From Candidatus Latescibacterota bacterium (lineage in GTDB: Bacteria; Latescibacterota; UBA2968; UBA8231), in the NCBI GenBank assembly GCA_965248265.1, contig CBDFJF010000002.1, forward strand, positions 1,152,001 to 1,216,000: 64,000 bases of DNA, given 5' to 3'. The translations under genes and the position numbers were made by a program. Shown here piece after piece: positions 1-64,000 of the stretch. Within the stretch, counting starts at the first letter, position 1, and every line of letters begins with the position of its first letter. The notes under the pieces were generated by a model that made no database searches, was not told where the DNA came from, and saw only the letters and a list, made by a program, of their open reading frames with translations.

Positions 1-547
1 TCTTCTCGGTCACGGTGTGCGCCCAGTAGGTGTTGAAGCCGAGCTCGAAGGCGCCGTCGCGATAGACCCACTCGCGCTGGAAATCGGCCGACGATTCGCG
101 TACGAATGTCGCCCGCAGGTGGGGCGGCCGGCTGAGCGCGGCGCGGTACTGGGTCGCGCCGGAATAGGAGCCACCGATCATGCCGACATTGCCGTCACAC
201 CACGACTGCGCGGCCAGCCACTCGATCGTGTCGTACCCGTCCTGATTGGCGCCGGCGCCGTCGTCTCTGAAAGGGTAGAATTCGCCGCTAGAGGCGAACC
301 TGCCGCGCACGTCCTGGACGACGACGGCGTACCCCCGTTGCGCGAAGAATTCGGGAGAGCCCACTGCGTTCTCCGAAGCCCCGTCCTTGTTGTAGACGGT
401 GCGCTCGAGCAGTACCGGGAACGCCCTCTCGGCGTCCGGGCGGGTCACGTCGGCGCGCAGGATCGTGCCGTCGCGCATCGGCATTTCCAGGTTCTTCTCG
501 AAAACCGTTTCAAACTGGGGTTGTGACAGGACTGCAGTGTTGATCAC
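1..547 (-). CDS. CocE/NonD family serine hydrolase, 5' part (runs off window edge)
   Basis: Not in ORF track; manual translation from GTG at 547 (AAGGA RBS upstream): MPMRDGTILRADV..FPVLLERTVYNK..GYAVVVQDVRGRFASGG..DGYDTIEWLAAQSWCDGNVGMIGGSYSG (GxSYxG nucleophile). Confidence 0.9.
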   Translation of the reverse strand, partial: MINTAVLSQPQFETVFEKNLEMPMRDGTILRADVTRPDAERAFPVLLERTVYNKDGASENAVGSPEFFAQRGYAVVVQDVRGRFASSGEFYPFRDDGAGANQDGYDTIEWLAAQSWCDGNVGMIGGSYSGATQYRAALSRPPHLRATFVRESSADFQREWVYRDGAFELGFNTYWAHTVTEK

Positions 548-562
548 GCGGTTCCTTCGATA

Positions 563-1714
563 TCAGGGCAGGGCCTCGAAAAGGCGATCGATGTCGTCGT
601 GGTTGTTGTACACCGACGGTGACAGGCGCATCTTGTTGCCGAAGCGCATGGCGATGTGAACGTCGTTGTTGCGGCAGCTGGCCATGGCTCGATCTGGGTC
701 GGGCGCCACAAAGGCGACAATCGGGCTCTCGTTTCCCCTGGGAGTGATCGATTCGTACCCGCGCTGCGGCAGCTCCTCCTGCAGGCGCCCGGTCAGCTCC
801 CGCGCATGATTGCGGATGTTCTCGACTCCCAGGTTCAGGATGTATTTCACGCTCTCCCGCGCGCAGATGACCCCTTCGTAGGAGGGGTAGCTGACCTCGT
901 ACGCGCCGATCCCGGACGACGGTGAAAACGAGATCTCATCGCCGTCCAGGCCGGAATTCTCGCTCCAGGGCGGGTAATTGTACGAAACCCCGCCGGTGGG
1001 CTGGGACGGCTTGAGCACGGTTCCCTGCAGGCCGGAACGCACGTACAGAAACCCGAAACCCTTCACACCCATCAGCCACTTGAAGGTCGAGCAGGCGGCG
1101 AAGTCGATGCCCATCGCTTTGACGTCGATCGGCACGCATCCAGCTGCTTGCATTATGTCGACGTAGATGTACGCGCCGTGGTCGTGGGCGAGCTTGCTCA
1201 GGGCACTCACGTCGGCGAGGTATCCGTTGATGTTGGAAACGAGGGCCACCGATATGAGCCGCGTGTTACCATCGACCGCCTGTCGCATCGCGTCCATGTC
1301 GATCTGCCAGTCGCGGTTCTTGACGACGCGCACGTCGAGGCCCTGCTGCGCGCGAAACTTGTAGTTGCCGACACAAGGGTTGAAGTTCAGATCGGAGATG
1401 ACCACGTTTCCGCCCTGGAGGTGGTCATTCAGTCCATTCAGGATGTTGCTCTCCGATTCCACCGTGCTGCGCGCGTGGGCGATCTCTGTGGGGTCGGCGT
1501 TGATGAGCTCGGCGAAAAGGATTTTCGCCTTGTCCCGCGGCTCGGCCCAGGCCGGCCACCAGGGCTCGCCGACATCGTGTGTGACCCACTCCACATAACG
1601 GTGCAGCGCCGCGGCCGAATGCATGCTGATCGGATGCGACGAGGCGTTGTCGAAGTAGGCCATCGTGCGCGCCCGCGGAAAATCCTCGCGGACCCTGTCG
1701 AATAGGTCGCTCAT
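563..1714 (-). CDS. Class V PLP-dependent aminotransferase (cysteine desulfurase/kynureninase-like)
   Basis: YFDNASS, VDIMQAAG, CSTFKWLMG (PLP lysine), MRLSPSVYN. Confidence 0.9.
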   Translation of the reverse strand: MSDLFDRVREDFPRARTMAYFDNASSHPISMHSAAALHRYVEWVTHDVGEPWWPAWAEPRDKAKILFAELINADPTEIAHARSTVESESNILNGLNDHLQGGNVVISDLNFNPCVGNYKFRAQQGLDVRVVKNRDWQIDMDAMRQAVDGNTRLISVALVSNINGYLADVSALSKLAHDHGAYIYVDIMQAAGCVPIDVKAMGIDFAACSTFKWLMGVKGFGFLYVRSGLQGTVLKPSQPTGGVSYNYPPWSENSGLDGDEISFSPSSGIGAYEVSYPSYEGVICARESVKYILNLGVENIRNHARELTGRLQEELPQRGYESITPRGNESPIVAFVAPDPDRAMASCRNNDVHIAMRFGNKMRLSPSVYNNHDDIDRLFEALP

Positions 1715-1920
1715 ATTCGCCCCCCGTCGAAGTCCGGCTCCGCCCGAAACACTTGACTGCTCACGATAATATAGCTTCTATGGACAAACCCGAACGGATA
1801 GGAATGTGGAGTCATCGGTAGCTGCGCCTCGCCGGGCGGCCTGACAGTGGAATCCATTCCTGCAATCGGCAGTTGAGCCCCATCCGGCTATTTTTCGATT
1901 ACCAACTTTCCACTACGTTA

Positions 1921-1937
1921 TAATTATATTATAATTA
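1921..1937. promoter_or_regulatory. Perfect AT-rich palindrome, probable brnTA operator/promoter
   Basis: TAATTATA-T-TATAATTA directly before the brnT start codon. Confidence 0.6.
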
Positions 1938-1941
1938 AGGC

Positions 1942-2229
1942 ATGGCAGATCTACAGTTTGAATGGGACGAAGCCAAAAACAAAGCGAACCAAAGGAAACA
2001 CGGCGTTTCATTCGAGGAAGCCCAGACGGTTTTTTTCGACGAGCATGCTGTACAGTTCTTTGATGACGATGTGCTTGGAGAGGATCGCTTTCTGATGCTG
2101 GGATGCAGCGCCAGGCTCCGCGTTTTGATTGTCGTCCACTGCTTTCGAGATGAGGAGTCAGTAATCCGCATTATTTCTGCCCGCAAGCCCACGAGGACGG
2201 AGCGGTCCGAGTACCCGGAGGAGTCATGA
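1942..2229 (+). CDS. brnT: BrnT family toxin (DUF497)
   Basis: FEWDEAKNKANQRKHGVSFEEA...IRIISARK. Confidence 0.92.
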   Translation: MADLQFEWDEAKNKANQRKHGVSFEEAQTVFFDEHAVQFFDDDVLGEDRFLMLGCSARLRVLIVVHCFRDEESVIRIISARKPTRTERSEYPEES

Positions 2230-2450
2230 AAAAGGAATACGATCTTTCCAGCATGAAGCGCCGCAAGAACCCCTTCGCCAGCCGACTCAAGAAACAGGTG
2301 ACAATCCGCCTGGGAGTGGACGTAATCGAGTACTTCAAGGCGCTTGCTGATGAAACCGGCATGTCGTACCAGAACCTGATCAATCTCTATTTGCGCGACT
2401 GTGTATCCAGTAATCGCAAGCCGGTCCTGGAATGGGAAGAGGTCGGATAG
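2226..2450 (+). CDS. brnA: BrnA/CopG-like antitoxin
   Basis: MKKEYDLS..KNPFA..KKQVTIRL..IEYFK..YQNLINLYL; ATGA overlap with toxin. Confidence 0.88.
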   Translation: MKKEYDLSSMKRRKNPFASRLKKQVTIRLGVDVIEYFKALADETGMSYQNLINLYLRDCVSSNRKPVLEWEEVG

Positions 2451-2475
2451 ATCCGTGTCCCGGGGAGAGTCATCC

Positions 2476-2922
2476 ATGAAAACCGCTGTCGTTGCAGGAG
2501 TCGGACCGGGGCTCGGTGCCGCTCTGGTTCGCAAGTTCGTTGCTGAAGGTTGCCGGGTGGGCATGCTCGCCCGCTCGCCCGATTACCTGGAAGAGCTACA
2601 AGCTGAACTGGGCGAAGAGAACGCCCTGGCCGTTGCCGCTGACATCACGACGGATACCGCCGTAGTGTCCGCCTTCGCTCGAGTCAGGGATCGCTTCGGA
2701 CCGGTCGACATTCTGGTCAACCACGCCAGCCTGTCGAACTGGAAAGGCCTCATGGACATAACACCGAAGGAGTTCGAGCGCGCCTGGCGCGTGACCGTTC
2801 TCGGAGCGCTGCATTGCAGCCGGGTGGCTGCAACCGACATGCTGGCCGACAATCGTGGTGGGACCATTCTCTTCACGGGAGCGACTTCATCCATTCGCGG
2901 GCGCTTAGTGAGGATAAGATAG
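2476..2922 (+). pseudogene. Short-chain dehydrogenase, 3'-truncated by the 71-bp repeat
   Basis: VAGVGPGLG..GTILFTGATSSIRG then runs into the repeat at 2901 and stops; catalytic helix and C-terminus missing. Confidence 0.85.
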
Positions 2923-2971
2923 GTTATCGTTACTAAGTCAGGCGGCGTTTTTTGCAATTTGCCGCATTTTG
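2901..2971. repeat. 71-bp direct repeat, copy 1 (tyrosine-recombinase/dif-like core)
   Basis: Identical to 4228-4298; arms CTTAGTGAGGATAA (2904-2917) and TTATCGTTACTAAG (2924-2937) around 6-bp spacer GATAGG. Confidence 0.95.
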
Positions 2972-2997
2972 GGCTCCGCTTCATCCGATTGTTAGCT
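2972..2997 (-). other. Truncated attC site (left half only)
   Basis: Minus strand AGCTAAC-AATCGGATGAAGCGGAGCC; the gene's TAA stop lies in the inverse core; cut off by the repeat. Confidence 0.65.
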
Positions 2998-3943
2998 GGA
3001 TACTTTATACGGATTAAGTTCACGCAGGATCAAATTACGCATATTTTGGACGATGCAGAGTACACCCGCGCTCGACAAATCTTGCACTGAATCAACTTGA
3101 AGAGATGACAATGTGTTTGCGTGCATGAATGCATCGTCGACTGTTTTTCTGCTACTGAGCGCGGAATAGAACGTCTTGCAGAAGTAACCACTGAAATCCA
3201 CGTAGACGGTGCTCGTCGACGCGATGACAACTTGAACATCAGTTGCCTGCAAAGCCCCAATTACGTTGGCGGAGTTGCAGGTCATGAACAATGCAGTCTT
3301 TACACCACGGCCGTGTAGAATAGACGCCAGGCGCGAAGGCGGGAGTGAACCATCGGCTAGATGAATCAAGCCATCAGAGTCTACGTATACAGAAGTGCAC
3401 GATTTCCACATCATTCATCAGCGCTTTGGATAAAGTTGCTGACGTCACAGAAGGCAAATGTATGACTGAATCACTTGGTAGTAGGGCGTCCCGAATCACC
3501 TTAGCGTCAGCGGCCGCAAATCGATCATAGAAATCGCATTGGCCGTCAATCTCAGCAGAAGCCACAAGAACGTTGATTGGGTTGCCTTTTTGTTGGTTGG
3601 GCGTTTCGATTTGCTCTCGGCACGCGTCTTCAGCGAGCTGTTTCCACGTCCTAAGGGAATCTACGGTAAATCGATCTGAGTCGTTGTCTATTAGCTTAGC
3701 ACAGTTCTGACAAAGCCAAATGCCATTGCTAGGTGCCTTGCGTTGCTCAGATGTCATCGTCTCATCGAATCGTGGGCCGAGTTCGGACGCTGCGGTAATG
3801 TGACACGCTACACCGATGTTTACGTTCTTGGTTTCGTCCTCGCGTGGGCCGGTGGTGAGCTGACGACACCTCGGGTTTGAACAGCGCAGCCCAACACGTG
3901 TCGCGAGAATGTGCTTAACGTCAATTGTGAAGTCGTCTCGCAT
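2992..3943 (-). pseudogene. Cassette gene: HNH-type nuclease domain fused to CHAT/caspase-like domain, frameshifted near 3385
   Basis: N-part RCSNPRC..ACHITAASELGPRFD..NGIWLCQNCAKLID; C-part IVHFC / LFMTCNS..FCKTFYSALSSRKTVDDAF in the other frame; visibly lower GC than flanks. Confidence 0.7.
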
Positions 3944-3952
3944 CTTTTATCC

Positions 3953-4075
3953 AGCTAACGCAGCAATCACCTGCGCCAGGTTCACTGTTTGTGTTGAACC
4001 TCCGGTCCAACCCGCGAGCCACTGATTTGATTCCAGCACCACCATCAAAGCCGTCAGGTGCATTGCATGCTACGC
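3953..4075 (-). other. attC integron recombination site
   Basis: GCAATCACCTG (3963-3973) pairs with CAGGTG-C-ATTGC (4055-4066) with one extrahelical base; core GTTAGCT on the minus strand just upstream of the cassette ATG; degenerate inverse core GCGTAGC. Confidence 0.75.
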
Positions 4076-4209
4076 GTCCCTCATTATCCAAAGGTTCTAT
4101 TCAAAGCCACTCTCCTGGAACCTTGGCTCCCAAACTTCCACGTCTTCCAACTCGGGCATCGTTACCCGAAATCGTTGTGGGCATTCGCTCTGCCTATTGG
4201 AAATGGGGA

Positions 4210-4298
4210 GCGCTTAGTGAGGATAAGGCGCTTAGTGAGGATAAGATAGGTTATCGTTACTAAGTCAGGCGGCGTTTTTTGCAATTTGCCGCATTTTG
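4210..4298. repeat. 71-bp direct repeat, copy 2 (4228-4298) preceded by an extra 18-bp partial copy (4210-4227)
   Basis: GCGCTTAGTGAGGATAAG in tandem, then the full repeat. Confidence 0.95.
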
Positions 4299-4468
4299 CC
4301 AGCATTGATGGCGGTTCTTTGTGGGGTGACGGTCGATCGACGAAAGCTGAGGCTTCGAACAGTGTCCTCGGAGCCGCTCTGAGCGAACCGGGCGTTTTCA
4401 GCGACAGATCAGGGCACAGCGGTGACGTTGCTGTGACCGCGAATCGATTTCAGGCGGCGAAATCCAGT

Positions 4469-5884
4469 TCAGGTTGGGGGTGGGGGCGTGCGGGTGCGAT
4501 CGGCGGTGCCCGCGCGCAATGGAGCGGGCTCGGTAAGGGCCGCAACTCCCTTCATCGGGCCGCCGCAGGCGGGGCATATGGTTACGTCGAATCGAAAAAC
4601 GCGTGCCAATAAGGTCGACCAAGAAAGGCGATGACGGCGTTGGGCGGGCGTCGGCTCAGAACCTCGACCGGGGAGCGCCTGGGGGTCCTGCCTCTCTTCC
4701 TTGGGACCCGGTACAATCTGTGCCCGATCGGCCGCATTGGGTGCCAACACGCCATGGTAGCGCACCAGGTTGAGGCGCCGTGGCGGCACCAGGGCGGCCA
4801 GTTTCTCGATCAATTCTTGTGGCGAAAGTTCAATTCGATATGTGCCGTCTGACCAGGGTGTCTTCAGTTCGAAGGCCACCTGCTCGGCATCGAGGATCTG
4901 CAGGCGTCCCGCTGCCAGCGGTGGTCGATTGACGTAGCGGCACAGTCTTTCCAGGCGAGTGCGGTCGGCGGCCGGCACGCAGGTGGCCGCAAGCAAAGAG
5001 AATCCACGCGAAGCGAAGCACAGCGGGCCGGTGCGGATGCCCTCTTGAGGATCGAGCAAGCGTCGGCGCACAGGTTGACCGGAGCGCTCGCCGGTAGCCA
5101 CCGGACCCTGGATCGAGGCCGCCGTGATCGTCGCCAGGAGGGGCTCCTGTTCCCACAGCGGATCAACGCGGCCCTCTTCCAGCAGGCCACGACGTTGCAG
5201 CAGGCGCAAAACGCGTCGCGCCGTGGTCTCGACGATCTGTTGCACATCATCATCGCTAAGGGTCGGTGCGGCCACGAACTCCGGACCCACCTCGCCATCG
5301 ACGTAGACGCCGTCGATCATGAGGACATGGACGTGAGGATTGAGATTCAAAGATGACCCGAATCGCTGCACGAACGTCACCGAGCCGCAGCGACTGTGTT
5401 CGTATCCCTGCGCTCGTGCCTGACGTCGATACCAGCCGTAGACGACGCGCAGAAAAACGGCCAGTATCGCGCCCACCAACTCGCCGTCCCAGGCCAGGCG
5501 ATAGCGGATCTCATACGGCAGACTCAGCACCCATTGCCGCACCGGTACCCGCGGCAGGACCTCGTCCGTCAAGCGCGCAGCGGTGTCCACCATCCTTCGT
5601 CCCATACAGCTGGGACAAAAGGAACGTCGCTGGCACGAGAATGCGACGACGCGATCCTGAGTCCAGTCCTCACACCGTACCCGCAGGAATCCATGTGCCA
5701 GAATGCCGCATTCCAGATAGGCACGGAGTTCCTTCTCGACGTTGGCCGGCAGCTGGCGGTCCGATGAGCGTGTGCGCTCTACGAAAGTCTCAAGATTCTC
5801 GGCCAGCACCTGGTAAAGAGGTTCCTTCTCGGGGGTTCGGCGACGGTAGGAGAACCCGCTGCCATGGGTGTGAGCGGCTGGCAT
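4469..5884 (-). mobile_element. IS91-family (Y2 rolling-circle) transposase, probably degenerate
   Basis: Zn domain CGILAHGF..AFSCQRRSFCPSC, RQWVLSLP, HUH motif NLNPHVH, LERLCRYVNRPP, RYHGVLAPN, CPACGG. Confidence 0.92.
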
Positions 5885-6231
5885 GCCTTGGTGGCACGCA
5901 AGATGGAGACCAGCCGTGAGTGTGCTCGAGTATCACGTGGTCCTGGCAAGGGAACCGTGGGCACTCGGCTACGCACACGTGTGTACCAGACGACACAACA
6001 CGGCAGCAGCGGACGAGTCCTCGTCGTGACGGAATCAGACCAGACTCGCCAGCGCTACCGCCGTATCTGCCCGGTTCGCTGCGCGACCTCTGTACCAAGT
6101 GATAATGGCGTCTATCGAGCCTACGCGTTGCGCCCAGCAAACCTCATGGGCTCTACTACACGCGTTTGCAGGGGGATGTCTGGATTGCCGATATCAGCGA
6201 CGTCGTGGGCGGTGACTGAAGGGGCTTCCCG

Positions 6232-7023
6232 TTACCTGCCGGGGTGGACGGTGCGCTCGCGACGGGGATCGGCCGCCACTTCGGAGTAGAACAGGCGCTG
6301 GGCCGGCGTCATCCGCTCCAGCGCTTCCTTCGCAGGCCAGTAGCCCCGCCACTTCATGCCGACGTGGTTGTATTTGTAGAACAGGTTGACCCGATCGCGG
6401 TCACTGTTCCAGGGAGCCGCGCCGTGGGCCAGTGCCTCGGTGAAGATGATGACTGAACCGGCCCTGCATGGCACGGAACGCACCGCCGGGTTGTCGATCC
6501 TGCCGTGCTCGAAGGCCCCCATGCCCTTCGGAATGGGGAAGTGGGCGTTGTGGCTGCCGGGAACGCAGATGAATCCGCCTTCCTCCTCGCTGACGTCGGT
6601 CAGGTTGAAGGCGACGACGCTGTGGCCGGCGAAGACCTGCCCGTTGAAATGCCGATACATGAAATGCGGATCCACGCCGTCGCCGCCGCCATGCAGGGAC
6701 AGGCCACCGAACCCCTTGCGGCGAATGAGTGCATATGCAATTTCCAGCCGCAACTGAGGACCGATGATTCGGGTGAGGACGTCGATGACCGGGGGCAGGT
6801 CGATCAAGTCCGCGAACAGCGGGCCCATGGTGGGCAGGTCGCCGACGCTGATCTCGCCGAGCTCAGGTTCGCGGTGGGAGACTCCGGTGGGCAGTTGGTC
6901 GGACGGCGTGCCCTCGACCTCGTGGAGCGCTTCGATGAGCCGTTCGCAGTGGTCGCGGGACAGCACATCCTCGACGGCGAGATAGCCGGCAACATCAAAC
7001 AGATACAGCTGTTCCTCCGTCAA
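6232..7023 (-). CDS. Phytanoyl-CoA dioxygenase (PhyH) family, HGG variant
   Basis: YLFDVAGYL, LSLHGG, GGFICVPGSH, FTEALAHG; TTG start at 7023 chosen just after the upstream stop. Confidence 0.88.
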   Translation of the reverse strand: MTEEQLYLFDVAGYLAVEDVLSRDHCERLIEALHEVEGTPSDQLPTGVSHREPELGEISVGDLPTMGPLFADLIDLPPVIDVLTRIIGPQLRLEIAYALIRRKGFGGLSLHGGGDGVDPHFMYRHFNGQVFAGHSVVAFNLTDVSEEEGGFICVPGSHNAHFPIPKGMGAFEHGRIDNPAVRSVPCRAGSVIIFTEALAHGAAPWNSDRDRVNLFYKYNHVGMKWRGYWPAKEALERMTPAQRLFYSEVAADPRRERTVHPGR

Positions 7024-7027
7024 AGTC

Positions 7028-7759
7028 TCAGCCGCCTTTTTTCGCTTCCAGACGGGCCTTGTCGGCGTCGGACAGAAACGGCCTGACCCCCTCAAGGAAT
7101 TCTGCCAGCGTCTCTTCGAGGGTAGAGGTGGTGGTGTCGAGGACCAGCTTGTTCTTGATGAGGCTGGCTTCGAATTCTTCTTCGAAGCGGGCCAGGACGT
7201 ACTCGACATCCTTGTCCTGTACCACGCCCCGGGTGGGCTCTCCGTCCTGCTTGGACAGCTTCTGTCGCGCCACGGTTTCCGCGTCCGGGAAGAAGTTCTC
7301 GGCCATCCGCTCCCTGATGACTTCCGGCGTCGCTTTCATCAAGACCAGGACGGTATTGGGAGCCTGCTGGAGAATCTCTTTCTCCATGTGCCGGGCCATC
7401 TGTGTTCGCTGACCGTCGGGGCTGCGTTTCGGCGAACCACTATCAGGCCCGCCGTAGCCGTAGTAGAGTGGCGCATAAACCGCTTCCTCGATGTGGAGCC
7501 CCATGAGATGATGGTGGGGAGCACTGTAGAAACCCGCTGATATGTGATAGGTGATCATGTAGCGTTGGAGCATCTCTTTGACCTGGGGATCAACGGCCTG
7601 ATAGCTGGCAGCCGCCTCAGCGCTCAATTCGGAAGAGGGAATGGTGAAGTGGTCGTGGAAGTGGCTGCCATCCCCCATGTTCTCTTCGATCCAGTAGACG
7701 ATCTCGGTCGAGAGCGTCGTCTTGCCGGTAAACTCACAACCGATCATGAGTATGTTCAT
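7028..7759 (-). CDS. P-loop NMP-kinase-like protein
   Basis: N-terminal Walker A GCEFTGKTT; VLVLMKATPEVIRERM; LVLDTT. Confidence 0.7.
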   Translation of the reverse strand: MNILMIGCEFTGKTTLSTEIVYWIEENMGDGSHFHDHFTIPSSELSAEAAASYQAVDPQVKEMLQRYMITYHISAGFYSAPHHHLMGLHIEEAVYAPLYYGYGGPDSGSPKRSPDGQRTQMARHMEKEILQQAPNTVLVLMKATPEVIRERMAENFFPDAETVARQKLSKQDGEPTRGVVQDKDVEYVLARFEEEFEASLIKNKLVLDTTTSTLEETLAEFLEGVRPFLSDADKARLEAKKGG

Positions 7760-7860
7760 ACGTGCCTCGCTCGCTTATGATGAGTGTGACGATAGGTGCA
7801 ATGTAGATCGTGCTTGTTCGTGAGTCACGGTACTACCTGGGACCCCCAGGCGAGGGGGTG

Positions 7861-9027
7861 TCACAGAATGGGCAATGCTGCCGGTGCCGGCGCAGAGAGC
7901 ACCTCGGCACCGCGCTCGGTGACGAGGACATCCTCCTCCAACATGAAGAACGCTCCCTCGGCGAACAGCCCGGGTTCGACCGTCAACACCATCCCTTCTT
8001 CCAGAAGCACATCGCTGTCAGCATCAATAAAAGGTGGTTCGATTATATCCAGCCCCATGGCGTGGCCGATTCCGGTGACGTTGTCGGCGTAGTCGGCGTG
8101 ACCCTGCTGTCGCAATACAGCATTCGAGGCGCGGACCAGATCGGCGATCGGCGTGCCTGGCCTGGTGACCTTGATGGCCGCCTGCAGGCAATCGTAGGTG
8201 ACACGGTAAAGCTGTGCGTGTGCGCTGCTGGCGCTTTCCAGCGCGAACATGCGGGTATAGTCGGACCAGTAACCGCGGTACACACCGCCGGCATCCTGGG
8301 TGATGAGTTCACCGGAGGTCAGCACGCGGTCGGTCGGGCGTCTCAGGGTCTGGTCCGAAATCCGCTGGGAACCGGGAATACACGGCGACATCGAAATGGA
8401 ACCGGGCAGTTCAGCACCACGGTTGAGGTGTTCGATCGCCAGAAACTGATAGACCTCCCGTTCGGTCATGCCCGGCTTTATGGCCGCGAAGAGCGCTTCG
8501 TAGACCTCGTCGGTGATAGCCACGGCCGCACGGACACGGTCCACCTCGGCCTTCGATTTGCGAGCCCGCAGCTGCCACATCATCGGCGAGGCGTCGACGA
8601 AGTCGATGCCGGGAAGGTTACTTTGCAGCTGGCGCAAATCCTGGTAGGGCATGCGCATCCAGTCCATGCCGCCCAGCTCCGTACCGATGCGTCCTCGCGC
8701 CAACCCCAGTTCGCGCACCGCCTGCGCTATGGCGTCAACACCCTGCAGGGTGTGAGATGGAGGGAAGGAGCGAACGGTTTCGATCCAGGAGTCCTCTGCG
8801 CACATCGAGGCCTCCATGGGCGTGACGATGAGGACCGCCTCACCCTCCAGTGGAAGGAGGGCAAAGATGCCCGTGTACTTGTGACTCCATCGATGCGTGA
8901 CATGGCCGGTGAAGTAGCGGTGGTTGGATTCGGTGGTGAGTAGTACGGCATCGACGTCCCGTGCTTTCATGAGGGCCCGCAGGCCCGCAAGCCGGCGCTG
9001 GTACTCCTCTGCCGCGAATTCATTCAT
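7861..9027 (-). CDS. M24 Xaa-Pro peptidase/creatinase family
   Basis: DAGGVYRGYWSDYTR, GHAMGLDIIEPP, TVEPG, LEEDVLVT. Confidence 0.92.
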   Translation of the reverse strand: MNEFAAEEYQRRLAGLRALMKARDVDAVLLTTESNHRYFTGHVTHRWSHKYTGIFALLPLEGEAVLIVTPMEASMCAEDSWIETVRSFPPSHTLQGVDAIAQAVRELGLARGRIGTELGGMDWMRMPYQDLRQLQSNLPGIDFVDASPMMWQLRARKSKAEVDRVRAAVAITDEVYEALFAAIKPGMTEREVYQFLAIEHLNRGAELPGSISMSPCIPGSQRISDQTLRRPTDRVLTSGELITQDAGGVYRGYWSDYTRMFALESASSAHAQLYRVTYDCLQAAIKVTRPGTPIADLVRASNAVLRQQGHADYADNVTGIGHAMGLDIIEPPFIDADSDVLLEEGMVLTVEPGLFAEGAFFMLEEDVLVTERGAEVLSAPAPAALPIL

Positions 9028-9140
9028 CCAGATGATCCTTCGGAATTGCTATCACTGAGGATGTGGGGAAATTGAGGCGCGCTCTCGATGTCTGCCCAAG
9101 TTTCTGTCACGGTCGGCTCGGTAGCAAGGCGCGGCTCTGT

Positions 9141-9179
9141 CCTCATTCATTGGCCTCATTCATTGGCCTCACTCATTCG
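9141..9179. repeat. 13-bp tandem repeat x3 in divergent intergenic region
   Basis: CCTCATTCATTGG, CCTCATTCATTGG, CCTCACTCATTCG, then TTGACA at 9181. Confidence 0.85.
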
Positions 9180-9277
9180 CTTGACACTGACAGCGGTGCT
9201 CTTGAGGTTCCTGCGCAAATTGAGCTTGACCGAAGCAGCAACGGACCTGCCAGATTCATGGCAATAGAGGAAAAGAG

Positions 9278-10111
9278 ATGAACGAAGTTGAGTTGTATGA
9301 GTTTGATCGGCAGGGCTTCATCGTCATCCCCGGACTGCTGACACCGGACGAAGTGGCCTCGCTGTCGGCGGCCATCGATGTGCTGGAAGAACACGCCCTG
9401 AAACATGTCGATGAACCACCGCGCAAGAAGAGTGGCTGGGGAAGTGAGTACCACCAAAACCAGGAAAAGGGGTATCACGCCAGGGGCTCGAACGACGAGG
9501 GCGCCACCCTCATAATCGAGGATTACTGGAACTCCGATCCGGTATTTGATGTGTTGCTCCAGCACGAGGCTACAATGGGGTACGTCGACGCGGTGATTCA
9601 GGGGCGTTCGACGATCAACAACTCCGAGATCCGCATTCGCTATCGCGACAATCAGAGCGGCAATCACGGAGGTGGGGTGCGCGAGGCGAATGCCAAGTAC
9701 CGCTACAACTTCAACAGCCACGGCATCGATTGCATGATGGTGCGTATGGTCTACTTCGTGCACGACGTGAACGACGAACAGGGTTCCTTCTGCGTTGTGC
9801 CGGGCACCCACAAGGGCCATGTGGCGTGTCCCTACGGCACTGATCCGGATATCGAACCGGGGGTTGTGGGTCTGGAGGTGAAGGCGGGAGACGGCGTCTT
9901 TTTCACGGAAAGCCTGCGTCACGGGGGCCTGACCAATCGCACCGATCAGGTGCGCAAGACGCTGCACGTGGGGTACGGGCCGCATTTCATGATGTCGCAG
10001 AACACGGCTACCGTGGACGAGCTGCCTTATATCACGGATGAGACCAGAAGGCGCCTGACGGCAGAGCAATTCGCCTTGTTCCGGCCTTATCCGGCTGTCG
10101 CACAGAGCTGA
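9278..10111 (+). CDS. PhyH family dioxygenase, HGG variant
   Basis: YEFDRQGFIV, GNHGGG, FCVVPGTHK, FTESLRHG. Confidence 0.9.
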   Translation: MNEVELYEFDRQGFIVIPGLLTPDEVASLSAAIDVLEEHALKHVDEPPRKKSGWGSEYHQNQEKGYHARGSNDEGATLIIEDYWNSDPVFDVLLQHEATMGYVDAVIQGRSTINNSEIRIRYRDNQSGNHGGGVREANAKYRYNFNSHGIDCMMVRMVYFVHDVNDEQGSFCVVPGTHKGHVACPYGTDPDIEPGVVGLEVKAGDGVFFTESLRHGGLTNRTDQVRKTLHVGYGPHFMMSQNTATVDELPYITDETRRRLTAEQFALFRPYPAVAQS

Positions 10112-10986
10112 TGAAACTGGTTACCTACAACATCCACTTCGGGTTGGGGAAGGACGACCGCTACGACCTTCCCCGAATCGCTGATGAGGTACGCGGGGCG
10201 GATGTGATCAGCTTACAGGAAGTAGAGCGCAACTGGCGGCGCTCCGGCATGACCGATCAGGTGGCGGAGCTGGCCACCCTGTTGCCGGATTACTACTGGA
10301 TCTACGGCGCCGCGCTGGATGTGGATGCCAGCACCACCGAGCCGGATGGGCACATCATCAATCGCCGCCGGCAATTCGGCAACATGATCCTGTCCCGCTA
10401 CCCCATACTCAGCAGCCGCAACCACCTCTTGCCCAAGTGGGGTACGGTAGGGCAATTCAGCCTGCAGCGCAGTGCGCTGGAGGGCGTGGTGGCGCTGGCT
10501 TCGGGCCCCGTCAAGTTCTACACCGTTCACCTGCACCACATCGCCTCCAGCCTGCGCATGGAGCAGATGGAGGCCCTGCTGGAGGTAATCGATCAGGCCC
10601 CCAGATCCGGAGGGGTGTGGTGCGGCGGGCAAGTCGATCCGGCGAAAGGTTGGACGGACGAGCCGGCTCCACCCATGCCCCGAGAGACCATCATCCTGGG
10701 TGATTTGAACTTCACCAGCGACGCGGCCGAATACGAACGGACGATTGGTCCGTACGACGCCAAGCAGGGGCGGCTCGTAAACGTGGAAGGTCTGGCCGAT
10801 GCCTGGGTCGCTGCCGGGCACGAGGAGACGGATGGAGGGACCGTCTTCTCTGCGGATGGGCAGGGTAAACGGCTGGACTATTGTTTGTTGAGCGCGTGGC
10901 TGGCTCCCTCGGTTCGGGCGGCGCACGTGGATATGGAGGCGCAAGGCTCCAACCATCAACCACTGCACATAGAGATCGATCTGTAG
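10111..10986 (+). CDS. Endonuclease/exonuclease/phosphatase (EEP) family
   Basis: TYNIH, LQEV, GDLNF, RLDY, SNHQP. Confidence 0.9.
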   Translation: MKLVTYNIHFGLGKDDRYDLPRIADEVRGADVISLQEVERNWRRSGMTDQVAELATLLPDYYWIYGAALDVDASTTEPDGHIINRRRQFGNMILSRYPILSSRNHLLPKWGTVGQFSLQRSALEGVVALASGPVKFYTVHLHHIASSLRMEQMEALLEVIDQAPRSGGVWCGGQVDPAKGWTDEPAPPMPRETIILGDLNFTSDAAEYERTIGPYDAKQGRLVNVEGLADAWVAAGHEETDGGTVFSADGQGKRLDYCLLSAWLAPSVRAAHVDMEAQGSNHQPLHIEIDL

Positions 10987-11002
10987 AGGAGGATGGAAAC
11001 TG

Positions 11003-12625
11003 ATGGACGCGCAGAGAAGAGCAGCGAGGTGGCGCACACGGCGCATCGTGTACAACAACGACGGCGACGATGTGCGGGAACCGCAGAACGATCGCGAGTA
11101 CACCTGGCATTTTATGAACCGCACCGGGGGTGAGTTGAGAGAGGATTTTCTCGACGCGCGCAGCAAGCCGCTGTTGGGAACGCAGGTGGACAGCCTGTGG
11201 TACTCCACCTGTTATAACGGCCTCACCTTTTCCCATCTCACCCAGCTTGGCGATTTCCTCGGAACCGGCGTTTCCCAGGAACTCGTCGATGTGTACGGGC
11301 GCGACAACCTCCAGATTCAGACGGACTACTGCCACGAAAACGGACTAGAATCATTCTGGTCCCTGCGCATGAACGACGCCCACGACTCCATGCCCGAGGG
11401 CAGGCGTACCGGTTTCCACCAACTGGCCCCCTTCAAGCGGGACAATCCCCACTTCATGATGGGGCAACCCGAGGACTTTGAGAAATATCCTTCCCCAAAA
11501 AAACAGTGGACGACTCTCGATTTCACCTTTCCAGAGGTTCGGGAGCACGTGTTCTCGTTGGTTGAGGAAGTCTGCCAGGGGTACGACGTCGACGGCGTGG
11601 AACTGGACTTCTATCGAGCTCCCATATTCTTTCCACCCACTATGGAAGGACGTCCGGTAGATCCGCAGCACGTGGAGATGATGACGGACCTGGTGCGGCG
11701 CATCCGGATAGCTGCTGACAAGGCGGGCAAGCAGAGGGGGCGACCACTATTGCTGGCCGTACGGGTACCGCTGTCAGTGGAGAATGGGCGCTTCATCGGC
11801 CTTGATGTGCCAACATGGCTGGCGGATGATCTAGTCGATCTGCTGGTCGCAGGTGACAACCCCAATCCGACATTGACCGAGTCGTTCGAGGAGATCATGG
11901 ATCTGGGCCACGGTCACGATCTTCCCGTCTACATCTGCATTCCGTGGTTGTTCTGGCACTACTGGGCTTTCCTGGATATGGGCGCGCACGAACACCGGAC
12001 CTACGATTCGTGGGTACAGACGCTGTATTACGGAGATCCGAAAGACGTACACAAGCCGTGTTATCTGGATGTCTGGAATTCGTGGAACGGAACGGCGGCA
12101 AGCCTGCGTGGTGCGGCAACGAATTTGTGGAACGCAGGCGCCGACGGTATCTATGTCTTCAACGCATTCTGCGGCCCTCGGACTGACGTGTGGCAGGAAC
12201 TTGGAGACCCCGAATTGCTGGTCGATCAAGATAAGGTGTATGGCGTGGATCGGTTCGCTGGCGATCCCGGCCCCGAAGGAGCGGTGCGGGCAGTGGAATT
12301 GGGCCACGGAGAGACGGTTGTGGCACCCTTTCAGGTGGGTGAGGATCTGACGTCGGGAAAGATTCCCCGGCTGAGATTCCGTCTGCATCTGTGGGACGTA
12401 GGTGGGGACGACGAGATATGCGTCCGACTCAACGATGAACAACTGGAGGGTCTCCAGACCGCCGGCTCGACCAACACCAAGGGAAGTCACTGGCTGGAAT
12501 GCCAGCTGGATCCAGCCCGGGTGAAGCGGGGGGAGAACCGGGTGGAGGTATCAGTGAAGCAGCGAGACGCATCAATGCAGACTCCGCTCATCGTCGACGC
12601 GGTTCAACTGCACGTTCACTACTAA
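11003..12625 (+). CDS. Glycoside hydrolase-like TIM barrel (GHL10/DUF187-like) with C-terminal beta domain
   Basis: RIVYNNDG, SLRMNDAH, LDFTFPEVR, YDVDGVELDF, GADGIYVFN. Confidence 0.7.
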   Translation: MDAQRRAARWRTRRIVYNNDGDDVREPQNDREYTWHFMNRTGGELREDFLDARSKPLLGTQVDSLWYSTCYNGLTFSHLTQLGDFLGTGVSQELVDVYGRDNLQIQTDYCHENGLESFWSLRMNDAHDSMPEGRRTGFHQLAPFKRDNPHFMMGQPEDFEKYPSPKKQWTTLDFTFPEVREHVFSLVEEVCQGYDVDGVELDFYRAPIFFPPTMEGRPVDPQHVEMMTDLVRRIRIAADKAGKQRGRPLLLAVRVPLSVENGRFIGLDVPTWLADDLVDLLVAGDNPNPTLTESFEEIMDLGHGHDLPVYICIPWLFWHYWAFLDMGAHEHRTYDSWVQTLYYGDPKDVHKPCYLDVWNSWNGTAASLRGAATNLWNAGADGIYVFNAFCGPRTDVWQELGDPELLVDQDKVYGVDRFAGDPGPEGAVRAVELGHGETVVAPFQVGEDLTSGKIPRLRFRLHLWDVGGDDEICVRLNDEQLEGLQTAGSTNTKGSHWLECQLDPARVKRGENRVEVSVKQRDASMQTPLIVDAVQLHVHY

Positions 12626-12642
12626 TAGTTAGTGGGCAAAAC

Positions 12643-13527
12643 ATGACGCCAGGCGGTAGAATCAACCGAGTCGTCGAACTCCTCGCCGCGGATCAACCCA
12701 TCTACTACACCGGGGCCCACGCAGGGCACGTGCTGACACACGAGCAGGGGGTGGAGGACGCCGCCACCTGGGCCGACTACATCAACGTCGGCATGGAACA
12801 CGGATCGTTCGATATGACCGGTCTTGACCAGTACCTGGCAGGACTCGTCGCCGGTGGGCCGACCCGCAGTGGCCATCGCACTCCCGCCGTGATCGTAGAG
12901 GCCCCGGTGGAGGGGGTGTCCGAGGAGATGGTGCGGTTCAATGCCTGGCAATTCCGGCAGATTCTGGCACGGGGGGTTCATGGCATTCTGTTGTGCCAGG
13001 CAGAGTCAGCGGCTGCGGTGCGGGCTTTTGTCGAGTCATGCCGATATCCAGTCAATCAGATCGGTGTCGGAGAGGGGTTGGGCATCGGCCGGCGTGGCGT
13101 GGGATCGGAACCGGTGTGCGCTGCTGTGTGGGGGGTGGGTGACTCCTACATCGCCAGGGCCGATCCCTGGCCTCTCAACAAGGATGGTGAGTTGCTGCTT
13201 GGCGTCAAAATCGAATCCGTCGACTCCCTGCCCCACATTGAAGAGATTCTGGCCGTGCCGGGCATCGGCTTTGCCGAGATGGGGCCCGGAGATCTGGGTA
13301 TGTCACTGAGATCTCAGAAACTCGTGCAACCGTGGCAGGAGTTGATGCAGGAAACACATGAACGGGTCAAAGCGGGATGCGTGCAACACGGAATTGCCTT
13401 TCTCGAAGGCGCTACGCCGGAGACGATTGTCGAAAAGATCGACGGAGGGGCGCGCGTTATCGCCGGAGGAAACGAGGAGACCGCACGGGTGGGACGGTTG
13501 CACAGCGGCCGTCAGATGCCAGCGTAG
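12643..13527 (+). CDS. HpcH/HpaI aldolase/citrate lyase-like protein
   Basis: MEHG, QILARGVHG, GVKIES, EEILAVPGI, GPGDLGMSL. Confidence 0.8.
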   Translation: MTPGGRINRVVELLAADQPIYYTGAHAGHVLTHEQGVEDAATWADYINVGMEHGSFDMTGLDQYLAGLVAGGPTRSGHRTPAVIVEAPVEGVSEEMVRFNAWQFRQILARGVHGILLCQAESAAAVRAFVESCRYPVNQIGVGEGLGIGRRGVGSEPVCAAVWGVGDSYIARADPWPLNKDGELLLGVKIESVDSLPHIEEILAVPGIGFAEMGPGDLGMSLRSQKLVQPWQELMQETHERVKAGCVQHGIAFLEGATPETIVEKIDGGARVIAGGNEETARVGRLHSGRQMPA

Positions 13528-13560
13528 CGGTAGATAGAATCTCACAGTAAGGGGGAAGAG

Positions 13561-15207
13561 ATGGGCAACCAAACAGTTCAAGTTCTCAATCCGATGGGGC
13601 ATCCGCCGAAGATCGGTCAGCTCGGTATGGCTCCGCGGCCCGATTCGCTCGAAGGTCGAACCGTCTATCTGGTCGATTGCCGTTTCGACGACGGCGATAT
13701 CCTCATGCGTCAGATGGGGGAGTGGTTCGCAGAGCACCGTCCCGGCACCAAGGTGGAAGTACGTCGCAAGTCGAACGTCTACTTGGAACGCGACGACGCA
13801 CTGTACGAGGAGATCAAGCAGGAAGGAGATGCGGCCGTCATCGGCGTCGGCCACTGAAGCACGTGCGCGCCGGCGGTCGCCGACCAGTGCATTACCATTG
13901 AGACCGAATACGGAGTGCCGACAGCCTCCGTCCAGACCGACATCTTCGAACCCCTCGCCCGGGCCCAGGCCGTATCGCGGGGGATGCCAAAACAGCGATT
14001 CGTCTTCGTCCCTCAGCCAGTGATGGGCAAGTCACCGGCACAGCTGCGGGCTTATGTCGACGGACCCGATCCCATCACCGGCCGTCCGTTCATGACGGAA
14101 GTAATCGAGGCGCTGACGCGCCCATCTGGCGACGAAGAGACTGAGGTCACCACCTTTGATCGATCCACACCCCGTTTCTGCGAGCCGGACTCCGAAGAGA
14201 ACCTTCATGAGCTCTTCCTCCAGCAAAACTGGACGGACAAGCTGCCCGTCGTCCTGCCCACGGAGGCACGGGTGGAAGCCATGCTCAGGGCGACGAGTCG
14301 GGATCCTGATCAAGTGGTAGGACAAATGCGGCCGACGGCCCCGCGGGAGGCGTGGGAATACACGGTCGAGAAGGTCGCCGTCAACGCAGTGATGGCCGGT
14401 GCAAAGCCCAAGTACTTTCCAGTCATCCTGGCTCTGGCTTCGACGCAGGTCACCGCTCGTGCGAGCACGACGAGCTCCGCGGCGGCGATGGCCGTCGTCA
14501 ACGGTCCCATCCGTGAAGAGATCGGCATGAACTCGGGCGTCGGCGCCATGGGGCCTCACAACCACGCCAACGCCACGATTGGGCGCGCATACGGGCTGCT
14601 GTCTCAGAACGGCCAAGGGGGGTCACTCCCGTTGCACACCTACCTCGGCTCTCAAGGCAACAACTATGCCTACAACAGTCTCTGCTGCGCCGAAAACGAA
14701 GAGCGCAGTCCGTGGGATCCGCTCCACGTTCAGCACGGTTTTGAGGAGGAAGACAGCACCGTCAGTGTGTTCGGAGGCTGTCAATCCACTGCCTTCACGC
14801 TCGGCCTTCGGGAAAAGCACTGGCAGGCCCATGTCGTCCAGATGCTGCGCGGCATGGACCCATTTATGAAACCCACCTTCGTCCTCGACCCGATTACGGC
14901 CAATCAGTTCGTCGACCGCGGCGGGTTCGACACCGTAGAGAAGCTGAAAGGTTGGGTTCACGAGAATGCCACGATGGAGGCCGGCGTCTACTGGGACTAC
15001 CAGTTGATCGAGAACTACATCGAGCCACGGGCACTGGCCGGCATCGAGCCCTACGCCACGATGCTGCAGGCCAAGGACGACGAACTCATACGCATGTGGC
15101 CGAAAGACAGGATCAACGTCGTCGTCGTTGGAGGCGAAACGAATGGCTACTGGCGCATCTTCGGTGCCAGCCACGCGAAGACCGTGTCCGTCGACGAATG
15201 GCGGTGA
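13561..15207 (+). CDS. UGSC-type (seleno)protein fused to conserved unknown domain; in-frame TGA at 13855-13857 probably read as Sec
   Basis: Both ORFs share one frame; ..DAAVIGVGH-TGA-STCAPAV..IETEYGVPTASV.. is a UxxC motif with open frame between; C-part WTDKLPVVLPT..VEKVAVNAVMAG..NGPIREEIGMNSG..ANATIGRA. Confidence 0.8.
13859..13890 (+). promoter_or_regulatory. Candidate bacterial SECIS hairpin
   Basis: Upper stem CGGC/GCCG (13871-13882) with G-starting loop GGTC 18 nt after the TGA; possible lower stem GCAC/GTGC. Confidence 0.5.
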
Positions 15208-15339
15208 GTCTCGATGCCGAGGGGACCCCGACCGTCAATTTTCTGGGTGGAGTTGATCGCCGAGGACCGAAAACCAACAGGCTAGACCTCATCGCGAGAC
15301 TATCATTGAATCGAATTCAGGAGACAGGCAGGATCACCG

Positions 15340-16308
15340 ATGAAGAATATTGAGCTGAGCCGATGCGGGCGCGTCGCCGTCGAGACCTGCATGGCTGTCA
15401 AATCGGGAGAGCAAGTGCTCGTCGTCGCCGATACGATGGCTGACTCCAGCGTCACCGACGCCCTGCACGGCGCGGCGCGAGCGGCAGGAGCCGAGGCCAT
15501 GGCCCTGGTCTTCCCGGCGCGTCCTCGCGGCGGCATGGAGCCACCAGATGCCGTGGCGGAAGCGATGAAGTCCGCCGATGCCGCTTTCCTCCATACCTCG
15601 GCGTCGCTGACACACAGTAAGGCACGGATCAGCGCACAGGCAGCCGGCACCCGCGTCATCTCCATGCCAGGGGTCAGCGAGGAGGGATTTCTGCGCACGC
15701 TGTCGGCGGACATGATGCCGCTGGCCGAGCTGACGCAACGCCTTGGAGCCCTTCTGGATCACGGCCGTTCGGTACGGATCACCTCCGACCTGGGTACGGA
15801 TCTGACCCTCGAACTCGGCAATCCGACTCTCGTCCTCGACGGACTGTGCCACACCGATGGCGACCTCGATACCTTTCCGCCCGGGCTTGCACTCAGCGTG
15901 CCGCCCGTAGGGACCGTGAACGGGCGGGCGGTCGTCGATGGCTCGGTCACCAGTATCGGCCGTCTGGCAACGCCGATCACGATGATCTTCGAGGGGGGGC
16001 GCGCCGTGCGCCTGGAGGGGGGGCCGGAGGCCGACCGCCTCGATCAGCTACTGTCGCAGTTCGATGACCCGGGGGCCTATGAGTTCGCGGCCTGGGGCAT
16101 GGGAACCAACCCGGGTGCTCGCCTGCTTGGAGATGAACCGAGCTTCGAAGGGGAGCGTCTCTTCGGCTGGGCTCATGTCAGCACGGGAAGTAATGTGGCT
16201 CTGCCGGGCGGGACGGTGCAGGCGCCCATCCATCTGGATGGGATCCTGGCTATGCCAGAGGTCGAAGTGGACGGAGAGGTCGTCATGTGCAAGGGACGCT
16301 TCGTTTGA
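15340..16308 (+). CDS. M29 aminopeptidase-like metalloprotein
   Basis: VKSGEQVLVVAD, EPPDAVAEAM, GTDLTL, NGRAVVDGS, GMGTNP, HLDGI. Confidence 0.8.
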   Translation: MKNIELSRCGRVAVETCMAVKSGEQVLVVADTMADSSVTDALHGAARAAGAEAMALVFPARPRGGMEPPDAVAEAMKSADAAFLHTSASLTHSKARISAQAAGTRVISMPGVSEEGFLRTLSADMMPLAELTQRLGALLDHGRSVRITSDLGTDLTLELGNPTLVLDGLCHTDGDLDTFPPGLALSVPPVGTVNGRAVVDGSVTSIGRLATPITMIFEGGRAVRLEGGPEADRLDQLLSQFDDPGAYEFAAWGMGTNPGARLLGDEPSFEGERLFGWAHVSTGSNVALPGGTVQAPIHLDGILAMPEVEVDGEVVMCKGRFV

Positions 16309-16353
16309 AATATTCCTGACGGACGCGGGACACGGTGCGTGATTCGGTCCGCG

Positions 16354-17298
16354 TTACGAGATCTCCTGCAACTGTTTCAGGACGTACTGCGGCAATGCGT
16401 CCAGATTAGAAGTCGCTAGCCCATCGTCAATCTGGGCTTGCGTCATCATTCCGGGAACGACGCAGCTCAGGGCAGGGTGCGCGAGGATGAATTTGAGAGC
16501 GGCCTGAGGTAAGGTGCTGGTGGCGTCACCGACAATTGCTCTGATGTCGTCTACCTTTCCCAGGTCTTCGAGGAACTGTTCCCGGGGCCAGGTGTTGCGA
16601 TAGTCGTTTTCGGCGAACAAGGTTGCTGGTGTCAGATGCCCCGACAGCAGCCCCGAGGCAAGGGGTTGGCGACCAACAACGGCAATTCCCTCGGCCTGCG
16701 CTGCCGGCAGCACCTCTTCAGCCATCGATTGATCGAACATGTTATACGTCAGCAGCATCATGGAAATGCCGGTTTCCCGCATGGCTTTCAGTGCATGCTC
16801 GGCCGTCCAGGGACAGACGCCATAGAAACCAACCTTCCCCTCGGCCGTCAGTTGCTCCATGGTCTCGAAGGCATCGTCCCACTGGTCATCAGACGGCATC
16901 GAATGGAACTGGCAGATGTCCAGTCGTTCTCGACCCAAGCGTCGCAGACTATCTTCTACAGCTCTGCGAACGTAGACCGGAGAAGGGTCAAATTGTGGGC
17001 GCCTGCCACCGCTGCTGAGCCAGCCGTCGGAGTCAATCTCGAAACCGACCTTTGTGGCGATGACGATATCATCATCGTGCACGTCGGAGAACGCCTGACC
17101 GAGCAACTCCTCGACACGACCTCTGCCGTATTGATCGGCGGTATCGTAGAACGTGACTCCTCGCTCACGGGCATAGCGGAGTAGACTGATCGCTTCTTCC
17201 TCGCCGACGTCACCCCACTCCCGGCCGCCTAGCTCCCACGTCCCCATGCCGATCTCGGAGACCGTCAATCCGGTCGTTCCCAATGGATTGTATCGCAT
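16354..17298 (-). CDS. Aldo/keto reductase
   Basis: LGTTGLTVSEIGMG, FYDTADQYG, IATK, SLRRL, PLASGLL. Confidence 0.93.
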   Translation of the reverse strand: MRYNPLGTTGLTVSEIGMGTWELGGREWGDVGEEEAISLLRYARERGVTFYDTADQYGRGRVEELLGQAFSDVHDDDIVIATKVGFEIDSDGWLSSGGRRPQFDPSPVYVRRAVEDSLRRLGRERLDICQFHSMPSDDQWDDAFETMEQLTAEGKVGFYGVCPWTAEHALKAMRETGISMMLLTYNMFDQSMAEEVLPAAQAEGIAVVGRQPLASGLLSGHLTPATLFAENDYRNTWPREQFLEDLGKVDDIRAIVGDATSTLPQAALKFILAHPALSCVVPGMMTQAQIDDGLATSNLDALPQYVLKQLQEIS

Positions 17299-17307
17299 TA
17301 ACGGTCG

Positions 17308-18669
17308 TTAGTAGGGAGTCTCTCTGGTCGTAATCGGACACCATCTCGTCGTGGTCAGGTACTCGATCAACATGTCTTTGGCTTCATCCGTGCCGATGCG
17401 CTGCAGCGCCAACACCACTTTTCCCCGAACGTAGCGATTCTCGTGGTTCAGGCACGGGGCAAGTCTCGGTACGACCTCGGCAGCCTGTGACCCGAGACGA
17501 GCCATCGCCAGCAGCGAGTGGCGGACGACCCAGGGCTCCGAATCTTCGAGCGCATCGATGAGGGACGGGATGGCGGTCGCCGCCGCGTCACCGACATTAC
17601 TGAGTGCCCAAGAGGCTTTTGTGCGGACGTCACTGTCCTCGTCCCTCAAAGCGGTCTGCAGGGTCCCGATTGCCGGTGCCGCGGGCAAGCCCATTTCGCC
17701 GAGTGCATCGACGGCGGCCGCTCTGGTCTCGGCGCGTTCGGCGCCGACCACTTCTTCGAGTGCCGGCACCGCGGCCTGGCCGATTGCCGCGAGGCCGTAG
17801 CCGGCGTTTCGTCTCAGGTCTTCGTTGTCAGATGACAACCGCGTGATCAACTCAGGCATTGCTCGAGCGCCCATGGTGGCCAACGTGTAAGCTGCCTGAA
17901 AGCAGGTGGTCTCATTGGCATCCTCGAGTCGCAGGAGCAGTTCGCCGACGTCACCGTCGCCGGTCGCTTGAGAGCCGTTGCCGCTATTGCCGGAGCTCCA
18001 CTCCCACATGCTCCTCCACATGCTATTGCGACGATCCTCCGTGTCGGGCCAGCTGAGGTCGCTGGAATCCCAGGTCGGTGATGCGGGTTCCGACATGCGT
18101 GTAAAAAGGAACTTGTACATGTAGCGTTGCCCGTTGCCGATTTTCTCGGACCGGCGATGCCACAGGTCATAGTGAACGATGGTGATGGAGCCGGCGGGTC
18201 CACAGAAAGGGGTCTCTTCCCCCACCTCTGAGTCCGGCTCGTGGTTGTAGTACTGTGAACCGGGCACGACCGTGGTCGGGCCGAGCTCGACATTGGTGTC
18301 CTGTGGATAGTAGAAGGCCATGCACCAGCGGGTGCGGGGCCCCTTGCTGCTGCCGTCACTGTGCAGGCGCGATTGGTTTTCGGGGCCGAGAGGGCGGCGG
18401 TGACAGTAGCGGTGCGCGTTCAGATGGTATCCAGCCCCCAGGATGCTGCTGAGCGTGCCCGTGACTTTGGGGTGGTCCAGGACCTGATGCAGCTCAGGTA
18501 TCACCGCCATGACGTTGTTGCCCGGATTACCCGACATCTCCATGGACTCTTCCGACCGCTTGAAGACGGTCTCGTGCAGGCCCGGCATGTCCGTCTCGAA
18601 GGTGATGAATCCCTTGCGAATGAACTCCCTCATGCCTTCATCATTCAACATTTCTTGATGGTCTGCCAT
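17308..18669 (-). CDS. PhyH dioxygenase fused to HEAT/PBS-lyase repeats (copy A)
   Basis: LHSDG, YYPQDT, GPTTVVPGSQ, HYDLWH; repeats such as LRRNAGYGLAAIG, RAAAVDALGEMG. Confidence 0.88.
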   Translation of the reverse strand: MADHQEMLNDEGMREFIRKGFITFETDMPGLHETVFKRSEESMEMSGNPGNNVMAVIPELHQVLDHPKVTGTLSSILGAGYHLNAHRYCHRRPLGPENQSRLHSDGSSKGPRTRWCMAFYYPQDTNVELGPTTVVPGSQYYNHEPDSEVGEETPFCGPAGSITIVHYDLWHRRSEKIGNGQRYMYKFLFTRMSEPASPTWDSSDLSWPDTEDRRNSMWRSMWEWSSGNSGNGSQATGDGDVGELLLRLEDANETTCFQAAYTLATMGARAMPELITRLSSDNEDLRRNAGYGLAAIGQAAVPALEEVVGAERAETRAAAVDALGEMGLPAAPAIGTLQTALRDEDSDVRTKASWALSNVGDAAATAIPSLIDALEDSEPWVVRHSLLAMARLGSQAAEVVPRLAPCLNHENRYVRGKVVLALQRIGTDEAKDMLIEYLTTTRWCPITTRETPY

Positions 18670-18762
18670 CTTTGGCCTCTCCGCGCCTTTTTGCGGTTTA
18701 AGAAGCAACAGATTTCTGTCAGTCTTTTTGATTCTAACATTTTATTCAAAAACAAAGGTATC

Positions 18763-19653
18763 CTACACCCGGACCTTGGCCAGATATATGTTGGTCCCAT
18801 CTTCATGAGATGAGTAGTAGCTCAACCACAGCAGGTCTTCATGCCAGACCATGCCGACATAACTCGAATCGCCTCCACACGGCAGTGTCAGTGCCGGCTC
18901 GAAGGTCGTTCGGGTCATTCTGGCAAGCACCGTGGACCCTTCGAGCGCAGGCACTCTCCCGGTAGCCCACAGACTGCCGTCGGGGAGGCGAATGAAATTG
19001 GGTCCGCCGATGGTCGTCGACAGCTCGGTGAAGGACCATGTACGATACGGCGATCGGCTCGATCCGATGTAGTTGGGGCGAATCAGAGCGATCATCTCGC
19101 CATCCGGCATGAACCGGAGCGTTGTTTCACTCACCCCCGCTATCCTGAATTCGGTCAGCCAATCCCACTCAATTCCATCGAAACTGGAGTAGAGGAATCC
19201 TCGGCGGGGTCCGTCGTACTCCCCCAGCTTGGACAGCGCGTAGACACGCCCTTCGTGCCAGGTTGCCCGCCACAGCCAATGGTCTTCGGCCAACAGCTTC
19301 TTCGGCGTTGTCCATGCCACTCCGTCGGACGAGAATGAAACCCGGGGCGCACGTGTCAGGTAGACGCCGCTCTCGTCATACACACTGCCGCCCATCAGGA
19401 GCATGAGCCGCTGGTCCGGTGTGATGGACAGCTTTGAGTCCCGCAGGTCGATGCCGTCTTCGCAGATAACGGCTGCCGACTCCCAGTGTGTTCCGTCGGC
19501 GGACGAAATCAGTCGGATGACGCCACCTGGAGTGGCGTGTCCGGACGCCTCACGAAACACGCACCACCACCGGCCCTGGAAGCGGATCAGGTCCGTGAAG
19601 CCATTGTGCGGTGCGTGGTCCCAAATTCTGTCGACGGAAATGAGCTCAGGCAT
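18763..19653 (-). CDS. Sialidase/BNR-type beta-propeller
   Basis: HNGFTDL, Asp-boxes SADGTHW, SSDGVAW, SFDGIEW; GDSSY; YYSSHE. Confidence 0.82.
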   Translation of the reverse strand: MPELISVDRIWDHAPHNGFTDLIRFQGRWWCVFREASGHATPGGVIRLISSADGTHWESAAVICEDGIDLRDSKLSITPDQRLMLLMGGSVYDESGVYLTRAPRVSFSSDGVAWTTPKKLLAEDHWLWRATWHEGRVYALSKLGEYDGPRRGFLYSSFDGIEWDWLTEFRIAGVSETTLRFMPDGEMIALIRPNYIGSSRSPYRTWSFTELSTTIGGPNFIRLPDGSLWATGRVPALEGSTVLARMTRTTFEPALTLPCGGDSSYVGMVWHEDLLWLSYYSSHEDGTNIYLAKVRV

Positions 19654-19831
19654 TACTTGATTTCCGGCAGTGGGATCAGGCATTTCCAGGCAGCAAAGGG
19701 CATCTGGGTCAACTGCCGAAAAATAGGGAACACAGCCGTATCGTCCCAGGAAAGAGTCCGCTCGACCGGGCAGGAATAGGCTCAACTGCAGCAATAAGCG
19801 GTTGTGGTGCTCCGCTGCACAGCTGCCGTGC

Positions 19832-19957
19832 AACGTCACGGCCATCCCGACGACTTTCGTGATCGACAAGCAAGGGATCGTGCGCTATACCTACATCGGG
19901 ACGCCTTCGGACATGCTCGTTTTCCAGCAGCACGTCGAGGAGCTGTTGGCGGAATAG
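19832..19957 (+). pseudogene. C-terminal remnant of TlpA/redoxin protein
   Basis: Manual translation NVTAIPTTFVIDKQGIVRYTYIGTPSDMLVFQQHVEELLAE*; no CxxC half upstream. Confidence 0.75.
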
Positions 19958-20002
19958 AGTGTTCTGAGGCTCAAAACCGGGCTCGGGATCCGAGAAGACG
20001 GG

Positions 20003-20236
20003 GTGTGGAAGGCGACACGCTTTATGGCCATCGCCGCCGCTTCAGTGCGCGGCACCGTGGGCACCGGAGACCGCGCCGGGCAACGGCACAGGCGCGTGCT
20101 CAAGGACCCGGCTCAGGCAGTGCGCACGGCGCCTCTGTGCTTTGCCTCCAGAGGGTTCTCACTCCATGCAGCCACCCGAATCGAGAGACGCAACCCCGCC
20201 GCGCTCGAGCAGCGCAAGCTGACGTCAGTACGGTGA
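20003..20236 (+). pseudogene. Internal remnant of IS91-family transposase
   Basis: AASVRGTVGTGDRAGQ..DPAQAVRTAPLCFASRGFSLHAAT matches AASIQGPVATGERSGQ..DPQEGIRTGPLCFASRGFSLLAAT of 4469-5884. Confidence 0.85.
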
Positions 20237-21619
20237 GTCGTCGGTCGTGATCGGGCACCAGCGCGAGGTCAGCAGTTCCTCGTATAGAGCCTCCCTGGCG
20301 TCGTCGGTGTCGATGCGCCTGAGGGCGACGCCGGCGTTAAAACGGACGTACCGGCTCTCGTCACGCAGCGCCACGACGAGGGAGGGTACGGCGGCGCCGG
20401 CATCAGGTCCGATCTTGGCGAGTGCCCGGGCGGCATTGTCGCGGATCCACTCCAGTTCATCCGACAACAGCTGTCCGAGGGCGGGTACCGTTTCGGGAGC
20501 AGGTTTGCCAATCGCACCAAGCGCTTCGGTGGCGTTGCGCCGGACCCAGTCCGAGCTGTCGCTCAATGCTCGGGTCAGCGCCTCGACAGCCTCGGGTGAA
20601 CGATCACCGGGTGGAATATCGCCGAGGGCGTACGCCGCGCAGGCGCGGATGGTGCTGTCGTCGTTTTCCAGAGCCGCGATGAGTGCCGGGGCGGCCGACT
20701 CGCCGGCGGCGGCAAGGGCAAAAGCGGCCGGATGCGAACCGTCCTCGCGGCTGCCGTCGAGGGCTTCGATGAGCGGCGGCACGGCGGACGCGCCACACGA
20801 GCCAAGGGTGTAGGCGGCATCGAGTCTGACCGCTTCATCCTCGTCGGCCAGAGAAGCCACAAGCTCTTCCACCTTCTCGCGATCGTCCGTCGATTCACTG
20901 CCGTCATTCCCCGAGCCGCGGTTCCAGTCCCAGAGTTCACTATACACTCGATCCAACTCGTCGACCGCGCCTGAGGGCGACTGCCAGTGAGCAGCTTCGT
21001 TGTTCCAGGAGGGTGAATGCGGCTCCTCGAGGCGTGTAAAGAGGAATTTCAGCATGTAACGTTCTTGGTCGCTCGCATTCGGGGTGGCACCGTGCCATAG
21101 ATCGTAGTGAACGATCGCAACGGTTCCGGCCTCTCCGCACAGCGGTAGTTCCGGTCTTAGGTGAGCGCGTTCCCCGGTGTCATAGTACTGTGACGCGGGC
21201 AGGATGGCCGTTGGCCCCATGTCGACGGTCGTATCCTGAGGATAGTAGAACGCCATCGCCCAGCGGCAGCGGTGGTGGCGCACCTGTTCATCACCCTCAT
21301 ACGAGTCTTTGTGCATGTCCTGGCCCTTGGAACCGGGCCGGTTGGTGTGACAGTAACGGTGGGTGTGCATGACGTAACCGGGGCCGAGGATGCTCGTCAG
21401 CGCGCCGTGAACGGCAGGGTCGTCGAAGACCTGCTGGATCTCCGGTATGAGGGGCAGGAGGTTGTTGCCGAGCGACCCGTGTCGCGGGACGAGGTCCTGC
21501 AGGCGACTGTGAATGCCCTCGTGCAGAGATCGGGCCAAGTCCGGCTTCACAAGCAGGTATCCATCAACCACGAACCGTTTCATCCCCTCGTCATCGAGCA
21601 GCAATCCATTGTCCGCCAT
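20225..21619 (-). CDS. PhyH dioxygenase fused to HEAT/PBS-lyase repeats (copy B)
   Basis: MHKDS, RWAMAFYYPQDT, HYDLWHG; repeats such as VRRNATEALGAIG; paralog of 17308-18669. Confidence 0.9.
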   Translation of the reverse strand: MADNGLLLDDEGMKRFVVDGYLLVKPDLARSLHEGIHSRLQDLVPRHGSLGNNLLPLIPEIQQVFDDPAVHGALTSILGPGYVMHTHRYCHTNRPGSKGQDMHKDSYEGDEQVRHHRCRWAMAFYYPQDTTVDMGPTAILPASQYYDTGERAHLRPELPLCGEAGTVAIVHYDLWHGATPNASDQERYMLKFLFTRLEEPHSPSWNNEAAHWQSPSGAVDELDRVYSELWDWNRGSGNDGSESTDDREKVEELVASLADEDEAVRLDAAYTLGSCGASAVPPLIEALDGSREDGSHPAAFALAAAGESAAPALIAALENDDSTIRACAAYALGDIPPGDRSPEAVEALTRALSDSSDWVRRNATEALGAIGKPAPETVPALGQLLSDELEWIRDNAARALAKIGPDAGAAVPSLVVALRDESRYVRFNAGVALRRIDTDDAREALYEELLTSRWCPITTDDSPY

Positions 21620-21906
21620 GTCAACTCGCCTCCGGTCTCTCTGTAACTGGTTTGTCCCCCGCACCGGGCAAGGGGGGCTTGGCGCGACCGGCAGCTTCCT
21701 TCTCGATGAGCTCGTCGATGTCAGCGTAGGCGTACACAGTTGGCGCCATGTTCTGCATGAGCCGCCCGTATCCACAGGTCTCTGGGGAGGATAGGGAAGG
21801 CAGCTGTGCCGGTCGAGTTGACGTCATCGCCAGCCTGGCTTCAGTTTGAGGCATCGGAAGCGGCACGGCCGCATCGGTCACCGGAATCAGTTGCGAGGAT
21901 CAGAAG

Positions 21907-22680
21907 ATGGGCGAGCGCAAAAAGGTATTCATCACAGGAGCCTGCGGCAGGGTTGGCACCGCTCTCAGCGAACGGCTGCGGAGCCGATACGACCTGAAGT
22001 TGCTGTACCATCCCTCCCGGATTCCCGAAAACCGCAATGAAGCTGACGATGTGGTGGTGTCGGACATGAACGATTTCGATGCCATGGTGGAGGCCGCGGC
22101 GGGAATGGATGCCATTGTTCATCTCGCCCTCTCCAAGGGCAGGGAGGGGGACACTCCACTGCAGCGGTCCCGGGTTACCGTCGACGAGAACATTCCCGGT
22201 GACTTCAATATCTTCGAAGCGGCAAGAATCAATTCGGTGCCGACGATCGTCTACGCCAGCACCAACCACGTGAGCGGCCGGTACGAGAATGATGGAGTGC
22301 TGTCCCGCGCGGACGCGCCGATAAGACCCGATGGCGTGTACGGCGCCGGCAAGGCCTTTGGGGAAGCGTTGGGTCGCTTCTACTCAGAGGGTCACGGAAT
22401 CCGGGTACTCTGTTTGCGCATCGCCAATTGTCCGGGGGCGGGAAGCGATGAGCCGGGTAATCCCTACGAACCGGGGTTCTCCAGGTGGCTGAGCAACCGG
22501 GACGCGGCCCAGTTGGTATGGCGGTGTATCGAAACGGAAGAGGTGAGGTTCGGCATTTTCTACGGCGTGTCCCTGGGCGGCGAGAAAAAATTCGATCTGT
22601 CGAATGCCCGGGAGATACTCGGGTACGAACCGGAAGACGACGGCTCGCTGGCTGAATACCGAAATAAGTACAGCTGCTGA
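21907..22680 (+). CDS. NAD-dependent epimerase/dehydratase, uronate-dehydrogenase-like
   Basis: ITGACGRVG, YASTNHV, RPDGVYGAGK, LCLRI, WLSNRD, LGYEPEDD. Confidence 0.88.
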   Translation: MGERKKVFITGACGRVGTALSERLRSRYDLKLLYHPSRIPENRNEADDVVVSDMNDFDAMVEAAAGMDAIVHLALSKGREGDTPLQRSRVTVDENIPGDFNIFEAARINSVPTIVYASTNHVSGRYENDGVLSRADAPIRPDGVYGAGKAFGEALGRFYSEGHGIRVLCLRIANCPGAGSDEPGNPYEPGFSRWLSNRDAAQLVWRCIETEEVRFGIFYGVSLGGEKKFDLSNAREILGYEPEDDGSLAEYRNKYSC

Positions 22681-22692
22681 AAGGCCAAGTCC

Positions 22693-23805
22693 ATGAAGAT
22701 TGAACGGATTGAAGTCAGGTCGGTTGCTCCCCCGACAGAGCAGTTCACCTGGTCTCACAATCTGCCGGACCAGTTCGCCACTAATACGGTTTTGCGCTTG
22801 TACACGGACGAAGGTGTCGAGGGGGTTTCCGGCGTATTCAACGCCACGTCCTACGGGTTCGAGAAATACACGGCCGAGGCCATTCGCCACATCGCCCCCA
22901 TTCTGATAGGGCGGAATCCATTAGAGCGGGAAGCGCTGTGGCGCGACATCCGCCCCCGGGTGTTCCCTGTACCGCCCCAGGCGCTGGCCTCAATCGACAT
23001 TGCGCTGTGGGATCTGGCCGGACGGGTAGCCGGGATGCCGCTGTATCAATTGCTGGGCGGAGCGCGAGACCGGATTCGCTCCTACGCGAGCACTCCCATG
23101 CTCGAGGATATCCCGGCCTATCTGAAGTCTGTCGAGGGTCTTTTGAAAGAAGGCTACACCGCGGTCAAATTCCATACCTGGTGCGTCCCGGACAAGGACC
23201 ACGAGCTGGCCAAAGCCGTTGCCCGTGAATTCGACACCGCCAACATCGATTTCATGCTCGACGTGGAGAACAACTACGATCGTGGCAGCTCGTTGAGCGT
23301 CGCCAGGGGGATCGAAGATCTCGGATTCACCTGGTTCGAGGCGCCCCTGCCCGATTGGGATCTCGACGGCTACCGCGAACTAACCCGCAGCACCTCCATC
23401 CCCGTACTGCCATCGGGCAACTGGTTCATGGACCTGATGACATTCAACGAGGCGATCGCGTCCAAGGCCTGGCGATCGGCTCGCACCGACGCGCACATGA
23501 TGGGCGGCATCACGCAGACCCAGAAGGCCATCACCCTGACGGAAGCTGCCGGCATCAATTGCGAGCTGATGTCATGGGGGTACAGCCTGAACTCGGCCGC
23601 GAACCTCCACCTGATGCTGGCTCACGACAACTGCTCCTTCTACGAGCACTCGGTTCCTCAGAAGCCATACGAGTTCGGCATGCACGATGTCATTCGCTCG
23701 GATGCGAACGGTTACGTCCACGCCCCGCAAAAACCCGGCCTCGGTCTGGATGTAAACTGGGATGAGATGCAGTCGGCGACGTTCCACGAATTCGTCATCG
23801 AATAG
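22693..23805 (+). CDS. Mandelate racemase/muconate lactonizing enzyme family
   Basis: DIALWDLAGR..PLYQLLGG, FMLD, WFEAP, PGLGL. Confidence 0.92.
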   Translation: MKIERIEVRSVAPPTEQFTWSHNLPDQFATNTVLRLYTDEGVEGVSGVFNATSYGFEKYTAEAIRHIAPILIGRNPLEREALWRDIRPRVFPVPPQALASIDIALWDLAGRVAGMPLYQLLGGARDRIRSYASTPMLEDIPAYLKSVEGLLKEGYTAVKFHTWCVPDKDHELAKAVAREFDTANIDFMLDVENNYDRGSSLSVARGIEDLGFTWFEAPLPDWDLDGYRELTRSTSIPVLPSGNWFMDLMTFNEAIASKAWRSARTDAHMMGGITQTQKAITLTEAAGINCELMSWGYSLNSAANLHLMLAHDNCSFYEHSVPQKPYEFGMHDVIRSDANGYVHAPQKPGLGLDVNWDEMQSATFHEFVIE

Positions 23806-23852
23806 CCTCCCGATCGCTGCAGGTTAATGCGGTCAACGACTACACATAACAC

Positions 23853-25856
23853 CTACAGGAATGGGATCGGGGGGCTGTCGCCGTGCCACGGAAAGGCGTA
23901 AGTCGGTTGATTGGCGAAGCGACGCATCCTTATATCCAGCTTGACAGAGGTAGAGGGCAACAGGTTTACCGCGAAATACTTGCCGTCAACGGGCACTGAT
24001 GCCTCGGACAGTGGCCAGTCCTGGCGCTGCCATGTCGCGGGGTTGGGGCCCAGATCCTCCCTGCTTTGTCTGGTATAGGCGACGGCGGCGACCTGGTGCT
24101 CTGCGAACGCCCCGGCCTGCACGATCACGCGCCTGCCCTCGGTATTGCTCAGGTTGACCAGATGCACGCCGGCGCTGCTCTCATCCAGCGCGGTGACCAG
24201 CGCGGCGACGTCGGGAGGCAGACCGGGCCGTCCCCGGTCGCGGTCGAAGTAACGGACTCGCGCTCGGAGCAGGCCGCCCCGGTAAATGTTCTGCGGCGTT
24301 CCCATCGTCACCTCGATGAGGCCCTTCGAAATGCACGGATTGGGTGGCCAGAACGCATTCTGAGCCCTGGTCTCCAGGTCTCTGGGGTCCTCCCGCATCG
24401 CTTGCAGGTGCCGGACGACGCAATCGTATTCGGCCCGCAGCATATCTTCCGGCCAGCTCGGGTTGACACCGTCGTAGTACTGGAATCGCGCGCGCTCAGA
24501 CTCGCCGGCCCCTTTGTCGCTGCCGCTTTGAGCCTGGTTCCAGTCGACGGTCTTGGTGTTGTTGCGAATGTGGGTGATCAACTCGTAGTCAGCCTGGTCC
24601 ATCGAGGCATGCCAGAGGTGGGCGAGGTCGCGGATGTTCATCGGTTTGAAGTCGGACCAGCCGTCGCGTCCGTAGCGGTATGGAACGCGTAACTCGCCGT
24701 CTTCCGTGATCGCCTGGTCGATGAGGAGTTTGAGTTGGGAGCGCAGCAGATCAAGATAGCCGTCGTCGCCAGTTAACAGCTGGGCGCACTCGGCTGCTAC
24801 ACACAGCGAGCCCATGAGTAGATCACCGGCGCCGGCCCGACCGCAGTCCCAGCCCCAGGCCCCGCCCCACGGCTGGCCGTCGCGCTGCTCGCCGATCTTG
24901 CCTGTTGGACCGACGTTGTCCGGTATCATGCCGTCGTTTTGCTTCATCCGGTCCGTCCACGCCTCCACGTAGTCGAGGACCCACTGTTTGTAGCGGTCGT
25001 GACCGGTGTACAGGTACGCGTTGGTGACCAGCCCGGTGGCGTTGAGGTTCATCGGGATGTCGCCGTTGAGCACTGTCCGGTCGAACAGCTCACTGATCTC
25101 ATTCTTTCGCCCTTCATCACGGTCCCAGTCATCCTCGAGGTTCGCGACTGCGGGGTAGAGGGTCGTCATCGTGGGCGGTGGACCGGGTGGTTTGACCGCG
25201 GCGCGGCGGTAACCGCCCGTTGGGCCGAGCATTTTCTTGGCGAACTCAACGTCGACGTGGAACAGCGGCCCCCGGCTACCGGTGAGAGGCGAGCGGATCA
25301 CGCGGTGGCTCTCGTCGTAGTTGGGCGCCTCGGGGTCGTCCCCGGTGTACATGTCGGCGAACCTCATGGCGCGACGGGCGTTCTCCGGGATACCGGGAGC
25401 GGCGACGCCGAAATCGTAGAACGGCTGGTTGCCTTCGCCCATGTGGAACCAGTCGCAGTCGTCCGGGTCAGCGGCGTTGTAGTACTCGTTGTGTATCTGA
25501 GCGAGGTATCTCTTGTGGTGGATCGGATCGCCCGTCTTGACGACGATGCCGTCGTCGTAAAAGCGGGTCGTGGCATTCCAGTCCTGCAGCGCCAGGTCGA
25601 GAAAGCTGTCCCGGGCGCCGATGTAGTAGAGCTGGGCGCGCCCGGAGCGGGTCTCGTAGGCGTCATCGAGGGTGGAGGTGTAGAACTGGCCGCCGCCCGG
25701 ATAGGTGTACTTTTCATTGAAAAATTCGACGGCGTCTTCAATCGTGTGGACGAGCCGGCGCTGCAGGAGGGCCCATGCAGGCGGTGGCTCAACGACGGAC
25801 GCGGTGATTTCGGCCATTCCGGGAAGGGAGACTGCAGAAGCTGTCGTTGTTTTCAT
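23853..25856 (-). CDS. Large conserved protein of unknown function (paralog A)
   Basis: GAGGAG RBS; shares blocks with 25964-27883 (QIHNEYYN, WFHxGEGN, PDNVGPTG, RPGLPPDVAALV). Confidence 0.88.
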   Translation of the reverse strand: MKTTTASAVSLPGMAEITASVVEPPPAWALLQRRLVHTIEDAVEFFNEKYTYPGGGQFYTSTLDDAYETRSGRAQLYYIGARDSFLDLALQDWNATTRFYDDGIVVKTGDPIHHKRYLAQIHNEYYNAADPDDCDWFHMGEGNQPFYDFGVAAPGIPENARRAMRFADMYTGDDPEAPNYDESHRVIRSPLTGSRGPLFHVDVEFAKKMLGPTGGYRRAAVKPPGPPPTMTTLYPAVANLEDDWDRDEGRKNEISELFDRTVLNGDIPMNLNATGLVTNAYLYTGHDRYKQWVLDYVEAWTDRMKQNDGMIPDNVGPTGKIGEQRDGQPWGGAWGWDCGRAGAGDLLMGSLCVAAECAQLLTGDDGYLDLLRSQLKLLIDQAITEDGELRVPYRYGRDGWSDFKPMNIRDLAHLWHASMDQADYELITHIRNNTKTVDWNQAQSGSDKGAGESERARFQYYDGVNPSWPEDMLRAEYDCVVRHLQAMREDPRDLETRAQNAFWPPNPCISKGLIEVTMGTPQNIYRGGLLRARVRYFDRDRGRPGLPPDVAALVTALDESSAGVHLVNLSNTEGRRVIVQAGAFAEHQVAAVAYTRQSREDLGPNPATWQRQDWPLSEASVPVDGKYFAVNLLPSTSVKLDIRMRRFANQPTYAFPWHGDSPPIPFL

Positions 25857-25963
25857 TTTTAGGCTCCTCATGCTCAAATCTCGTCCTCAAGATACAGTTG
25901 TGATATACTTCCCCCAGCAGGTATCACGTCGTAACCAGTCAGCGTGTGAATTGGAGATGCTGA

Positions 25964-27883
25964 ATGATGATCCCCGGGTTGGTCGAAGTCAAGGCGACAC
26001 AAGTTTCACCACCCCCTGGTTGGGCGCTGCTGGAACGCCAGCTGATGACGCTGATGGAAGGCGCCGTCGGGCCAATGGTCGACAAGTACGCCGAGAAGGG
26101 CGGAGCCTTCTACTTTGCCGACGACGTCGACGACCTCTACGAAAGGGTGTACAACTGGGGCCTGTTCTACGCCATGGGGGCGGATAGGCAGGTCCTCGAC
26201 CTGGCCCTGCAACAGTGGAATGCGACGACCCGTTTCCATGCGGACGACATCGTCAGCCGTGTCCACAAGCGTTTCCACCCGCAGATTCACAATGAGTACT
26301 ACAACCATGCAGTCCCCGGTGCGGCCGAATGGTTTCACCAGGGCGAGGGCAACATGGCCTTCTACCATTTCGGCCTGGCCGATCCGACGATCTCGGAGAA
26401 CGTTCGTCGCGCCAAACGATTTGCCGCCATGTTCACGGGCGAGAACCCCGAGGTCCCCAACTACGATCCAGAACACCGGGTTTTCCGCAGTCCGATCCAG
26501 ACCGGTGCCGGACCCTACACCCACACCAGCCTCGAACACGCGATCTCGTGGCTTCAGGGGGGGATACCGAGCATCGGTGAGGTGTATCGCTGGTACGGCG
26601 TGCGGGCTACCCTCGATCCGGTCGTCAAGGACCTGGAGCCTGACTGGACGGAAAACCCGGAGCGCCGGGACGAGATCCTGAAGCTGTTCGATCATGTCGT
26701 CCTCAATGGCGATGTGGCTCACAGCCTCGGCGCGACCGCCCTCATCACCAACGCCTACCTCTACACCGGCGAGGAGAAGTACAAACAGTGGGTTCTCGAT
26801 TACACTGAGGCCTGGTTGGATCGCATGCGGCGCAACGGTGGCATCATGCCGGACAACGTTGGACCAACCGGGCAGATCGGCGAGAACCGGAATGGCCAGT
26901 GGTGGGGCGGGCTCTATGGCTGGAACAGCTTCGTCGGCTACGGCATCATGTTCAGCGGGCTGACGATTGGGGCTGAGTGCGCCGTCTTGCTCTCCGGAGA
27001 CTTTGGCTATCTGGAACTGCTGCGCTCGCAGATCAAGGTCCTCATCGACAACGCCATGACTCGCGAGGACGGTCATCTCATTCCACCGGCGCGCTATGGC
27101 CCCGACGGCTGGTCGTATCATATGGGCCATCCGGATCCGGAGAAGGGGAGGACGCAGCCATTTCGCCTGCAGGAACCGACTCACCTCTACCACATCTCAA
27201 TGGCCAGCGAAGACTACGACCTCATCGTCAGGATACGGGACGGGGACAAAGAGCGCGATTGGAATCACGTGCCGGTCGCCGGCGAGAAGAGCGCCGGTGA
27301 CACGGAGCTGGCCCGCTTCCAGTACTACGACGGCAGGAATCCAGACTGGCCGATGAAGATCCTGCAGGCCGAGTACGAGAATGCCCGGACCAACGTCGAC
27401 AAGATTCAGAACGAAACCCGCGATGCCAAGACCCTGATCGAGGACAACCCCTCTTCCCCCAATCCGGTTTTTACGAAGGGATTGACCCAGGTGACGATGG
27501 GTGCTCCGCACTCCGTGTACACGGGAGGACTGTTGCGCGCGACGGTGCGCTACTTCGATTCAGACCGCACGCGACCCGGCCTGCCACCCGACGTGGCCGC
27601 CCTGGTCGACAAGCTGGGCGCCGACAGCGCCGGTGTTCAACTGGTCAATCTGAATACCAGCGAGACGCGGAACTTGATCGTGCAGGCCGGAGCGTTTGGC
27701 GAGCACGAGTTCGTCGACGTGACCCATGACGATCAGACGGTCAAGGTGGCGTCGCAGTATTTTGCCGTCCAACTGCCACCCGCCTCGTCCATCCGGCTGG
27801 ACGTGGGCATGAAGCGCTTCGCACACCGTCCCACGTATTCTTTCCCCTGGCACGGGGATGAGATCCCGGTGCCGTACCAATAA
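25964..27883 (+). CDS. Large conserved protein of unknown function (paralog B)
   Basis: 639-aa ORF, colinear similarity to paralog A over its full length. Confidence 0.88.
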   Translation: MMIPGLVEVKATQVSPPPGWALLERQLMTLMEGAVGPMVDKYAEKGGAFYFADDVDDLYERVYNWGLFYAMGADRQVLDLALQQWNATTRFHADDIVSRVHKRFHPQIHNEYYNHAVPGAAEWFHQGEGNMAFYHFGLADPTISENVRRAKRFAAMFTGENPEVPNYDPEHRVFRSPIQTGAGPYTHTSLEHAISWLQGGIPSIGEVYRWYGVRATLDPVVKDLEPDWTENPERRDEILKLFDHVVLNGDVAHSLGATALITNAYLYTGEEKYKQWVLDYTEAWLDRMRRNGGIMPDNVGPTGQIGENRNGQWWGGLYGWNSFVGYGIMFSGLTIGAECAVLLSGDFGYLELLRSQIKVLIDNAMTREDGHLIPPARYGPDGWSYHMGHPDPEKGRTQPFRLQEPTHLYHISMASEDYDLIVRIRDGDKERDWNHVPVAGEKSAGDTELARFQYYDGRNPDWPMKILQAEYENARTNVDKIQNETRDAKTLIEDNPSSPNPVFTKGLTQVTMGAPHSVYTGGLLRATVRYFDSDRTRPGLPPDVAALVDKLGADSAGVQLVNLNTSETRNLIVQAGAFGEHEFVDVTHDDQTVKVASQYFAVQLPPASSIRLDVGMKRFAHRPTYSFPWHGDEIPVPYQ

Positions 27884-27914
27884 CCGACGCCGTACCGGCA
27901 ACCGAGAGGAAACG

Positions 27915-29150
27915 ATGAGCGATTCGAAGATCCGTGATGTGCGGGCCATTATCACGCATCCACCTGGCGCGCGTACCCTCACCGTCGTCAAGGTGGAGAC
28001 CGATGAGCCGGAACTCTACGGCCTGGGATGTGCCTCATTCTGCACACGACCGACGGCTGTGGCCGCTGCGGTGGACGATTACCTGAAGCCCTTTCTGATC
28101 GGCAAAGACCCTGGTGATATCGAAGACATATGGCAGTCGTGTTACATGTCCTCCTATTGGCGCAACGGACCCGTCCTCAACAATGCCATCAGCGGCGTGG
28201 ACCAGGCGTTGTGGGACATCAAGGGCAAGGTAGCGGGGATGCCGGTGTACGAACTGTTCGGCGGTAAATCCAGGGAAGCTGCGGCCGTTTACGTGAGCCC
28301 CCGGGGGCAAGACCGCGCGGAGCGCGAAGAGCACACCCGGGAGCTTTTGGAACAGGGCTTCCACCACATCAAGTTCGGCTGGGGAAGCACGATGGCGGAA
28401 GAGGATACGGAGTACTACCAGCGAACCGTCATTACCAAAAAGGCCTCCATCGACGGCGGCGGCATCATCGAAGCGACATCGATCTGCCGTAATATCGTCA
28501 AGGCCTTCGAGGAGTTCCGGGAGACCCACGGCCCGAACCCGGAGATACTCCTCGATGTCAAATCGCCGATGCCGCCTATCCAGGGCCTGGCATTGGCCAA
28601 GGACGTGGAGCAGTACAAGCCCTACTTCCTGGAGGACCTTTTTGCTCCCGAGGACAACGACTATTTCCGCCTGGTGCGGGAGCAGACGAGCACGCCGATG
28701 GCCATGGGTGAGCTCTACAGCAATCCCCATGAAGTCATCCCGGTGATCAAAGACCGGCTGATCGACTTCCTCCGGCTGCACATTTCGACGATCGGCGGGC
28801 TGACGCCTGCACGCAAGCTGGCCGCGCTGTGCGAAGCCTTCAACGTCCGCACTGCCTGGCACGGCTCGGCCGATGTCTCGCCTGTCGGGCACGCCGCCAA
28901 TCGCATGCTGGACATGAATGTGTGGAATTTCGGCGTTCAGGAGGCTTCGTGTTACCTGAGCACCCATGAAACCTTGAAGGAGGTGTTTCCGGGTGTACCT
29001 GAAGTACGCAATGGCTACATGTGGCCGAGTGGCAAACCCGGTTTGGGGGTGGATATCAACGAGGAGCTGGCTGCCAAGTATCCACTAACAGATACGCGTC
29101 TTCGGGAAGACGCCGCACGGCGTCCTGACGGCACTGTGACCAGGCCCTAG
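27915..29150 (+). CDS. Enolase superfamily, mannonate dehydratase/RspA subgroup
   Basis: IEDIWQ..SSYWRNGPVLNNAISGVDQALWDIKGK, FLED, MGEL, TAWHG..DVSPVGHAA. Confidence 0.9.
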   Translation: MSDSKIRDVRAIITHPPGARTLTVVKVETDEPELYGLGCASFCTRPTAVAAAVDDYLKPFLIGKDPGDIEDIWQSCYMSSYWRNGPVLNNAISGVDQALWDIKGKVAGMPVYELFGGKSREAAAVYVSPRGQDRAEREEHTRELLEQGFHHIKFGWGSTMAEEDTEYYQRTVITKKASIDGGGIIEATSICRNIVKAFEEFRETHGPNPEILLDVKSPMPPIQGLALAKDVEQYKPYFLEDLFAPEDNDYFRLVREQTSTPMAMGELYSNPHEVIPVIKDRLIDFLRLHISTIGGLTPARKLAALCEAFNVRTAWHGSADVSPVGHAANRMLDMNVWNFGVQEASCYLSTHETLKEVFPGVPEVRNGYMWPSGKPGLGVDINEELAAKYPLTDTRLREDAARRPDGTVTRP

Positions 29151-29187
29151 TTGCGGGGGAATTGACATGGCACCCGGCTTGACGTAT

Positions 29188-29201
29188 CTTGACATGTCAA
29201 G
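29188..29201. promoter_or_regulatory. Perfect 14-bp palindrome, probable operator of the Doc-type TA pair
   Basis: CTTGACATGTCAAG 12 bp before the antitoxin ATG; extra TTGAC boxes at 29162 and 29179. Confidence 0.6.
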
Positions 29202-29213
29202 CAAGGGGGCGTC

Positions 29214-29426
29214 ATGGCTGCTACGAAAATCAGTTCCAAAGTCGAAGAATCCGTCTGGAAGGACCTCCAGCAACTGGCGGGGGAGTCCCACCAGAGCATT
29301 TCGGGGCTTCTCACTGAAGCCATTCGCGAATACGTCCAGCGACGGCGCGTACGTCCGGAGGTGCTTCGACATCTGGATTCCTCGATTGCAGAAAACGAGG
29401 AGTTGGGCCGGCGACTTGCCCAGTGA
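29214..29426 (+). CDS. Small ribbon-helix-helix-like antitoxin
   Basis: 70 aa, KISSKV..SISGLLTEAIREYV..ENEELGRRLA, directly upstream of Doc. Confidence 0.78.
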   Translation: MAATKISSKVEESVWKDLQQLAGESHQSISGLLTEAIREYVQRRRVRPEVLRHLDSSIAENEELGRRLAQ

Positions 29427-29805
29427 TCGCGTCCAATACCTGAGCGTGGATGAGGTGGTCGCCATCCACGACCGCCTCATCGATACATTCGGTGGCGCCG
29501 CAGGCACACGCGACCTCGGCCTGCTCGAGAGCGCTCTCTTTCGTCCCCGGACTGGTTACTACTCCGACATCACAGAAATGGCTGCGGCCCTTTTCGAATC
29601 GCTGCTGATGAACCATCCATTCGTCGATGGCAACAAGCGAGTCGCCTTCTTTGCCACGGATGTCTTCCTGAGATTGAACGGCTGGAAACTCCAGGTCGAT
29701 CCGGAGGAGGCGCACAGGTTCCTGATCGGACTTCTGGACGAGGGCCACTGTGATTTCGAGCGCCTGCTACCGTGGATCGGTGGGGTTCTCGAGGAGACCG
29801 ACTGA
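29416..29805 (+). CDS. doc: Death-on-curing (Fic/Doc) toxin
   Basis: YLSVDEVVAIH, RDLGLLESAL.RP, HPFVDGNKR. Confidence 0.92.
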   Translation: MPSDRVQYLSVDEVVAIHDRLIDTFGGAAGTRDLGLLESALFRPRTGYYSDITEMAAALFESLLMNHPFVDGNKRVAFFATDVFLRLNGWKLQVDPEEAHRFLIGLLDEGHCDFERLLPWIGGVLEETD

Positions 29806-29857
29806 TTTGACCTGACGGATCAGAAACCGTCACGGCGCGCCCGTCGTCGGCTCGACT

Positions 29858-31045
29858 TCAGCCCGCCGCGATCTTCGCGAGCAGTACCCTGTTGATGTCC
29901 CCCTCGCGTTCGCCCGACCTGACACCTTCCCCACAAGTGACCCAACTCTCTGTCTCGCTAACCTGACAGACGCCGAAGTTTCCCATGGCGGCGTCGTTTT
30001 CCGGGAGCGCTACGCGCTCGGTGCTGCGGATCACTTGCAGCCTGTCGGGATCCACCTCGGCGATGAAGACTGGTGCCCGATGGCGAAAGATGTGGTCGTT
30101 GTCTGCGCCGGGGCGGTTGTAGAGCAGATAGAGGCCCCCACCGATGGTCGCCCAGTGCTGCTGGGTGCAGTAGCTGCCGAGGATTTCGCTGTCGTTGAAG
30201 GTCCACTCCCTGACCTCCTCGAAGTGGATGCCGTCAATGCCTTTGGTCACGAATGCGCTGTGATCCGAGCGCATCGTCAGAAAGAACGCTCCGTCGAAGG
30301 TGGTCAGAGACGGTTCGCACAGGCCGCGGGCTGAAAACTCGACACCACGCCGCGCAGCGAGTCGGCGAGAATGGTCTCGCGAGATGGAGTGCTCCGTTCC
30401 GTGCTCTTTATAGGTCAGCGTCTGTCCGTCGAAGCCACAGCGCGCCACGATGCTGTTGTAGAGGACTCTCTCATCGCTGAAGTCAAACATGTCCTCATTC
30501 TCGTCCAGGTCGGAACTTGGCATATAAACTATCGGCAGCAGAATATCCCCGTCAGGCAAATCGACTCGCTGGCTGCATCCAGCGCTCTGAGCCAGCATGG
30601 GCTGGGACGCGTGGTCCCGCTCGGGCAACTCCAGCTCCCGCAGCGGACCCCAGGTCTCTGTTTTCGGATCCATCACCGCGTAGGCGACCCGGTGCCTGAG
30701 GTGGTGCTCGTGCCTGCCGCCGGCAAAGTAGAAGCTGACGCCGGAGCTGAGAATTATACCGCTGGGGGCGTGCCACTGGGTCCAGAAATCGCTGCCGGCC
30801 ACTTCGTATCCGTCGGCAGTCTCAACACGGCGTAGCGAGGCGACAGCAGCGGGTGCAGACCAGGTCGTGCCGTCGTCCCGGCTGATCGACTGATAGACGT
30901 CGCAATAGTCGTGCGTGAACCGGTGTCGTGTCTGGTTCATCGTGGTCACGCACACGGGTGATTCGCCGGGGATGTAGGCCGACCGGGCCTGAAACCAATC
31001 CCATTGGTCGTTGCCTTCGGCGATCGTCGAGCAGGTTATCTGCAT
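29858..31045 (-). CDS. Sialidase/BNR-type beta-propeller
   Basis: SRDDGTTW, AGCSQR, RGLCEPSL, LGSYCTQQHW, HIFRHRAP. Confidence 0.8.
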   Translation of the reverse strand: MQITCSTIAEGNDQWDWFQARSAYIPGESPVCVTTMNQTRHRFTHDYCDVYQSISRDDGTTWSAPAAVASLRRVETADGYEVAGSDFWTQWHAPSGIILSSGVSFYFAGGRHEHHLRHRVAYAVMDPKTETWGPLRELELPERDHASQPMLAQSAGCSQRVDLPDGDILLPIVYMPSSDLDENEDMFDFSDERVLYNSIVARCGFDGQTLTYKEHGTEHSISRDHSRRLAARRGVEFSARGLCEPSLTTFDGAFFLTMRSDHSAFVTKGIDGIHFEEVREWTFNDSEILGSYCTQQHWATIGGGLYLLYNRPGADNDHIFRHRAPVFIAEVDPDRLQVIRSTERVALPENDAAMGNFGVCQVSETESWVTCGEGVRSGEREGDINRVLLAKIAAG

Positions 31046-31143
31046 CAGATCGGTGAAGCCGACGAGGGTGGCAGGGTTCCATACAGCCTCGTATCTAACC
31101 CACACTCACACACAGGGATAAAACCGCCTGCGGTCATATGCTA

Positions 31144-32957
31144 CTAGCGGAGCAGTAGAAGCTTGCGCGTTGCCACTCGATCGCCGGCTGTTAGACGGTA
31201 CAGGTATACGCCCGACGACAGATCTAGGCCAGCGTCGTCACGACCATCCCATAGGAGGGTGTATGTCCCTGCCTGGCGGCGCCCCTGCGCCAAGGTAGCC
31301 GCTTTCTGACCGGCCAGGTTGTAGAGTGCCAGCTCGATCTCCTGCGACCGCGGCAGGTCGAAGCTGATGGTGGTCTCGGGATTGAATGGGTTGGGATAGT
31401 TCTGCAGCAGCATGAAGGATTGAGGGGTTGCGTTGTCCCGTTCCTCCCGCACCGCGGTAGATGGTGGAGTGCCCTCGGTGATCACCAGACTCTGGTTGAC
31501 CGCCACATCGGTGAACACCTGCCTCACACCCGAAGGCCAGCGGATGATCAGCGAGTCCACGATGCTTGCGCTACCTATGCCGAAATCCACCGACAGCGAG
31601 TGGAACGAGAACAAGCCTGACCCGGCTTCCACGTCTCTGCGTTGCCGGAGATCGTCGACCACGGCAGTGATCCGGGTGCCAACCGCGTCGCGGTTGCTCG
31701 CAGTCCCCACCAGATTGAGTGTCAGCCAGTTGTTGTTGGTTCCCTCGTTGCGATAAAGTGCGTTCGGCCATCCGATGGGTCCACCATCAGAAAATTGGAC
31801 TGTCGGCAGATAGAGATCGAGATCACCGTCGTGGTCAAAGTCACCCCAGGAGGCCCCGCCTGAGTGCTGAGCAACGCCCGCACTTGCACCAATCTCCACG
31901 AATGGGCCATCCCCGCTGTTCTGGAACAGTCGGCTCGGGCTGCTGCTGGCGAGGTTCGACACGTAAAGGTCCAGATCTCCATCCTGGTCGGAGTCGACCC
32001 AGGTGGCGGTATTCCCGAAACCGGTTTTCGGATCGTCAACCACGGCATCTTCAGCAACGTCGGTGAAGGTACCGTCTCCATCGTTGCGGTACAGCCTGTT
32101 TGGTCCGCCGTTGTTGACCACATACAGATCCAGGTCGAGGTCGTTATCGAAATCGCCCCACGCCACCCCACGCGACAGCCCACTGGATCCTACACCGGCG
32201 GTGGCACCGACCTCGGTGAAGTCGCCATTCCCGTTATTGCGGTATAGCCTGCTGGGTTGGGGCACAGTACTACCATCATTCTCGAACTCGGAAGCGACAT
32301 AGAGGTCCTGATCACCGTCACCGTCGTAGTCCCCCCATGCTGCCCCCAGGCCATGGTCACTGCCTCCTATGCTCGGCCACGTATCGGTGAACGTGCCGTT
32401 CCCATTGTTCCGGTAGAGACGACTCGGTGGAGATTCAAAATCTGGACGAACGTTGACGACGAGCAGGTCGAGATCGCCGTCGTTGTCGTAGTCAGCCCAT
32501 GCTGCAGCCCTTACGTTGTCAAGATCTCCACTCTGGGCCATTCCCGAAGCCTGTCCCACTTCGGTAAAGGTTCCATCGCCATCGTTGTGGTAAAGCAGTT
32601 TTGCAACAGTTTCTGGATCGAGCGATCCCCCGGTCACTGACAAATCGAGATACCCATCGTTGTCGTAGTCTCCCAAACGGCCGTCCATGCAAAGGGGGCA
32701 TCCATGATACCCGAGGTGGCTGCAACATCGGTGAAACCGCCAACTGTCGCCTGCCGGTAAAGTCGGTCGGCAGTCCCTCCATTCGTTACGTAGAGGTCCA
32801 GATTGCCATCGTTGTCATAGTCTCCCCAGGCAGAGCCACGAGCACTACTATCGTCGGCCACGCCAAGCTCGACCGCTACATCAGTGAACACCTGTGCCTG
32901 GAGATCGTGCACTTCGAAAAAGGCCAGTGCAACACCGATCGCTATTGAAATCCGCAT
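31144..32957 (-). pseudogene. Secreted FG-GAP/VCBS repeat + ASPIC/UnbV + C-terminal sorting domain protein, split by 1-nt frameshift near 32673
   Basis: Signal peptide; repeated WGDYDNDGxLDLYV; NRDAVGTRI; QNYPNPFNP..SSGVYLYRL..KLLLLR; TGGGAGAC where TGG-GGA-GAC is needed. Confidence 0.88.
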
Positions 32958-32986
32958 GCCAACGCTCCTAACTATAGAGATGAAGA

Positions 32987-34561
32987 TTACGACTCAAAGA
33001 CTTGGATACGGCCTGAGTCGTCAGCAATGTAGATCGTACCCTTGGAGTCGACGACGATTGCTCCACCAACAGCCGAGGAGATCTTGAATTGCCCGTCACC
33101 CGATCCGAATTCGCCCCACTGGGTGACGAACCGTGAGAAATCGGTCATCGCTTCAAACACAAGCACCCGTCCCTGCTCTTCCAGTGCCAGCAGCCTCGAA
33201 CGCTGAGGGTCGAAGGCGAGTGCGACCGTGGTCTGGCTCATTCCCCGATCGTGCCCGACACCGCGGTCGATCGCGTCCAGTACTGTAAACAATAGGCCAG
33301 GCGTATCCTCGGTTGTGTTGCCTGACATCAACCGGTTGGCACGGCTATTCGGCAAGGAGAGGAAGATGCGGTCCATGCTGCGATCCACTGTCGCCGGCCC
33401 AACAGAGGCATCCACCACATCCGGAAAGCCGAATATGAACCGTCTCTGTGGCACTTCCTCATTATCTGATCGCAGTTGATAGCGCCATCCTCGGCTGTCG
33501 AACATGACAAGGTCTCCACTACTCACGAGATCCAGTCCGACGGGAGAGGCCCTCGCGGTCGCGATCGTGGTAGTCCACGCCACCTCACCCTGATGATCGA
33601 GTGCCCAGATACGACTTGTGCCATCATCCAGACCCACGGCGGCATAGACCTGTCCCCCGCCCGCTGCCATCTGAACCGTGGATTGCAGATCGGGACGTTC
33701 ACTGCCGGTTGACAGAGAGATGCACTCTGCGTCTGGCAAACAAGCCCAGACTGCGGCCGTCAAAGTCGGGACTCCGAAGCCGCTGGTACTGAGTTCCGAA
33801 ATGGTGGACGAGCCGACGAAGAGATCGTCCAGCTCATCCACGGCGAGTCCTATGGCGTACGGTTGCAGATTCTGTGGCAGTGGTACCACCATGACTTGCT
33901 GCAGTCCGTGGAACATGCCCGACTGCAGATTGCTCCCCACCCCCGTGGCTTCTCCCCAGATGCTGCGGACGTAAACCTGGTAGGTGTATTCGGTGTTCCC
34001 GTCCAAGCTGGTATCGACAAAAGCAGTCGTGCCCACATCCGCGAGTTCCATCACCACTCCCTCCGACAATCCGTCAGCACTTCTGTGGATCTCGTAGGCA
34101 TCAAAACCAGGGCCACCATAGGCAGACCAGAACAGGTCTGCCGAGGCCGAGTCACTGCTGAACGAGACGGCGTCGAGATGAACGGGCGGTAGACTGAACT
34201 CTCTCGCTGTCACTTCCTCCGATGAAACCGTGAACGCCGACTGGTTTTCAGTCAGGACTCGAAAGCTGTATGAAATTTCGGGTTCGAGAGAAGTGAGAAA
34301 CGACGTCTCGGCCGGATCGGTGATGGTGGCGAGTGTATCGACGGAGTCCACTCCAGCCACCTTGCGCAATACGCGATACGATGCGAAAGCCGCTTTCCCT
34401 GAATATGGCGTCCACGTCAGCGTAGCCGTTCCAAGCGTGTCGTTGAGGGCAACTTGGAGTTGTGACGCTGGCGTCAGGTTCGGATCGAAAGGGTTCTCGC
34501 GCTGCGCGTCGTGGCAGGATGCCAGCAGAGCCAGCAGAAGTAGGAGACAGAATGGTGCCAT
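32987..34561 (-). CDS. Lipoprotein with fibronectin type III-like domains and beta-propeller/NHL C-terminus
   Basis: Lipobox LLALLASC, RENPFDP, YEIHRS..FVDTSLDGNTEYTYQV, WGEFGSGDGQF..VDSKGTIYIAD..RIQVF. Confidence 0.8.
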   Translation of the reverse strand: MAPFCLLLLLALLASCHDAQRENPFDPNLTPASQLQVALNDTLGTATLTWTPYSGKAAFASYRVLRKVAGVDSVDTLATITDPAETSFLTSLEPEISYSFRVLTENQSAFTVSSEEVTAREFSLPPVHLDAVSFSSDSASADLFWSAYGGPGFDAYEIHRSADGLSEGVVMELADVGTTAFVDTSLDGNTEYTYQVYVRSIWGEATGVGSNLQSGMFHGLQQVMVVPLPQNLQPYAIGLAVDELDDLFVGSSTISELSTSGFGVPTLTAAVWACLPDAECISLSTGSERPDLQSTVQMAAGGGQVYAAVGLDDGTSRIWALDHQGEVAWTTTIATARASPVGLDLVSSGDLVMFDSRGWRYQLRSDNEEVPQRRFIFGFPDVVDASVGPATVDRSMDRIFLSLPNSRANRLMSGNTTEDTPGLLFTVLDAIDRGVGHDRGMSQTTVALAFDPQRSRLLALEEQGRVLVFEAMTDFSRFVTQWGEFGSGDGQFKISSAVGGAIVVDSKGTIYIADDSGRIQVFES

Positions 34562-35023
34562 AGGTAACGGTCCGGCCTGTAGGGGTGGTTGTCTCCGAAC
34601 CGTCCAGAACTTCAGAATCGGCTCGCCGTTCTGTCCGGAATCTTGGACGAAGTCAGCGATCACCAGCGGCGGCGTCGCGACGGAGTGCCGCATACTCCCG
34701 ACAAACCGTGGGCGCGAAGTGCCAGACGACTTGGTGGGGGCACGTGCGACTGGCGAAGGGCTGTTCCAGCCCATTCCATACCGAGTCTTGAGCATGTCTC
34801 GGTTAACGACGCGCGTTAAGCGTATACGGGGAGGTGGCTGGCCGCAAGCCTTCGCGTTGAAGCGATTTAGCCCCGTTAAGAAAGATTGCGAGGGGGCTGA
34901 GGCCGGTTTACCTCGAAAGCATCATCGCTGGCACCGCGGGTGTGGGTTGGGCAGTTAGACTCGCCAGCAAGGCCGACGGCATCTTCCCCGGTGTAACAAC
35001 AGGGTCCTCGCTAAGCAGCTCGT

Positions 35024-36628
35024 CTAGAGCCGGTAGGCGAACAGTTTCGCCTGAAACATCTTCACGCGTATGGCCGCCATCTCACCGACGCGGGAGATAT
35101 CACTGGTTCCTTTCCAGGTGACGACCTGGTCTTCCTCGTCTCCCGTCAGTCGGTCGCACTCCTCGAAGGAGTACCCTGTGAGGGGATTGGCGTCCGGAGC
35201 CAGCATGGTAGGGATCAGCGGCAGTAGCTCGACCTCGATCCAACCGCCCGGTGCGCAGCGGTAGTTGAGGCGCAGTTCGTTCTCCAGGCGAAAGACCGTG
35301 GGAATGGTGAAGCTACCCTCCGAGTCAGCCTGCACGCCGCAAAGACGGTGGGGCCGCCAGCGCGCCCACCGGTTCTGCAGTGGCCCCATCTGCGGGAAAA
35401 GCGCGGGTTGACGTTCCTCTTCAACCGTGTGCAAGACCGAGTGGCCCTGGTACGGGACGGCCCAATGGCCATCGGGGAGCTCCACCAGGCCGTTGCGCCA
35501 CACGTGAATCTGGGCATCCTCGCCACTTCCCGGTGGACCCAGGCCGGCAACGGGCCGGCGCTCCGGCCGGGTCCATACCAGCCCGTCGCGGCTGAAGGCG
35601 ATCTGCAGGTCCACGTGATCGGTGACCTGGTGAAAAACCGGTAGGATCATCGCGTGCAGGTCCTGCCGGCCCGGGTAGGGGAAATAGCACGCCCCGTAGA
35701 AGGAGATGTCCAGCGGATCCTGCGCGTCGGGATGGAGCAGGAGCTTGGCCGCCGGCCAATGGCGGAAATCCTTGGTCCGCGTCAGCCCGACAGCGCGGCG
35801 CACGACCTCGGTCTCGGGGATACCCGCTCCCATGCCCACAGGCTCGTCCGGGGCACAGCCCTGGGGCTGGATGTAGGCGTAATAGCACTTGTTGTCCTCG
35901 TCATACCCGGTGCTGATGCCGCCGTTTACGGAATAGTGGGCGAGGGGTTCTTCGATCCGTGCCCAAGAGAAGAGGTCGGGGGAGGTCCAACCCACCATCC
36001 GACCCTTGAGAACCACCTTGCGACCGCTGTAGGCTGCCCCCTCATACTGTTCGGCGCGCCAGCATTTGTCCGCCTCCACCCCATCCACCTCCTCACCCGA
36101 GTCGCGATCCTTCCAGAACCCTTGTGCCTCCAGGATTTTGAAGCGCTCGGCAGGCGGCGCCGAGGGATCTTCCAGGATGCTGCCGGGAGGTGTCGCGGTC
36201 TTGAGGATGTTGTTATCAGTGGAACCGTTGAACTCCGTCTGATTCAGCGCCGGCCGCTGCCAATGATAGCCGTCACCGCTGGTGGCATAGCAGGAGTGTT
36301 TTCCGGCTTCGTACAGCATGTGAAGTTGTCCGTCTTCATGCCAGAAATAGACAGGGTCCAAACGGTCGCCCGCCTCCCATTCTCGTTTGGGAGTCTGAAA
36401 CAGTTCGCGTCGGTCTGCCTCCTCCACCCGCAACTGCACGCCGATCGGGCCGTCGAACATTTCATAGCGTCCATCCTTCGTGATGCTTCTGTGGCCGGTA
36501 AAGATCTCGGCCACGTCAACCATGGCCATCCACGTACCGGGATTGAATCGCGGTCGCACCCAATCACCGGGGAAGTAACTACCGCGCTCCAGAATCTTCT
36601 GTCGTTGGTCTGTCATTGGCTTATCCAC
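35024..36628 (-). CDS. Putative beta-propeller glycosidase-like protein
   Basis: CYATSGDGYHWQRPAL, LQIAFSRDGLVWTR, YSFEECDRL; related to 52973-54508. Confidence 0.65.
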   Translation of the reverse strand: MDKPMTDQRQKILERGSYFPGDWVRPRFNPGTWMAMVDVAEIFTGHRSITKDGRYEMFDGPIGVQLRVEEADRRELFQTPKREWEAGDRLDPVYFWHEDGQLHMLYEAGKHSCYATSGDGYHWQRPALNQTEFNGSTDNNILKTATPPGSILEDPSAPPAERFKILEAQGFWKDRDSGEEVDGVEADKCWRAEQYEGAAYSGRKVVLKGRMVGWTSPDLFSWARIEEPLAHYSVNGGISTGYDEDNKCYYAYIQPQGCAPDEPVGMGAGIPETEVVRRAVGLTRTKDFRHWPAAKLLLHPDAQDPLDISFYGACYFPYPGRQDLHAMILPVFHQVTDHVDLQIAFSRDGLVWTRPERRPVAGLGPPGSGEDAQIHVWRNGLVELPDGHWAVPYQGHSVLHTVEEERQPALFPQMGPLQNRWARWRPHRLCGVQADSEGSFTIPTVFRLENELRLNYRCAPGGWIEVELLPLIPTMLAPDANPLTGYSFEECDRLTGDEEDQVVTWKGTSDISRVGEMAAIRVKMFQAKLFAYRL

Positions 36629-36634
36629 ACTGAT

Positions 36635-37558
36635 TTACCCACATTGGGCCCATTCTTCGGAAAGTCGGTCGAACCTATCGTGCAGCGCATCGACCGCCGC
36701 CGACGGGATCGGCAGACTGCTGTTGACCATCTCTACGTTCGACTCCAGGTGATGGCGGCGCTCCGTGCCGACGATGGCCACATCGACTTCGTCATGCGCC
36801 AGCACGAATCCCAAGGCCGTCAGGATGCGGTCCTCCGGTTCGGACGGCAGCGGACCTTCAGCCTGCAGCACGCCCGTCCGGCGGAAATACTCCTCCGTGT
36901 AGCTGGGAATGTGCTCATATGGCCTCGGGTCTTTGGGGGCTCCCCACACTGCATTGCCGATCGGCCGCTTGACGATGACGCCCATTCCCTGTTGCTCTGC
37001 CTTGTGGAGGAGTGTGGTGCGAGCTTTCTGGTCTACGAGGTTGAACGAGGTCTGCAGGGTATCGAAGACTCCCGAATCGACCGCCCATTCTGCGTGTTCG
37101 TTGTCGCCCGAGTAACCGATGAATCTGGTTTTGCCGGCCGCTTTCGTCTTCTGCAACGCCTCGATTACCTCGCCGCGCTCCAGCACCTCCACCTTGCAGG
37201 AGTGGAGTTGCAGGATGTCCACGTGGTCCGTCTTCATCCGTTGCAATGAGCGGTCGATGCTTTCATCGATGACCTCGGTAGTCCAGTCTTCTCCCTCTCC
37301 CCGGGGCAGGTAGTGCCCGCACTTGGTGGCGAGGATGAACTCGTCGCGCCGATCCGACACGGCAGCGCCAACCCACTCTTCGCTCAGCGCGTAGCAGGCC
37401 GCCGTATCCAGGAAGTTGATGTTCTGATCGAGCGCGGCATTGAGCACGTCCTGCACCTGCTGCTCGGAACCCTCGGGCACGTTGTAGCCGATTTCGGACA
37501 GGCCGAAGCCAAGTCGACTCACTTCGAGGCCGGTCTTGCCGAGGACTGTCGTCTGCAT
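36635..37558 (-). CDS. Aldo/keto reductase
   Basis: LGKTGLEVSRLGFG, FLDTAACY, LATKCG, DILQLH. Confidence 0.93.
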   Translation of the reverse strand: MQTTVLGKTGLEVSRLGFGLSEIGYNVPEGSEQQVQDVLNAALDQNINFLDTAACYALSEEWVGAAVSDRRDEFILATKCGHYLPRGEGEDWTTEVIDESIDRSLQRMKTDHVDILQLHSCKVEVLERGEVIEALQKTKAAGKTRFIGYSGDNEHAEWAVDSGVFDTLQTSFNLVDQKARTTLLHKAEQQGMGVIVKRPIGNAVWGAPKDPRPYEHIPSYTEEYFRRTGVLQAEGPLPSEPEDRILTALGFVLAHDEVDVAIVGTERRHHLESNVEMVNSSLPIPSAAVDALHDRFDRLSEEWAQCG

Positions 37559-37855
37559 GATAGGTCTCTCTTTCATTGGATGGATTGAACCGCAGCGCCC
37601 GGAAATATATCACATCTGAACACCGAATCCATCGCCGGAGCGCCAGGTGTCGGACTCGGGCCAGCGGCGCCAGGTGGCTGTGCCCGCCATTGACTGTTGA
37701 TGTCGGCGATGTCGAAGTTCAGTTGAGTGTGAATGACAGTACACCGGTAGTACATCGGCGCAGTGCATCAGGCAGTCATTGAGCCAACATCAGAGAGTGC
37801 CCGAGAGCGCCCGATTTTCGGAAGCTGCTGAATCACGTAAAGAAAGCGAACAATT

Positions 37856-38659
37856 GTGAAGCTCGGCGCATCGACCATTCCGTTCATGCAGGAGCCACTC
37901 ACCAGCGACGTGCTGGCGACTTACAGCGAGGCGGGCATTCAGTCGCTGGAACTGTCCGATTACCACCCGAACTTCTCCTTCTCCGACGCCGGGTTCAGCG
38001 CCTTCCTGAAGCAGGGGTTGCGGGACATGGAGTTCCACCTCAACTCCATCCACATTCACATGATCCATCGCGATCCGGCCAGCGATCTGGCGAGTCTGGA
38101 TCCGACTCATCGAGATAAGGCGCTGGGTGATCACAAGCAGGCTGTTGATCTGGCTGCCGATCTCGGGGGCTGTATTCTGGTGACGCACGACATCGCCATT
38201 CCCGAGCCGGACGCAGAGTTCGGGCTGGAAAAGCGCGCGGCTTTCGTGCAGGGCATGGGGGAGGTAGCCGAGTACGCCGCACCGGCTGGCGTGCGGTTGG
38301 CATTGGAGAACACGGGCAGGAGCGGGTACACCGGCAATCCGGAACGCCTCGTCGCCCTCATGCAAGACCTCGGTGCCCCGAACGTGGGCGTCGTCATCGA
38401 CACCGGTCACCGCAATCTCACCGGCGACCCGGCCGCTGCCCTGCGCACCGTCGGGGACCACCTGATCACACTCCACCTTCACGACAACCATGGCGAGCGC
38501 GACGAGCATCTGTTGCCGGGACGCGGCAATATTGCCTGGGGCGAAGTGGGTGAGGCGCTGAAGGATGTCGGCTATGACGGGGTGTTCATGTACGAGATCA
38601 ACCGGACTGAGGATGTGCGGGAACTGGCGGCAAACGCCGCCTGGGTCCAGGGACTGTGA
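37856..38659 (+). CDS. Sugar phosphate isomerase/epimerase (xylose isomerase-like TIM barrel)
   Basis: LALENT, IDTGH, HLHDNHG..DEHLLPGRG, FMYE. Confidence 0.92.
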   Translation: MKLGASTIPFMQEPLTSDVLATYSEAGIQSLELSDYHPNFSFSDAGFSAFLKQGLRDMEFHLNSIHIHMIHRDPASDLASLDPTHRDKALGDHKQAVDLAADLGGCILVTHDIAIPEPDAEFGLEKRAAFVQGMGEVAEYAAPAGVRLALENTGRSGYTGNPERLVALMQDLGAPNVGVVIDTGHRNLTGDPAAALRTVGDHLITLHLHDNHGERDEHLLPGRGNIAWGEVGEALKDVGYDGVFMYEINRTEDVRELAANAAWVQGL

Positions 38660-38725
38660 GGCATACGGGCCTCACGTTTCGATGCCCGGATCAGGACCAC
38701 CGCCCACTGAGGCGCTGCGGAACCT

Positions 38726-39538
38726 TCATGCTGAAGCGGCGTACTCGCCCCTGGCATTCCAGCCCGGGTACTGCTCCTCCAAACGCGCCAGAGTCTGACT
38801 GTCATAGTAGGAATGCCCCGCGGGAGGAAATCTGAAGAATTCTCGCTGCCTCGCCGTCAGCGAACCGATGAACTTCGCGAAACGCTCTTTCATCCCCAAG
38901 CTGGTATAGCAGAACATCCCCTCCCAGTAGTGGTCGGCGCGCCCGTAGATGCGGGTGACGGAATACCGTTGCCCCTCTTTGCCGTTGAACACGGTCGCTG
39001 AATGCCACAAATGGGCATTGAAGATCATCAGCGTCCCCGCCGGCACCACCAGCAAGACCTTCTTGGTCAAATCCTTGCCGTAGGGCTTGGGAATGATCCG
39101 CATGGGTGCCTGGTCTTCGCTTACTCCCTCGGGAAAGTACCATGAGCTGATCTGCGCGTACCTCTTGTTGTCGCAGGGAGGCAGAAGCGAGTTGTTGACA
39201 TTATCTATGTGCAGCCCCGGCTGTGTCGCCTCCGGGACGGGATACTTGGCCCAATTGTGGGCGTAACGGAAGTGAATATCTTCACTGTCGAGAGCCCGTT
39301 GCACAAAGTCGATGAGGTCCTCATCGACGGTGAGTTGGTTGAACAGCTGCTCGCCGTAGGGAAAGTCGTCGTCCCCGATGCCGCTTTCCGGCGGATCGTC
39401 CTTGATCTCTTCCCAGGGGGGGATGGTCTCGCGTAGCGCGGCGGCAATGCGCGCTCTCTTCTCTTCCTCATAGAAGTTCTCGACGACTACGAATCCCTGT
39501 TCTGCAAATGTATTCAACTGATCATCTGACAGCTTCAT
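38726..39538 (-). CDS. PhyH family dioxygenase
   Basis: FAEQGFVVV, LHIDN, AGTLMIFNAHLWH. Confidence 0.88.
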   Translation of the reverse strand: MKLSDDQLNTFAEQGFVVVENFYEEEKRARIAAALRETIPPWEEIKDDPPESGIGDDDFPYGEQLFNQLTVDEDLIDFVQRALDSEDIHFRYAHNWAKYPVPEATQPGLHIDNVNNSLLPPCDNKRYAQISSWYFPEGVSEDQAPMRIIPKPYGKDLTKKVLLVVPAGTLMIFNAHLWHSATVFNGKEGQRYSVTRIYGRADHYWEGMFCYTSLGMKERFAKFIGSLTARQREFFRFPPAGHSYYDSQTLARLEEQYPGWNARGEYAASA

Positions 39539-39559
39539 GGGGAACTCCAGTTGTCGCGT

Positions 39560-40444
39560 TCACTCGTCCTTGTGCGGGGGACGATGAGGCGCCGGTTCTT
39601 GCCCGGGGTGCACGAGGGTCGCTCCATCGTCCTCCAGCAGGGGGCGGTCGTACATGTAGGCCGGCTCCAGGACGGCGCGTTGCACATCGGTCAGTTCGCC
39701 CACCCACTCGGGTTGAGTGGTTCCGATGTATTCCTGGTGACAATTGAGGTACTTGGGGCCGTAGCGGTAGAAGAGAGAACGCCGGTTGTGCTCCGCTGTC
39801 CACGGCAGGGCTCCGTGGATGGTAGCTTCGAGAAAGATCGCCATGTCACCTGCTTTGCCGGCGACGTTGTGCACGATGTCTGTGTTGGCGCTGTAGAGCA
39901 TGATATCTTTCGGGCACTTGAAATTCGCCTTGTGACTGCCCGGGATAACGGCCAGCCCGCCGTCTCCGGGATTAATGTCCGCCAGTTGGAACTGGAATAC
40001 GGCCAGCCCTGCGCGTATCTCACCGTTGGCGTAATGGTAGAACTGAGCCCCATCGAAAATTCGGCTGGTGACACCGTGCAAGCCGTGACCGCCCGTGCCT
40101 TTCCTGGCAAAGCTGATAAACGGCAGGTGGTCCATTCGCCAGCCGCGACCGAAGAGGGTATTGAGGTACGGGATGAGTTTCGGATGGGCGATCATGTCGC
40201 GGAAGGGCTGACACCACGGCTGCTCCCAGGTGAGCATTCCCGCGGCATTGCCTTTGCCGAACTGTCCGTCCATGCCGCCGCCATACTGGGAGCCCTCGGG
40301 AAAGAAACCCTCTGCATTCTCATCGACATTGGCATCCACCGCCTGGTTCAGGGCCTGCACTTCCCTGGCAGTCAGGAAGTCTTTTACGTGCAGAAATCCC
40401 TGCAGATCCAGGAGGAACTTCTCGCGCTCGCTCATTTCTATCAT
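39560..40444 (-). CDS. PhyH family dioxygenase, Asp-less (HGV) variant
   Basis: FLLDLQGFL, GLHGV, GGLAVIPGSHK, FLEATIHGALPW. Confidence 0.88.
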   Translation of the reverse strand: MIEMSEREKFLLDLQGFLHVKDFLTAREVQALNQAVDANVDENAEGFFPEGSQYGGGMDGQFGKGNAAGMLTWEQPWCQPFRDMIAHPKLIPYLNTLFGRGWRMDHLPFISFARKGTGGHGLHGVTSRIFDGAQFYHYANGEIRAGLAVFQFQLADINPGDGGLAVIPGSHKANFKCPKDIMLYSANTDIVHNVAGKAGDMAIFLEATIHGALPWTAEHNRRSLFYRYGPKYLNCHQEYIGTTQPEWVGELTDVQRAVLEPAYMYDRPLLEDDGATLVHPGQEPAPHRPPHKDE

Positions 40445-40638
40445 GACCTGTCCCCTATCCAGTTCAACGCCCATACTCGTCAGCTACGGATTCTATCTGA
40501 GTCGCGGCATGCGCACAAGGCACGATCCCATGTCCGAGCGGGTTGAGTCCCATGGATCAGAAAGGTTTAGTATAGAGATCGAGTTGCGCAGTTGGAGGTA
40601 CTCGCAAAGAAGTGACCTGATGTGGGAGGTTTGAAGAG

Positions 40639-41754
40639 ATGAAAAATGCGATATGGCGTGCGTACGTGGGCGGCGGAGCAATCCTCGCTGGCCTGGCGCT
40701 TCCCGTTTCGGCTCTGGCGGAGGGGGAGCAGCTCGTCCTGCAGGGAAAAGAGGCGCAGGTAACTGTCGAGGTGAATGGAGGTGCGATCACCGAGTTCCGC
40801 ATGTCGGGAAACGACGTGAATCCCCTAGACGTCGACTGGTCGGAGGTGGCCACGACCCTGTTCGGGTTCGACCTCATCTATCCCTGGCGGGGGCACTTTG
40901 TGTGTCTCGATCGATTCGGCTACCCGTCCGAACGGGAGCTCGAGAACGGCATGGTGTTCCACGGCGAGGCATCGCAGGTGCAATGGGAGGTCACGGCGCA
41001 ACCAGCGACAGGTGAGGGCGCGGTCGAAGCCCGGATGGCGTGCACGTTGCCGATGGCTGGCCTGGAGTTGCAGCGGACTATGCGCCTGAGTGAGGACGCG
41101 GCGGTGCTGCGCGTACACGAGGCGATCACGAACACGAACGCTCTCGGAAGACTCTACAACAATGTCCAGCACGCGAATATCCAAGCGCCATTTCTCGACG
41201 AAACGGTTATCCTGGACTGCAACGCTACAACGGGTTTTCTGTACCAGGAACCTATTCCCGAAGAGGTCGATACCTTTCGTTGGCCGGTTATCGAGCACAA
41301 AGGAAAAACAATCGACCTGCGGCTTCAGACGGCCAACGCCGACACCTTCGGAGTCTTCCTGGCCGTAGACGAGCAGGCTGAACATGGATGGGTGACGGCG
41401 TGCAACCCCAGCCAGGGATTGATGCTGGGGTACTTGTGGAGCCCGACGGAGTACCCCTGGCTGCTGGTGTTCCGGATGCCGAAGCACGGTCAGCCCGCCT
41501 GGCTGACCTTCGAGCCCTCTACCGGGTACCTCGGGCCCAACAAGCACCTCGTGGCCAGAGGCCGGGTCCTCGATCGCTCGCTCGTCGCCTACATCGACGC
41601 CGGCGAGACCATCAGTACCGACTACACGGCGTTTCTCGCGATGATTCCGGGGGACTACGCGGGTGTAGAGGACGTGCGGTATGAGGACGGCGAGATCGTG
41701 ATCAGAGAGCGCGGGTCCGATGCGTCGAGGGATTTGGGCTGGCGCGTTGACTAG
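40639..41754 (+). CDS. Secreted galactose-mutarotase-like protein
   Basis: Signal peptide (SALA-E), GHFVCLDRFG, FHGEA, NNVQHAN, YPWL. Confidence 0.65.
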   Translation: MKNAIWRAYVGGGAILAGLALPVSALAEGEQLVLQGKEAQVTVEVNGGAITEFRMSGNDVNPLDVDWSEVATTLFGFDLIYPWRGHFVCLDRFGYPSERELENGMVFHGEASQVQWEVTAQPATGEGAVEARMACTLPMAGLELQRTMRLSEDAAVLRVHEAITNTNALGRLYNNVQHANIQAPFLDETVILDCNATTGFLYQEPIPEEVDTFRWPVIEHKGKTIDLRLQTANADTFGVFLAVDEQAEHGWVTACNPSQGLMLGYLWSPTEYPWLLVFRMPKHGQPAWLTFEPSTGYLGPNKHLVARGRVLDRSLVAYIDAGETISTDYTAFLAMIPGDYAGVEDVRYEDGEIVIRERGSDASRDLGWRVD

Positions 41755-41919
41755 TTCAACCACAGGCGGGCCCATCCAGTCTGGTGAGCCCCGAAAAAAA
41801 GGAAGGCCCACTCGACAGGAACCACCCAACCGATCTAGACTATGGTAACGGGTAAGGCCTTGACGCCTGGCCGCCGCCGCGATCTATCGAGCACCTCCGT
41901 CCTTCGGGAAACATAGGCT

Positions 41920-42678
41920 GTGAACGTCCTCACCGACTTCGACCACGAATTCTTTTACCAGCATGGCTTTGTCGTTCTGGAGGGTCTGCTGACGCGCGAC
42001 GAGTTGCGCGAATACCTCGAGCTCTTCGAGGAAGACCGCCGCAAAGTGAAACTGCGCTGGCCCCTCCGCGGCACTCAGAGATGCAACTGTGACGCCCTCA
42101 TCACCACGCCCGAGTTTGACCGCGTCATTCGCCACCCGTTGATATTGGGGGCGACCGTCGAGCTCATGGGCGGTCCCGTCTGTTTTGGCGAGCTGTGCGC
42201 GCGCCAGATGGACCCGCTCGTACGTGCAACAAAAAAGGGCTGGCACCGCGACAAGCCGCATTGGCCCGAGCATCCGCTGCGCATGGATTTCATTCAGCTG
42301 ATGCTCTACCTGACGGATGTCGACGAGACCACACACTGCTTCTCGATCTCACCGGAAGCAGTCGACGAGCCGATTCTCGACGACAATGCCCGACAGGTCA
42401 AGCACCGCGGTGCCATCGACATTCATGGTCCGGCGGGCACGGTCTGCCTGTTCAACGTGTCGGTCCTGCACCGCGCCAACGTCCGCAAGGCCGGCGGGGA
42501 GCGCAAATCCCTGCAGGCCTATTACGGCCATCGGCATCGTCCCTACCTGGCTAATGACTCCATTGTCCCCCCGATGTTCTTCAACGACCCCGATCCGGAA
42601 GCACGTGCCTTCTACGGCAATATCAATGAGATCACCCGCATCTACCTGCGCGGGTTTGGAATGGAAGAGCCCAAATAA
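41920..42678 (+). CDS. PhyH family dioxygenase
   Basis: FFYQHGFVV, WHRD, YLTDV, GPAGTVCLFN..LH. Confidence 0.9.
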   Translation: MNVLTDFDHEFFYQHGFVVLEGLLTRDELREYLELFEEDRRKVKLRWPLRGTQRCNCDALITTPEFDRVIRHPLILGATVELMGGPVCFGELCARQMDPLVRATKKGWHRDKPHWPEHPLRMDFIQLMLYLTDVDETTHCFSISPEAVDEPILDDNARQVKHRGAIDIHGPAGTVCLFNVSVLHRANVRKAGGERKSLQAYYGHRHRPYLANDSIVPPMFFNDPDPEARAFYGNINEITRIYLRGFGMEEPK

Positions 42679-43506
42679 ATGAGCGAACATCCGACCTTCA
42701 CTCCCGATCAGAAAAACGAATCTCTCGATTTCTTCGTCGATCAGAACTATGTCGTCGTCACCGACGCCCTGCCGCCGGCGAACCTGGAAGTCCTGCGCGC
42801 GTTCGTCGACCGCTCCGAGCGTGACACCTCGCGCGAGTGGGGTCCCGACAAGCTCGGCTGCCGCTCGCACGCCCAGATCCTGGTCTATCACCCCGAGCTC
42901 GACGAGCACGTGCGCCCGGTGGTCGCCCAGGGCCTGGTCGACGAGATCATGGGGCCGGACACGCGTTTTGCCCAGTTCGACTTCCGCGATCTCTGGGAGG
43001 GAGTGACCGAAGGCCAACCGATGCGCTGGCATGGAGACCGCCCCTACGTCCCGCGCGACGCCGACGACCCCAACACCCGCTACGACTGCAACTACGTTTG
43101 CGCAATCCACTACTTGTTCGATGTCGGTGACGAGCAGCCCTGTTTCGGCCTGGTGCCCAACAGCCACCACTGCACCAGCTTCGACGAGGCCCAGGAGAAG
43201 ATGGGAGACGCTTTCCGGATTGTGCCCATCCGTGGACCGGCGGGAACGGTCGTCCTCTACAACATCGCCATTCAGCACACCCGCATGCTGGGCCGGGGCC
43301 GCCGCCTGACTCAGCACAACTACTTCAGCCGCGAGCAGAGCAAGTCGCTGACCAACTGGGTCATGCTGCCCAGGCGCCTGACCGAGCACGACGACCCTGA
43401 GATGCGCACCTTCTACAGTCAGTGGACGGACGCCACGCGAGCTTTTGCTGCATCCGGATACGCCGACGAATACTATGAGGCCAATGTCCTGGACAAGCCC
43501 ACATGA
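42679..43506 (+). CDS. PhyH family dioxygenase
   Basis: WHGD, LVPNSH, GPAGTVVLYNIAIQH. Confidence 0.9.
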   Translation: MSEHPTFTPDQKNESLDFFVDQNYVVVTDALPPANLEVLRAFVDRSERDTSREWGPDKLGCRSHAQILVYHPELDEHVRPVVAQGLVDEIMGPDTRFAQFDFRDLWEGVTEGQPMRWHGDRPYVPRDADDPNTRYDCNYVCAIHYLFDVGDEQPCFGLVPNSHHCTSFDEAQEKMGDAFRIVPIRGPAGTVVLYNIAIQHTRMLGRGRRLTQHNYFSREQSKSLTNWVMLPRRLTEHDDPEMRTFYSQWTDATRAFAASGYADEYYEANVLDKPT

Positions 43507-43559
43507 TCATGGATGTGATCACTTCGTGATCACATCTGAGCGAAGGAGAGACCGCAGAG

Positions 43560-44444
43560 ATGGCGATGGTGAGCATGACCCAGGTCAGACCGCTGGAAGA
43601 CTCGACCTATCTGCTGGGTGATCCCGCTGCTCTGAGGTCGCGAGCTGAGGAGGAAGGGGCGCTGTTTTTCCGCGGACTCCTCGACAACGACTCCGTCCTC
43701 AGTGTCCGGCGTCAGATTCTCGAAGTGTGTGCATCACACGGCTGGGTGAATCCAGGATCCGACCCGATGCAGGGAATCGCCAATCCCAACGTGACAGTGG
43801 GAGAGAGTCAGGATCCGCGGTGGCGCGCCTTCTATGGGGATGTTCAGAAATTGCGCGACTTCCACGCTCTCGCACTGCATTCGGCCATAATCGGGGTCCT
43901 CGAGACCTTGTTCGGCGAGTCGGTCCTACCCCACAGCCGAAACATCTGCCGGCTGGTTTTTCCCGGTTCGGCGGAATTCTCGACGCCACCCCATCAAGAC
44001 AACCTCTATATAGGAGGCTCGCAACAAACCTGGACGGTGTGGATACCAGGAGGAGACTGTCCCGTGGCTCTCGGGGGATTGGCCTTTGCGACCGGTTCGC
44101 ACACGGCGGGCCAATTGGCAACACGGGCGGCCGTCGGACCGGGTGGGAGCCAGGTCGACGTCGATGAGGAGACCGCGTGGATGGGTGGCGATTATTTAGC
44201 GGGCGATGCCGTGTTCCTTCACAGTCTTGCCATCCACCAGGGGCGGGACAACGACTCCGGCAATCTCCTGCGGGTTTCGTGCGACTACAGGTATCAGCCG
44301 CGATCGCATCCGGTGCGGGAGGATTCCCTCCTGCCACACATGGGTTGGCAGTCCTGGGAGGAGATCTATTCGAACTGGGACCAAGACGATTCGATGAAGT
44401 ACTACTGGAATGACTGGAATCTGGATGTGGTTGCCAGGGGGTGA
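43560..44444 (+). CDS. PhyH family dioxygenase
   Basis: TPPHQD, WTVWIP, GGLAFATGSH, AGDAVFLHSLAIH, RVSCDYRYQ. Confidence 0.92.
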   Translation: MAMVSMTQVRPLEDSTYLLGDPAALRSRAEEEGALFFRGLLDNDSVLSVRRQILEVCASHGWVNPGSDPMQGIANPNVTVGESQDPRWRAFYGDVQKLRDFHALALHSAIIGVLETLFGESVLPHSRNICRLVFPGSAEFSTPPHQDNLYIGGSQQTWTVWIPGGDCPVALGGLAFATGSHTAGQLATRAAVGPGGSQVDVDEETAWMGGDYLAGDAVFLHSLAIHQGRDNDSGNLLRVSCDYRYQPRSHPVREDSLLPHMGWQSWEEIYSNWDQDDSMKYYWNDWNLDVVARG

Positions 44445-44528
44445 GTCAGCCTGGCATCCATGGATGACAGATGGCCTTGGCCGGGATTCCTGATCTCGCC
44501 ACATTAGATGTATGAAAACGACAGATGC

Positions 44529-44732
44529 ATGAAAACGACAATTGATATTCCCGAAGAGCTTCTCTGAGAAGCTATGGAGTTCACGGGCGCCAAAACCAAG
44601 CGGGAGGCCATCGTAACCGCCGTCAAGGATTACAACGACCGGAGAAAGATGGCCAGTCTCGTCAAACATCTCGGAACCTGTGAAGACCTGATGACCCCCA
44701 CTGAACTCGACCAGCTCAGGTTTAAGGACTGA
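44529..44732 (+). pseudogene. vapB: VapB-type antitoxin with premature TGA at codon 13
   Basis: MKTTIDIPEELL*EAMEFTGAKTKREAIVTAVKDYNDRRKMASLVKHLG.. Confidence 0.85.
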
Positions 44733-44839
44733 TCCACACCATTCCGCCAACGGATCTGGTCATTGCCGCCTGTGCCCGCCGCCACGGCGTCGAGCTCGAA
44801 CACCATGATTCTCATCTGGAGGCTGTCCAGGCCCTGTAG
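44732..44839 (+). pseudogene. vapC: C-terminal remnant of VapC PIN toxin
   Basis: TIPPTDLVIAACARRHGVELEHHDSHLEAVQAL*; N-terminal PIN part absent. Confidence 0.8.
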
Positions 44840-44860
44840 CCCGGTTCTCTCGCAAGGCAC

Positions 44861-44977
44861 ATGCTGAATGTAGAAATACTTGAACTGGGTGATGTTGAAA
44901 GAGCGGCAAGCGTGTTTCATCGCGACGGATTCGTCTGCGTCGCCACGTGGGCAGCAGTTGTGTCGATTCATCGTTGA
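44861..44977 (+). pseudogene. N-terminal shard of a PhyH gene
   Basis: MLNVEILELGDVERAASVFHRDGFVCV then diverges and stops. Confidence 0.6.
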
Positions 44978-44989
44978 AGACTAGTCCCC

Positions 44990-45544
44990 ATGCAGGAAGA
45001 CAACATCGCAGTGAAGATGGTCCGCCCCGATTTGGACCACCTGCCCAGCTACGAGACCCCCAGCCCCTTCAGCATTCGGCGCTACCGCCCCGGGGACGAG
45101 CAGGCGTGGCGGCAGATCCACATCGAGGCCGATGCCTACATGGCTTTTCCGGACTCCAGGTTTGTTGAGCAGTTCGGCATTGACGAAGATCGCATTCGCG
45201 AGAACCAGTTTTACCTGTGCGATGCTTCGGGATGTCCGGTGGGCACGGCAACTGCATGGCACTGCCGTGAGGAGGGACGAGCCCGGGATGACGGCCTGGT
45301 ACACTGGGTGGCCATCGTTCCGTCCCATCAGGGCAAGGGACTGTCCAGGCCGCTGCTTGTTGCCGTATGCCACCGGTTGCGTGAACGCGGCTTCGAGCGA
45401 GCATACCTCGACACTTCCTCGGCGCGGATCGCGGCACTGGCGCTCTACTTGTCCTTCGGCTTTACTCCCGATATCCGCGAGCCATCTCACCGGGCGGTGT
45501 GGACGCGGATATTGGACCGGCTAGGCAGACCGGGCCAGTTGTGA
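44990..45544 (+). CDS. GNAT N-acetyltransferase
   Basis: VHWVAIVPSHQGKGLS, ALALYLSFGF. Confidence 0.92.
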   Translation: MQEDNIAVKMVRPDLDHLPSYETPSPFSIRRYRPGDEQAWRQIHIEADAYMAFPDSRFVEQFGIDEDRIRENQFYLCDASGCPVGTATAWHCREEGRARDDGLVHWVAIVPSHQGKGLSRPLLVAVCHRLRERGFERAYLDTSSARIAALALYLSFGFTPDIREPSHRAVWTRILDRLGRPGQL

Positions 45545-45577
45545 TGTGACGTGGAGGCGCCTCCCTGAGGGGCTCAC

Positions 45578-46489
45578 TCACGAGGCGTGAGAGTCGGCGC
45601 GGTTCGAGCGATCGCGTAACTGGCTCAGACGGCGACCGAGCACGCGTAACTCCTCTTCGATCAGACCGATTTCATCGCCGACCGTGATCTGCCCGTCGTG
45701 CTCCAGATGTCGGCGTCGGTCTTCGGCCTCACGCTCCGCCTGGGCTTCCTCCATCGAATTGATGATGACGCCGATGAACAGATTCAGCATGATCATCGTA
45801 CCCAGCAGGACGAAAGAGACGAAGTAGGCGGCCCCGAGCAACGGCCGGGCGACGGACACTTCGACCTGATCGGCCAGGGCGAAGTCGGCGTATCCGGGGT
45901 ACACGGCACTGCCATACATCTGGATGTACATCACATCCGTCCAGTCCTCGAGCGTGACAACACGAAACAGGGTCAGCAGCGCGGTCGACAGAGCGTCGAA
46001 GTGCACCGGATCGTTGCCGCGAAACAGGAACACGCCGACAACGGCGTAGATGTAGAACAAGACGGTCAACAGCAGGCCGACATAGGCAAGCGATGGAATG
46101 GACTTGAGCAACGAGCCCACGAGCAGCTGCAATCGGGGTATGGCCGTGATCAGACGTAGTGCGCGCAGCACCCGGGCCAACCGGAACACGGCCGCATACT
46201 GGCCGCCGACAGGCAGGAAGCAGAACACGACGATGGCGAAATCGAACAGGTTCCAGGGGTCGGTGAAATACAGGTACCAGCGTCGTCCGTGCCGCAGGAT
46301 CTTGAGCGCCGCCTCGACGACGAACATCCACAGGACCACGGCATCGAGGGCATGCAGGATGTCGCCGTAGCGGACGACGAGATCGCGCGACGTCTCGAGC
46401 CCGATGAGAACGGCGGCCAGCATGATCACCGCCAGGATGAAGTTCTGGAACCCGCTGGAATCTACGAACTGCCCGAGTCGTACCGTCAT
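45578..46489 (-). CDS. Bacterial voltage-gated cation channel (BacNav-like)
   Basis: WNLFDF, S4 RLARVLRALRL, filter TLEDWTD, NLFIGVI, C-terminal coiled coil. Confidence 0.93.
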   Translation of the reverse strand: MTVRLGQFVDSSGFQNFILAVIMLAAVLIGLETSRDLVVRYGDILHALDAVVLWMFVVEAALKILRHGRRWYLYFTDPWNLFDFAIVVFCFLPVGGQYAAVFRLARVLRALRLITAIPRLQLLVGSLLKSIPSLAYVGLLLTVLFYIYAVVGVFLFRGNDPVHFDALSTALLTLFRVVTLEDWTDVMYIQMYGSAVYPGYADFALADQVEVSVARPLLGAAYFVSFVLLGTMIMLNLFIGVIINSMEEAQAEREAEDRRRHLEHDGQITVGDEIGLIEEELRVLGRRLSQLRDRSNRADSHAS

Positions 46490-46685
46490 CTCACTCTCCG
46501 ACAAGCGTGGGCGAAAGAAGATACCCGCTGGCGACAACAGGGCAATGGCGATCCCTGTCCGGTCACCCACATGGCGCGATGCCGGTTGCATGACCGCCGT
46601 GGATTGACCTGGCCACTCTGGCCGTTGCAGGTTTGTGCAACCCGTCACGTCAGTGTGACTACTGTTTTCGAACCCGGAGGCACCT

Positions 46686-47567
46686 ATGGCAAGTTATTGG
46701 ATGGTCGGCATAGTTACCATGGAGGCGACCCCCTGGGCGCAAGAGGAGAATTTCGGGCGCATGGAGGAGTACGTCGGTGAAGCCGTCAGGCGCCGGGCGC
46801 AACTGGTGGTCGCACCCGAATCCGTGCTGGACGGTTACGTCTGTGGTGCGGATCCCGAGGTGACCAGGGAGCGCATGCTCGAGATTGCCCAGACGGTACC
46901 CGATGGCCCTTACCTTGCCCGCGGTGCCGAGTTGAGCCGCGAGTTGGGCATCGATCTCGTCTTCGGATTCCTGGAGCTGGACGGCGATGACCTGTTCAAT
47001 AGCTGCGTCCTGTTCGATCCGCAGGGACAGCTGATCGCCAAACACAGAAAGGTGCACACCGCGGGCGAAGCGTTTATCACGCCGGGTGGCGAACTCAGGC
47101 CGTTCGATACGCCCATGGGACGCATCGGATTCCTCATCTGCAAAGACCGGGAAGTGCCGGACAACTTCAATATGCTCGGCGTGCAGGGAGTGGATGCCGT
47201 GATCCTTCCGATGGACGGCTCGGGGGGCAAGGAGAACACGAGGAAATTGATCCAACGCGCCCAGGACAACTGCTGCTGGATCGTTGTGGCCAACACCTGG
47301 AGTGCCATCATCATCAGCCCCAGCGGCGAGGTCATGCTGGAGAAATACGAGTCGGAGTGCGTCAGTGTGCAGCGGGCCGATTTCAAGAGCCCACTCGATG
47401 GGCCTGGCCGAACGCGATTCAGTGAGCGTCGTTTCGACCTGTACTCTACCCTGGCGCAGTCGTTCGAAGCGGAGAAGTACTACGATGCCGAAGGCCGAGC
47501 GACTGACCTGGCCGAGGAATTCGGTCAGGAACATCGCAAGCAATTGAGAGAGCGAGCCGAACGATAG
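46686..47567 (+). CDS. Carbon-nitrogen hydrolase (nitrilase superfamily)
   Basis: E-K-C triad: VAPES, HRKVH, LICKD. Confidence 0.92.
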   Translation: MASYWMVGIVTMEATPWAQEENFGRMEEYVGEAVRRRAQLVVAPESVLDGYVCGADPEVTRERMLEIAQTVPDGPYLARGAELSRELGIDLVFGFLELDGDDLFNSCVLFDPQGQLIAKHRKVHTAGEAFITPGGELRPFDTPMGRIGFLICKDREVPDNFNMLGVQGVDAVILPMDGSGGKENTRKLIQRAQDNCCWIVVANTWSAIIISPSGEVMLEKYESECVSVQRADFKSPLDGPGRTRFSERRFDLYSTLAQSFEAEKYYDAEGRATDLAEEFGQEHRKQLRERAER

Positions 47568-47741
47568 CACGGAACCGTTTAGGCGTTATCAGGGTGTTTA
47601 TTGCTTATACTCCGTTCCGCACGGGCGACGTTCGCTGAAGGCTGAATGAGGCACGTCGCATCGAGGCTGACGGCTTGCTGATTCTGTGACCATACTGTTC
47701 GGTGCTGAACTGCGTGGTATAGCGGTTCCAGACCGCTGTTT

Positions 47742-49628
47742 ATGACGGGAAAAACCATGGGACGATCTAGCACATACGCTCTCTGCGTCTGGTTTTGCGT
47801 GGCCGGAGCGTCCACAGCATCGTCTGATCCAAAAGATGAGTTGGAGCTGTTCGAAGAGCTGCCCACGGTGATAACGGCGGCCCAGAGGGAACAGAAAATG
47901 GCGGAGGCACCGTCGACCATAGAGGTCTACGACCGCCAGTTCATCGACGAGACAGGCGTTGTGACGCTCGGCGAGCTTCTCCGTCTGGTTCCCGGTGTCG
48001 ACGTGCTGCTCGCCGAGGGCGGCTTGAGAGACGTCGTTCACATCAGAGGCGGTGGCGGCCGAGGTGCTTCCATGCTACTGATGGTCGATGGCGTAATCCT
48101 CAACCACCCCTATACCGCAATTGCCTACCTCGATGCCCGACTCCCGCTGGTTCAGGTCCAACAGATAGAGGTTGTTAGAGGCCCCGGCTCGTCGCTCTAT
48201 GGTGCCAACGCGACAGCCGGCATCGTCCATGTCATTACCCGAGGCTTTCCCGAAGTAGCGGAGCGCAACTTGTCAGCTTCGTACGGAGGGTTCGGTTCCG
48301 CTCACCTGAACGCTTCCTATGCACAGAACCGGTCCGTGACCCGGTTGAGTCTCAATCGCTCAGATGGCTATGCGGGAAATCGTATCAGCAAACGGGACAA
48401 ATTCGAGAGTCTCAGTGTCGCGACGCGTGTGGGTCTGAGCCCTGACATAACCGTTTCTGGGGGCCTTACGGCCGGAGAGATCGGTGTTCCCGGGATCGCA
48501 TCGGGGCCGCTGGAGAGGACGAAAGAGCAGCATGGAGACGGCTTTCTCAGCATGGCGTACAAACGCGACTGGACGAAGGCCATGTCATTGCACAGTGACA
48601 TCTACTACGCCCATTTCACGTCAACGTACTTCAGGGATGACGGAGAAGAGCGCGACACCGACGAAGGGCGCGGAGCGGCCAACTTGCGCCTCCACTACGA
48701 CTTGATGCCGACTCAGTCTGTGATGGTTGGAGTCGAGTACCGCACCGAGTCGGCCGAGTCGGACCTCGGGCCGGCAAACCGTGAGACCACAGGGAACGTG
48801 GCCCTTTTTGTGCAGGATGAGCTGCGGCTGGCCGACGATCGTATCTACGTCACCGCCGGCGGCCGCTGGGACCACCACAGCGTCTACGGCAGTGAGGTGT
48901 CCCCGCGGGCGGCGGCCATCTACTACGCAAGGCCCGATCTGTCCCTCAAAGCATCGTACGACCGCGCCTTCCGGGCGCCGTCTCTGTCCAACCTCTACAT
49001 CGACGATGCCATCTCACCAACCGTTACTCTCAAAGGCAACGAAGAGCTACAGCCTGAGCACATCGAGATGATCGACCTGGGGATCCGATTTCAACCGTAC
49101 GTGACGACGCTCCTCGAGACGTCCGTTTTTCTGACCGACGGATCGGACATTATCGGGATTGAGACGGAAGGCGACAGAAATGCGTTGATGGGTACCACGG
49201 TCAATAGAGACGAGATCGAGATAAAGGGGGCAGAGTTCAGTGTCCGACACCGACTGAGTGAGGACTTCAAGCTCAGAGTCAACTACACGTTCCTCGACGC
49301 AATGGATGTCACCCGCGACGCTGAGTTCTCAGATGTTGCCCGTCACAAAGCTCAGATCATCGGGACCGCGAAATTCGCCTCTCCGGTGCAGGCCACCGCC
49401 ACTATAAAGGCTCGCTATGTAGGGGCGAGGGATTTCGTGTTGAGAGGGGGTGCGCGCCAAAACAGCGATGCGTTCACCGCACTCGATTTGTTCGCGCGCG
49501 TGACTCCGATCGCCGATGTCCACGTCACGCTACAGGTCCGCAATCTCACGAACGCCGACTATCAGGAGTTCCTCGACCTGCCCCTTCCCCGCAGAACCTT
49601 CGAAATCGGACTCGAGTACGACTTCTGA
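47742..49628 (+). CDS. TonB-dependent receptor
   Basis: Plug LRLVPGV..MVDG..IEVVRGPGSSLYGANA; FRAPS; GNEELQPE; NLTN; terminal EYDF. Confidence 0.93.
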   Translation: MTGKTMGRSSTYALCVWFCVAGASTASSDPKDELELFEELPTVITAAQREQKMAEAPSTIEVYDRQFIDETGVVTLGELLRLVPGVDVLLAEGGLRDVVHIRGGGGRGASMLLMVDGVILNHPYTAIAYLDARLPLVQVQQIEVVRGPGSSLYGANATAGIVHVITRGFPEVAERNLSASYGGFGSAHLNASYAQNRSVTRLSLNRSDGYAGNRISKRDKFESLSVATRVGLSPDITVSGGLTAGEIGVPGIASGPLERTKEQHGDGFLSMAYKRDWTKAMSLHSDIYYAHFTSTYFRDDGEERDTDEGRGAANLRLHYDLMPTQSVMVGVEYRTESAESDLGPANRETTGNVALFVQDELRLADDRIYVTAGGRWDHHSVYGSEVSPRAAAIYYARPDLSLKASYDRAFRAPSLSNLYIDDAISPTVTLKGNEELQPEHIEMIDLGIRFQPYVTTLLETSVFLTDGSDIIGIETEGDRNALMGTTVNRDEIEIKGAEFSVRHRLSEDFKLRVNYTFLDAMDVTRDAEFSDVARHKAQIIGTAKFASPVQATATIKARYVGARDFVLRGGARQNSDAFTALDLFARVTPIADVHVTLQVRNLTNADYQEFLDLPLPRRTFEIGLEYDF

Positions 49629-49631
49629 TTC

Positions 49632-50606
49632 ATGACTGACCTCTTACCAGCATTTGGCGACTCCATGAAGGGCGCATTGAAACACTCTGCCATGCGACTC
49701 TGCTGTGCCGTTGCCATCGTCATCTGCCTCGTAGTTCCGCTCCGCGCAGAGCAGTCGGTACTGGTGCTCAAGGAGGACGTCCCTCAATACAACGCCACGC
49801 TACAGAGTATCGAAGATGCTCTCTCCGAAACAACCGGAGAGTTTTCACTCGTCGTCGTCGATGTCGACACACTCGACACCGAGCTCGCCTCGTCTTACAC
49901 CGATCGGACCAGCGGTCCGATTCTGTCCATCGGAACTGAGCCCTCCGTATTCGCTGCCCAGACTTTTCCGGACCGCCCCCTCATCTACGCTATGGTCTTG
50001 AACCCGGGGCGGGATGAGCTTCTTGCGCTCGACGACGAACGGGTGATAACGGGCGTTTCGGCACGAGTCGATCCCTCAAGTCTCATCGAGTGCGTCGTGC
50101 GACTGAACGTCGGCCTGGAGACGATCGGCCTCGTCTACACGCCCGATTACTTCCAACAGTACGTGTCAGACTTGAGATCAGCCGCCGCGGAAGTGGAAAT
50201 TGGCATGGTGGCTCTTGAAGTCGAATCAAAAGACGAGTTCGTCGATCGATTCAACGAGGTCCTCAACTCCGGCATCGATTGCTTCGTGATCCTGCCGGAT
50301 TTCGACATTTACGAGCCGAGCACCATCGAGTATGTCCTCATCAACACATTCAGGCGAGATGTGCCCTGCCTGGGACCGTCACACGCCGTTGTGGAATCGG
50401 GCGCGCTGTGGGGATTGAGCATTCATCCCCCCAGCATCGGTAGACAGGCGGTGGGGATGCTGATCAGATACCTTGCGGGCGAACCAGTCCCGCCGGAGTA
50501 CTCGAAGCGCAATGTGTTCAGCTTCAATCCACTGACAGCGGAGAGTCTGGGCGTCCGGATCGGGATTGCCGATCTCGATGGGACCAGCGCGATACTGCCT
50601 GAATAG
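49632..50606 (+). CDS. Periplasmic ABC substrate-binding-like protein
   Basis: Signal peptide; SIGT, PLIYAMVLNP, ITGVS, IGLVY, VESGAL, IGRQA, FNPLTAESLG. Confidence 0.8.
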   Translation: MTDLLPAFGDSMKGALKHSAMRLCCAVAIVICLVVPLRAEQSVLVLKEDVPQYNATLQSIEDALSETTGEFSLVVVDVDTLDTELASSYTDRTSGPILSIGTEPSVFAAQTFPDRPLIYAMVLNPGRDELLALDDERVITGVSARVDPSSLIECVVRLNVGLETIGLVYTPDYFQQYVSDLRSAAAEVEIGMVALEVESKDEFVDRFNEVLNSGIDCFVILPDFDIYEPSTIEYVLINTFRRDVPCLGPSHAVVESGALWGLSIHPPSIGRQAVGMLIRYLAGEPVPPEYSKRNVFSFNPLTAESLGVRIGIADLDGTSAILPE

Positions 50607-50619
50607 GGGCATTTGAAAC

Positions 50620-52905
50620 GTGAGACTCTGGATAAAGCAATCGCTGTTGATATCCGTGTTCATCTTCTCTACGGCGACGTTGCTGGGCTGGTTGTTCCTC
50701 AGGTACGAGGTGGACATCATCGAAAACGCCCTGCGCGAAAAAGGAAAATCCCTGGCTGATAGCTTCTCGCGCAGCAGCGAATTTGGCATCGCCTTTCGCC
50801 ACACCGACCAGCTCGAAAAGCTCGCCTCCGGGCTCACCAAAGAGAGAGACGTCGTCTACGCACTGGTACTCGACGACGAGGGCAAGCTGCTGTCGGGGGC
50901 GTACAATGACGTTCTGTCGGTTGATGGGCGAAACGAGATCGAGTCCTTCGACCGCAGTGTCCCGACACTGACCATCACCCGTTTCACGCTCGGCCAGACA
51001 GAGGAAGAGATTCTCGACATCGCGGCCCCCGTGCACATGCAGAAGTTCGCACAGCGCAAAGCGGAGCTCGATCCTCTGGCCGGCGGTGAAGATGCCGTCC
51101 TCCGCGAAGACCAGCAGATCGGCCAGATCGCGATCGGATTTTCGCTAACCTTGATGCACGAGGCCATCGCCGCAGCAACAAGGCGAGTCATCTTGCTCAC
51201 GGCGCTGATCACAGCTCTGGCGATCGCCCTGTCGATCGCCCTGTCGGCCTTGATCACGCGACCGATCGGTGACCTGGTTCGCGGCACGCAGGTAGTATCC
51301 ACGGGCAACTTCGACTACGTCATCCCTGCCGCAAGCAACGACGAGATCGGTGAGCTGGCGGAGTCTTTCAACGACATGACTGCGAACTTGAAGGAAACGA
51401 CTGTCTCTCGCGACTACGTCGACAACATCCTCCGTTCCATGAATGAGAGCTTGATCGTCGTCTCCCATCAAGAACAGATGATACAAACCGTAAACCCGGC
51501 CACTTGCTCCCTGCTGGGGTACGCTCAGCAGGAGCTCGTAGGCCAGTCGCTCGAACGCATAATCCCCAACGTCGGGCAGATCGACGTTCCGGGGTATGCA
51601 GAGGCTTCGGAAACGGGAGTCGGGCCCACCGAGAGCGTTTACCTGAGCAAGGCCAGCGAAGAGATACCGGTGTTGCTCTCCACTGCCGCCCTGCGGGGGC
51701 GCGACGGAGAGATCCTGGGGATCGTGTGTCTGGCACAGGACATCAGAGAGCGCAAGTTTCTGGAGGAGCAGCTGCTGGGCGCTCAGAAGATGGAAGCCAT
51801 CGGCCAGCTCACCGCCGGTGTTGCCCACAACTTCAACAACATGCTGCAAGGAATCTCAGGCTGCTTGGAAGTTGCTTTGCTCGATGGAGACGCGAAGACT
51901 GAAACGCCGCTGAAACGCGCGCAGGAAGCGTCCATGCGCGCTGCTGAGATGATCCAGCAATTGCTGCTGTTCTCACGCCGCGAAATCGTGAGCACTGCCG
52001 AGCCAATTGAGATTCCGCCGCTGCTCTCCGAGACCGCGGAAATGTGTCGAAGGACGTTCGACCGGAGAATCGAGATCGATCTCGTGCCCCTGTCGCGTGA
52101 AGTCCCGAAGGTCCTGGGAGACGGCGCCAAACTCGAACAGGTCTTCCTCAATCTGTTGATCAATGCAAGAGATGCCGTGGCCGGCAATCCCGGCCGCGCT
52201 TCGATCGACATCGCCGTCGATTCGTTGGACATATCGCGCGATGCGTCTCCACCGGGTATCGCTTCGGGGTGTTTTGTCCGAGTCAGCATCGCCGACAATG
52301 GCGTCGGCATGGACTCGGAGACGAAGCCGCGTGTGTTCGAACCCTTCTTCACCACGAAAGAGGTCGGTAGGGGCACGGGTCTGGGGTTGACGACTGCTTT
52401 CGCCATAGTGCAGCAGCTGGGAGGATGGATCGAGTTCGACAGCGAGCCTCAGGCGGGGACCAATTTCCGTGTACTCCTGCCGCAGGTCGAAGCGGACACA
52501 AAAGACGTAAGCTCGGCGGCACCATCACCACCGCGATCCGGGCTCGCGACCGGAACTGTTCTGGTCGTAGAGGACGAAGACGTCGTCAGGGAAATCACGG
52601 TGGAGATTCTCGAACGCAGTGGTCACGAGGTGCTCGCCGCTGCCGACGGCGTCGAGGGGCTACGCCTGTTCGAGACCGAGGGGGGCCGCATCGACGTGGT
52701 GCTTCTCGACCTGTCCATGCCGCACATGTCTGGAACCGAAGTGATTGAACGGCTGCAATCCTCACCGAAGCCGCCGCAAATCGTCGTTTTCACCGGCTAC
52801 GGATTCGACCAGGATCTGGCGGAACAGGTTTACGATGTGGTTCAGAAGCCCTTGAGGAAGGACGATCTGCTCAGGAAAGTGGGCAACGCCCTGAGTGCCA
52901 CCTGA
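50620..52905 (+). CDS. Hybrid sensor histidine kinase (2TM-HAMP-PAS-HisKA-HATPase-REC)
   Basis: DEIGELAESFN, GVAHNFNN, NLLINARDA, DNGVGM, FTTKEVGRGTGLGL, VLLDLSMP. Confidence 0.95.
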   Translation: MRLWIKQSLLISVFIFSTATLLGWLFLRYEVDIIENALREKGKSLADSFSRSSEFGIAFRHTDQLEKLASGLTKERDVVYALVLDDEGKLLSGAYNDVLSVDGRNEIESFDRSVPTLTITRFTLGQTEEEILDIAAPVHMQKFAQRKAELDPLAGGEDAVLREDQQIGQIAIGFSLTLMHEAIAAATRRVILLTALITALAIALSIALSALITRPIGDLVRGTQVVSTGNFDYVIPAASNDEIGELAESFNDMTANLKETTVSRDYVDNILRSMNESLIVVSHQEQMIQTVNPATCSLLGYAQQELVGQSLERIIPNVGQIDVPGYAEASETGVGPTESVYLSKASEEIPVLLSTAALRGRDGEILGIVCLAQDIRERKFLEEQLLGAQKMEAIGQLTAGVAHNFNNMLQGISGCLEVALLDGDAKTETPLKRAQEASMRAAEMIQQLLLFSRREIVSTAEPIEIPPLLSETAEMCRRTFDRRIEIDLVPLSREVPKVLGDGAKLEQVFLNLLINARDAVAGNPGRASIDIAVDSLDISRDASPPGIASGCFVRVSIADNGVGMDSETKPRVFEPFFTTKEVGRGTGLGLTTAFAIVQQLGGWIEFDSEPQAGTNFRVLLPQVEADTKDVSSAAPSPPRSGLATGTVLVVEDEDVVREITVEILERSGHEVLAAADGVEGLRLFETEGGRIDVVLLDLSMPHMSGTEVIERLQSSPKPPQIVVFTGYGFDQDLAEQVYDVVQKPLRKDDLLRKVGNALSAT

Positions 52906-52972
52906 GAGTCCTACGGCTCGTCCTCCACCAATCGCACAGCTGTCATGTACCGAAGCAACGGAGCAATGTGTC

Positions 52973-54508
52973 ATGATCGTCCAAAACGGCGGACCCCACA
53001 CCAGCCTCGAAGAGGCAGCTCTCTTCCCATTTGACGATCACAGCGTTCCATTTAGCTACCGTCTTCAGTGCGGCCTGGTGCCGGCGGCCAGTCCCTATGA
53101 GGGCCACATAAAGGTTATGGGAAATGGCCAGCAGGGAGCTCCGGACAGCGAAAACATCAAATACTATGGAAGCGTCATCCGCATCGAAGACGAGTTCAGG
53201 ATGTGGTACATCGGCGTGGACGATCTGCCGCCGGACAAGGCTCTGGACGGGGCGATTCTGCAGGGAACGGGCCCCGGGGCGGGAAGTGGTCGAGTCTGCT
53301 ACGCGGTGAGCCGGGATGGCATCCACTGGGAGCGACCAGCGCTCGGCCTGGTAGAGTACGGCGGCAACGCGCAGAACAACCTCGTGGACCTGGACAAGAG
53401 GGGGTTGACGATCTGCCTGGTCCTGCACGATCCCGAAGAGCCCGATCCTGCAAGGCGATACAAGATGATCTATGAGATCAACCCATTCGATATCGGCGCC
53501 GCCTTCAGCCCGGACGGTCTGTGCTGGGTAGACTCTCCCCACAATCCTGTTTTGAAACACAACGCTCTTGAGCCCGGGGGGCTGGCCCGGTTCAACGGGT
53601 GCTATTACCTCAACGGACAGGGCGCCGACCACCACCTGCGGCTGCAGAAGCGAAGGCTCATCACCTATGTGTCGTATGACTTCGACCATTGGGTTGAGGC
53701 GGCAGCACCCGGCTTCAAGCGGGATGACCCTCCCCGCGAGCAAGTCGCGGGAGTGCACAGAGGTGAACAGGTCCACGAAGGGGTGAACCTGTGGAACAGG
53801 GGCAACGTCATCCTCGGTCTGTACGACCAGTGGCACGGCACGTCCACGGATGCGCTGGGCACCATAAACGAGGGGTTCATCGCGATGGATCTGGGATTCG
53901 TCGTCAGCAATGACGCCATCCACTTTCGAGAGCCGCTTCCCGATTACCCGATGATTCCCTCTGACGGCATCTGGACAGCCTCCGCATCGCAGCCACTTCA
54001 CGTGGCGCCATCTCTGACGAAGGGCCAAGGGTGGGTCAATCACGAGGATGTGACTCTGACCTGGTATGCCCACTTTTGGGGAGGGGTTGTCTGCGTGGCC
54101 CGGTGGCCGCGCGATCGCCTCGGTTATTTCGAAGTGGTCCCGCGCCTCGATCCAGGCACATTGATACCGAGCCTGCAGACAAAACTGGACCCACACTTCA
54201 CGTCATGTGCGATCCAACTGGAGCAAGCGGATACTCAAGTCTACGTGAATGCCGACGGTCTCTGTGAGGGCAGCTCGATCAAGGTCGAGATTCTGGACGA
54301 GCAATTCACGCCCTTGCCGGCCTATTCGGGGGACGATTGCATTCCGCTTTCAGAATCGGGTCTGCGGCAGCCCGTCGCCTGGCGCGGCAGGAGTACGCTC
54401 AAGAAATGGGACCACCCCATCCGTGTGAATGTGAGCTGGGAGGGCTCGAGGCCTGAGGACGCCTTTGTATACACAGTCTATCTGGTCGAAGGAGAGGACA
54501 CACGGTAG
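52973..54508 (+). CDS. Putative beta-propeller glycosidase-like protein
   Basis: FRMWY, CYAVSRDGIHWERPALGLVEY, SPDGLCW, SNDAIHF, YVNAD..VEILD. Confidence 0.7.
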   Translation: MIVQNGGPHTSLEEAALFPFDDHSVPFSYRLQCGLVPAASPYEGHIKVMGNGQQGAPDSENIKYYGSVIRIEDEFRMWYIGVDDLPPDKALDGAILQGTGPGAGSGRVCYAVSRDGIHWERPALGLVEYGGNAQNNLVDLDKRGLTICLVLHDPEEPDPARRYKMIYEINPFDIGAAFSPDGLCWVDSPHNPVLKHNALEPGGLARFNGCYYLNGQGADHHLRLQKRRLITYVSYDFDHWVEAAAPGFKRDDPPREQVAGVHRGEQVHEGVNLWNRGNVILGLYDQWHGTSTDALGTINEGFIAMDLGFVVSNDAIHFREPLPDYPMIPSDGIWTASASQPLHVAPSLTKGQGWVNHEDVTLTWYAHFWGGVVCVARWPRDRLGYFEVVPRLDPGTLIPSLQTKLDPHFTSCAIQLEQADTQVYVNADGLCEGSSIKVEILDEQFTPLPAYSGDDCIPLSESGLRQPVAWRGRSTLKKWDHPIRVNVSWEGSRPEDAFVYTVYLVEGEDTR

Positions 54509-54545
54509 GAGGATTCGATAAATACTACCGGAATGATTGGCCGGG

Positions 54546-55598
54546 CTACGCCTTCAGAACCTCGCCCACGATTGCCGCCGCCGCGTCGATATCGTCGTCG
54601 CCGAGGCCATGGTGGGTTATGAACTTGACGGATCCAGCGTCGAGTACGCTTACCCCAACTCCTTTACCTAGCACGCGCTCCGTGAATTCGGCTGGGGTCA
54701 TACAATTGATCTCCACACGCACGATGTTGGTTTGGACCGTCTCCATATCCACGCTGATACCTTCCATGGCAGACAGCAGCTCGGCCAGGCGCCTGGCGCG
54801 GGCGTGATCTTCCGCCAGCCTCGGTATCATCGTTTCCAGGGCGACGATGGCGGCGGCGGCGGACATGCCCTCTTTGTGAATGGAGTGCGAGCCGAGCATG
54901 CGGTGGTTGTCCCGCGCTCCCTCGATGAGGGATGCGGAGCCGCACAACAGAGATCCGTAGGGCGCCCCGATCCCCTTGTTCAGGCTCAGACTCAGCGCAT
55001 CGACGGGTGCCGCCAGCTCACTCAGCGAAAGACCGAGCGCTACGGCGGCGTTGAAGAAGCGAGCCCCATCCACGAACAGGGCCGCATCGTGGCTGTGAGC
55101 CACCTGCGAGACCTGGGTGAGGTAATCCAGGGACAGGGCGATGCCGCCCGCCACGTTGTGGGTGTTTTCGAGACAGACTAGAGGCGTGCAGGGGCGAAAC
55201 CCGTAGGGGCAATCGCTGAAGGCGGCCTCGATGTCGGCGATGGCCATTTCGCCGAACTTGTTGCCGCGGATGAGCCGGGGTGCCGCAGCGGCATGGGCGG
55301 CGATATTGCGTTCCTCCACCCACCACAGATGGCACCGCTCCTCCATGATGGCCACGTCACCGCGGCTGCAAAACCCCATCATGGCGAGCAGGTTGGCCAC
55401 ATTCGTCGTCGGGCACAGAAGGGCCGCTTCTTTCCCCGTCAGCTCCGCCCCCATCTTCTGCAACTGGGTCACGTACGGGTCCTCGTCCCATGATGGCCAG
55501 CCGATGTCGGCGGAACGCATCGCCTCCCACATCGCGTCGGTGGGCTTCAGCAGGAATTCACCCCGCGTGTCAATCTCCGGCTTTCTGCGGTCCGGCAT
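54546..55598 (-). CDS. ltaE: Low-specificity threonine aldolase family
   Basis: EDPYV, GKEAAL, CLENTHN, DGARFFNA, LNKGIGAPYGS, DHARA. Confidence 0.85.
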   Translation of the reverse strand: MPDRRKPEIDTRGEFLLKPTDAMWEAMRSADIGWPSWDEDPYVTQLQKMGAELTGKEAALLCPTTNVANLLAMMGFCSRGDVAIMEERCHLWWVEERNIAAHAAAAPRLIRGNKFGEMAIADIEAAFSDCPYGFRPCTPLVCLENTHNVAGGIALSLDYLTQVSQVAHSHDAALFVDGARFFNAAVALGLSLSELAAPVDALSLSLNKGIGAPYGSLLCGSASLIEGARDNHRMLGSHSIHKEGMSAAAAIVALETMIPRLAEDHARARRLAELLSAMEGISVDMETVQTNIVRVEINCMTPAEFTERVLGKGVGVSVLDAGSVKFITHHGLGDDDIDAAAAIVGEVLKA

Positions 55599-55615
55599 GA
55601 GCCTCTCCCGTTGGT

Positions 55616-56965
55616 CTAGCCTATGCTGCCCGAGTTGATGTCCTGCAGGGCAGTTTCAATCCGATTCAGCGCTTCGTCGATGTCCTCAGGCGTGTGGGCG
55701 GCCGAAAAACCGTGATGACCGGTAACCAGCTTGCCGTAGCCGTGGAAGTAAACACCCCTTTTGGCGCAGGCTCGATTGAACCGGTCTGCCATGTCGGCAT
55801 CCTCATCGAAGGTCTGCTCGAAGCGATCCACCGGCTTGGTGAGCCCGAAATGAATTCCGAAGCGCGCCCCCAACCCCTGAACATACGCGGTGATCCCCGC
55901 GCGCTGAAAGAGCTCCGTCAAACCACCGTACAGAGTGTCGGCGGTGGCGTATATGTGATTATAAAATCCGGGCTTCGTGATCTCCTCTATCGAGGCCAGC
56001 GCCGCCATGACGGCGAGGGTGTTGCCGGAGAACGTGCCGCTGTGGGCAACCTCCCCGGTGGGACTGACCTGATCCATGACGTCAGCCTTGCCGGCGATGA
56101 CGACGATGGGGGCGCCGTTGGCGACGGCCTTGCCGATCACGCAGACATCGGGAGCGACTCCGTAGTATCCCTGGCCACAATCCGGTCCTGTCCTGAAGGC
56201 CGACAGAACCTCATCGTAGATGAGGACGATGTTGTTGGCCGTGGCCACATCCCGAACCAGCTGCATGTACTCCGGAGTGGCGACGATACAGCCCTGGTTG
56301 TAGTTGATGGGCTCCATGATGATGCCGGCGATCTCGTGGCCGTGTTCACGCACCGCCCGTTCCAGTGCCTCCTCGTCTTTCCAGGGGATCACCAACACCA
56401 GATCGTCCAGCTCGGCCGGCATCCCTGACGACTCACTGCAGACCTCCACATAACTGCCCGGCTGGACAGGGTGTAGTGGACTGTGGGCATTGTACATGAC
56501 GTAGTCGTGCATGCCGTGAAAGTGCCCCCAGAACTTGAGCAGCTTCTTCTTGCCGGTGAACGCTCTGGCCAGCCGCAAGGCGACCTGGGTTCCTTCCGAA
56601 CCGGTGTTGCCAAGGCGCACGCGTTCGGCGCAGGGAATGATTTCGGTGATTTTTCTGGCCAGCCGGGTGTGTGCATCGATTTCGTAGCCGGCCAGGATGC
56701 CTGTGTCCAGCGCCGACAGGATGGCCTGGTGTGTGGCCGGGTGATTATGGCCCAGGAAGGTGGCCCCATGGGACAGATTGAAGTCGATGTACTCGGTGCC
56801 ATCCACCTCGAAGAGCCGACAGCCATCAGCTGAGCGCAGATAGAGCGCCCGTCCGATGGATGGATTGAACCGGGCCGAGGCGCACACGCCAGCGGGCATG
56901 TACTGTTCCGCTTCGCGTTGAAGCTCGCTCAGCCCTGACGTCTTCACGGGGTCTTTGGTGCTCAT
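55616..56965 (-). CDS. Class III aminotransferase (glutamate-1-semialdehyde aminomutase-like)
   Basis: DGTEYID, NTGSE, FHGMHD, YDEVLSAFR, GKAVANG, HSGTFSGN. Confidence 0.92.
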   Translation of the reverse strand: MSTKDPVKTSGLSELQREAEQYMPAGVCASARFNPSIGRALYLRSADGCRLFEVDGTEYIDFNLSHGATFLGHNHPATHQAILSALDTGILAGYEIDAHTRLARKITEIIPCAERVRLGNTGSEGTQVALRLARAFTGKKKLLKFWGHFHGMHDYVMYNAHSPLHPVQPGSYVEVCSESSGMPAELDDLVLVIPWKDEEALERAVREHGHEIAGIIMEPINYNQGCIVATPEYMQLVRDVATANNIVLIYDEVLSAFRTGPDCGQGYYGVAPDVCVIGKAVANGAPIVVIAGKADVMDQVSPTGEVAHSGTFSGNTLAVMAALASIEEITKPGFYNHIYATADTLYGGLTELFQRAGITAYVQGLGARFGIHFGLTKPVDRFEQTFDEDADMADRFNRACAKRGVYFHGYGKLVTGHHGFSAAHTPEDIDEALNRIETALQDINSGSIG

Positions 56966-57807
56966 GGCTTTGTCGCCGGAAGGTCGTCCAGGATTGCCAT
57001 GGTCTCATCCAATGAGATCTGGTCGCGCCCCTCGGTTTGTTTCAGGTATTCCCGGGACAGGTTATTGAGATTGCCGTAGAAACCGCGTGTCTCCTCGTCC
57101 GGATGGTCCCGCCACAGAGAGGGGGGTATGTAGGTGTGATCGCTGTGGTAGTCCCGGTGCCGGTGGCCGTAGTAGACGCCGACGGTTTTCCGTTCAGCCT
57201 GGGTTGGGCGGATGCAGACCGTGTGCAGGTGTGAGATATTGAACAGCACCGCTGTTCCCGCAGGGCCCTGAAGGTCGTGGATTCCGCACTGCTCCACCTG
57301 GGCTTCCTTGTTTATGATTTCATCATCGATCGATTGTGGCGAGATGGCGAAGCTGTGGGTTGCATCGCTGACGTCGGACAGATAGAGTTGCTGTCTCATG
57401 TAGCCGATGCGCAGCGGATGTTCCCGCCACATCAGACTATGCCCTCCGTCACGATGCCAGCGGCGGCCGACGGGTCCATCCCACGTCGTCATCGCGGGAA
57501 CCGGCTCCTCACCGTCATACGGCCCCATGTTGTTGAGACAGATCTGCCCGAAACTGGGATCATCGCCCATCAGCGCCCGCAGCGGCTCCATGATCTTGGG
57601 GTGCCGGATAATTTCATCGAACTCCGGCGCCGTCATCAGCGACTGGCAGTATTGGGTCTGCCAGATGCCGTTGTTCGTCCAGAAGCGGGCCAGGTCTCTC
57701 CGTTCGCGTTCGAAAATTTCGAGATAACGTCCTACCTCGTCAGGGGTCAAGACCTGGATAATGAGGTAGCCGTTCTGCTTGAAGAAATCGAGATCTTCCT
57801 GTTTCAT
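56962..57807 (-). CDS. PhyH family dioxygenase
   Basis: FFKQNGYL, WHRDG, YLSDV, GPAGTAVLFN..LH; paralog of 41920-42678. Confidence 0.9.
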   Translation of the reverse strand: MKQEDLDFFKQNGYLIIQVLTPDEVGRYLEIFERERRDLARFWTNNGIWQTQYCQSLMTAPEFDEIIRHPKIMEPLRALMGDDPSFGQICLNNMGPYDGEEPVPAMTTWDGPVGRRWHRDGGHSLMWREHPLRIGYMRQQLYLSDVSDATHSFAISPQSIDDEIINKEAQVEQCGIHDLQGPAGTAVLFNISHLHTVCIRPTQAERKTVGVYYGHRHRDYHSDHTYIPPSLWRDHPDEETRGFYGNLNNLSREYLKQTEGRDQISLDETMAILDDLPATKP

Positions 57808-57941
57808 CGGGAGTGCCTTTGGTTCGGTGTCGGGCCGGGTCAGGATTTCAACGACAAGCCACACTATATTGCGGACTCGCCGTCGAAGCAATGCATCCAG
57901 AATCTCACCCGGAATCTCACTCCTAGTGGAGTACCTGAATC

Positions 57942-59174
57942 ATGAAGATCGAGCACATAGAACAGATACCGATAGCCATGCCCTTTGCGCGGCGCTACGA
58001 CAACCACGCCGGCCGCATGCGCATGTACGACATGGACCAGCATCTCGTCATCAAGGTCCACGCAGACAATGGCCTGGTCGGGTACGGAGACTACGAAGAC
58101 TACCCCGATCCGCTGCCTCAGGATTTCATCGATTCGCTGATCGGCAGAGACCCCTTCGACTTTCTGCACAACAATTTCAACATGGCCCTGGGGATGGCGC
58201 TCTACGACCTGATGGGCAAGCATCTGGAAGTCCCGGCATACAAATTGATGGGTCAGAAAGTGCGAGACTCCGTACCGTACGGTGCCTGGACGCGGCCATG
58301 TCCGCCGGATGTTTTCGCCGAGGAAGTGCAGCGCGCCGTTGAGCACGGTTATCGCGTTTTCAAGATGCACTCCGATTCCCGCTACGACGTAATCGAGCAG
58401 ACCCTGGCTGCTGAGAAGGTGGCGCCGCCGGGTTTCAAGCTGCACTGGGACCTCAACCACAACCGCACCATGGGAACGATTCTGCCCCTGATCGTTGAAC
58501 TCGAGAAATTTCCGCTCGTCGGTTTCTTCGAGGATCCCCTGATCTGGCACGACATCGATGGCTGGCGAACTCTAAGAGAGAAGACCAGAGTGCCGTTGAT
58601 CATGCACATGCCGCAGCTGGGCGGTCTGCAGGAAGTCATTCACGGCGTCGCCGACATCTACATGATCGGCGGTAAAATTGGTGAGACGCTGATGTCGGGC
58701 TTTGCCTACGGCAAGGCCAACATCCAATGCCTGATCCAGCAGTCGGGCAATACCCTGATGCAGGCCATGACCTTGCACCAGGCTGCCGTGCTGCCGACCG
58801 CCTCAGCACACTCGATGACCTGTACGGATCAATACGAGGGCGATATCACGACCGAGACCTTACCGGTGATCGAAGGGTCCGTGCCGGTGCCGGAAGGACC
58901 GGGGCTGGGCGTAGAAGTCGACGAACAGAAGTTGGCAGAGGCCGCGGAGCGTGCTCATCTGCCACTACCCGAATTCATCGGCATCCTGCACATGCCCGGC
59001 GGGCACAAGGCGTACAGCCTAGGCCAGCCGCATGTCGATCGACTGACAGGGACCGAGGAGGGGCGCATCGTGGGTCTCAACTTCGAGCATTGGGAAAATG
59101 ACGGATCCGAAGAGTTCGCACGCGTGTTGAAGCGTTTGCAGGATGAGGGATCATTCGTCGAAGGAAGCCGTTGA
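57942..59174 (+). CDS. Mandelate racemase/muconate lactonizing enzyme family
   Basis: MALYDLMGK, FKMH, HWDLN, FEDP, PEGPGLGVEVD. Confidence 0.9.
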   Translation: MKIEHIEQIPIAMPFARRYDNHAGRMRMYDMDQHLVIKVHADNGLVGYGDYEDYPDPLPQDFIDSLIGRDPFDFLHNNFNMALGMALYDLMGKHLEVPAYKLMGQKVRDSVPYGAWTRPCPPDVFAEEVQRAVEHGYRVFKMHSDSRYDVIEQTLAAEKVAPPGFKLHWDLNHNRTMGTILPLIVELEKFPLVGFFEDPLIWHDIDGWRTLREKTRVPLIMHMPQLGGLQEVIHGVADIYMIGGKIGETLMSGFAYGKANIQCLIQQSGNTLMQAMTLHQAAVLPTASAHSMTCTDQYEGDITTETLPVIEGSVPVPEGPGLGVEVDEQKLAEAAERAHLPLPEFIGILHMPGGHKAYSLGQPHVDRLTGTEEGRIVGLNFEHWENDGSEEFARVLKRLQDEGSFVEGSR

Positions 59175-59383
59175 TGATAAAGCTGTAACCCGTGCCGTGC
59201 AGAAACAAGGCCGCTAAGAACCAGGGCCACGCCAGGTGCGCGGAGGCGTACCTGGCCGTCGCGCCGGTGGCCGTGAGCGTGCCGAGGTAGCCGAGGGTTT
59301 GCAGCATACCCAAGGCGTCGCTCTCACGGTTCAGCTCGGCGAGGACCTGGCGGTCGAGGCGCGTGCGGTACCAAGCGATCTTC
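59166..59383 (-). pseudogene. N-terminal shard of fatty-acid-desaturase family gene
   Basis: KIAWYRTRLDRQVLAELNRESDALGMLQTLGYLG..LFLHGTGYSFIINGF, breaking off just before the expected first His box. Confidence 0.65.
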
Positions 59384-59436
59384 CGCCGCGAGTTCAGGGT
59401 CCTGCTGCTGAGGTGACAATCGGGGTCCTTTGGCCG

Positions 59437-60264
59437 TCAGGACCAGACGAAGATCTCGTCGTCGTCGGGGGAGGTCGCGAAGAAGCTGGCCAATACCGCA
59501 CGCGGACTGTCGCCAACCACGTGCGGCACCTCGTGGACATTCTCCGAAGAGAAGAAGTACAAATCCCCCGGTTCAAGGTGCACCTGAACACGCTCGATCC
59601 CGTTCTCGGCGACGTGCTCCCGGAAGGCCTCGGTCACCAGGATGGGCTGCAGCTCGGGTGTCCCCTGGCAGTTGTAGAGAAAAGGCTCGCCCGTGTCGCC
59701 GGCCGTGGCCGAGTTTTGGAAACAGAGCACCCCAGCGAACTGCTGCTTGAAACGGGAAACGTCCCAGTCGAAGGCCTTCGAGCGCCTGACCACCGAGTCG
59801 TAGTGGGGGCCGTGACCGAGCTCCTCGTGGTAGATGCGGAAGATGGCAGGACCGTACTGCCGGCCATCCGGCTCGTGCGCCGTCATCACTTTTTTGTTCG
59901 GTGCCAACCGCGCCAGCGCATCGTACATCGTGCGGACTGGATTGCGGTAGCCATCGAAGAGCGTCGAGAACAGCTCGTGGGTCTGTTGCGCGTGGGCGAA
60001 GAACGCTTCACGATCGACGCGGTGGGAACCGAAGCTGGTACCGATGTCGACCCGGGTCTTGCCAGCCGCCGACTCGTCCGGTGAGTGGAGCAGGCCTCGC
60101 TCGCGGAAGCGCTCCATCAGGGCACGACAGTGGTCGGACGGGTAGATGCCGCGCAGGACGAAGGCGGGCACCTCGCGCTGGGCAAGCGCCTCAAGGGGTT
60201 GCGGGTAGCGCTCGAGGATCTCTTCGGGCGTGCCCTCTACGGGAGTCCAGGCAGTCGTCATCAT
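59437..60264 (-). CDS. 2OG-Fe(II) oxygenase
   Basis: PAIFRIY, PHYDS, LEPGDLYFF..HEV..R. Confidence 0.82.
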   Translation of the reverse strand: MMTTAWTPVEGTPEEILERYPQPLEALAQREVPAFVLRGIYPSDHCRALMERFRERGLLHSPDESAAGKTRVDIGTSFGSHRVDREAFFAHAQQTHELFSTLFDGYRNPVRTMYDALARLAPNKKVMTAHEPDGRQYGPAIFRIYHEELGHGPHYDSVVRRSKAFDWDVSRFKQQFAGVLCFQNSATAGDTGEPFLYNCQGTPELQPILVTEAFREHVAENGIERVQVHLEPGDLYFFSSENVHEVPHVVGDSPRAVLASFFATSPDDDEIFVWS

Positions 60265-60701
60265 GATGTAAAGAACGATAAGGGCCCGTTATAGGGAGTC
60301 AAGATCGCTTGCGGCTTGGTGTCGAATGAAAACTTGAGGTTTTTTGAGGGGTGGCGATGTGCGTTTTCGCTTAGCTCGTCGGGCATGATGGTCTTGGATT
60401 CAGGGCTGAGGATGGTTTTTTTGGCGTTTTTGCTGATCCGCAAGGTCGATTCAGGCCCATCGGTCCCGTCGGATCAGGCGGTACCCGCTCGAATCAGGCT
60501 GCGTATTCGAGCTCAGATTGCTGAGAAAGCCGTGCCGGTGCGATGGGTGGTGGCCGAGTTTGCCGGACATATCCATATTTTCATCTCTAAGATGAGGAGG
60601 AAAGCAACTGGTGACGAGTGAACCTGTTGTCGATACTATCCCTGACGGCCAGATGACGTGGAGATGTGAGGCAATCGAAATGAGGCTCGAAGTAGAGCAC
60701 A

Positions 60702-61445
60702 ATGAGCACTGATACGAGTCGAGCACTTGTGACGGGCGCAGCAAGCGGGATCGGTCGAGCCGTCGCCGAGAATCTGATCGCAAAGGGCATAGCAGTTACT
60801 GCCGTCGACATCGACGGGAGTGGAATGCAGAAGGCGTTTAAAGGCGACGCCGAAATTCTGCCGGCAGACCTCGGTGATATCGAGCAGCGCGAGGCCGTGT
60901 GCGAGGCCGGGATCGGCTGCGACTACCTCGTGAACGCCGCGGGCATCCTGCGTTTGAAGCCGATCACGGAAATCACCGTCGACGACTGGAGGAACGTGAT
61001 GCGGATAAATGGCGAGAGCACCTTCTTCCTGTGCCAGAAGATCGGCCCGAGCATGTCTGCCGGCGGGTCGATCGTGAACTTGTCGTCCGCCTCCGCAAAG
61101 CTCGCCGACACAACCGAGGCCGCTGTCTACGCCGCATCGAAAACGGCGATCCTGTCGGTGACGCGTTCTTTCGCCTACGCGCTGGCGCACATACCGGTGC
61201 GCGTCAACGCCATATGCCCCGGCATCATCGATACGTCCATGCAGGAGCAGATTCTGGAACGCGTGTCGCCTATGAGGGGGATGACGGTGGAGGAATTGAA
61301 GCGGGTTCGCCACGCGAACATACCGCTGGGCCGCAGCGCCGCTCCTGAGGAGCTCGCCGGTTACATATGGTTTCTGCTCTCGCCCGAAGCCGGCTACATT
61401 ACCGGCCAGGCGCTGAACTATGGAGGAGGCACCATCACATGGTGA
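60702..61445 (+). CDS. SDR oxidoreductase
   Basis: TGAASGIG, VNAAG, YAASK, VNAICPG. Confidence 0.95.
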   Translation: MSTDTSRALVTGAASGIGRAVAENLIAKGIAVTAVDIDGSGMQKAFKGDAEILPADLGDIEQREAVCEAGIGCDYLVNAAGILRLKPITEITVDDWRNVMRINGESTFFLCQKIGPSMSAGGSIVNLSSASAKLADTTEAAVYAASKTAILSVTRSFAYALAHIPVRVNAICPGIIDTSMQEQILERVSPMRGMTVEELKRVRHANIPLGRSAAPEELAGYIWFLLSPEAGYITGQALNYGGGTITW

Positions 61446-61469
61446 GGGTGTGCAGCCCGACCCTCGCGG

Positions 61470-61946
61470 CTAGCACGCCGTCGCGCCCGGCGGTGGCGGG
61501 TCACGCTCGACGAACTCCAGCCAGTTGCCGTCGGGGTCCTGCAGGTAACAGGCCTTTTTCGCCCAGGGATACTCTGCGTCGGGACGGACCGCAGGCGGAT
61601 TGACGAACCTGATTCCCGACGACGACAACGTTTGATGGAACGCGTCCACATCGTCCACAATGAATGCGAGATGAGCTGTGCCGATTTCGTTCAGCTCCCG
61701 CGGCTCCGCTTCGATTCCTGCAGGATTGAGATACTGCAGCAATTCGATGGAGTGTCTCATGTCTCCGATTCCCAGGCAGACAGCGTGGAGCTTGGCGTCC
61801 TGAAACCCCGTGAGTTTGGAGATTCTCTCCCCTTCGATGACGGCGCTTCTCTCTTCTACGAAACCGAGGGTGTCGCGGTAGAAAGCGAGTGCCTGATCCA
61901 TATTGCGAACAACGAAGCTGGTGTGAAACATCCATTCCACTTTCAC
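61470..61946 (-). CDS. VOC/glyoxalase family protein
   Basis: HTSFVV..FYRDTLG, IELLQY, HLAFIVDD, DPDGNWLE. Confidence 0.93.
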   Translation of the reverse strand: MKVEWMFHTSFVVRNMDQALAFYRDTLGFVEERSAVIEGERISKLTGFQDAKLHAVCLGIGDMRHSIELLQYLNPAGIEAEPRELNEIGTAHLAFIVDDVDAFHQTLSSSGIRFVNPPAVRPDAEYPWAKKACYLQDPDGNWLEFVERDPPPPGATAC

Positions 61947-62032
61947 GATCGCCTCCTGTGCCGGTCGTGCGGTCTCCGTGAGTCAGCCGATTGCGCTGAG
62001 ATCGTCGAGCCAGCTGGAAAGTCGATGTTGCG

Positions 62033-62286
62033 ATGAGCGTCGACAAGACCACCCTCACCTGTGATCCACACTTCCATATGTGGGACCTCCCCAATCGACC
62101 CAATCCGAACCTCGGCGAGGCGACGTTCGAGCGATTGCCCACCTATGTGGCCTCGGAGCATTGGCCGCACTCCCCAACATCTACGTGAAGTTGTCCATGC
62201 TCTGGTTTGCCCGGGATGGCTACCACCAGGCCCCGGCGAAAGAGGCCATAGTGCGGGATCGACCGATCGTCGAGATCACCTGGTAA
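62033..62286 (+). pseudogene. Amidohydrolase_2 gene collapsed by internal deletions
   Basis: MSVDKTTLTCDPHFHMWDL..LPTYVAS joined out of frame to LAALPNIYVKLSML. Confidence 0.75.
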
Positions 62287-62302
62287 CCGAGAGAGTACGT
62301 GA

Positions 62303-63349
62303 ATGGAAACCTACCGCGCCGTCATCGTTGGACTGACCGGCATCGGTGCCCGTCGACCGCCAGAGCCAACAGACCTGCCGCTCTACGGTGCCATGCCGGC
62401 GTCGCACGCCGCCTCATACCATCGCTATCCACAGACCGAGGTCACGGGCGTGTGCGACGTCCGCCAGGAGGCCCTGGATGAATTCAGGGAAAACTGGGCC
62501 GACGTGTGGCCTCAAGTGAGTTACTACACCGACTACCGCGAGATGTTCGAGAAGGAGCGCCCTGACCTGGTCAGTGTCGTGACGTCGGACCACCTCCACG
62601 CCGACATCACCGCCGCCGCCGCCGAAAGCAGCGCCCGCGGCATCCTGTGCGAGAAGCCGATCGCCACGACTTTGGCCGACGCCGACCGCATGATCGCTGC
62701 TGCCGAGGCCAACGATGTGGTGCTGTCGATCGAACATACCCGGCGCTGGAACGCCGAGCATCACAAAGTCCGGGAGCTCATCCGCAGCGGCGAGATCGGC
62801 CCTTTGCGGACCGTCGTCGCCACCTTACTTAGTCCGCGCGCCATGCTGTTCCGCAACGGGACCCACACCATCGACACGATCTGTTTCTTTGCCGAATCGG
62901 ACCCGGTCTGGGTGTCTGCGGAGCTGGAGGAGGGGTTCGAACACTTCACCGAATACAATACCGGGGGTGGCCGCGATCCGGGGGCCGATCCGGCAGCTTC
63001 CGCCTACATCCGCTTCGCCAATGGGGTGCGCGCTTTCTACAACGGCGTCAAGACTCAGATGCTGGGCTCGCAGCTCGAGCTGCAATGCGACGATGGGCGC
63101 ATCGAGGTGTCGGAACGGGGGGCGGCCCTCGTCCAGTCCGATTCGCACGTCGCCTGGACACGGCGGGAGTTACGGCCTGATCGCTACATGTACACGCAGC
63201 AGCTGGGCGCCGTCGCGGAGCTCGTCGACGCCGTCGAGAACGGCAGTGAGCTGGTCTCGCCGGCGCGCGAAGCCCGAAAGACACTGCAGATCATACTGGC
63301 TATCCTGAAATCGCACGGGGGCGGCAACACCAGGATCGATCTCTCGTAG
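62303..63349 (+). CDS. Gfo/Idh/MocA oxidoreductase
   Basis: YTDYREM..PDLVSV..LH, LCEKP, GTHTID. Confidence 0.93.
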   Translation: METYRAVIVGLTGIGARRPPEPTDLPLYGAMPASHAASYHRYPQTEVTGVCDVRQEALDEFRENWADVWPQVSYYTDYREMFEKERPDLVSVVTSDHLHADITAAAAESSARGILCEKPIATTLADADRMIAAAEANDVVLSIEHTRRWNAEHHKVRELIRSGEIGPLRTVVATLLSPRAMLFRNGTHTIDTICFFAESDPVWVSAELEEGFEHFTEYNTGGGRDPGADPAASAYIRFANGVRAFYNGVKTQMLGSQLELQCDDGRIEVSERGAALVQSDSHVAWTRRELRPDRYMYTQQLGAVAELVDAVENGSELVSPAREARKTLQIILAILKSHGGGNTRIDLS

Positions 63350-63389
63350 AAGAGTCGATCACCTTCACGTCGAGCTGCGCCGGAGAGGG

Positions 63390-64000
63390 CTACTCGAATC
63401 CATCAACGACCTGGCGCAGCAGCAACGGATCGTCGCCGATGACACCTCCGACGCCGTTGGCCACGGCGCGGCGCAGGCGCTGGGGATCGCAGCTGCCATC
63501 CTTCCCGGTCACGACGAACGCGGGGGCACCCAGGTCAGCGGCCCGGGTTGCGACTTCGGCGTCGACGAGATGATCGCGGGCGATCAGCAGGCGCCTGTGC
63601 TCGTCAGCGACGCAAAAGGCCAGGCGGCCGCGACTGCAGCCGATGCTGGCGACTTGCCGTGACTGCAGATCGAGCTGGCTCTCAGACAGGTGGTTGAACA
63701 GGTACGCGCGCTCGGCCAGGCCAGCCGCGCTCACGGCTTCGCCGACCCGCTCCTGCTGACCTGCCGCCTTGAGCTCGAACAGGATCCACGTCAGCTGCGT
63801 CGCGACCAGGAAGTCGAGGATCTCCGCCAGGGCTGGCACGGCCTCACCACCCGATCCGCGCAAACGGCGCATCTGCTCGAGCGTCAACTCGCTCACCGAA
63901 CCGCTGCCATCCGTCGTGCGTCCGACGGTCTCGTCATGCATCGCCACGATGTGGCCATCCCTCGTCATGCGGAGGTCGAGTTCCAGCCCGCTCGCGCCTT
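63390..64000 (-). CDS. Glycerophosphodiester phosphodiesterase family (start beyond window)
   Basis: GLELDLRMTRDGHIVAMHD..RTT.G.G.V, ELK, GVGGVIGDDP. Confidence 0.9.
   Translation of the reverse strand, partial: GASGLELDLRMTRDGHIVAMHDETVGRTTDGSGSVSELTLEQMRRLRGSGGEAVPALAEILDFLVATQLTWILFELKAAGQQERVGEAVSAAGLAERAYLFNHLSESQLDLQSRQVASIGCSRGRLAFCVADEHRRLLIARDHLVDAEVATRAADLGAPAFVVTGKDGSCDPQRLRRAVANGVGGVIGDDPLLLRQVVDGFE

Follow-up and report, generated by a model that had tools for sequence, protein, structure and literature searches.

The stretch of DNA analysed here (64 kb, hereafter the window) carries on its forward strand a gene at 13561..15207 that ordinary open reading frame (ORF) calling divides in two. 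The first ORF (13561-13857, 98 aa) has the C terminus VIGVGH, followed by the codon TGA at 13855-13857. Beyond this codon the frame goes on with AGC ACG TGC (S-T-C) and continues into a 430-aa ORF, whose called GTG start at 13915 lies 354 nt (118 codons) downstream of the ATG at 13561. The frame then stays open to a second TGA (15205-15207), which is the real stop. Translated with the internal TGA as selenocysteine (Sec, U), the whole CDS gives 548 residues and contains no other TGA. The initial annotation had joined the two ORFs in this way, and translation confirmed each of its statements on the sequence, including the residues flanking the TGA and the distance from ATG to GTG. Several observations fit a single chain beginning at 13561. 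A Shine-Dalgarno-like AGGGGGA, read directly from the sequence, precedes the ATG on the same strand (13550..13556), two Latescibacterota loci (L001 and L002) can be aligned from residue 1, and homologs of 540-569 aa cover 99-100% of the translation. For the whole chain, AlphaFold2 predicts a model with a pLDDT of 93.9 and a pTM of 0.92. A scan of 13300-15500 for promoters and terminators gave nothing informative. Among the 25 TGA-joined ORF pairs listed in the window, only 13561-15207 has a family match spanning the TGA. Part of the others were examined individually and rejected as selenoproteins: they were neighbours in the same frame, such as the adjacent genes 21907/22693 and 47742/49632, or lay within or opposite longer ORFs.

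The TGA at 13855 very probably encodes selenocysteine, U99 of the motif H-U-S-T-C, to judge from its homologs. The 120 best protein matches comprise 98 full-length proteins and 22 of 407-441 aa, all of the latter starting past the Sec column. At this column, 96 of the 98 full-length homologs have a cysteine, in the context GVGH-C-S-(T/S)-C. Of the 24 related genomic loci with sequence at this position, 23 have TGA and the remaining one has TGC. According to the record titles, the loci with TGA come from Latescibacterota, Caldilineaceae, Anaerolineae, Methylomirabilota, Gamma- and Alphaproteobacteria, and Moanabacter. Additional stops are absent from 23 of the 24 loci. Purifying selection acts on the 85 codons that precede the TGA, with a dN/dS of about 0.1 (0.083/0.715 against L001 and 0.077/0.765 against L002; the comparisons with L022 and L026 are unusable, since gapless codon pairing fails there, at an amino acid identity of 0.12-0.15). 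Sec and Cys forms are interleaved on the tree, where supported branches force at least three changes between them. Bacterial selenoproteins are recognized by a UGA conserved in orthologs together with a Cys in other homologs, and both are found here. The resolving cysteine of the motif, Cys102, is encoded at 13864-13866. Hence, the proposal of the initial annotation that the TGA specifies the Sec of a UxxC motif is the best reading of the codon, the more so as a hairpin accompanies the Sec forms only.

This SECIS-like hairpin occupies 13863..13892 on the forward strand. In the RNAfold structure, a lower stem is formed by 13863-13868 and 13887-13892, and an apical stem by 13871-13874 and 13879-13882, closing a GGUC loop (13875-13878). 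Counted from the TGA, the first G of the loop is base 18, and the stem-loop with a G-initiated loop noted at the outset is indeed present. The G-U of the loop in bacterial SECIS elements has a role in binding SelB. The folding energy is unremarkable (z-score of -0.77, with 38 of 200 shuffles folding at least as well), and the significance of the hairpin comes solely from the comparison of homologs. In this comparison the apical stem is paired and the GGUC loop invariant in all 22 distinct Sec-form sequences. The stem contains two compensatory pairs, G-C/C-G (4) and G-C/A-U (7), and the cells paired and the covariation score are above those of all 500 shuffles. For double-change pairs and for further pair types, the counts were no higher than in the shuffles (292/500, 492/500; 278/500, 495/500; two analyses). 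The lower stem varies by clade and, with 64.5% of its cells paired, shows no conservation from one clade to another. All five Cys-form DNAs lack the hairpin. It lies within coding sequence, and part of its conservation reflects constraint on the protein. Rfam at gathering scores gave no match in the window. A SECIS-type hairpin appears to sit immediately 3' of the UGA, and comparison across the family shows a codon that would be decoded as Sec under its direction.

Could the UGA be read through without selenocysteine? It could be translated by a near-cognate Cys or Trp tRNA, or by leaky read-through, in a lineage that has lost the Sec machinery. A functional Cys in this place in most of the family is consistent with such a scenario. 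Yet SelB-dependent decoding requires just the kind of element found here, an fdhF-like GGUC hairpin at an fdhF-like distance, which occurs in TGA forms only. Moreover, once the Sec machinery is gone, one would expect the codon to become fixed as TGC or TGT, a change that is seen repeatedly on the tree. We therefore regard read-through without Sec as improbable.

Even less probable is termination at the TGA, whether in a nonsense-mutated pseudogene or in a natural split pair, in which a peptide of 98 aa and a protein of 430 aa starting at GTG 13915 would each be translated on their own. ORF calling with Table 11 yields exactly these two ORFs, and the search of the window for selA, selB, selD and tRNA-Sec (a tRNA search and a domain scan of 46 ORFs) found none of them. 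The database entries of the closest relatives also agree with a stop at first sight: all 22 are proteins of 407-441 aa beginning past the Sec column, and the named ones are called "hypothetical protein." Yet the starts of these shortened entries fall at five positions, the pattern that arbitrary choices by gene callers would produce. They bear out the suspicion that standard annotation splits or truncates the gene. A pseudogene or a split pair is also difficult to reconcile with the recurrence of the same TGA, almost always without other stops, over distant lineages, or with the low dN/dS of the upstream codons. Furthermore, the 19 codons from the TGA to the GTG are conserved as protein, fall within the Pfam UGSC match and include Cys102, so that a split would part U/C99 from C102. 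Finally, an organism-wide reassignment of TGA to an amino acid (genetic code 4 or 25) has only the open frame in its favor and can practically be dismissed, given that TGA ends 30 of 60 ORFs in the window, including genes with a Pfam match to their end (e.g., the M24 peptidase at 7861-9027), and that the G+C content of the window is 60%.

Taking the TGA as a Sec codon, the N-terminal part of the protein is a UGSC-family domain, as the initial annotation had supposed. Residues 8-166 (13582..14058, forward strand) match positions 2-159 of the 172 positions of the Pfam profile PF24696 across the TGA, with an E value of 4e-26 and 92.6 bits for a cut-off of 25. The equivalog model NF041046 (UGSC_fam) of NCBIfam gives 68.6 bits, below its curated cut-off of 125, and two full-length Cys homologs, P0050 and P0011, likewise stay under it (64.4 and 59.1 bits). 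P0050 nonetheless carries the NCBI name "UGSC family (seleno)protein." The U/C-x-x-C signature of UGSC-containing selenoproteins is present in the form H-U-S-T-C. The literal U-G-S-C is not in the window protein and is found, as C-G-S-C or U-G-S-C, in distant relatives from Variovorax and Paracoccus, respectively. In the model, strands and helices alternate, and U99 is predicted to come right after the strand 91-97 and before the helix 102-117. Comparison thus shows U99-S-T-C102 to be a redox motif at the strand end and helix start of the UGSC domain. The description of this domain as thioredoxin-like finds no support, as regards the fold, in the structural matches listed. A Foldseek search of the PDB with the whole-chain model listed weak matches (TM of at most 0.19 relative to the query) to Rossmann- or flavodoxin-like proteins (WrbA, IIB-cellobiose and lumazine synthase), with no thioredoxin among the matches listed.

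The remainder of the chain, residues 170-548 (14068..15204, forward strand), is the domain named "Unknown_1" in Figure S1A of PMC2398784, to which we assign it by comparison of motifs. The C-terminal motif AVNAVMAGAKPKYFP corresponds to the alignment of that figure, and AVNAVMAG-x-P-x-Y-x-P is shared with it. We compared AVNAVMAGAKPKYFPVILALA...VVNGP of our protein with the printed AVNGVMAGCRPEYMPILIALA...VLNG, and this by-eye comparison indicates homology to Unknown_1. The cysteine of MAGC, marked as conserved in the 2008 paper, is Ala281 here; the same column has 30 Ala and 15 Cys among 45 aligned relatives. Invariant or nearly invariant residues of the domain include S306, N337, R342 and E378. 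The domain is widespread, with 4210 clusters at 50% identity (E<=1e-3), and neither Pfam nor NCBIfam has a family for it, in agreement with the initial view of a fusion to a common domain without a named family. Its part of the model is predicted with a pLDDT of 92.8. For this domain on its own, the best Foldseek match, to a class I fumarate hydratase, is too weak for a fold to be assigned (E of 1.3e-3, TM of 0.23, rmsd of 17 A), and so are the next ones, to cyclic amide hydrolases of the "Toblerone fold" (E of at least 0.066). A PDB sequence search with family profiles gave 0 matches at E<=1 and at E<=10, and the two PDB searches together provided no usable functional homology for the domain. 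In the ESM Atlas, the C-terminal part retrieved clusters of its own family only, labelled automatically, for instance as "thiol-disulfide oxidoreductase."

The gene belongs to a known yet uncharacterised family and is not new. The initial annotation had presented the architecture as hidden, but the UGSC/Unknown_1 fusion was described in section 9 and Figure S1A of Zhang and Gladyshev 2008 (PMC2398784), and full-length Cys homologs already go by "UGSC family (seleno)protein" at NCBI. The 2008 paper places UGSC proteins among the most abundant selenoproteins of aquatic metagenomes (PMC2398784). Reviews up to 2026 describe the family as uncharacterised in their passages on it. Our full-text search of the literature on UGSC selenoproteins returned selenoproteome surveys and reviews, with no functional study of the family. 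In the databases, the products of the window gene and of its nearest relatives, among them those in Latescibacterota and Caldilineaceae, are deposited with shortened N termini and lack the active-site Sec. An annotation rule that combines a TGA at the GVG(H/L)-x-S-T-C column with a GGUC hairpin at +18 would repair hundreds of entries.

The genomic neighborhoods of the relatives provide clues to function. A gene resembling thioredoxin reductase (TrxR-like) adjoins the relatives in 13 of 33 sources, which suggests that the protein is an NAD(P)H-driven reductase. In the clade with the motif GVGL-U-S(T/S)C, this gene is adjacent at 7 of 7 loci, and the four that were scanned match TIGR01292 with 241-289 bits. 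An operon of Arthrobacter has the order trxB-trxA-Unknown_1-UGSC, and at both Variovorax loci trxB or a gene for an FAD oxidoreductase adjoins the module. Paracoccus ferrooxidans has its UGSC domain in a gene of its own, which contains an in-frame TGA (GLAN-U-GSC) and borders directly on an Unknown_1 gene; selB is found about 4.4 kb away. Other neighbors of the relatives encode solute-binding proteins of the TTT and TRAP types, LysR regulators, SDR dehydrogenases, CoA transferases and HpcH-type lyases. The relatives also occur in aerobes and haloarchaea. No TrxR-like gene is found near the window gene or at the 16 loci closest to it. Synteny with the neighbors in the window is not conserved, and only an HpcH-like gene recurs, in L007 and L008, where it lies about 5 kb upstream.

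How might such a protein work? The Sec/Cys pair could alternate between selenol/thiol and selenenylsulfide forms. Its re-reduction would draw on NAD(P)H through a TrxR-like flavoprotein, which in many relatives would be the dedicated and adjacent one, and in the organism of the window presumably on the housekeeping thioredoxin system. The reduced pair would then hand its reducing power to, or attack, a small substrate held by the C-terminal domain. The neighborhoods of the relatives hint at an imported organic acid as the candidate class of substrate. Taken as a whole, the explanation that 13561-15207 forms a single gene encoding a 548-residue selenoprotein with a redox mechanism of this kind seems to us likely, and we hold it with considerable confidence. 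Much more tentatively, one may speculate that UGSC, Unknown_1 and a dedicated TrxR-like flavoprotein are the three parts of an NAD(P)H-driven reductase not yet described. In such a system, Sec or Cys would attack, or pass electrons to, a small imported organic acid, and the catalytic domain would be one without a relative in the PDB. The system would be spread over bacteria and haloarchaea, many of them aerobes, and would be a functional analogue of glycine and proline reductases without any sequence relation to them. If so, the window gene could be its Sec-boosted single-chain version, using the housekeeping thioredoxin system. The recurrent adjacency to TrxR-like genes and to organic-acid transporters makes this a concrete and testable reductase hypothesis, and cultured, tractable hosts of the Cys form are available in Neorhizobium, Variovorax and Arthrobacter.

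The glycine and proline reductases (GrdA/GrdB and PrdB) may be functional parallels, in that a Sec/Cys motif would be recycled by a thioredoxin system. Genes of the thioredoxin system are part of grd operons, and trxB and trxA are likewise present in the operon of the Arthrobacter relative. Unlike these reductases, the UGSC/Unknown_1 relatives occur in aerobes and haloarchaea and have no evident pyruvoyl-type partner. The window protein has no sequence similarity to GrdB or PrdB, and a Pfam search at E<=0.1 gives UGSC alone, with no GRDB, which places it outside their family. With thioredoxin-fold oxidoreductases it would share the position of the UxxC at a strand end and helix start, as predicted by the model, but in this model strands and helices alternate, and the matches listed for it, all weak, are Rossmann- or flavodoxin-like. 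The SECIS of Escherichia coli fdhF is also a hairpin directly 3' of the UGA and inside the CDS, and its GGUC begins 19 nt past the TGA, compared with 18 nt here. The stem sequences differ between the two, and conservation in the apical stem is limited here to 4 bp, while the lower stem varies by clade. Finally, compared with the published UGSC/Unknown_1 fusion, the window protein has H-U-S-T-C instead of U-G-S-C, falls below the NF041046 cut-off and has Ala for the Cys of MAGC. Still, it shares with the UGSC family, this fusion included, the PF24696 match across the TGA, a UxxC motif with Cys homologs and the same two-domain architecture.

The gene at 13561-15207 on the plus strand is well supported, on sequence grounds, as a real selenoprotein gene that ordinary annotation truncates. 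The sequence facts set out in the initial annotation (two ORFs, an in-frame TGA, a start offset of 354 nt and a hairpin) were all reproduced. The upstream ORF (13561-13857), preceded by a Shine-Dalgarno-like AGGGGGA read from the sequence (13550-13556), encodes 98 residues with the C terminus VIGVGH and ends at the TGA at 13855-13857. The frame goes on with AGC ACG TGC to the next stop, the TGA at 15205-15207, so that reading through the internal TGA gives 548 residues with a predicted selenocysteine (Sec), U99. An ORF call with table 11 gives a protein of 430 aa from the GTG at 13915, 354 nt past the ATG.

Six lines of evidence concur on the decoding of this TGA. The match to the UGSC family (Pfam PF24696, residues 8-166, E 4e-26) spans residue 99. 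The initial annotation had proposed looking for homologs with Cys or a conserved TGA at this column, and both were found. A word-indexed search scored 6905 homologs, and the motif column was examined in the best 120. Among these, 98 are full length (540-569 aa, 98-100% query coverage) and 96 of the 98 have GVGH-C-S-(T/S)-C, which places Cys exactly at the TGA column. The remaining 22, with 71-96% identity, are the nearest relatives; they have 407-441 aa, and their starts fall at five different points, every one past the TGA column. Those with a named entry are called “hypothetical protein.” Such starts typically result when a gene caller halts at a Sec codon, and they bear out the expectation that standard annotation would split the gene. 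A genome scan found 26 loci, 24 of which cover the column: 23 have TGA, with no further internal stop, and the sole exception, an Eremiobacterota locus (L020), has TGC and a frame broken elsewhere. By record title, the TGA loci belong to Latescibacterota, Caldilineaceae, Anaerolineae, Methylomirabilota, Gammaproteobacteria, several Alphaproteobacteria, and Moanabacter. Over the 85 codons 5' of the TGA, dN/dS is 0.083/0.715 against L001 and 0.077/0.765 against L002, both Latescibacterota loci, which indicates that the upstream ORF is translated as protein. TGA is also a normal terminator in the window, where it ends 30 of 60 ORFs. Finally, Sec and Cys forms are intermixed in a maximum-likelihood tree of 38 sequences, whose well-supported branches require at least three changes, and the window sequence clusters with two Latescibacterota sequences (support 100/100). 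The 64-kb window itself has no tRNA, and no SelA, SelB, or SelD domain was found in its 46 scanned ORFs.

The hairpin predicted by RNAfold at 13863-13892 has a GGUC loop (13875-13878) whose first G is the 18th base past the TGA; the G-U of the loop is presumably the SelB contact in bacterial SECIS hairpins. Its folding energy alone is unremarkable (z -0.77; 38 of 200 shuffles were equal or better). An alignment of the window with the 23 TGA loci, covering -12 to +60 about the TGA, has 24 rows, of which 22 are distinct. The loop is invariant in this alignment, the four apical pairs form in all 22 distinct rows, and two of the apical pairs show double-sided changes, with C-G replacing G-C in 4 rows and A-U replacing it in 7. 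The covariation score and the number of cells paired exceeded those of all 500 shuffles and of the slid controls; the counts of double-change pairs and of further pair types were not above the shuffles. Part of this conservation is protein constraint, because the hairpin lies in coding sequence. The lower stem depends on the clade, being a continuous 8 bp in the alphaproteobacterial clade and an internal loop followed by 4-6 bp in the clade of the window. In none of five Cys-form DNAs (L020, three from Neorhizobium, and one from Variovorax) do the equivalent bases fold into this hairpin; four of the five have a CGUC loop and a non-complementary 3' arm.

A stand-alone UGSC gene on plasmid pFER4 (CP038202.1) of Paracoccus ferrooxidans (positions 4402-4971 of locus L036) has a TGA within its frame (GLAN-U-GSC) and is annotated as two “hypothetical proteins,” a case of a mis-split Sec form in a cultured strain. 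It runs into the start of an Unknown_1 gene (4968-6059), and selB begins at 9374, about 4.4 kb downstream. The gene of L020 (10001-11619), from a metagenome-assembled genome, has 8 stops in the naive frame past residue 188, suggesting that frameshifts or errors in the assembly are present. In Neorhizobium galegae VafX2 (L027, 7623-9291), the Cys-form gene is split in the record into two overlapping ORFs.

The AlphaFold2 model of the whole chain is confident (pLDDT 93.9, pTM 0.92, 45 sequences). Strands and helices alternate over residues 34-167, and U99 lies between the strand 91-97 and the helix 102-117. The end of a strand at the start of a helix is the classic place of a redox CxxC. The initial annotation proposed a thioredoxin-like Sec domain. 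The Foldseek matches listed against the PDB for the whole-chain model are weak, with a TM relative to the query no higher than 0.19, and are to Rossmann- or flavodoxin-like proteins, with no thioredoxin among them, so that “thioredoxin-like” fits the motif and not a demonstrated fold.

The C-terminal domain, Unknown_1 (residues about 170-548), had been described as widespread and uncharacterized, and so it proved: it occurs in 4210 clusters (50% identity, E<=1e-3) and has no Pfam or NCBIfam family. Nor was a PDB sequence match found, even with family profiles. Modeled alone, it reaches a pLDDT of 92.8; the best Foldseek match, class I fumarate hydratase, is weak (E 1.3e-3, TM 0.23, rmsd 17 Å), and so are the next, cyclic amide hydrolases. 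S306, N337, R342, and E378 are among its fully or almost fully conserved positions. Among the best 150 of the 4210 clusters, lengths of 500-599 aa occur in 20 and of 400-499 aa in 31; another 91 fall short of 400 aa, and 8 reach 600 aa or more. A simple pattern found no CxxC within residues 71-140 in 15 of the 20 fused-length representatives, and several relatives of 500-600 aa (including P0124, P0137, P0138, and P0150) lack it at the aligned motif, with, e.g., VGLGGATS or PGHMDTLG. This could reflect a poor alignment in that region or loss of the redox motif in some members. Distant proteins of 561-574 aa with an Unknown_1-like segment are encoded by plasmids of Vibrio europaeus and Sporomusa termitida (L037 and L038), in both cases with aconitase X and DUF126 genes at most about 2 kb away.

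What could this protein do? An HpcH/HpaI-type aldolase gene lies 33 nt upstream and an ORF weakly matching M29 peptidases 132 nt downstream, and this synteny is not conserved among relatives. An adjacent thioredoxin-reductase-like (TrxR-like) gene occurs in 13 of 33 sources, although none was found near the gene in the window or its 16 closest loci. It is directly upstream on the same strand in all seven alphaproteobacterial loci with GVGL-U-S(T/S)C (L015, L017, L018, L021, L022, L024, and L026); the four scanned in this clade match TIGR01292 end to end with 241-289 bits, under the cut-off of 343 bits. It is directly downstream in three Neorhizobium Cys forms (L027, L030, and L031) and occurs also in L025, Arthrobacter (in an operon trxB-trxA-Unknown_1-UGSC), and Variovorax. 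At the Variovorax SRS16 locus, trxB is accompanied by a TTT binding protein, an SDR, Unknown_1, and a small ORF; in V. boronicumulans, an FAD oxidoreductase and a TTT binding protein occur with a fused gene that has C-G-S-C. On two haloarchaeal plasmids, UGSC and Unknown_1 are adjacent genes beside a CoA transferase, an RraA-family gene, and TRAP/TAXI transport genes, with a CoA ester lyase in addition on that of Halorientalis. The TrxR-like gene looks like a dedicated reductase partner, one that is not mentioned in the literature retrieved by full-text search on “UGSC.” Its adjacency and the neighborhoods of the relatives support a probable electron path: NAD(P)H would reduce the TrxR-like flavoprotein, the flavoprotein would reduce the U/CxxC of the UGSC domain, and the U/CxxC would hand the electrons on to a substrate held by Unknown_1. 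This substrate is probably a small organic acid that the cell imports.

Elsewhere in the window, an IS91-family transposase gene (Y2_Tnp and Zn_Tnp_IS91; 4469-5884, minus strand) is located some 8 kb upstream of the gene. The window also encodes four PhyH (phytanoyl-CoA dioxygenase) paralogs (6232-7209, 20225-21775, 38726-39538, and 43560-44444), one fused to HEAT repeats, and an additional HEAT-repeat protein (17308-18708). In Caldilineaceae, PhyH genes flank the homologous gene at L007 and L009, and in Moanabacter (L019) they occur in its vicinity. A Fic/DOC-domain protein (29167-29805, plus strand) directly follows an enolase-superfamily gene. Two other gene pairs share a frame across a TGA, an epimerase and an enolase-superfamily gene (21907-22680 and 22693-23805) and a TonB receptor and an ABC binding protein (47742-49628 and 49632-50606); as the Pfam domains on either side of the TGA are complete, these pairs are not Sec candidates.

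The initial annotation called this selenoprotein “hidden,” which does not hold for the family or its architecture. The available text of Zhang and Gladyshev (2008; PMC2398784) places “UGSC-containing” proteins, with their UxxC motif, among the major aquatic selenoprotein families, gives GOS counts of 255 for Sec sequences and 21 for Cys homologs, and reports a “UGSC/Unknown_1” fusion. NCBI names the full-length Cys homologs “UGSC family (seleno)protein,” and reviews of 2022 and 2026, in the parts available, still give the family as uncharacterized. The window gene is a new member, from a U-S-T-C subfamily, of a family whose fusion architecture is also already in print, and the chief interest lies in the chemistry of Unknown_1 and its recurrent association with a dedicated TrxR-like reductase. 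No sequence relation to GrdB/PrdB was detected. By eye, the Unknown_1 alignment printed in supplementary Figure S1 of PMC2398784 (AVNGVMAGCRPEYMP...) matches AVNAVMAGAKPKYFP of the window. The conserved Cys of Unknown_1 marked in that paper is Ala in the window protein. The latter scores 68.6 bits with NCBIfam NF041046, under the cut-off of 125 bits, and Cys homologs of the same subfamily likewise stay under that cut-off. The motif is U-S-T-C in the window gene and U-G-S-C in the published family, and GGUC begins 18 nt past the TGA, compared with 19 nt in fdhF of E. coli K-12 (RefSeq record).
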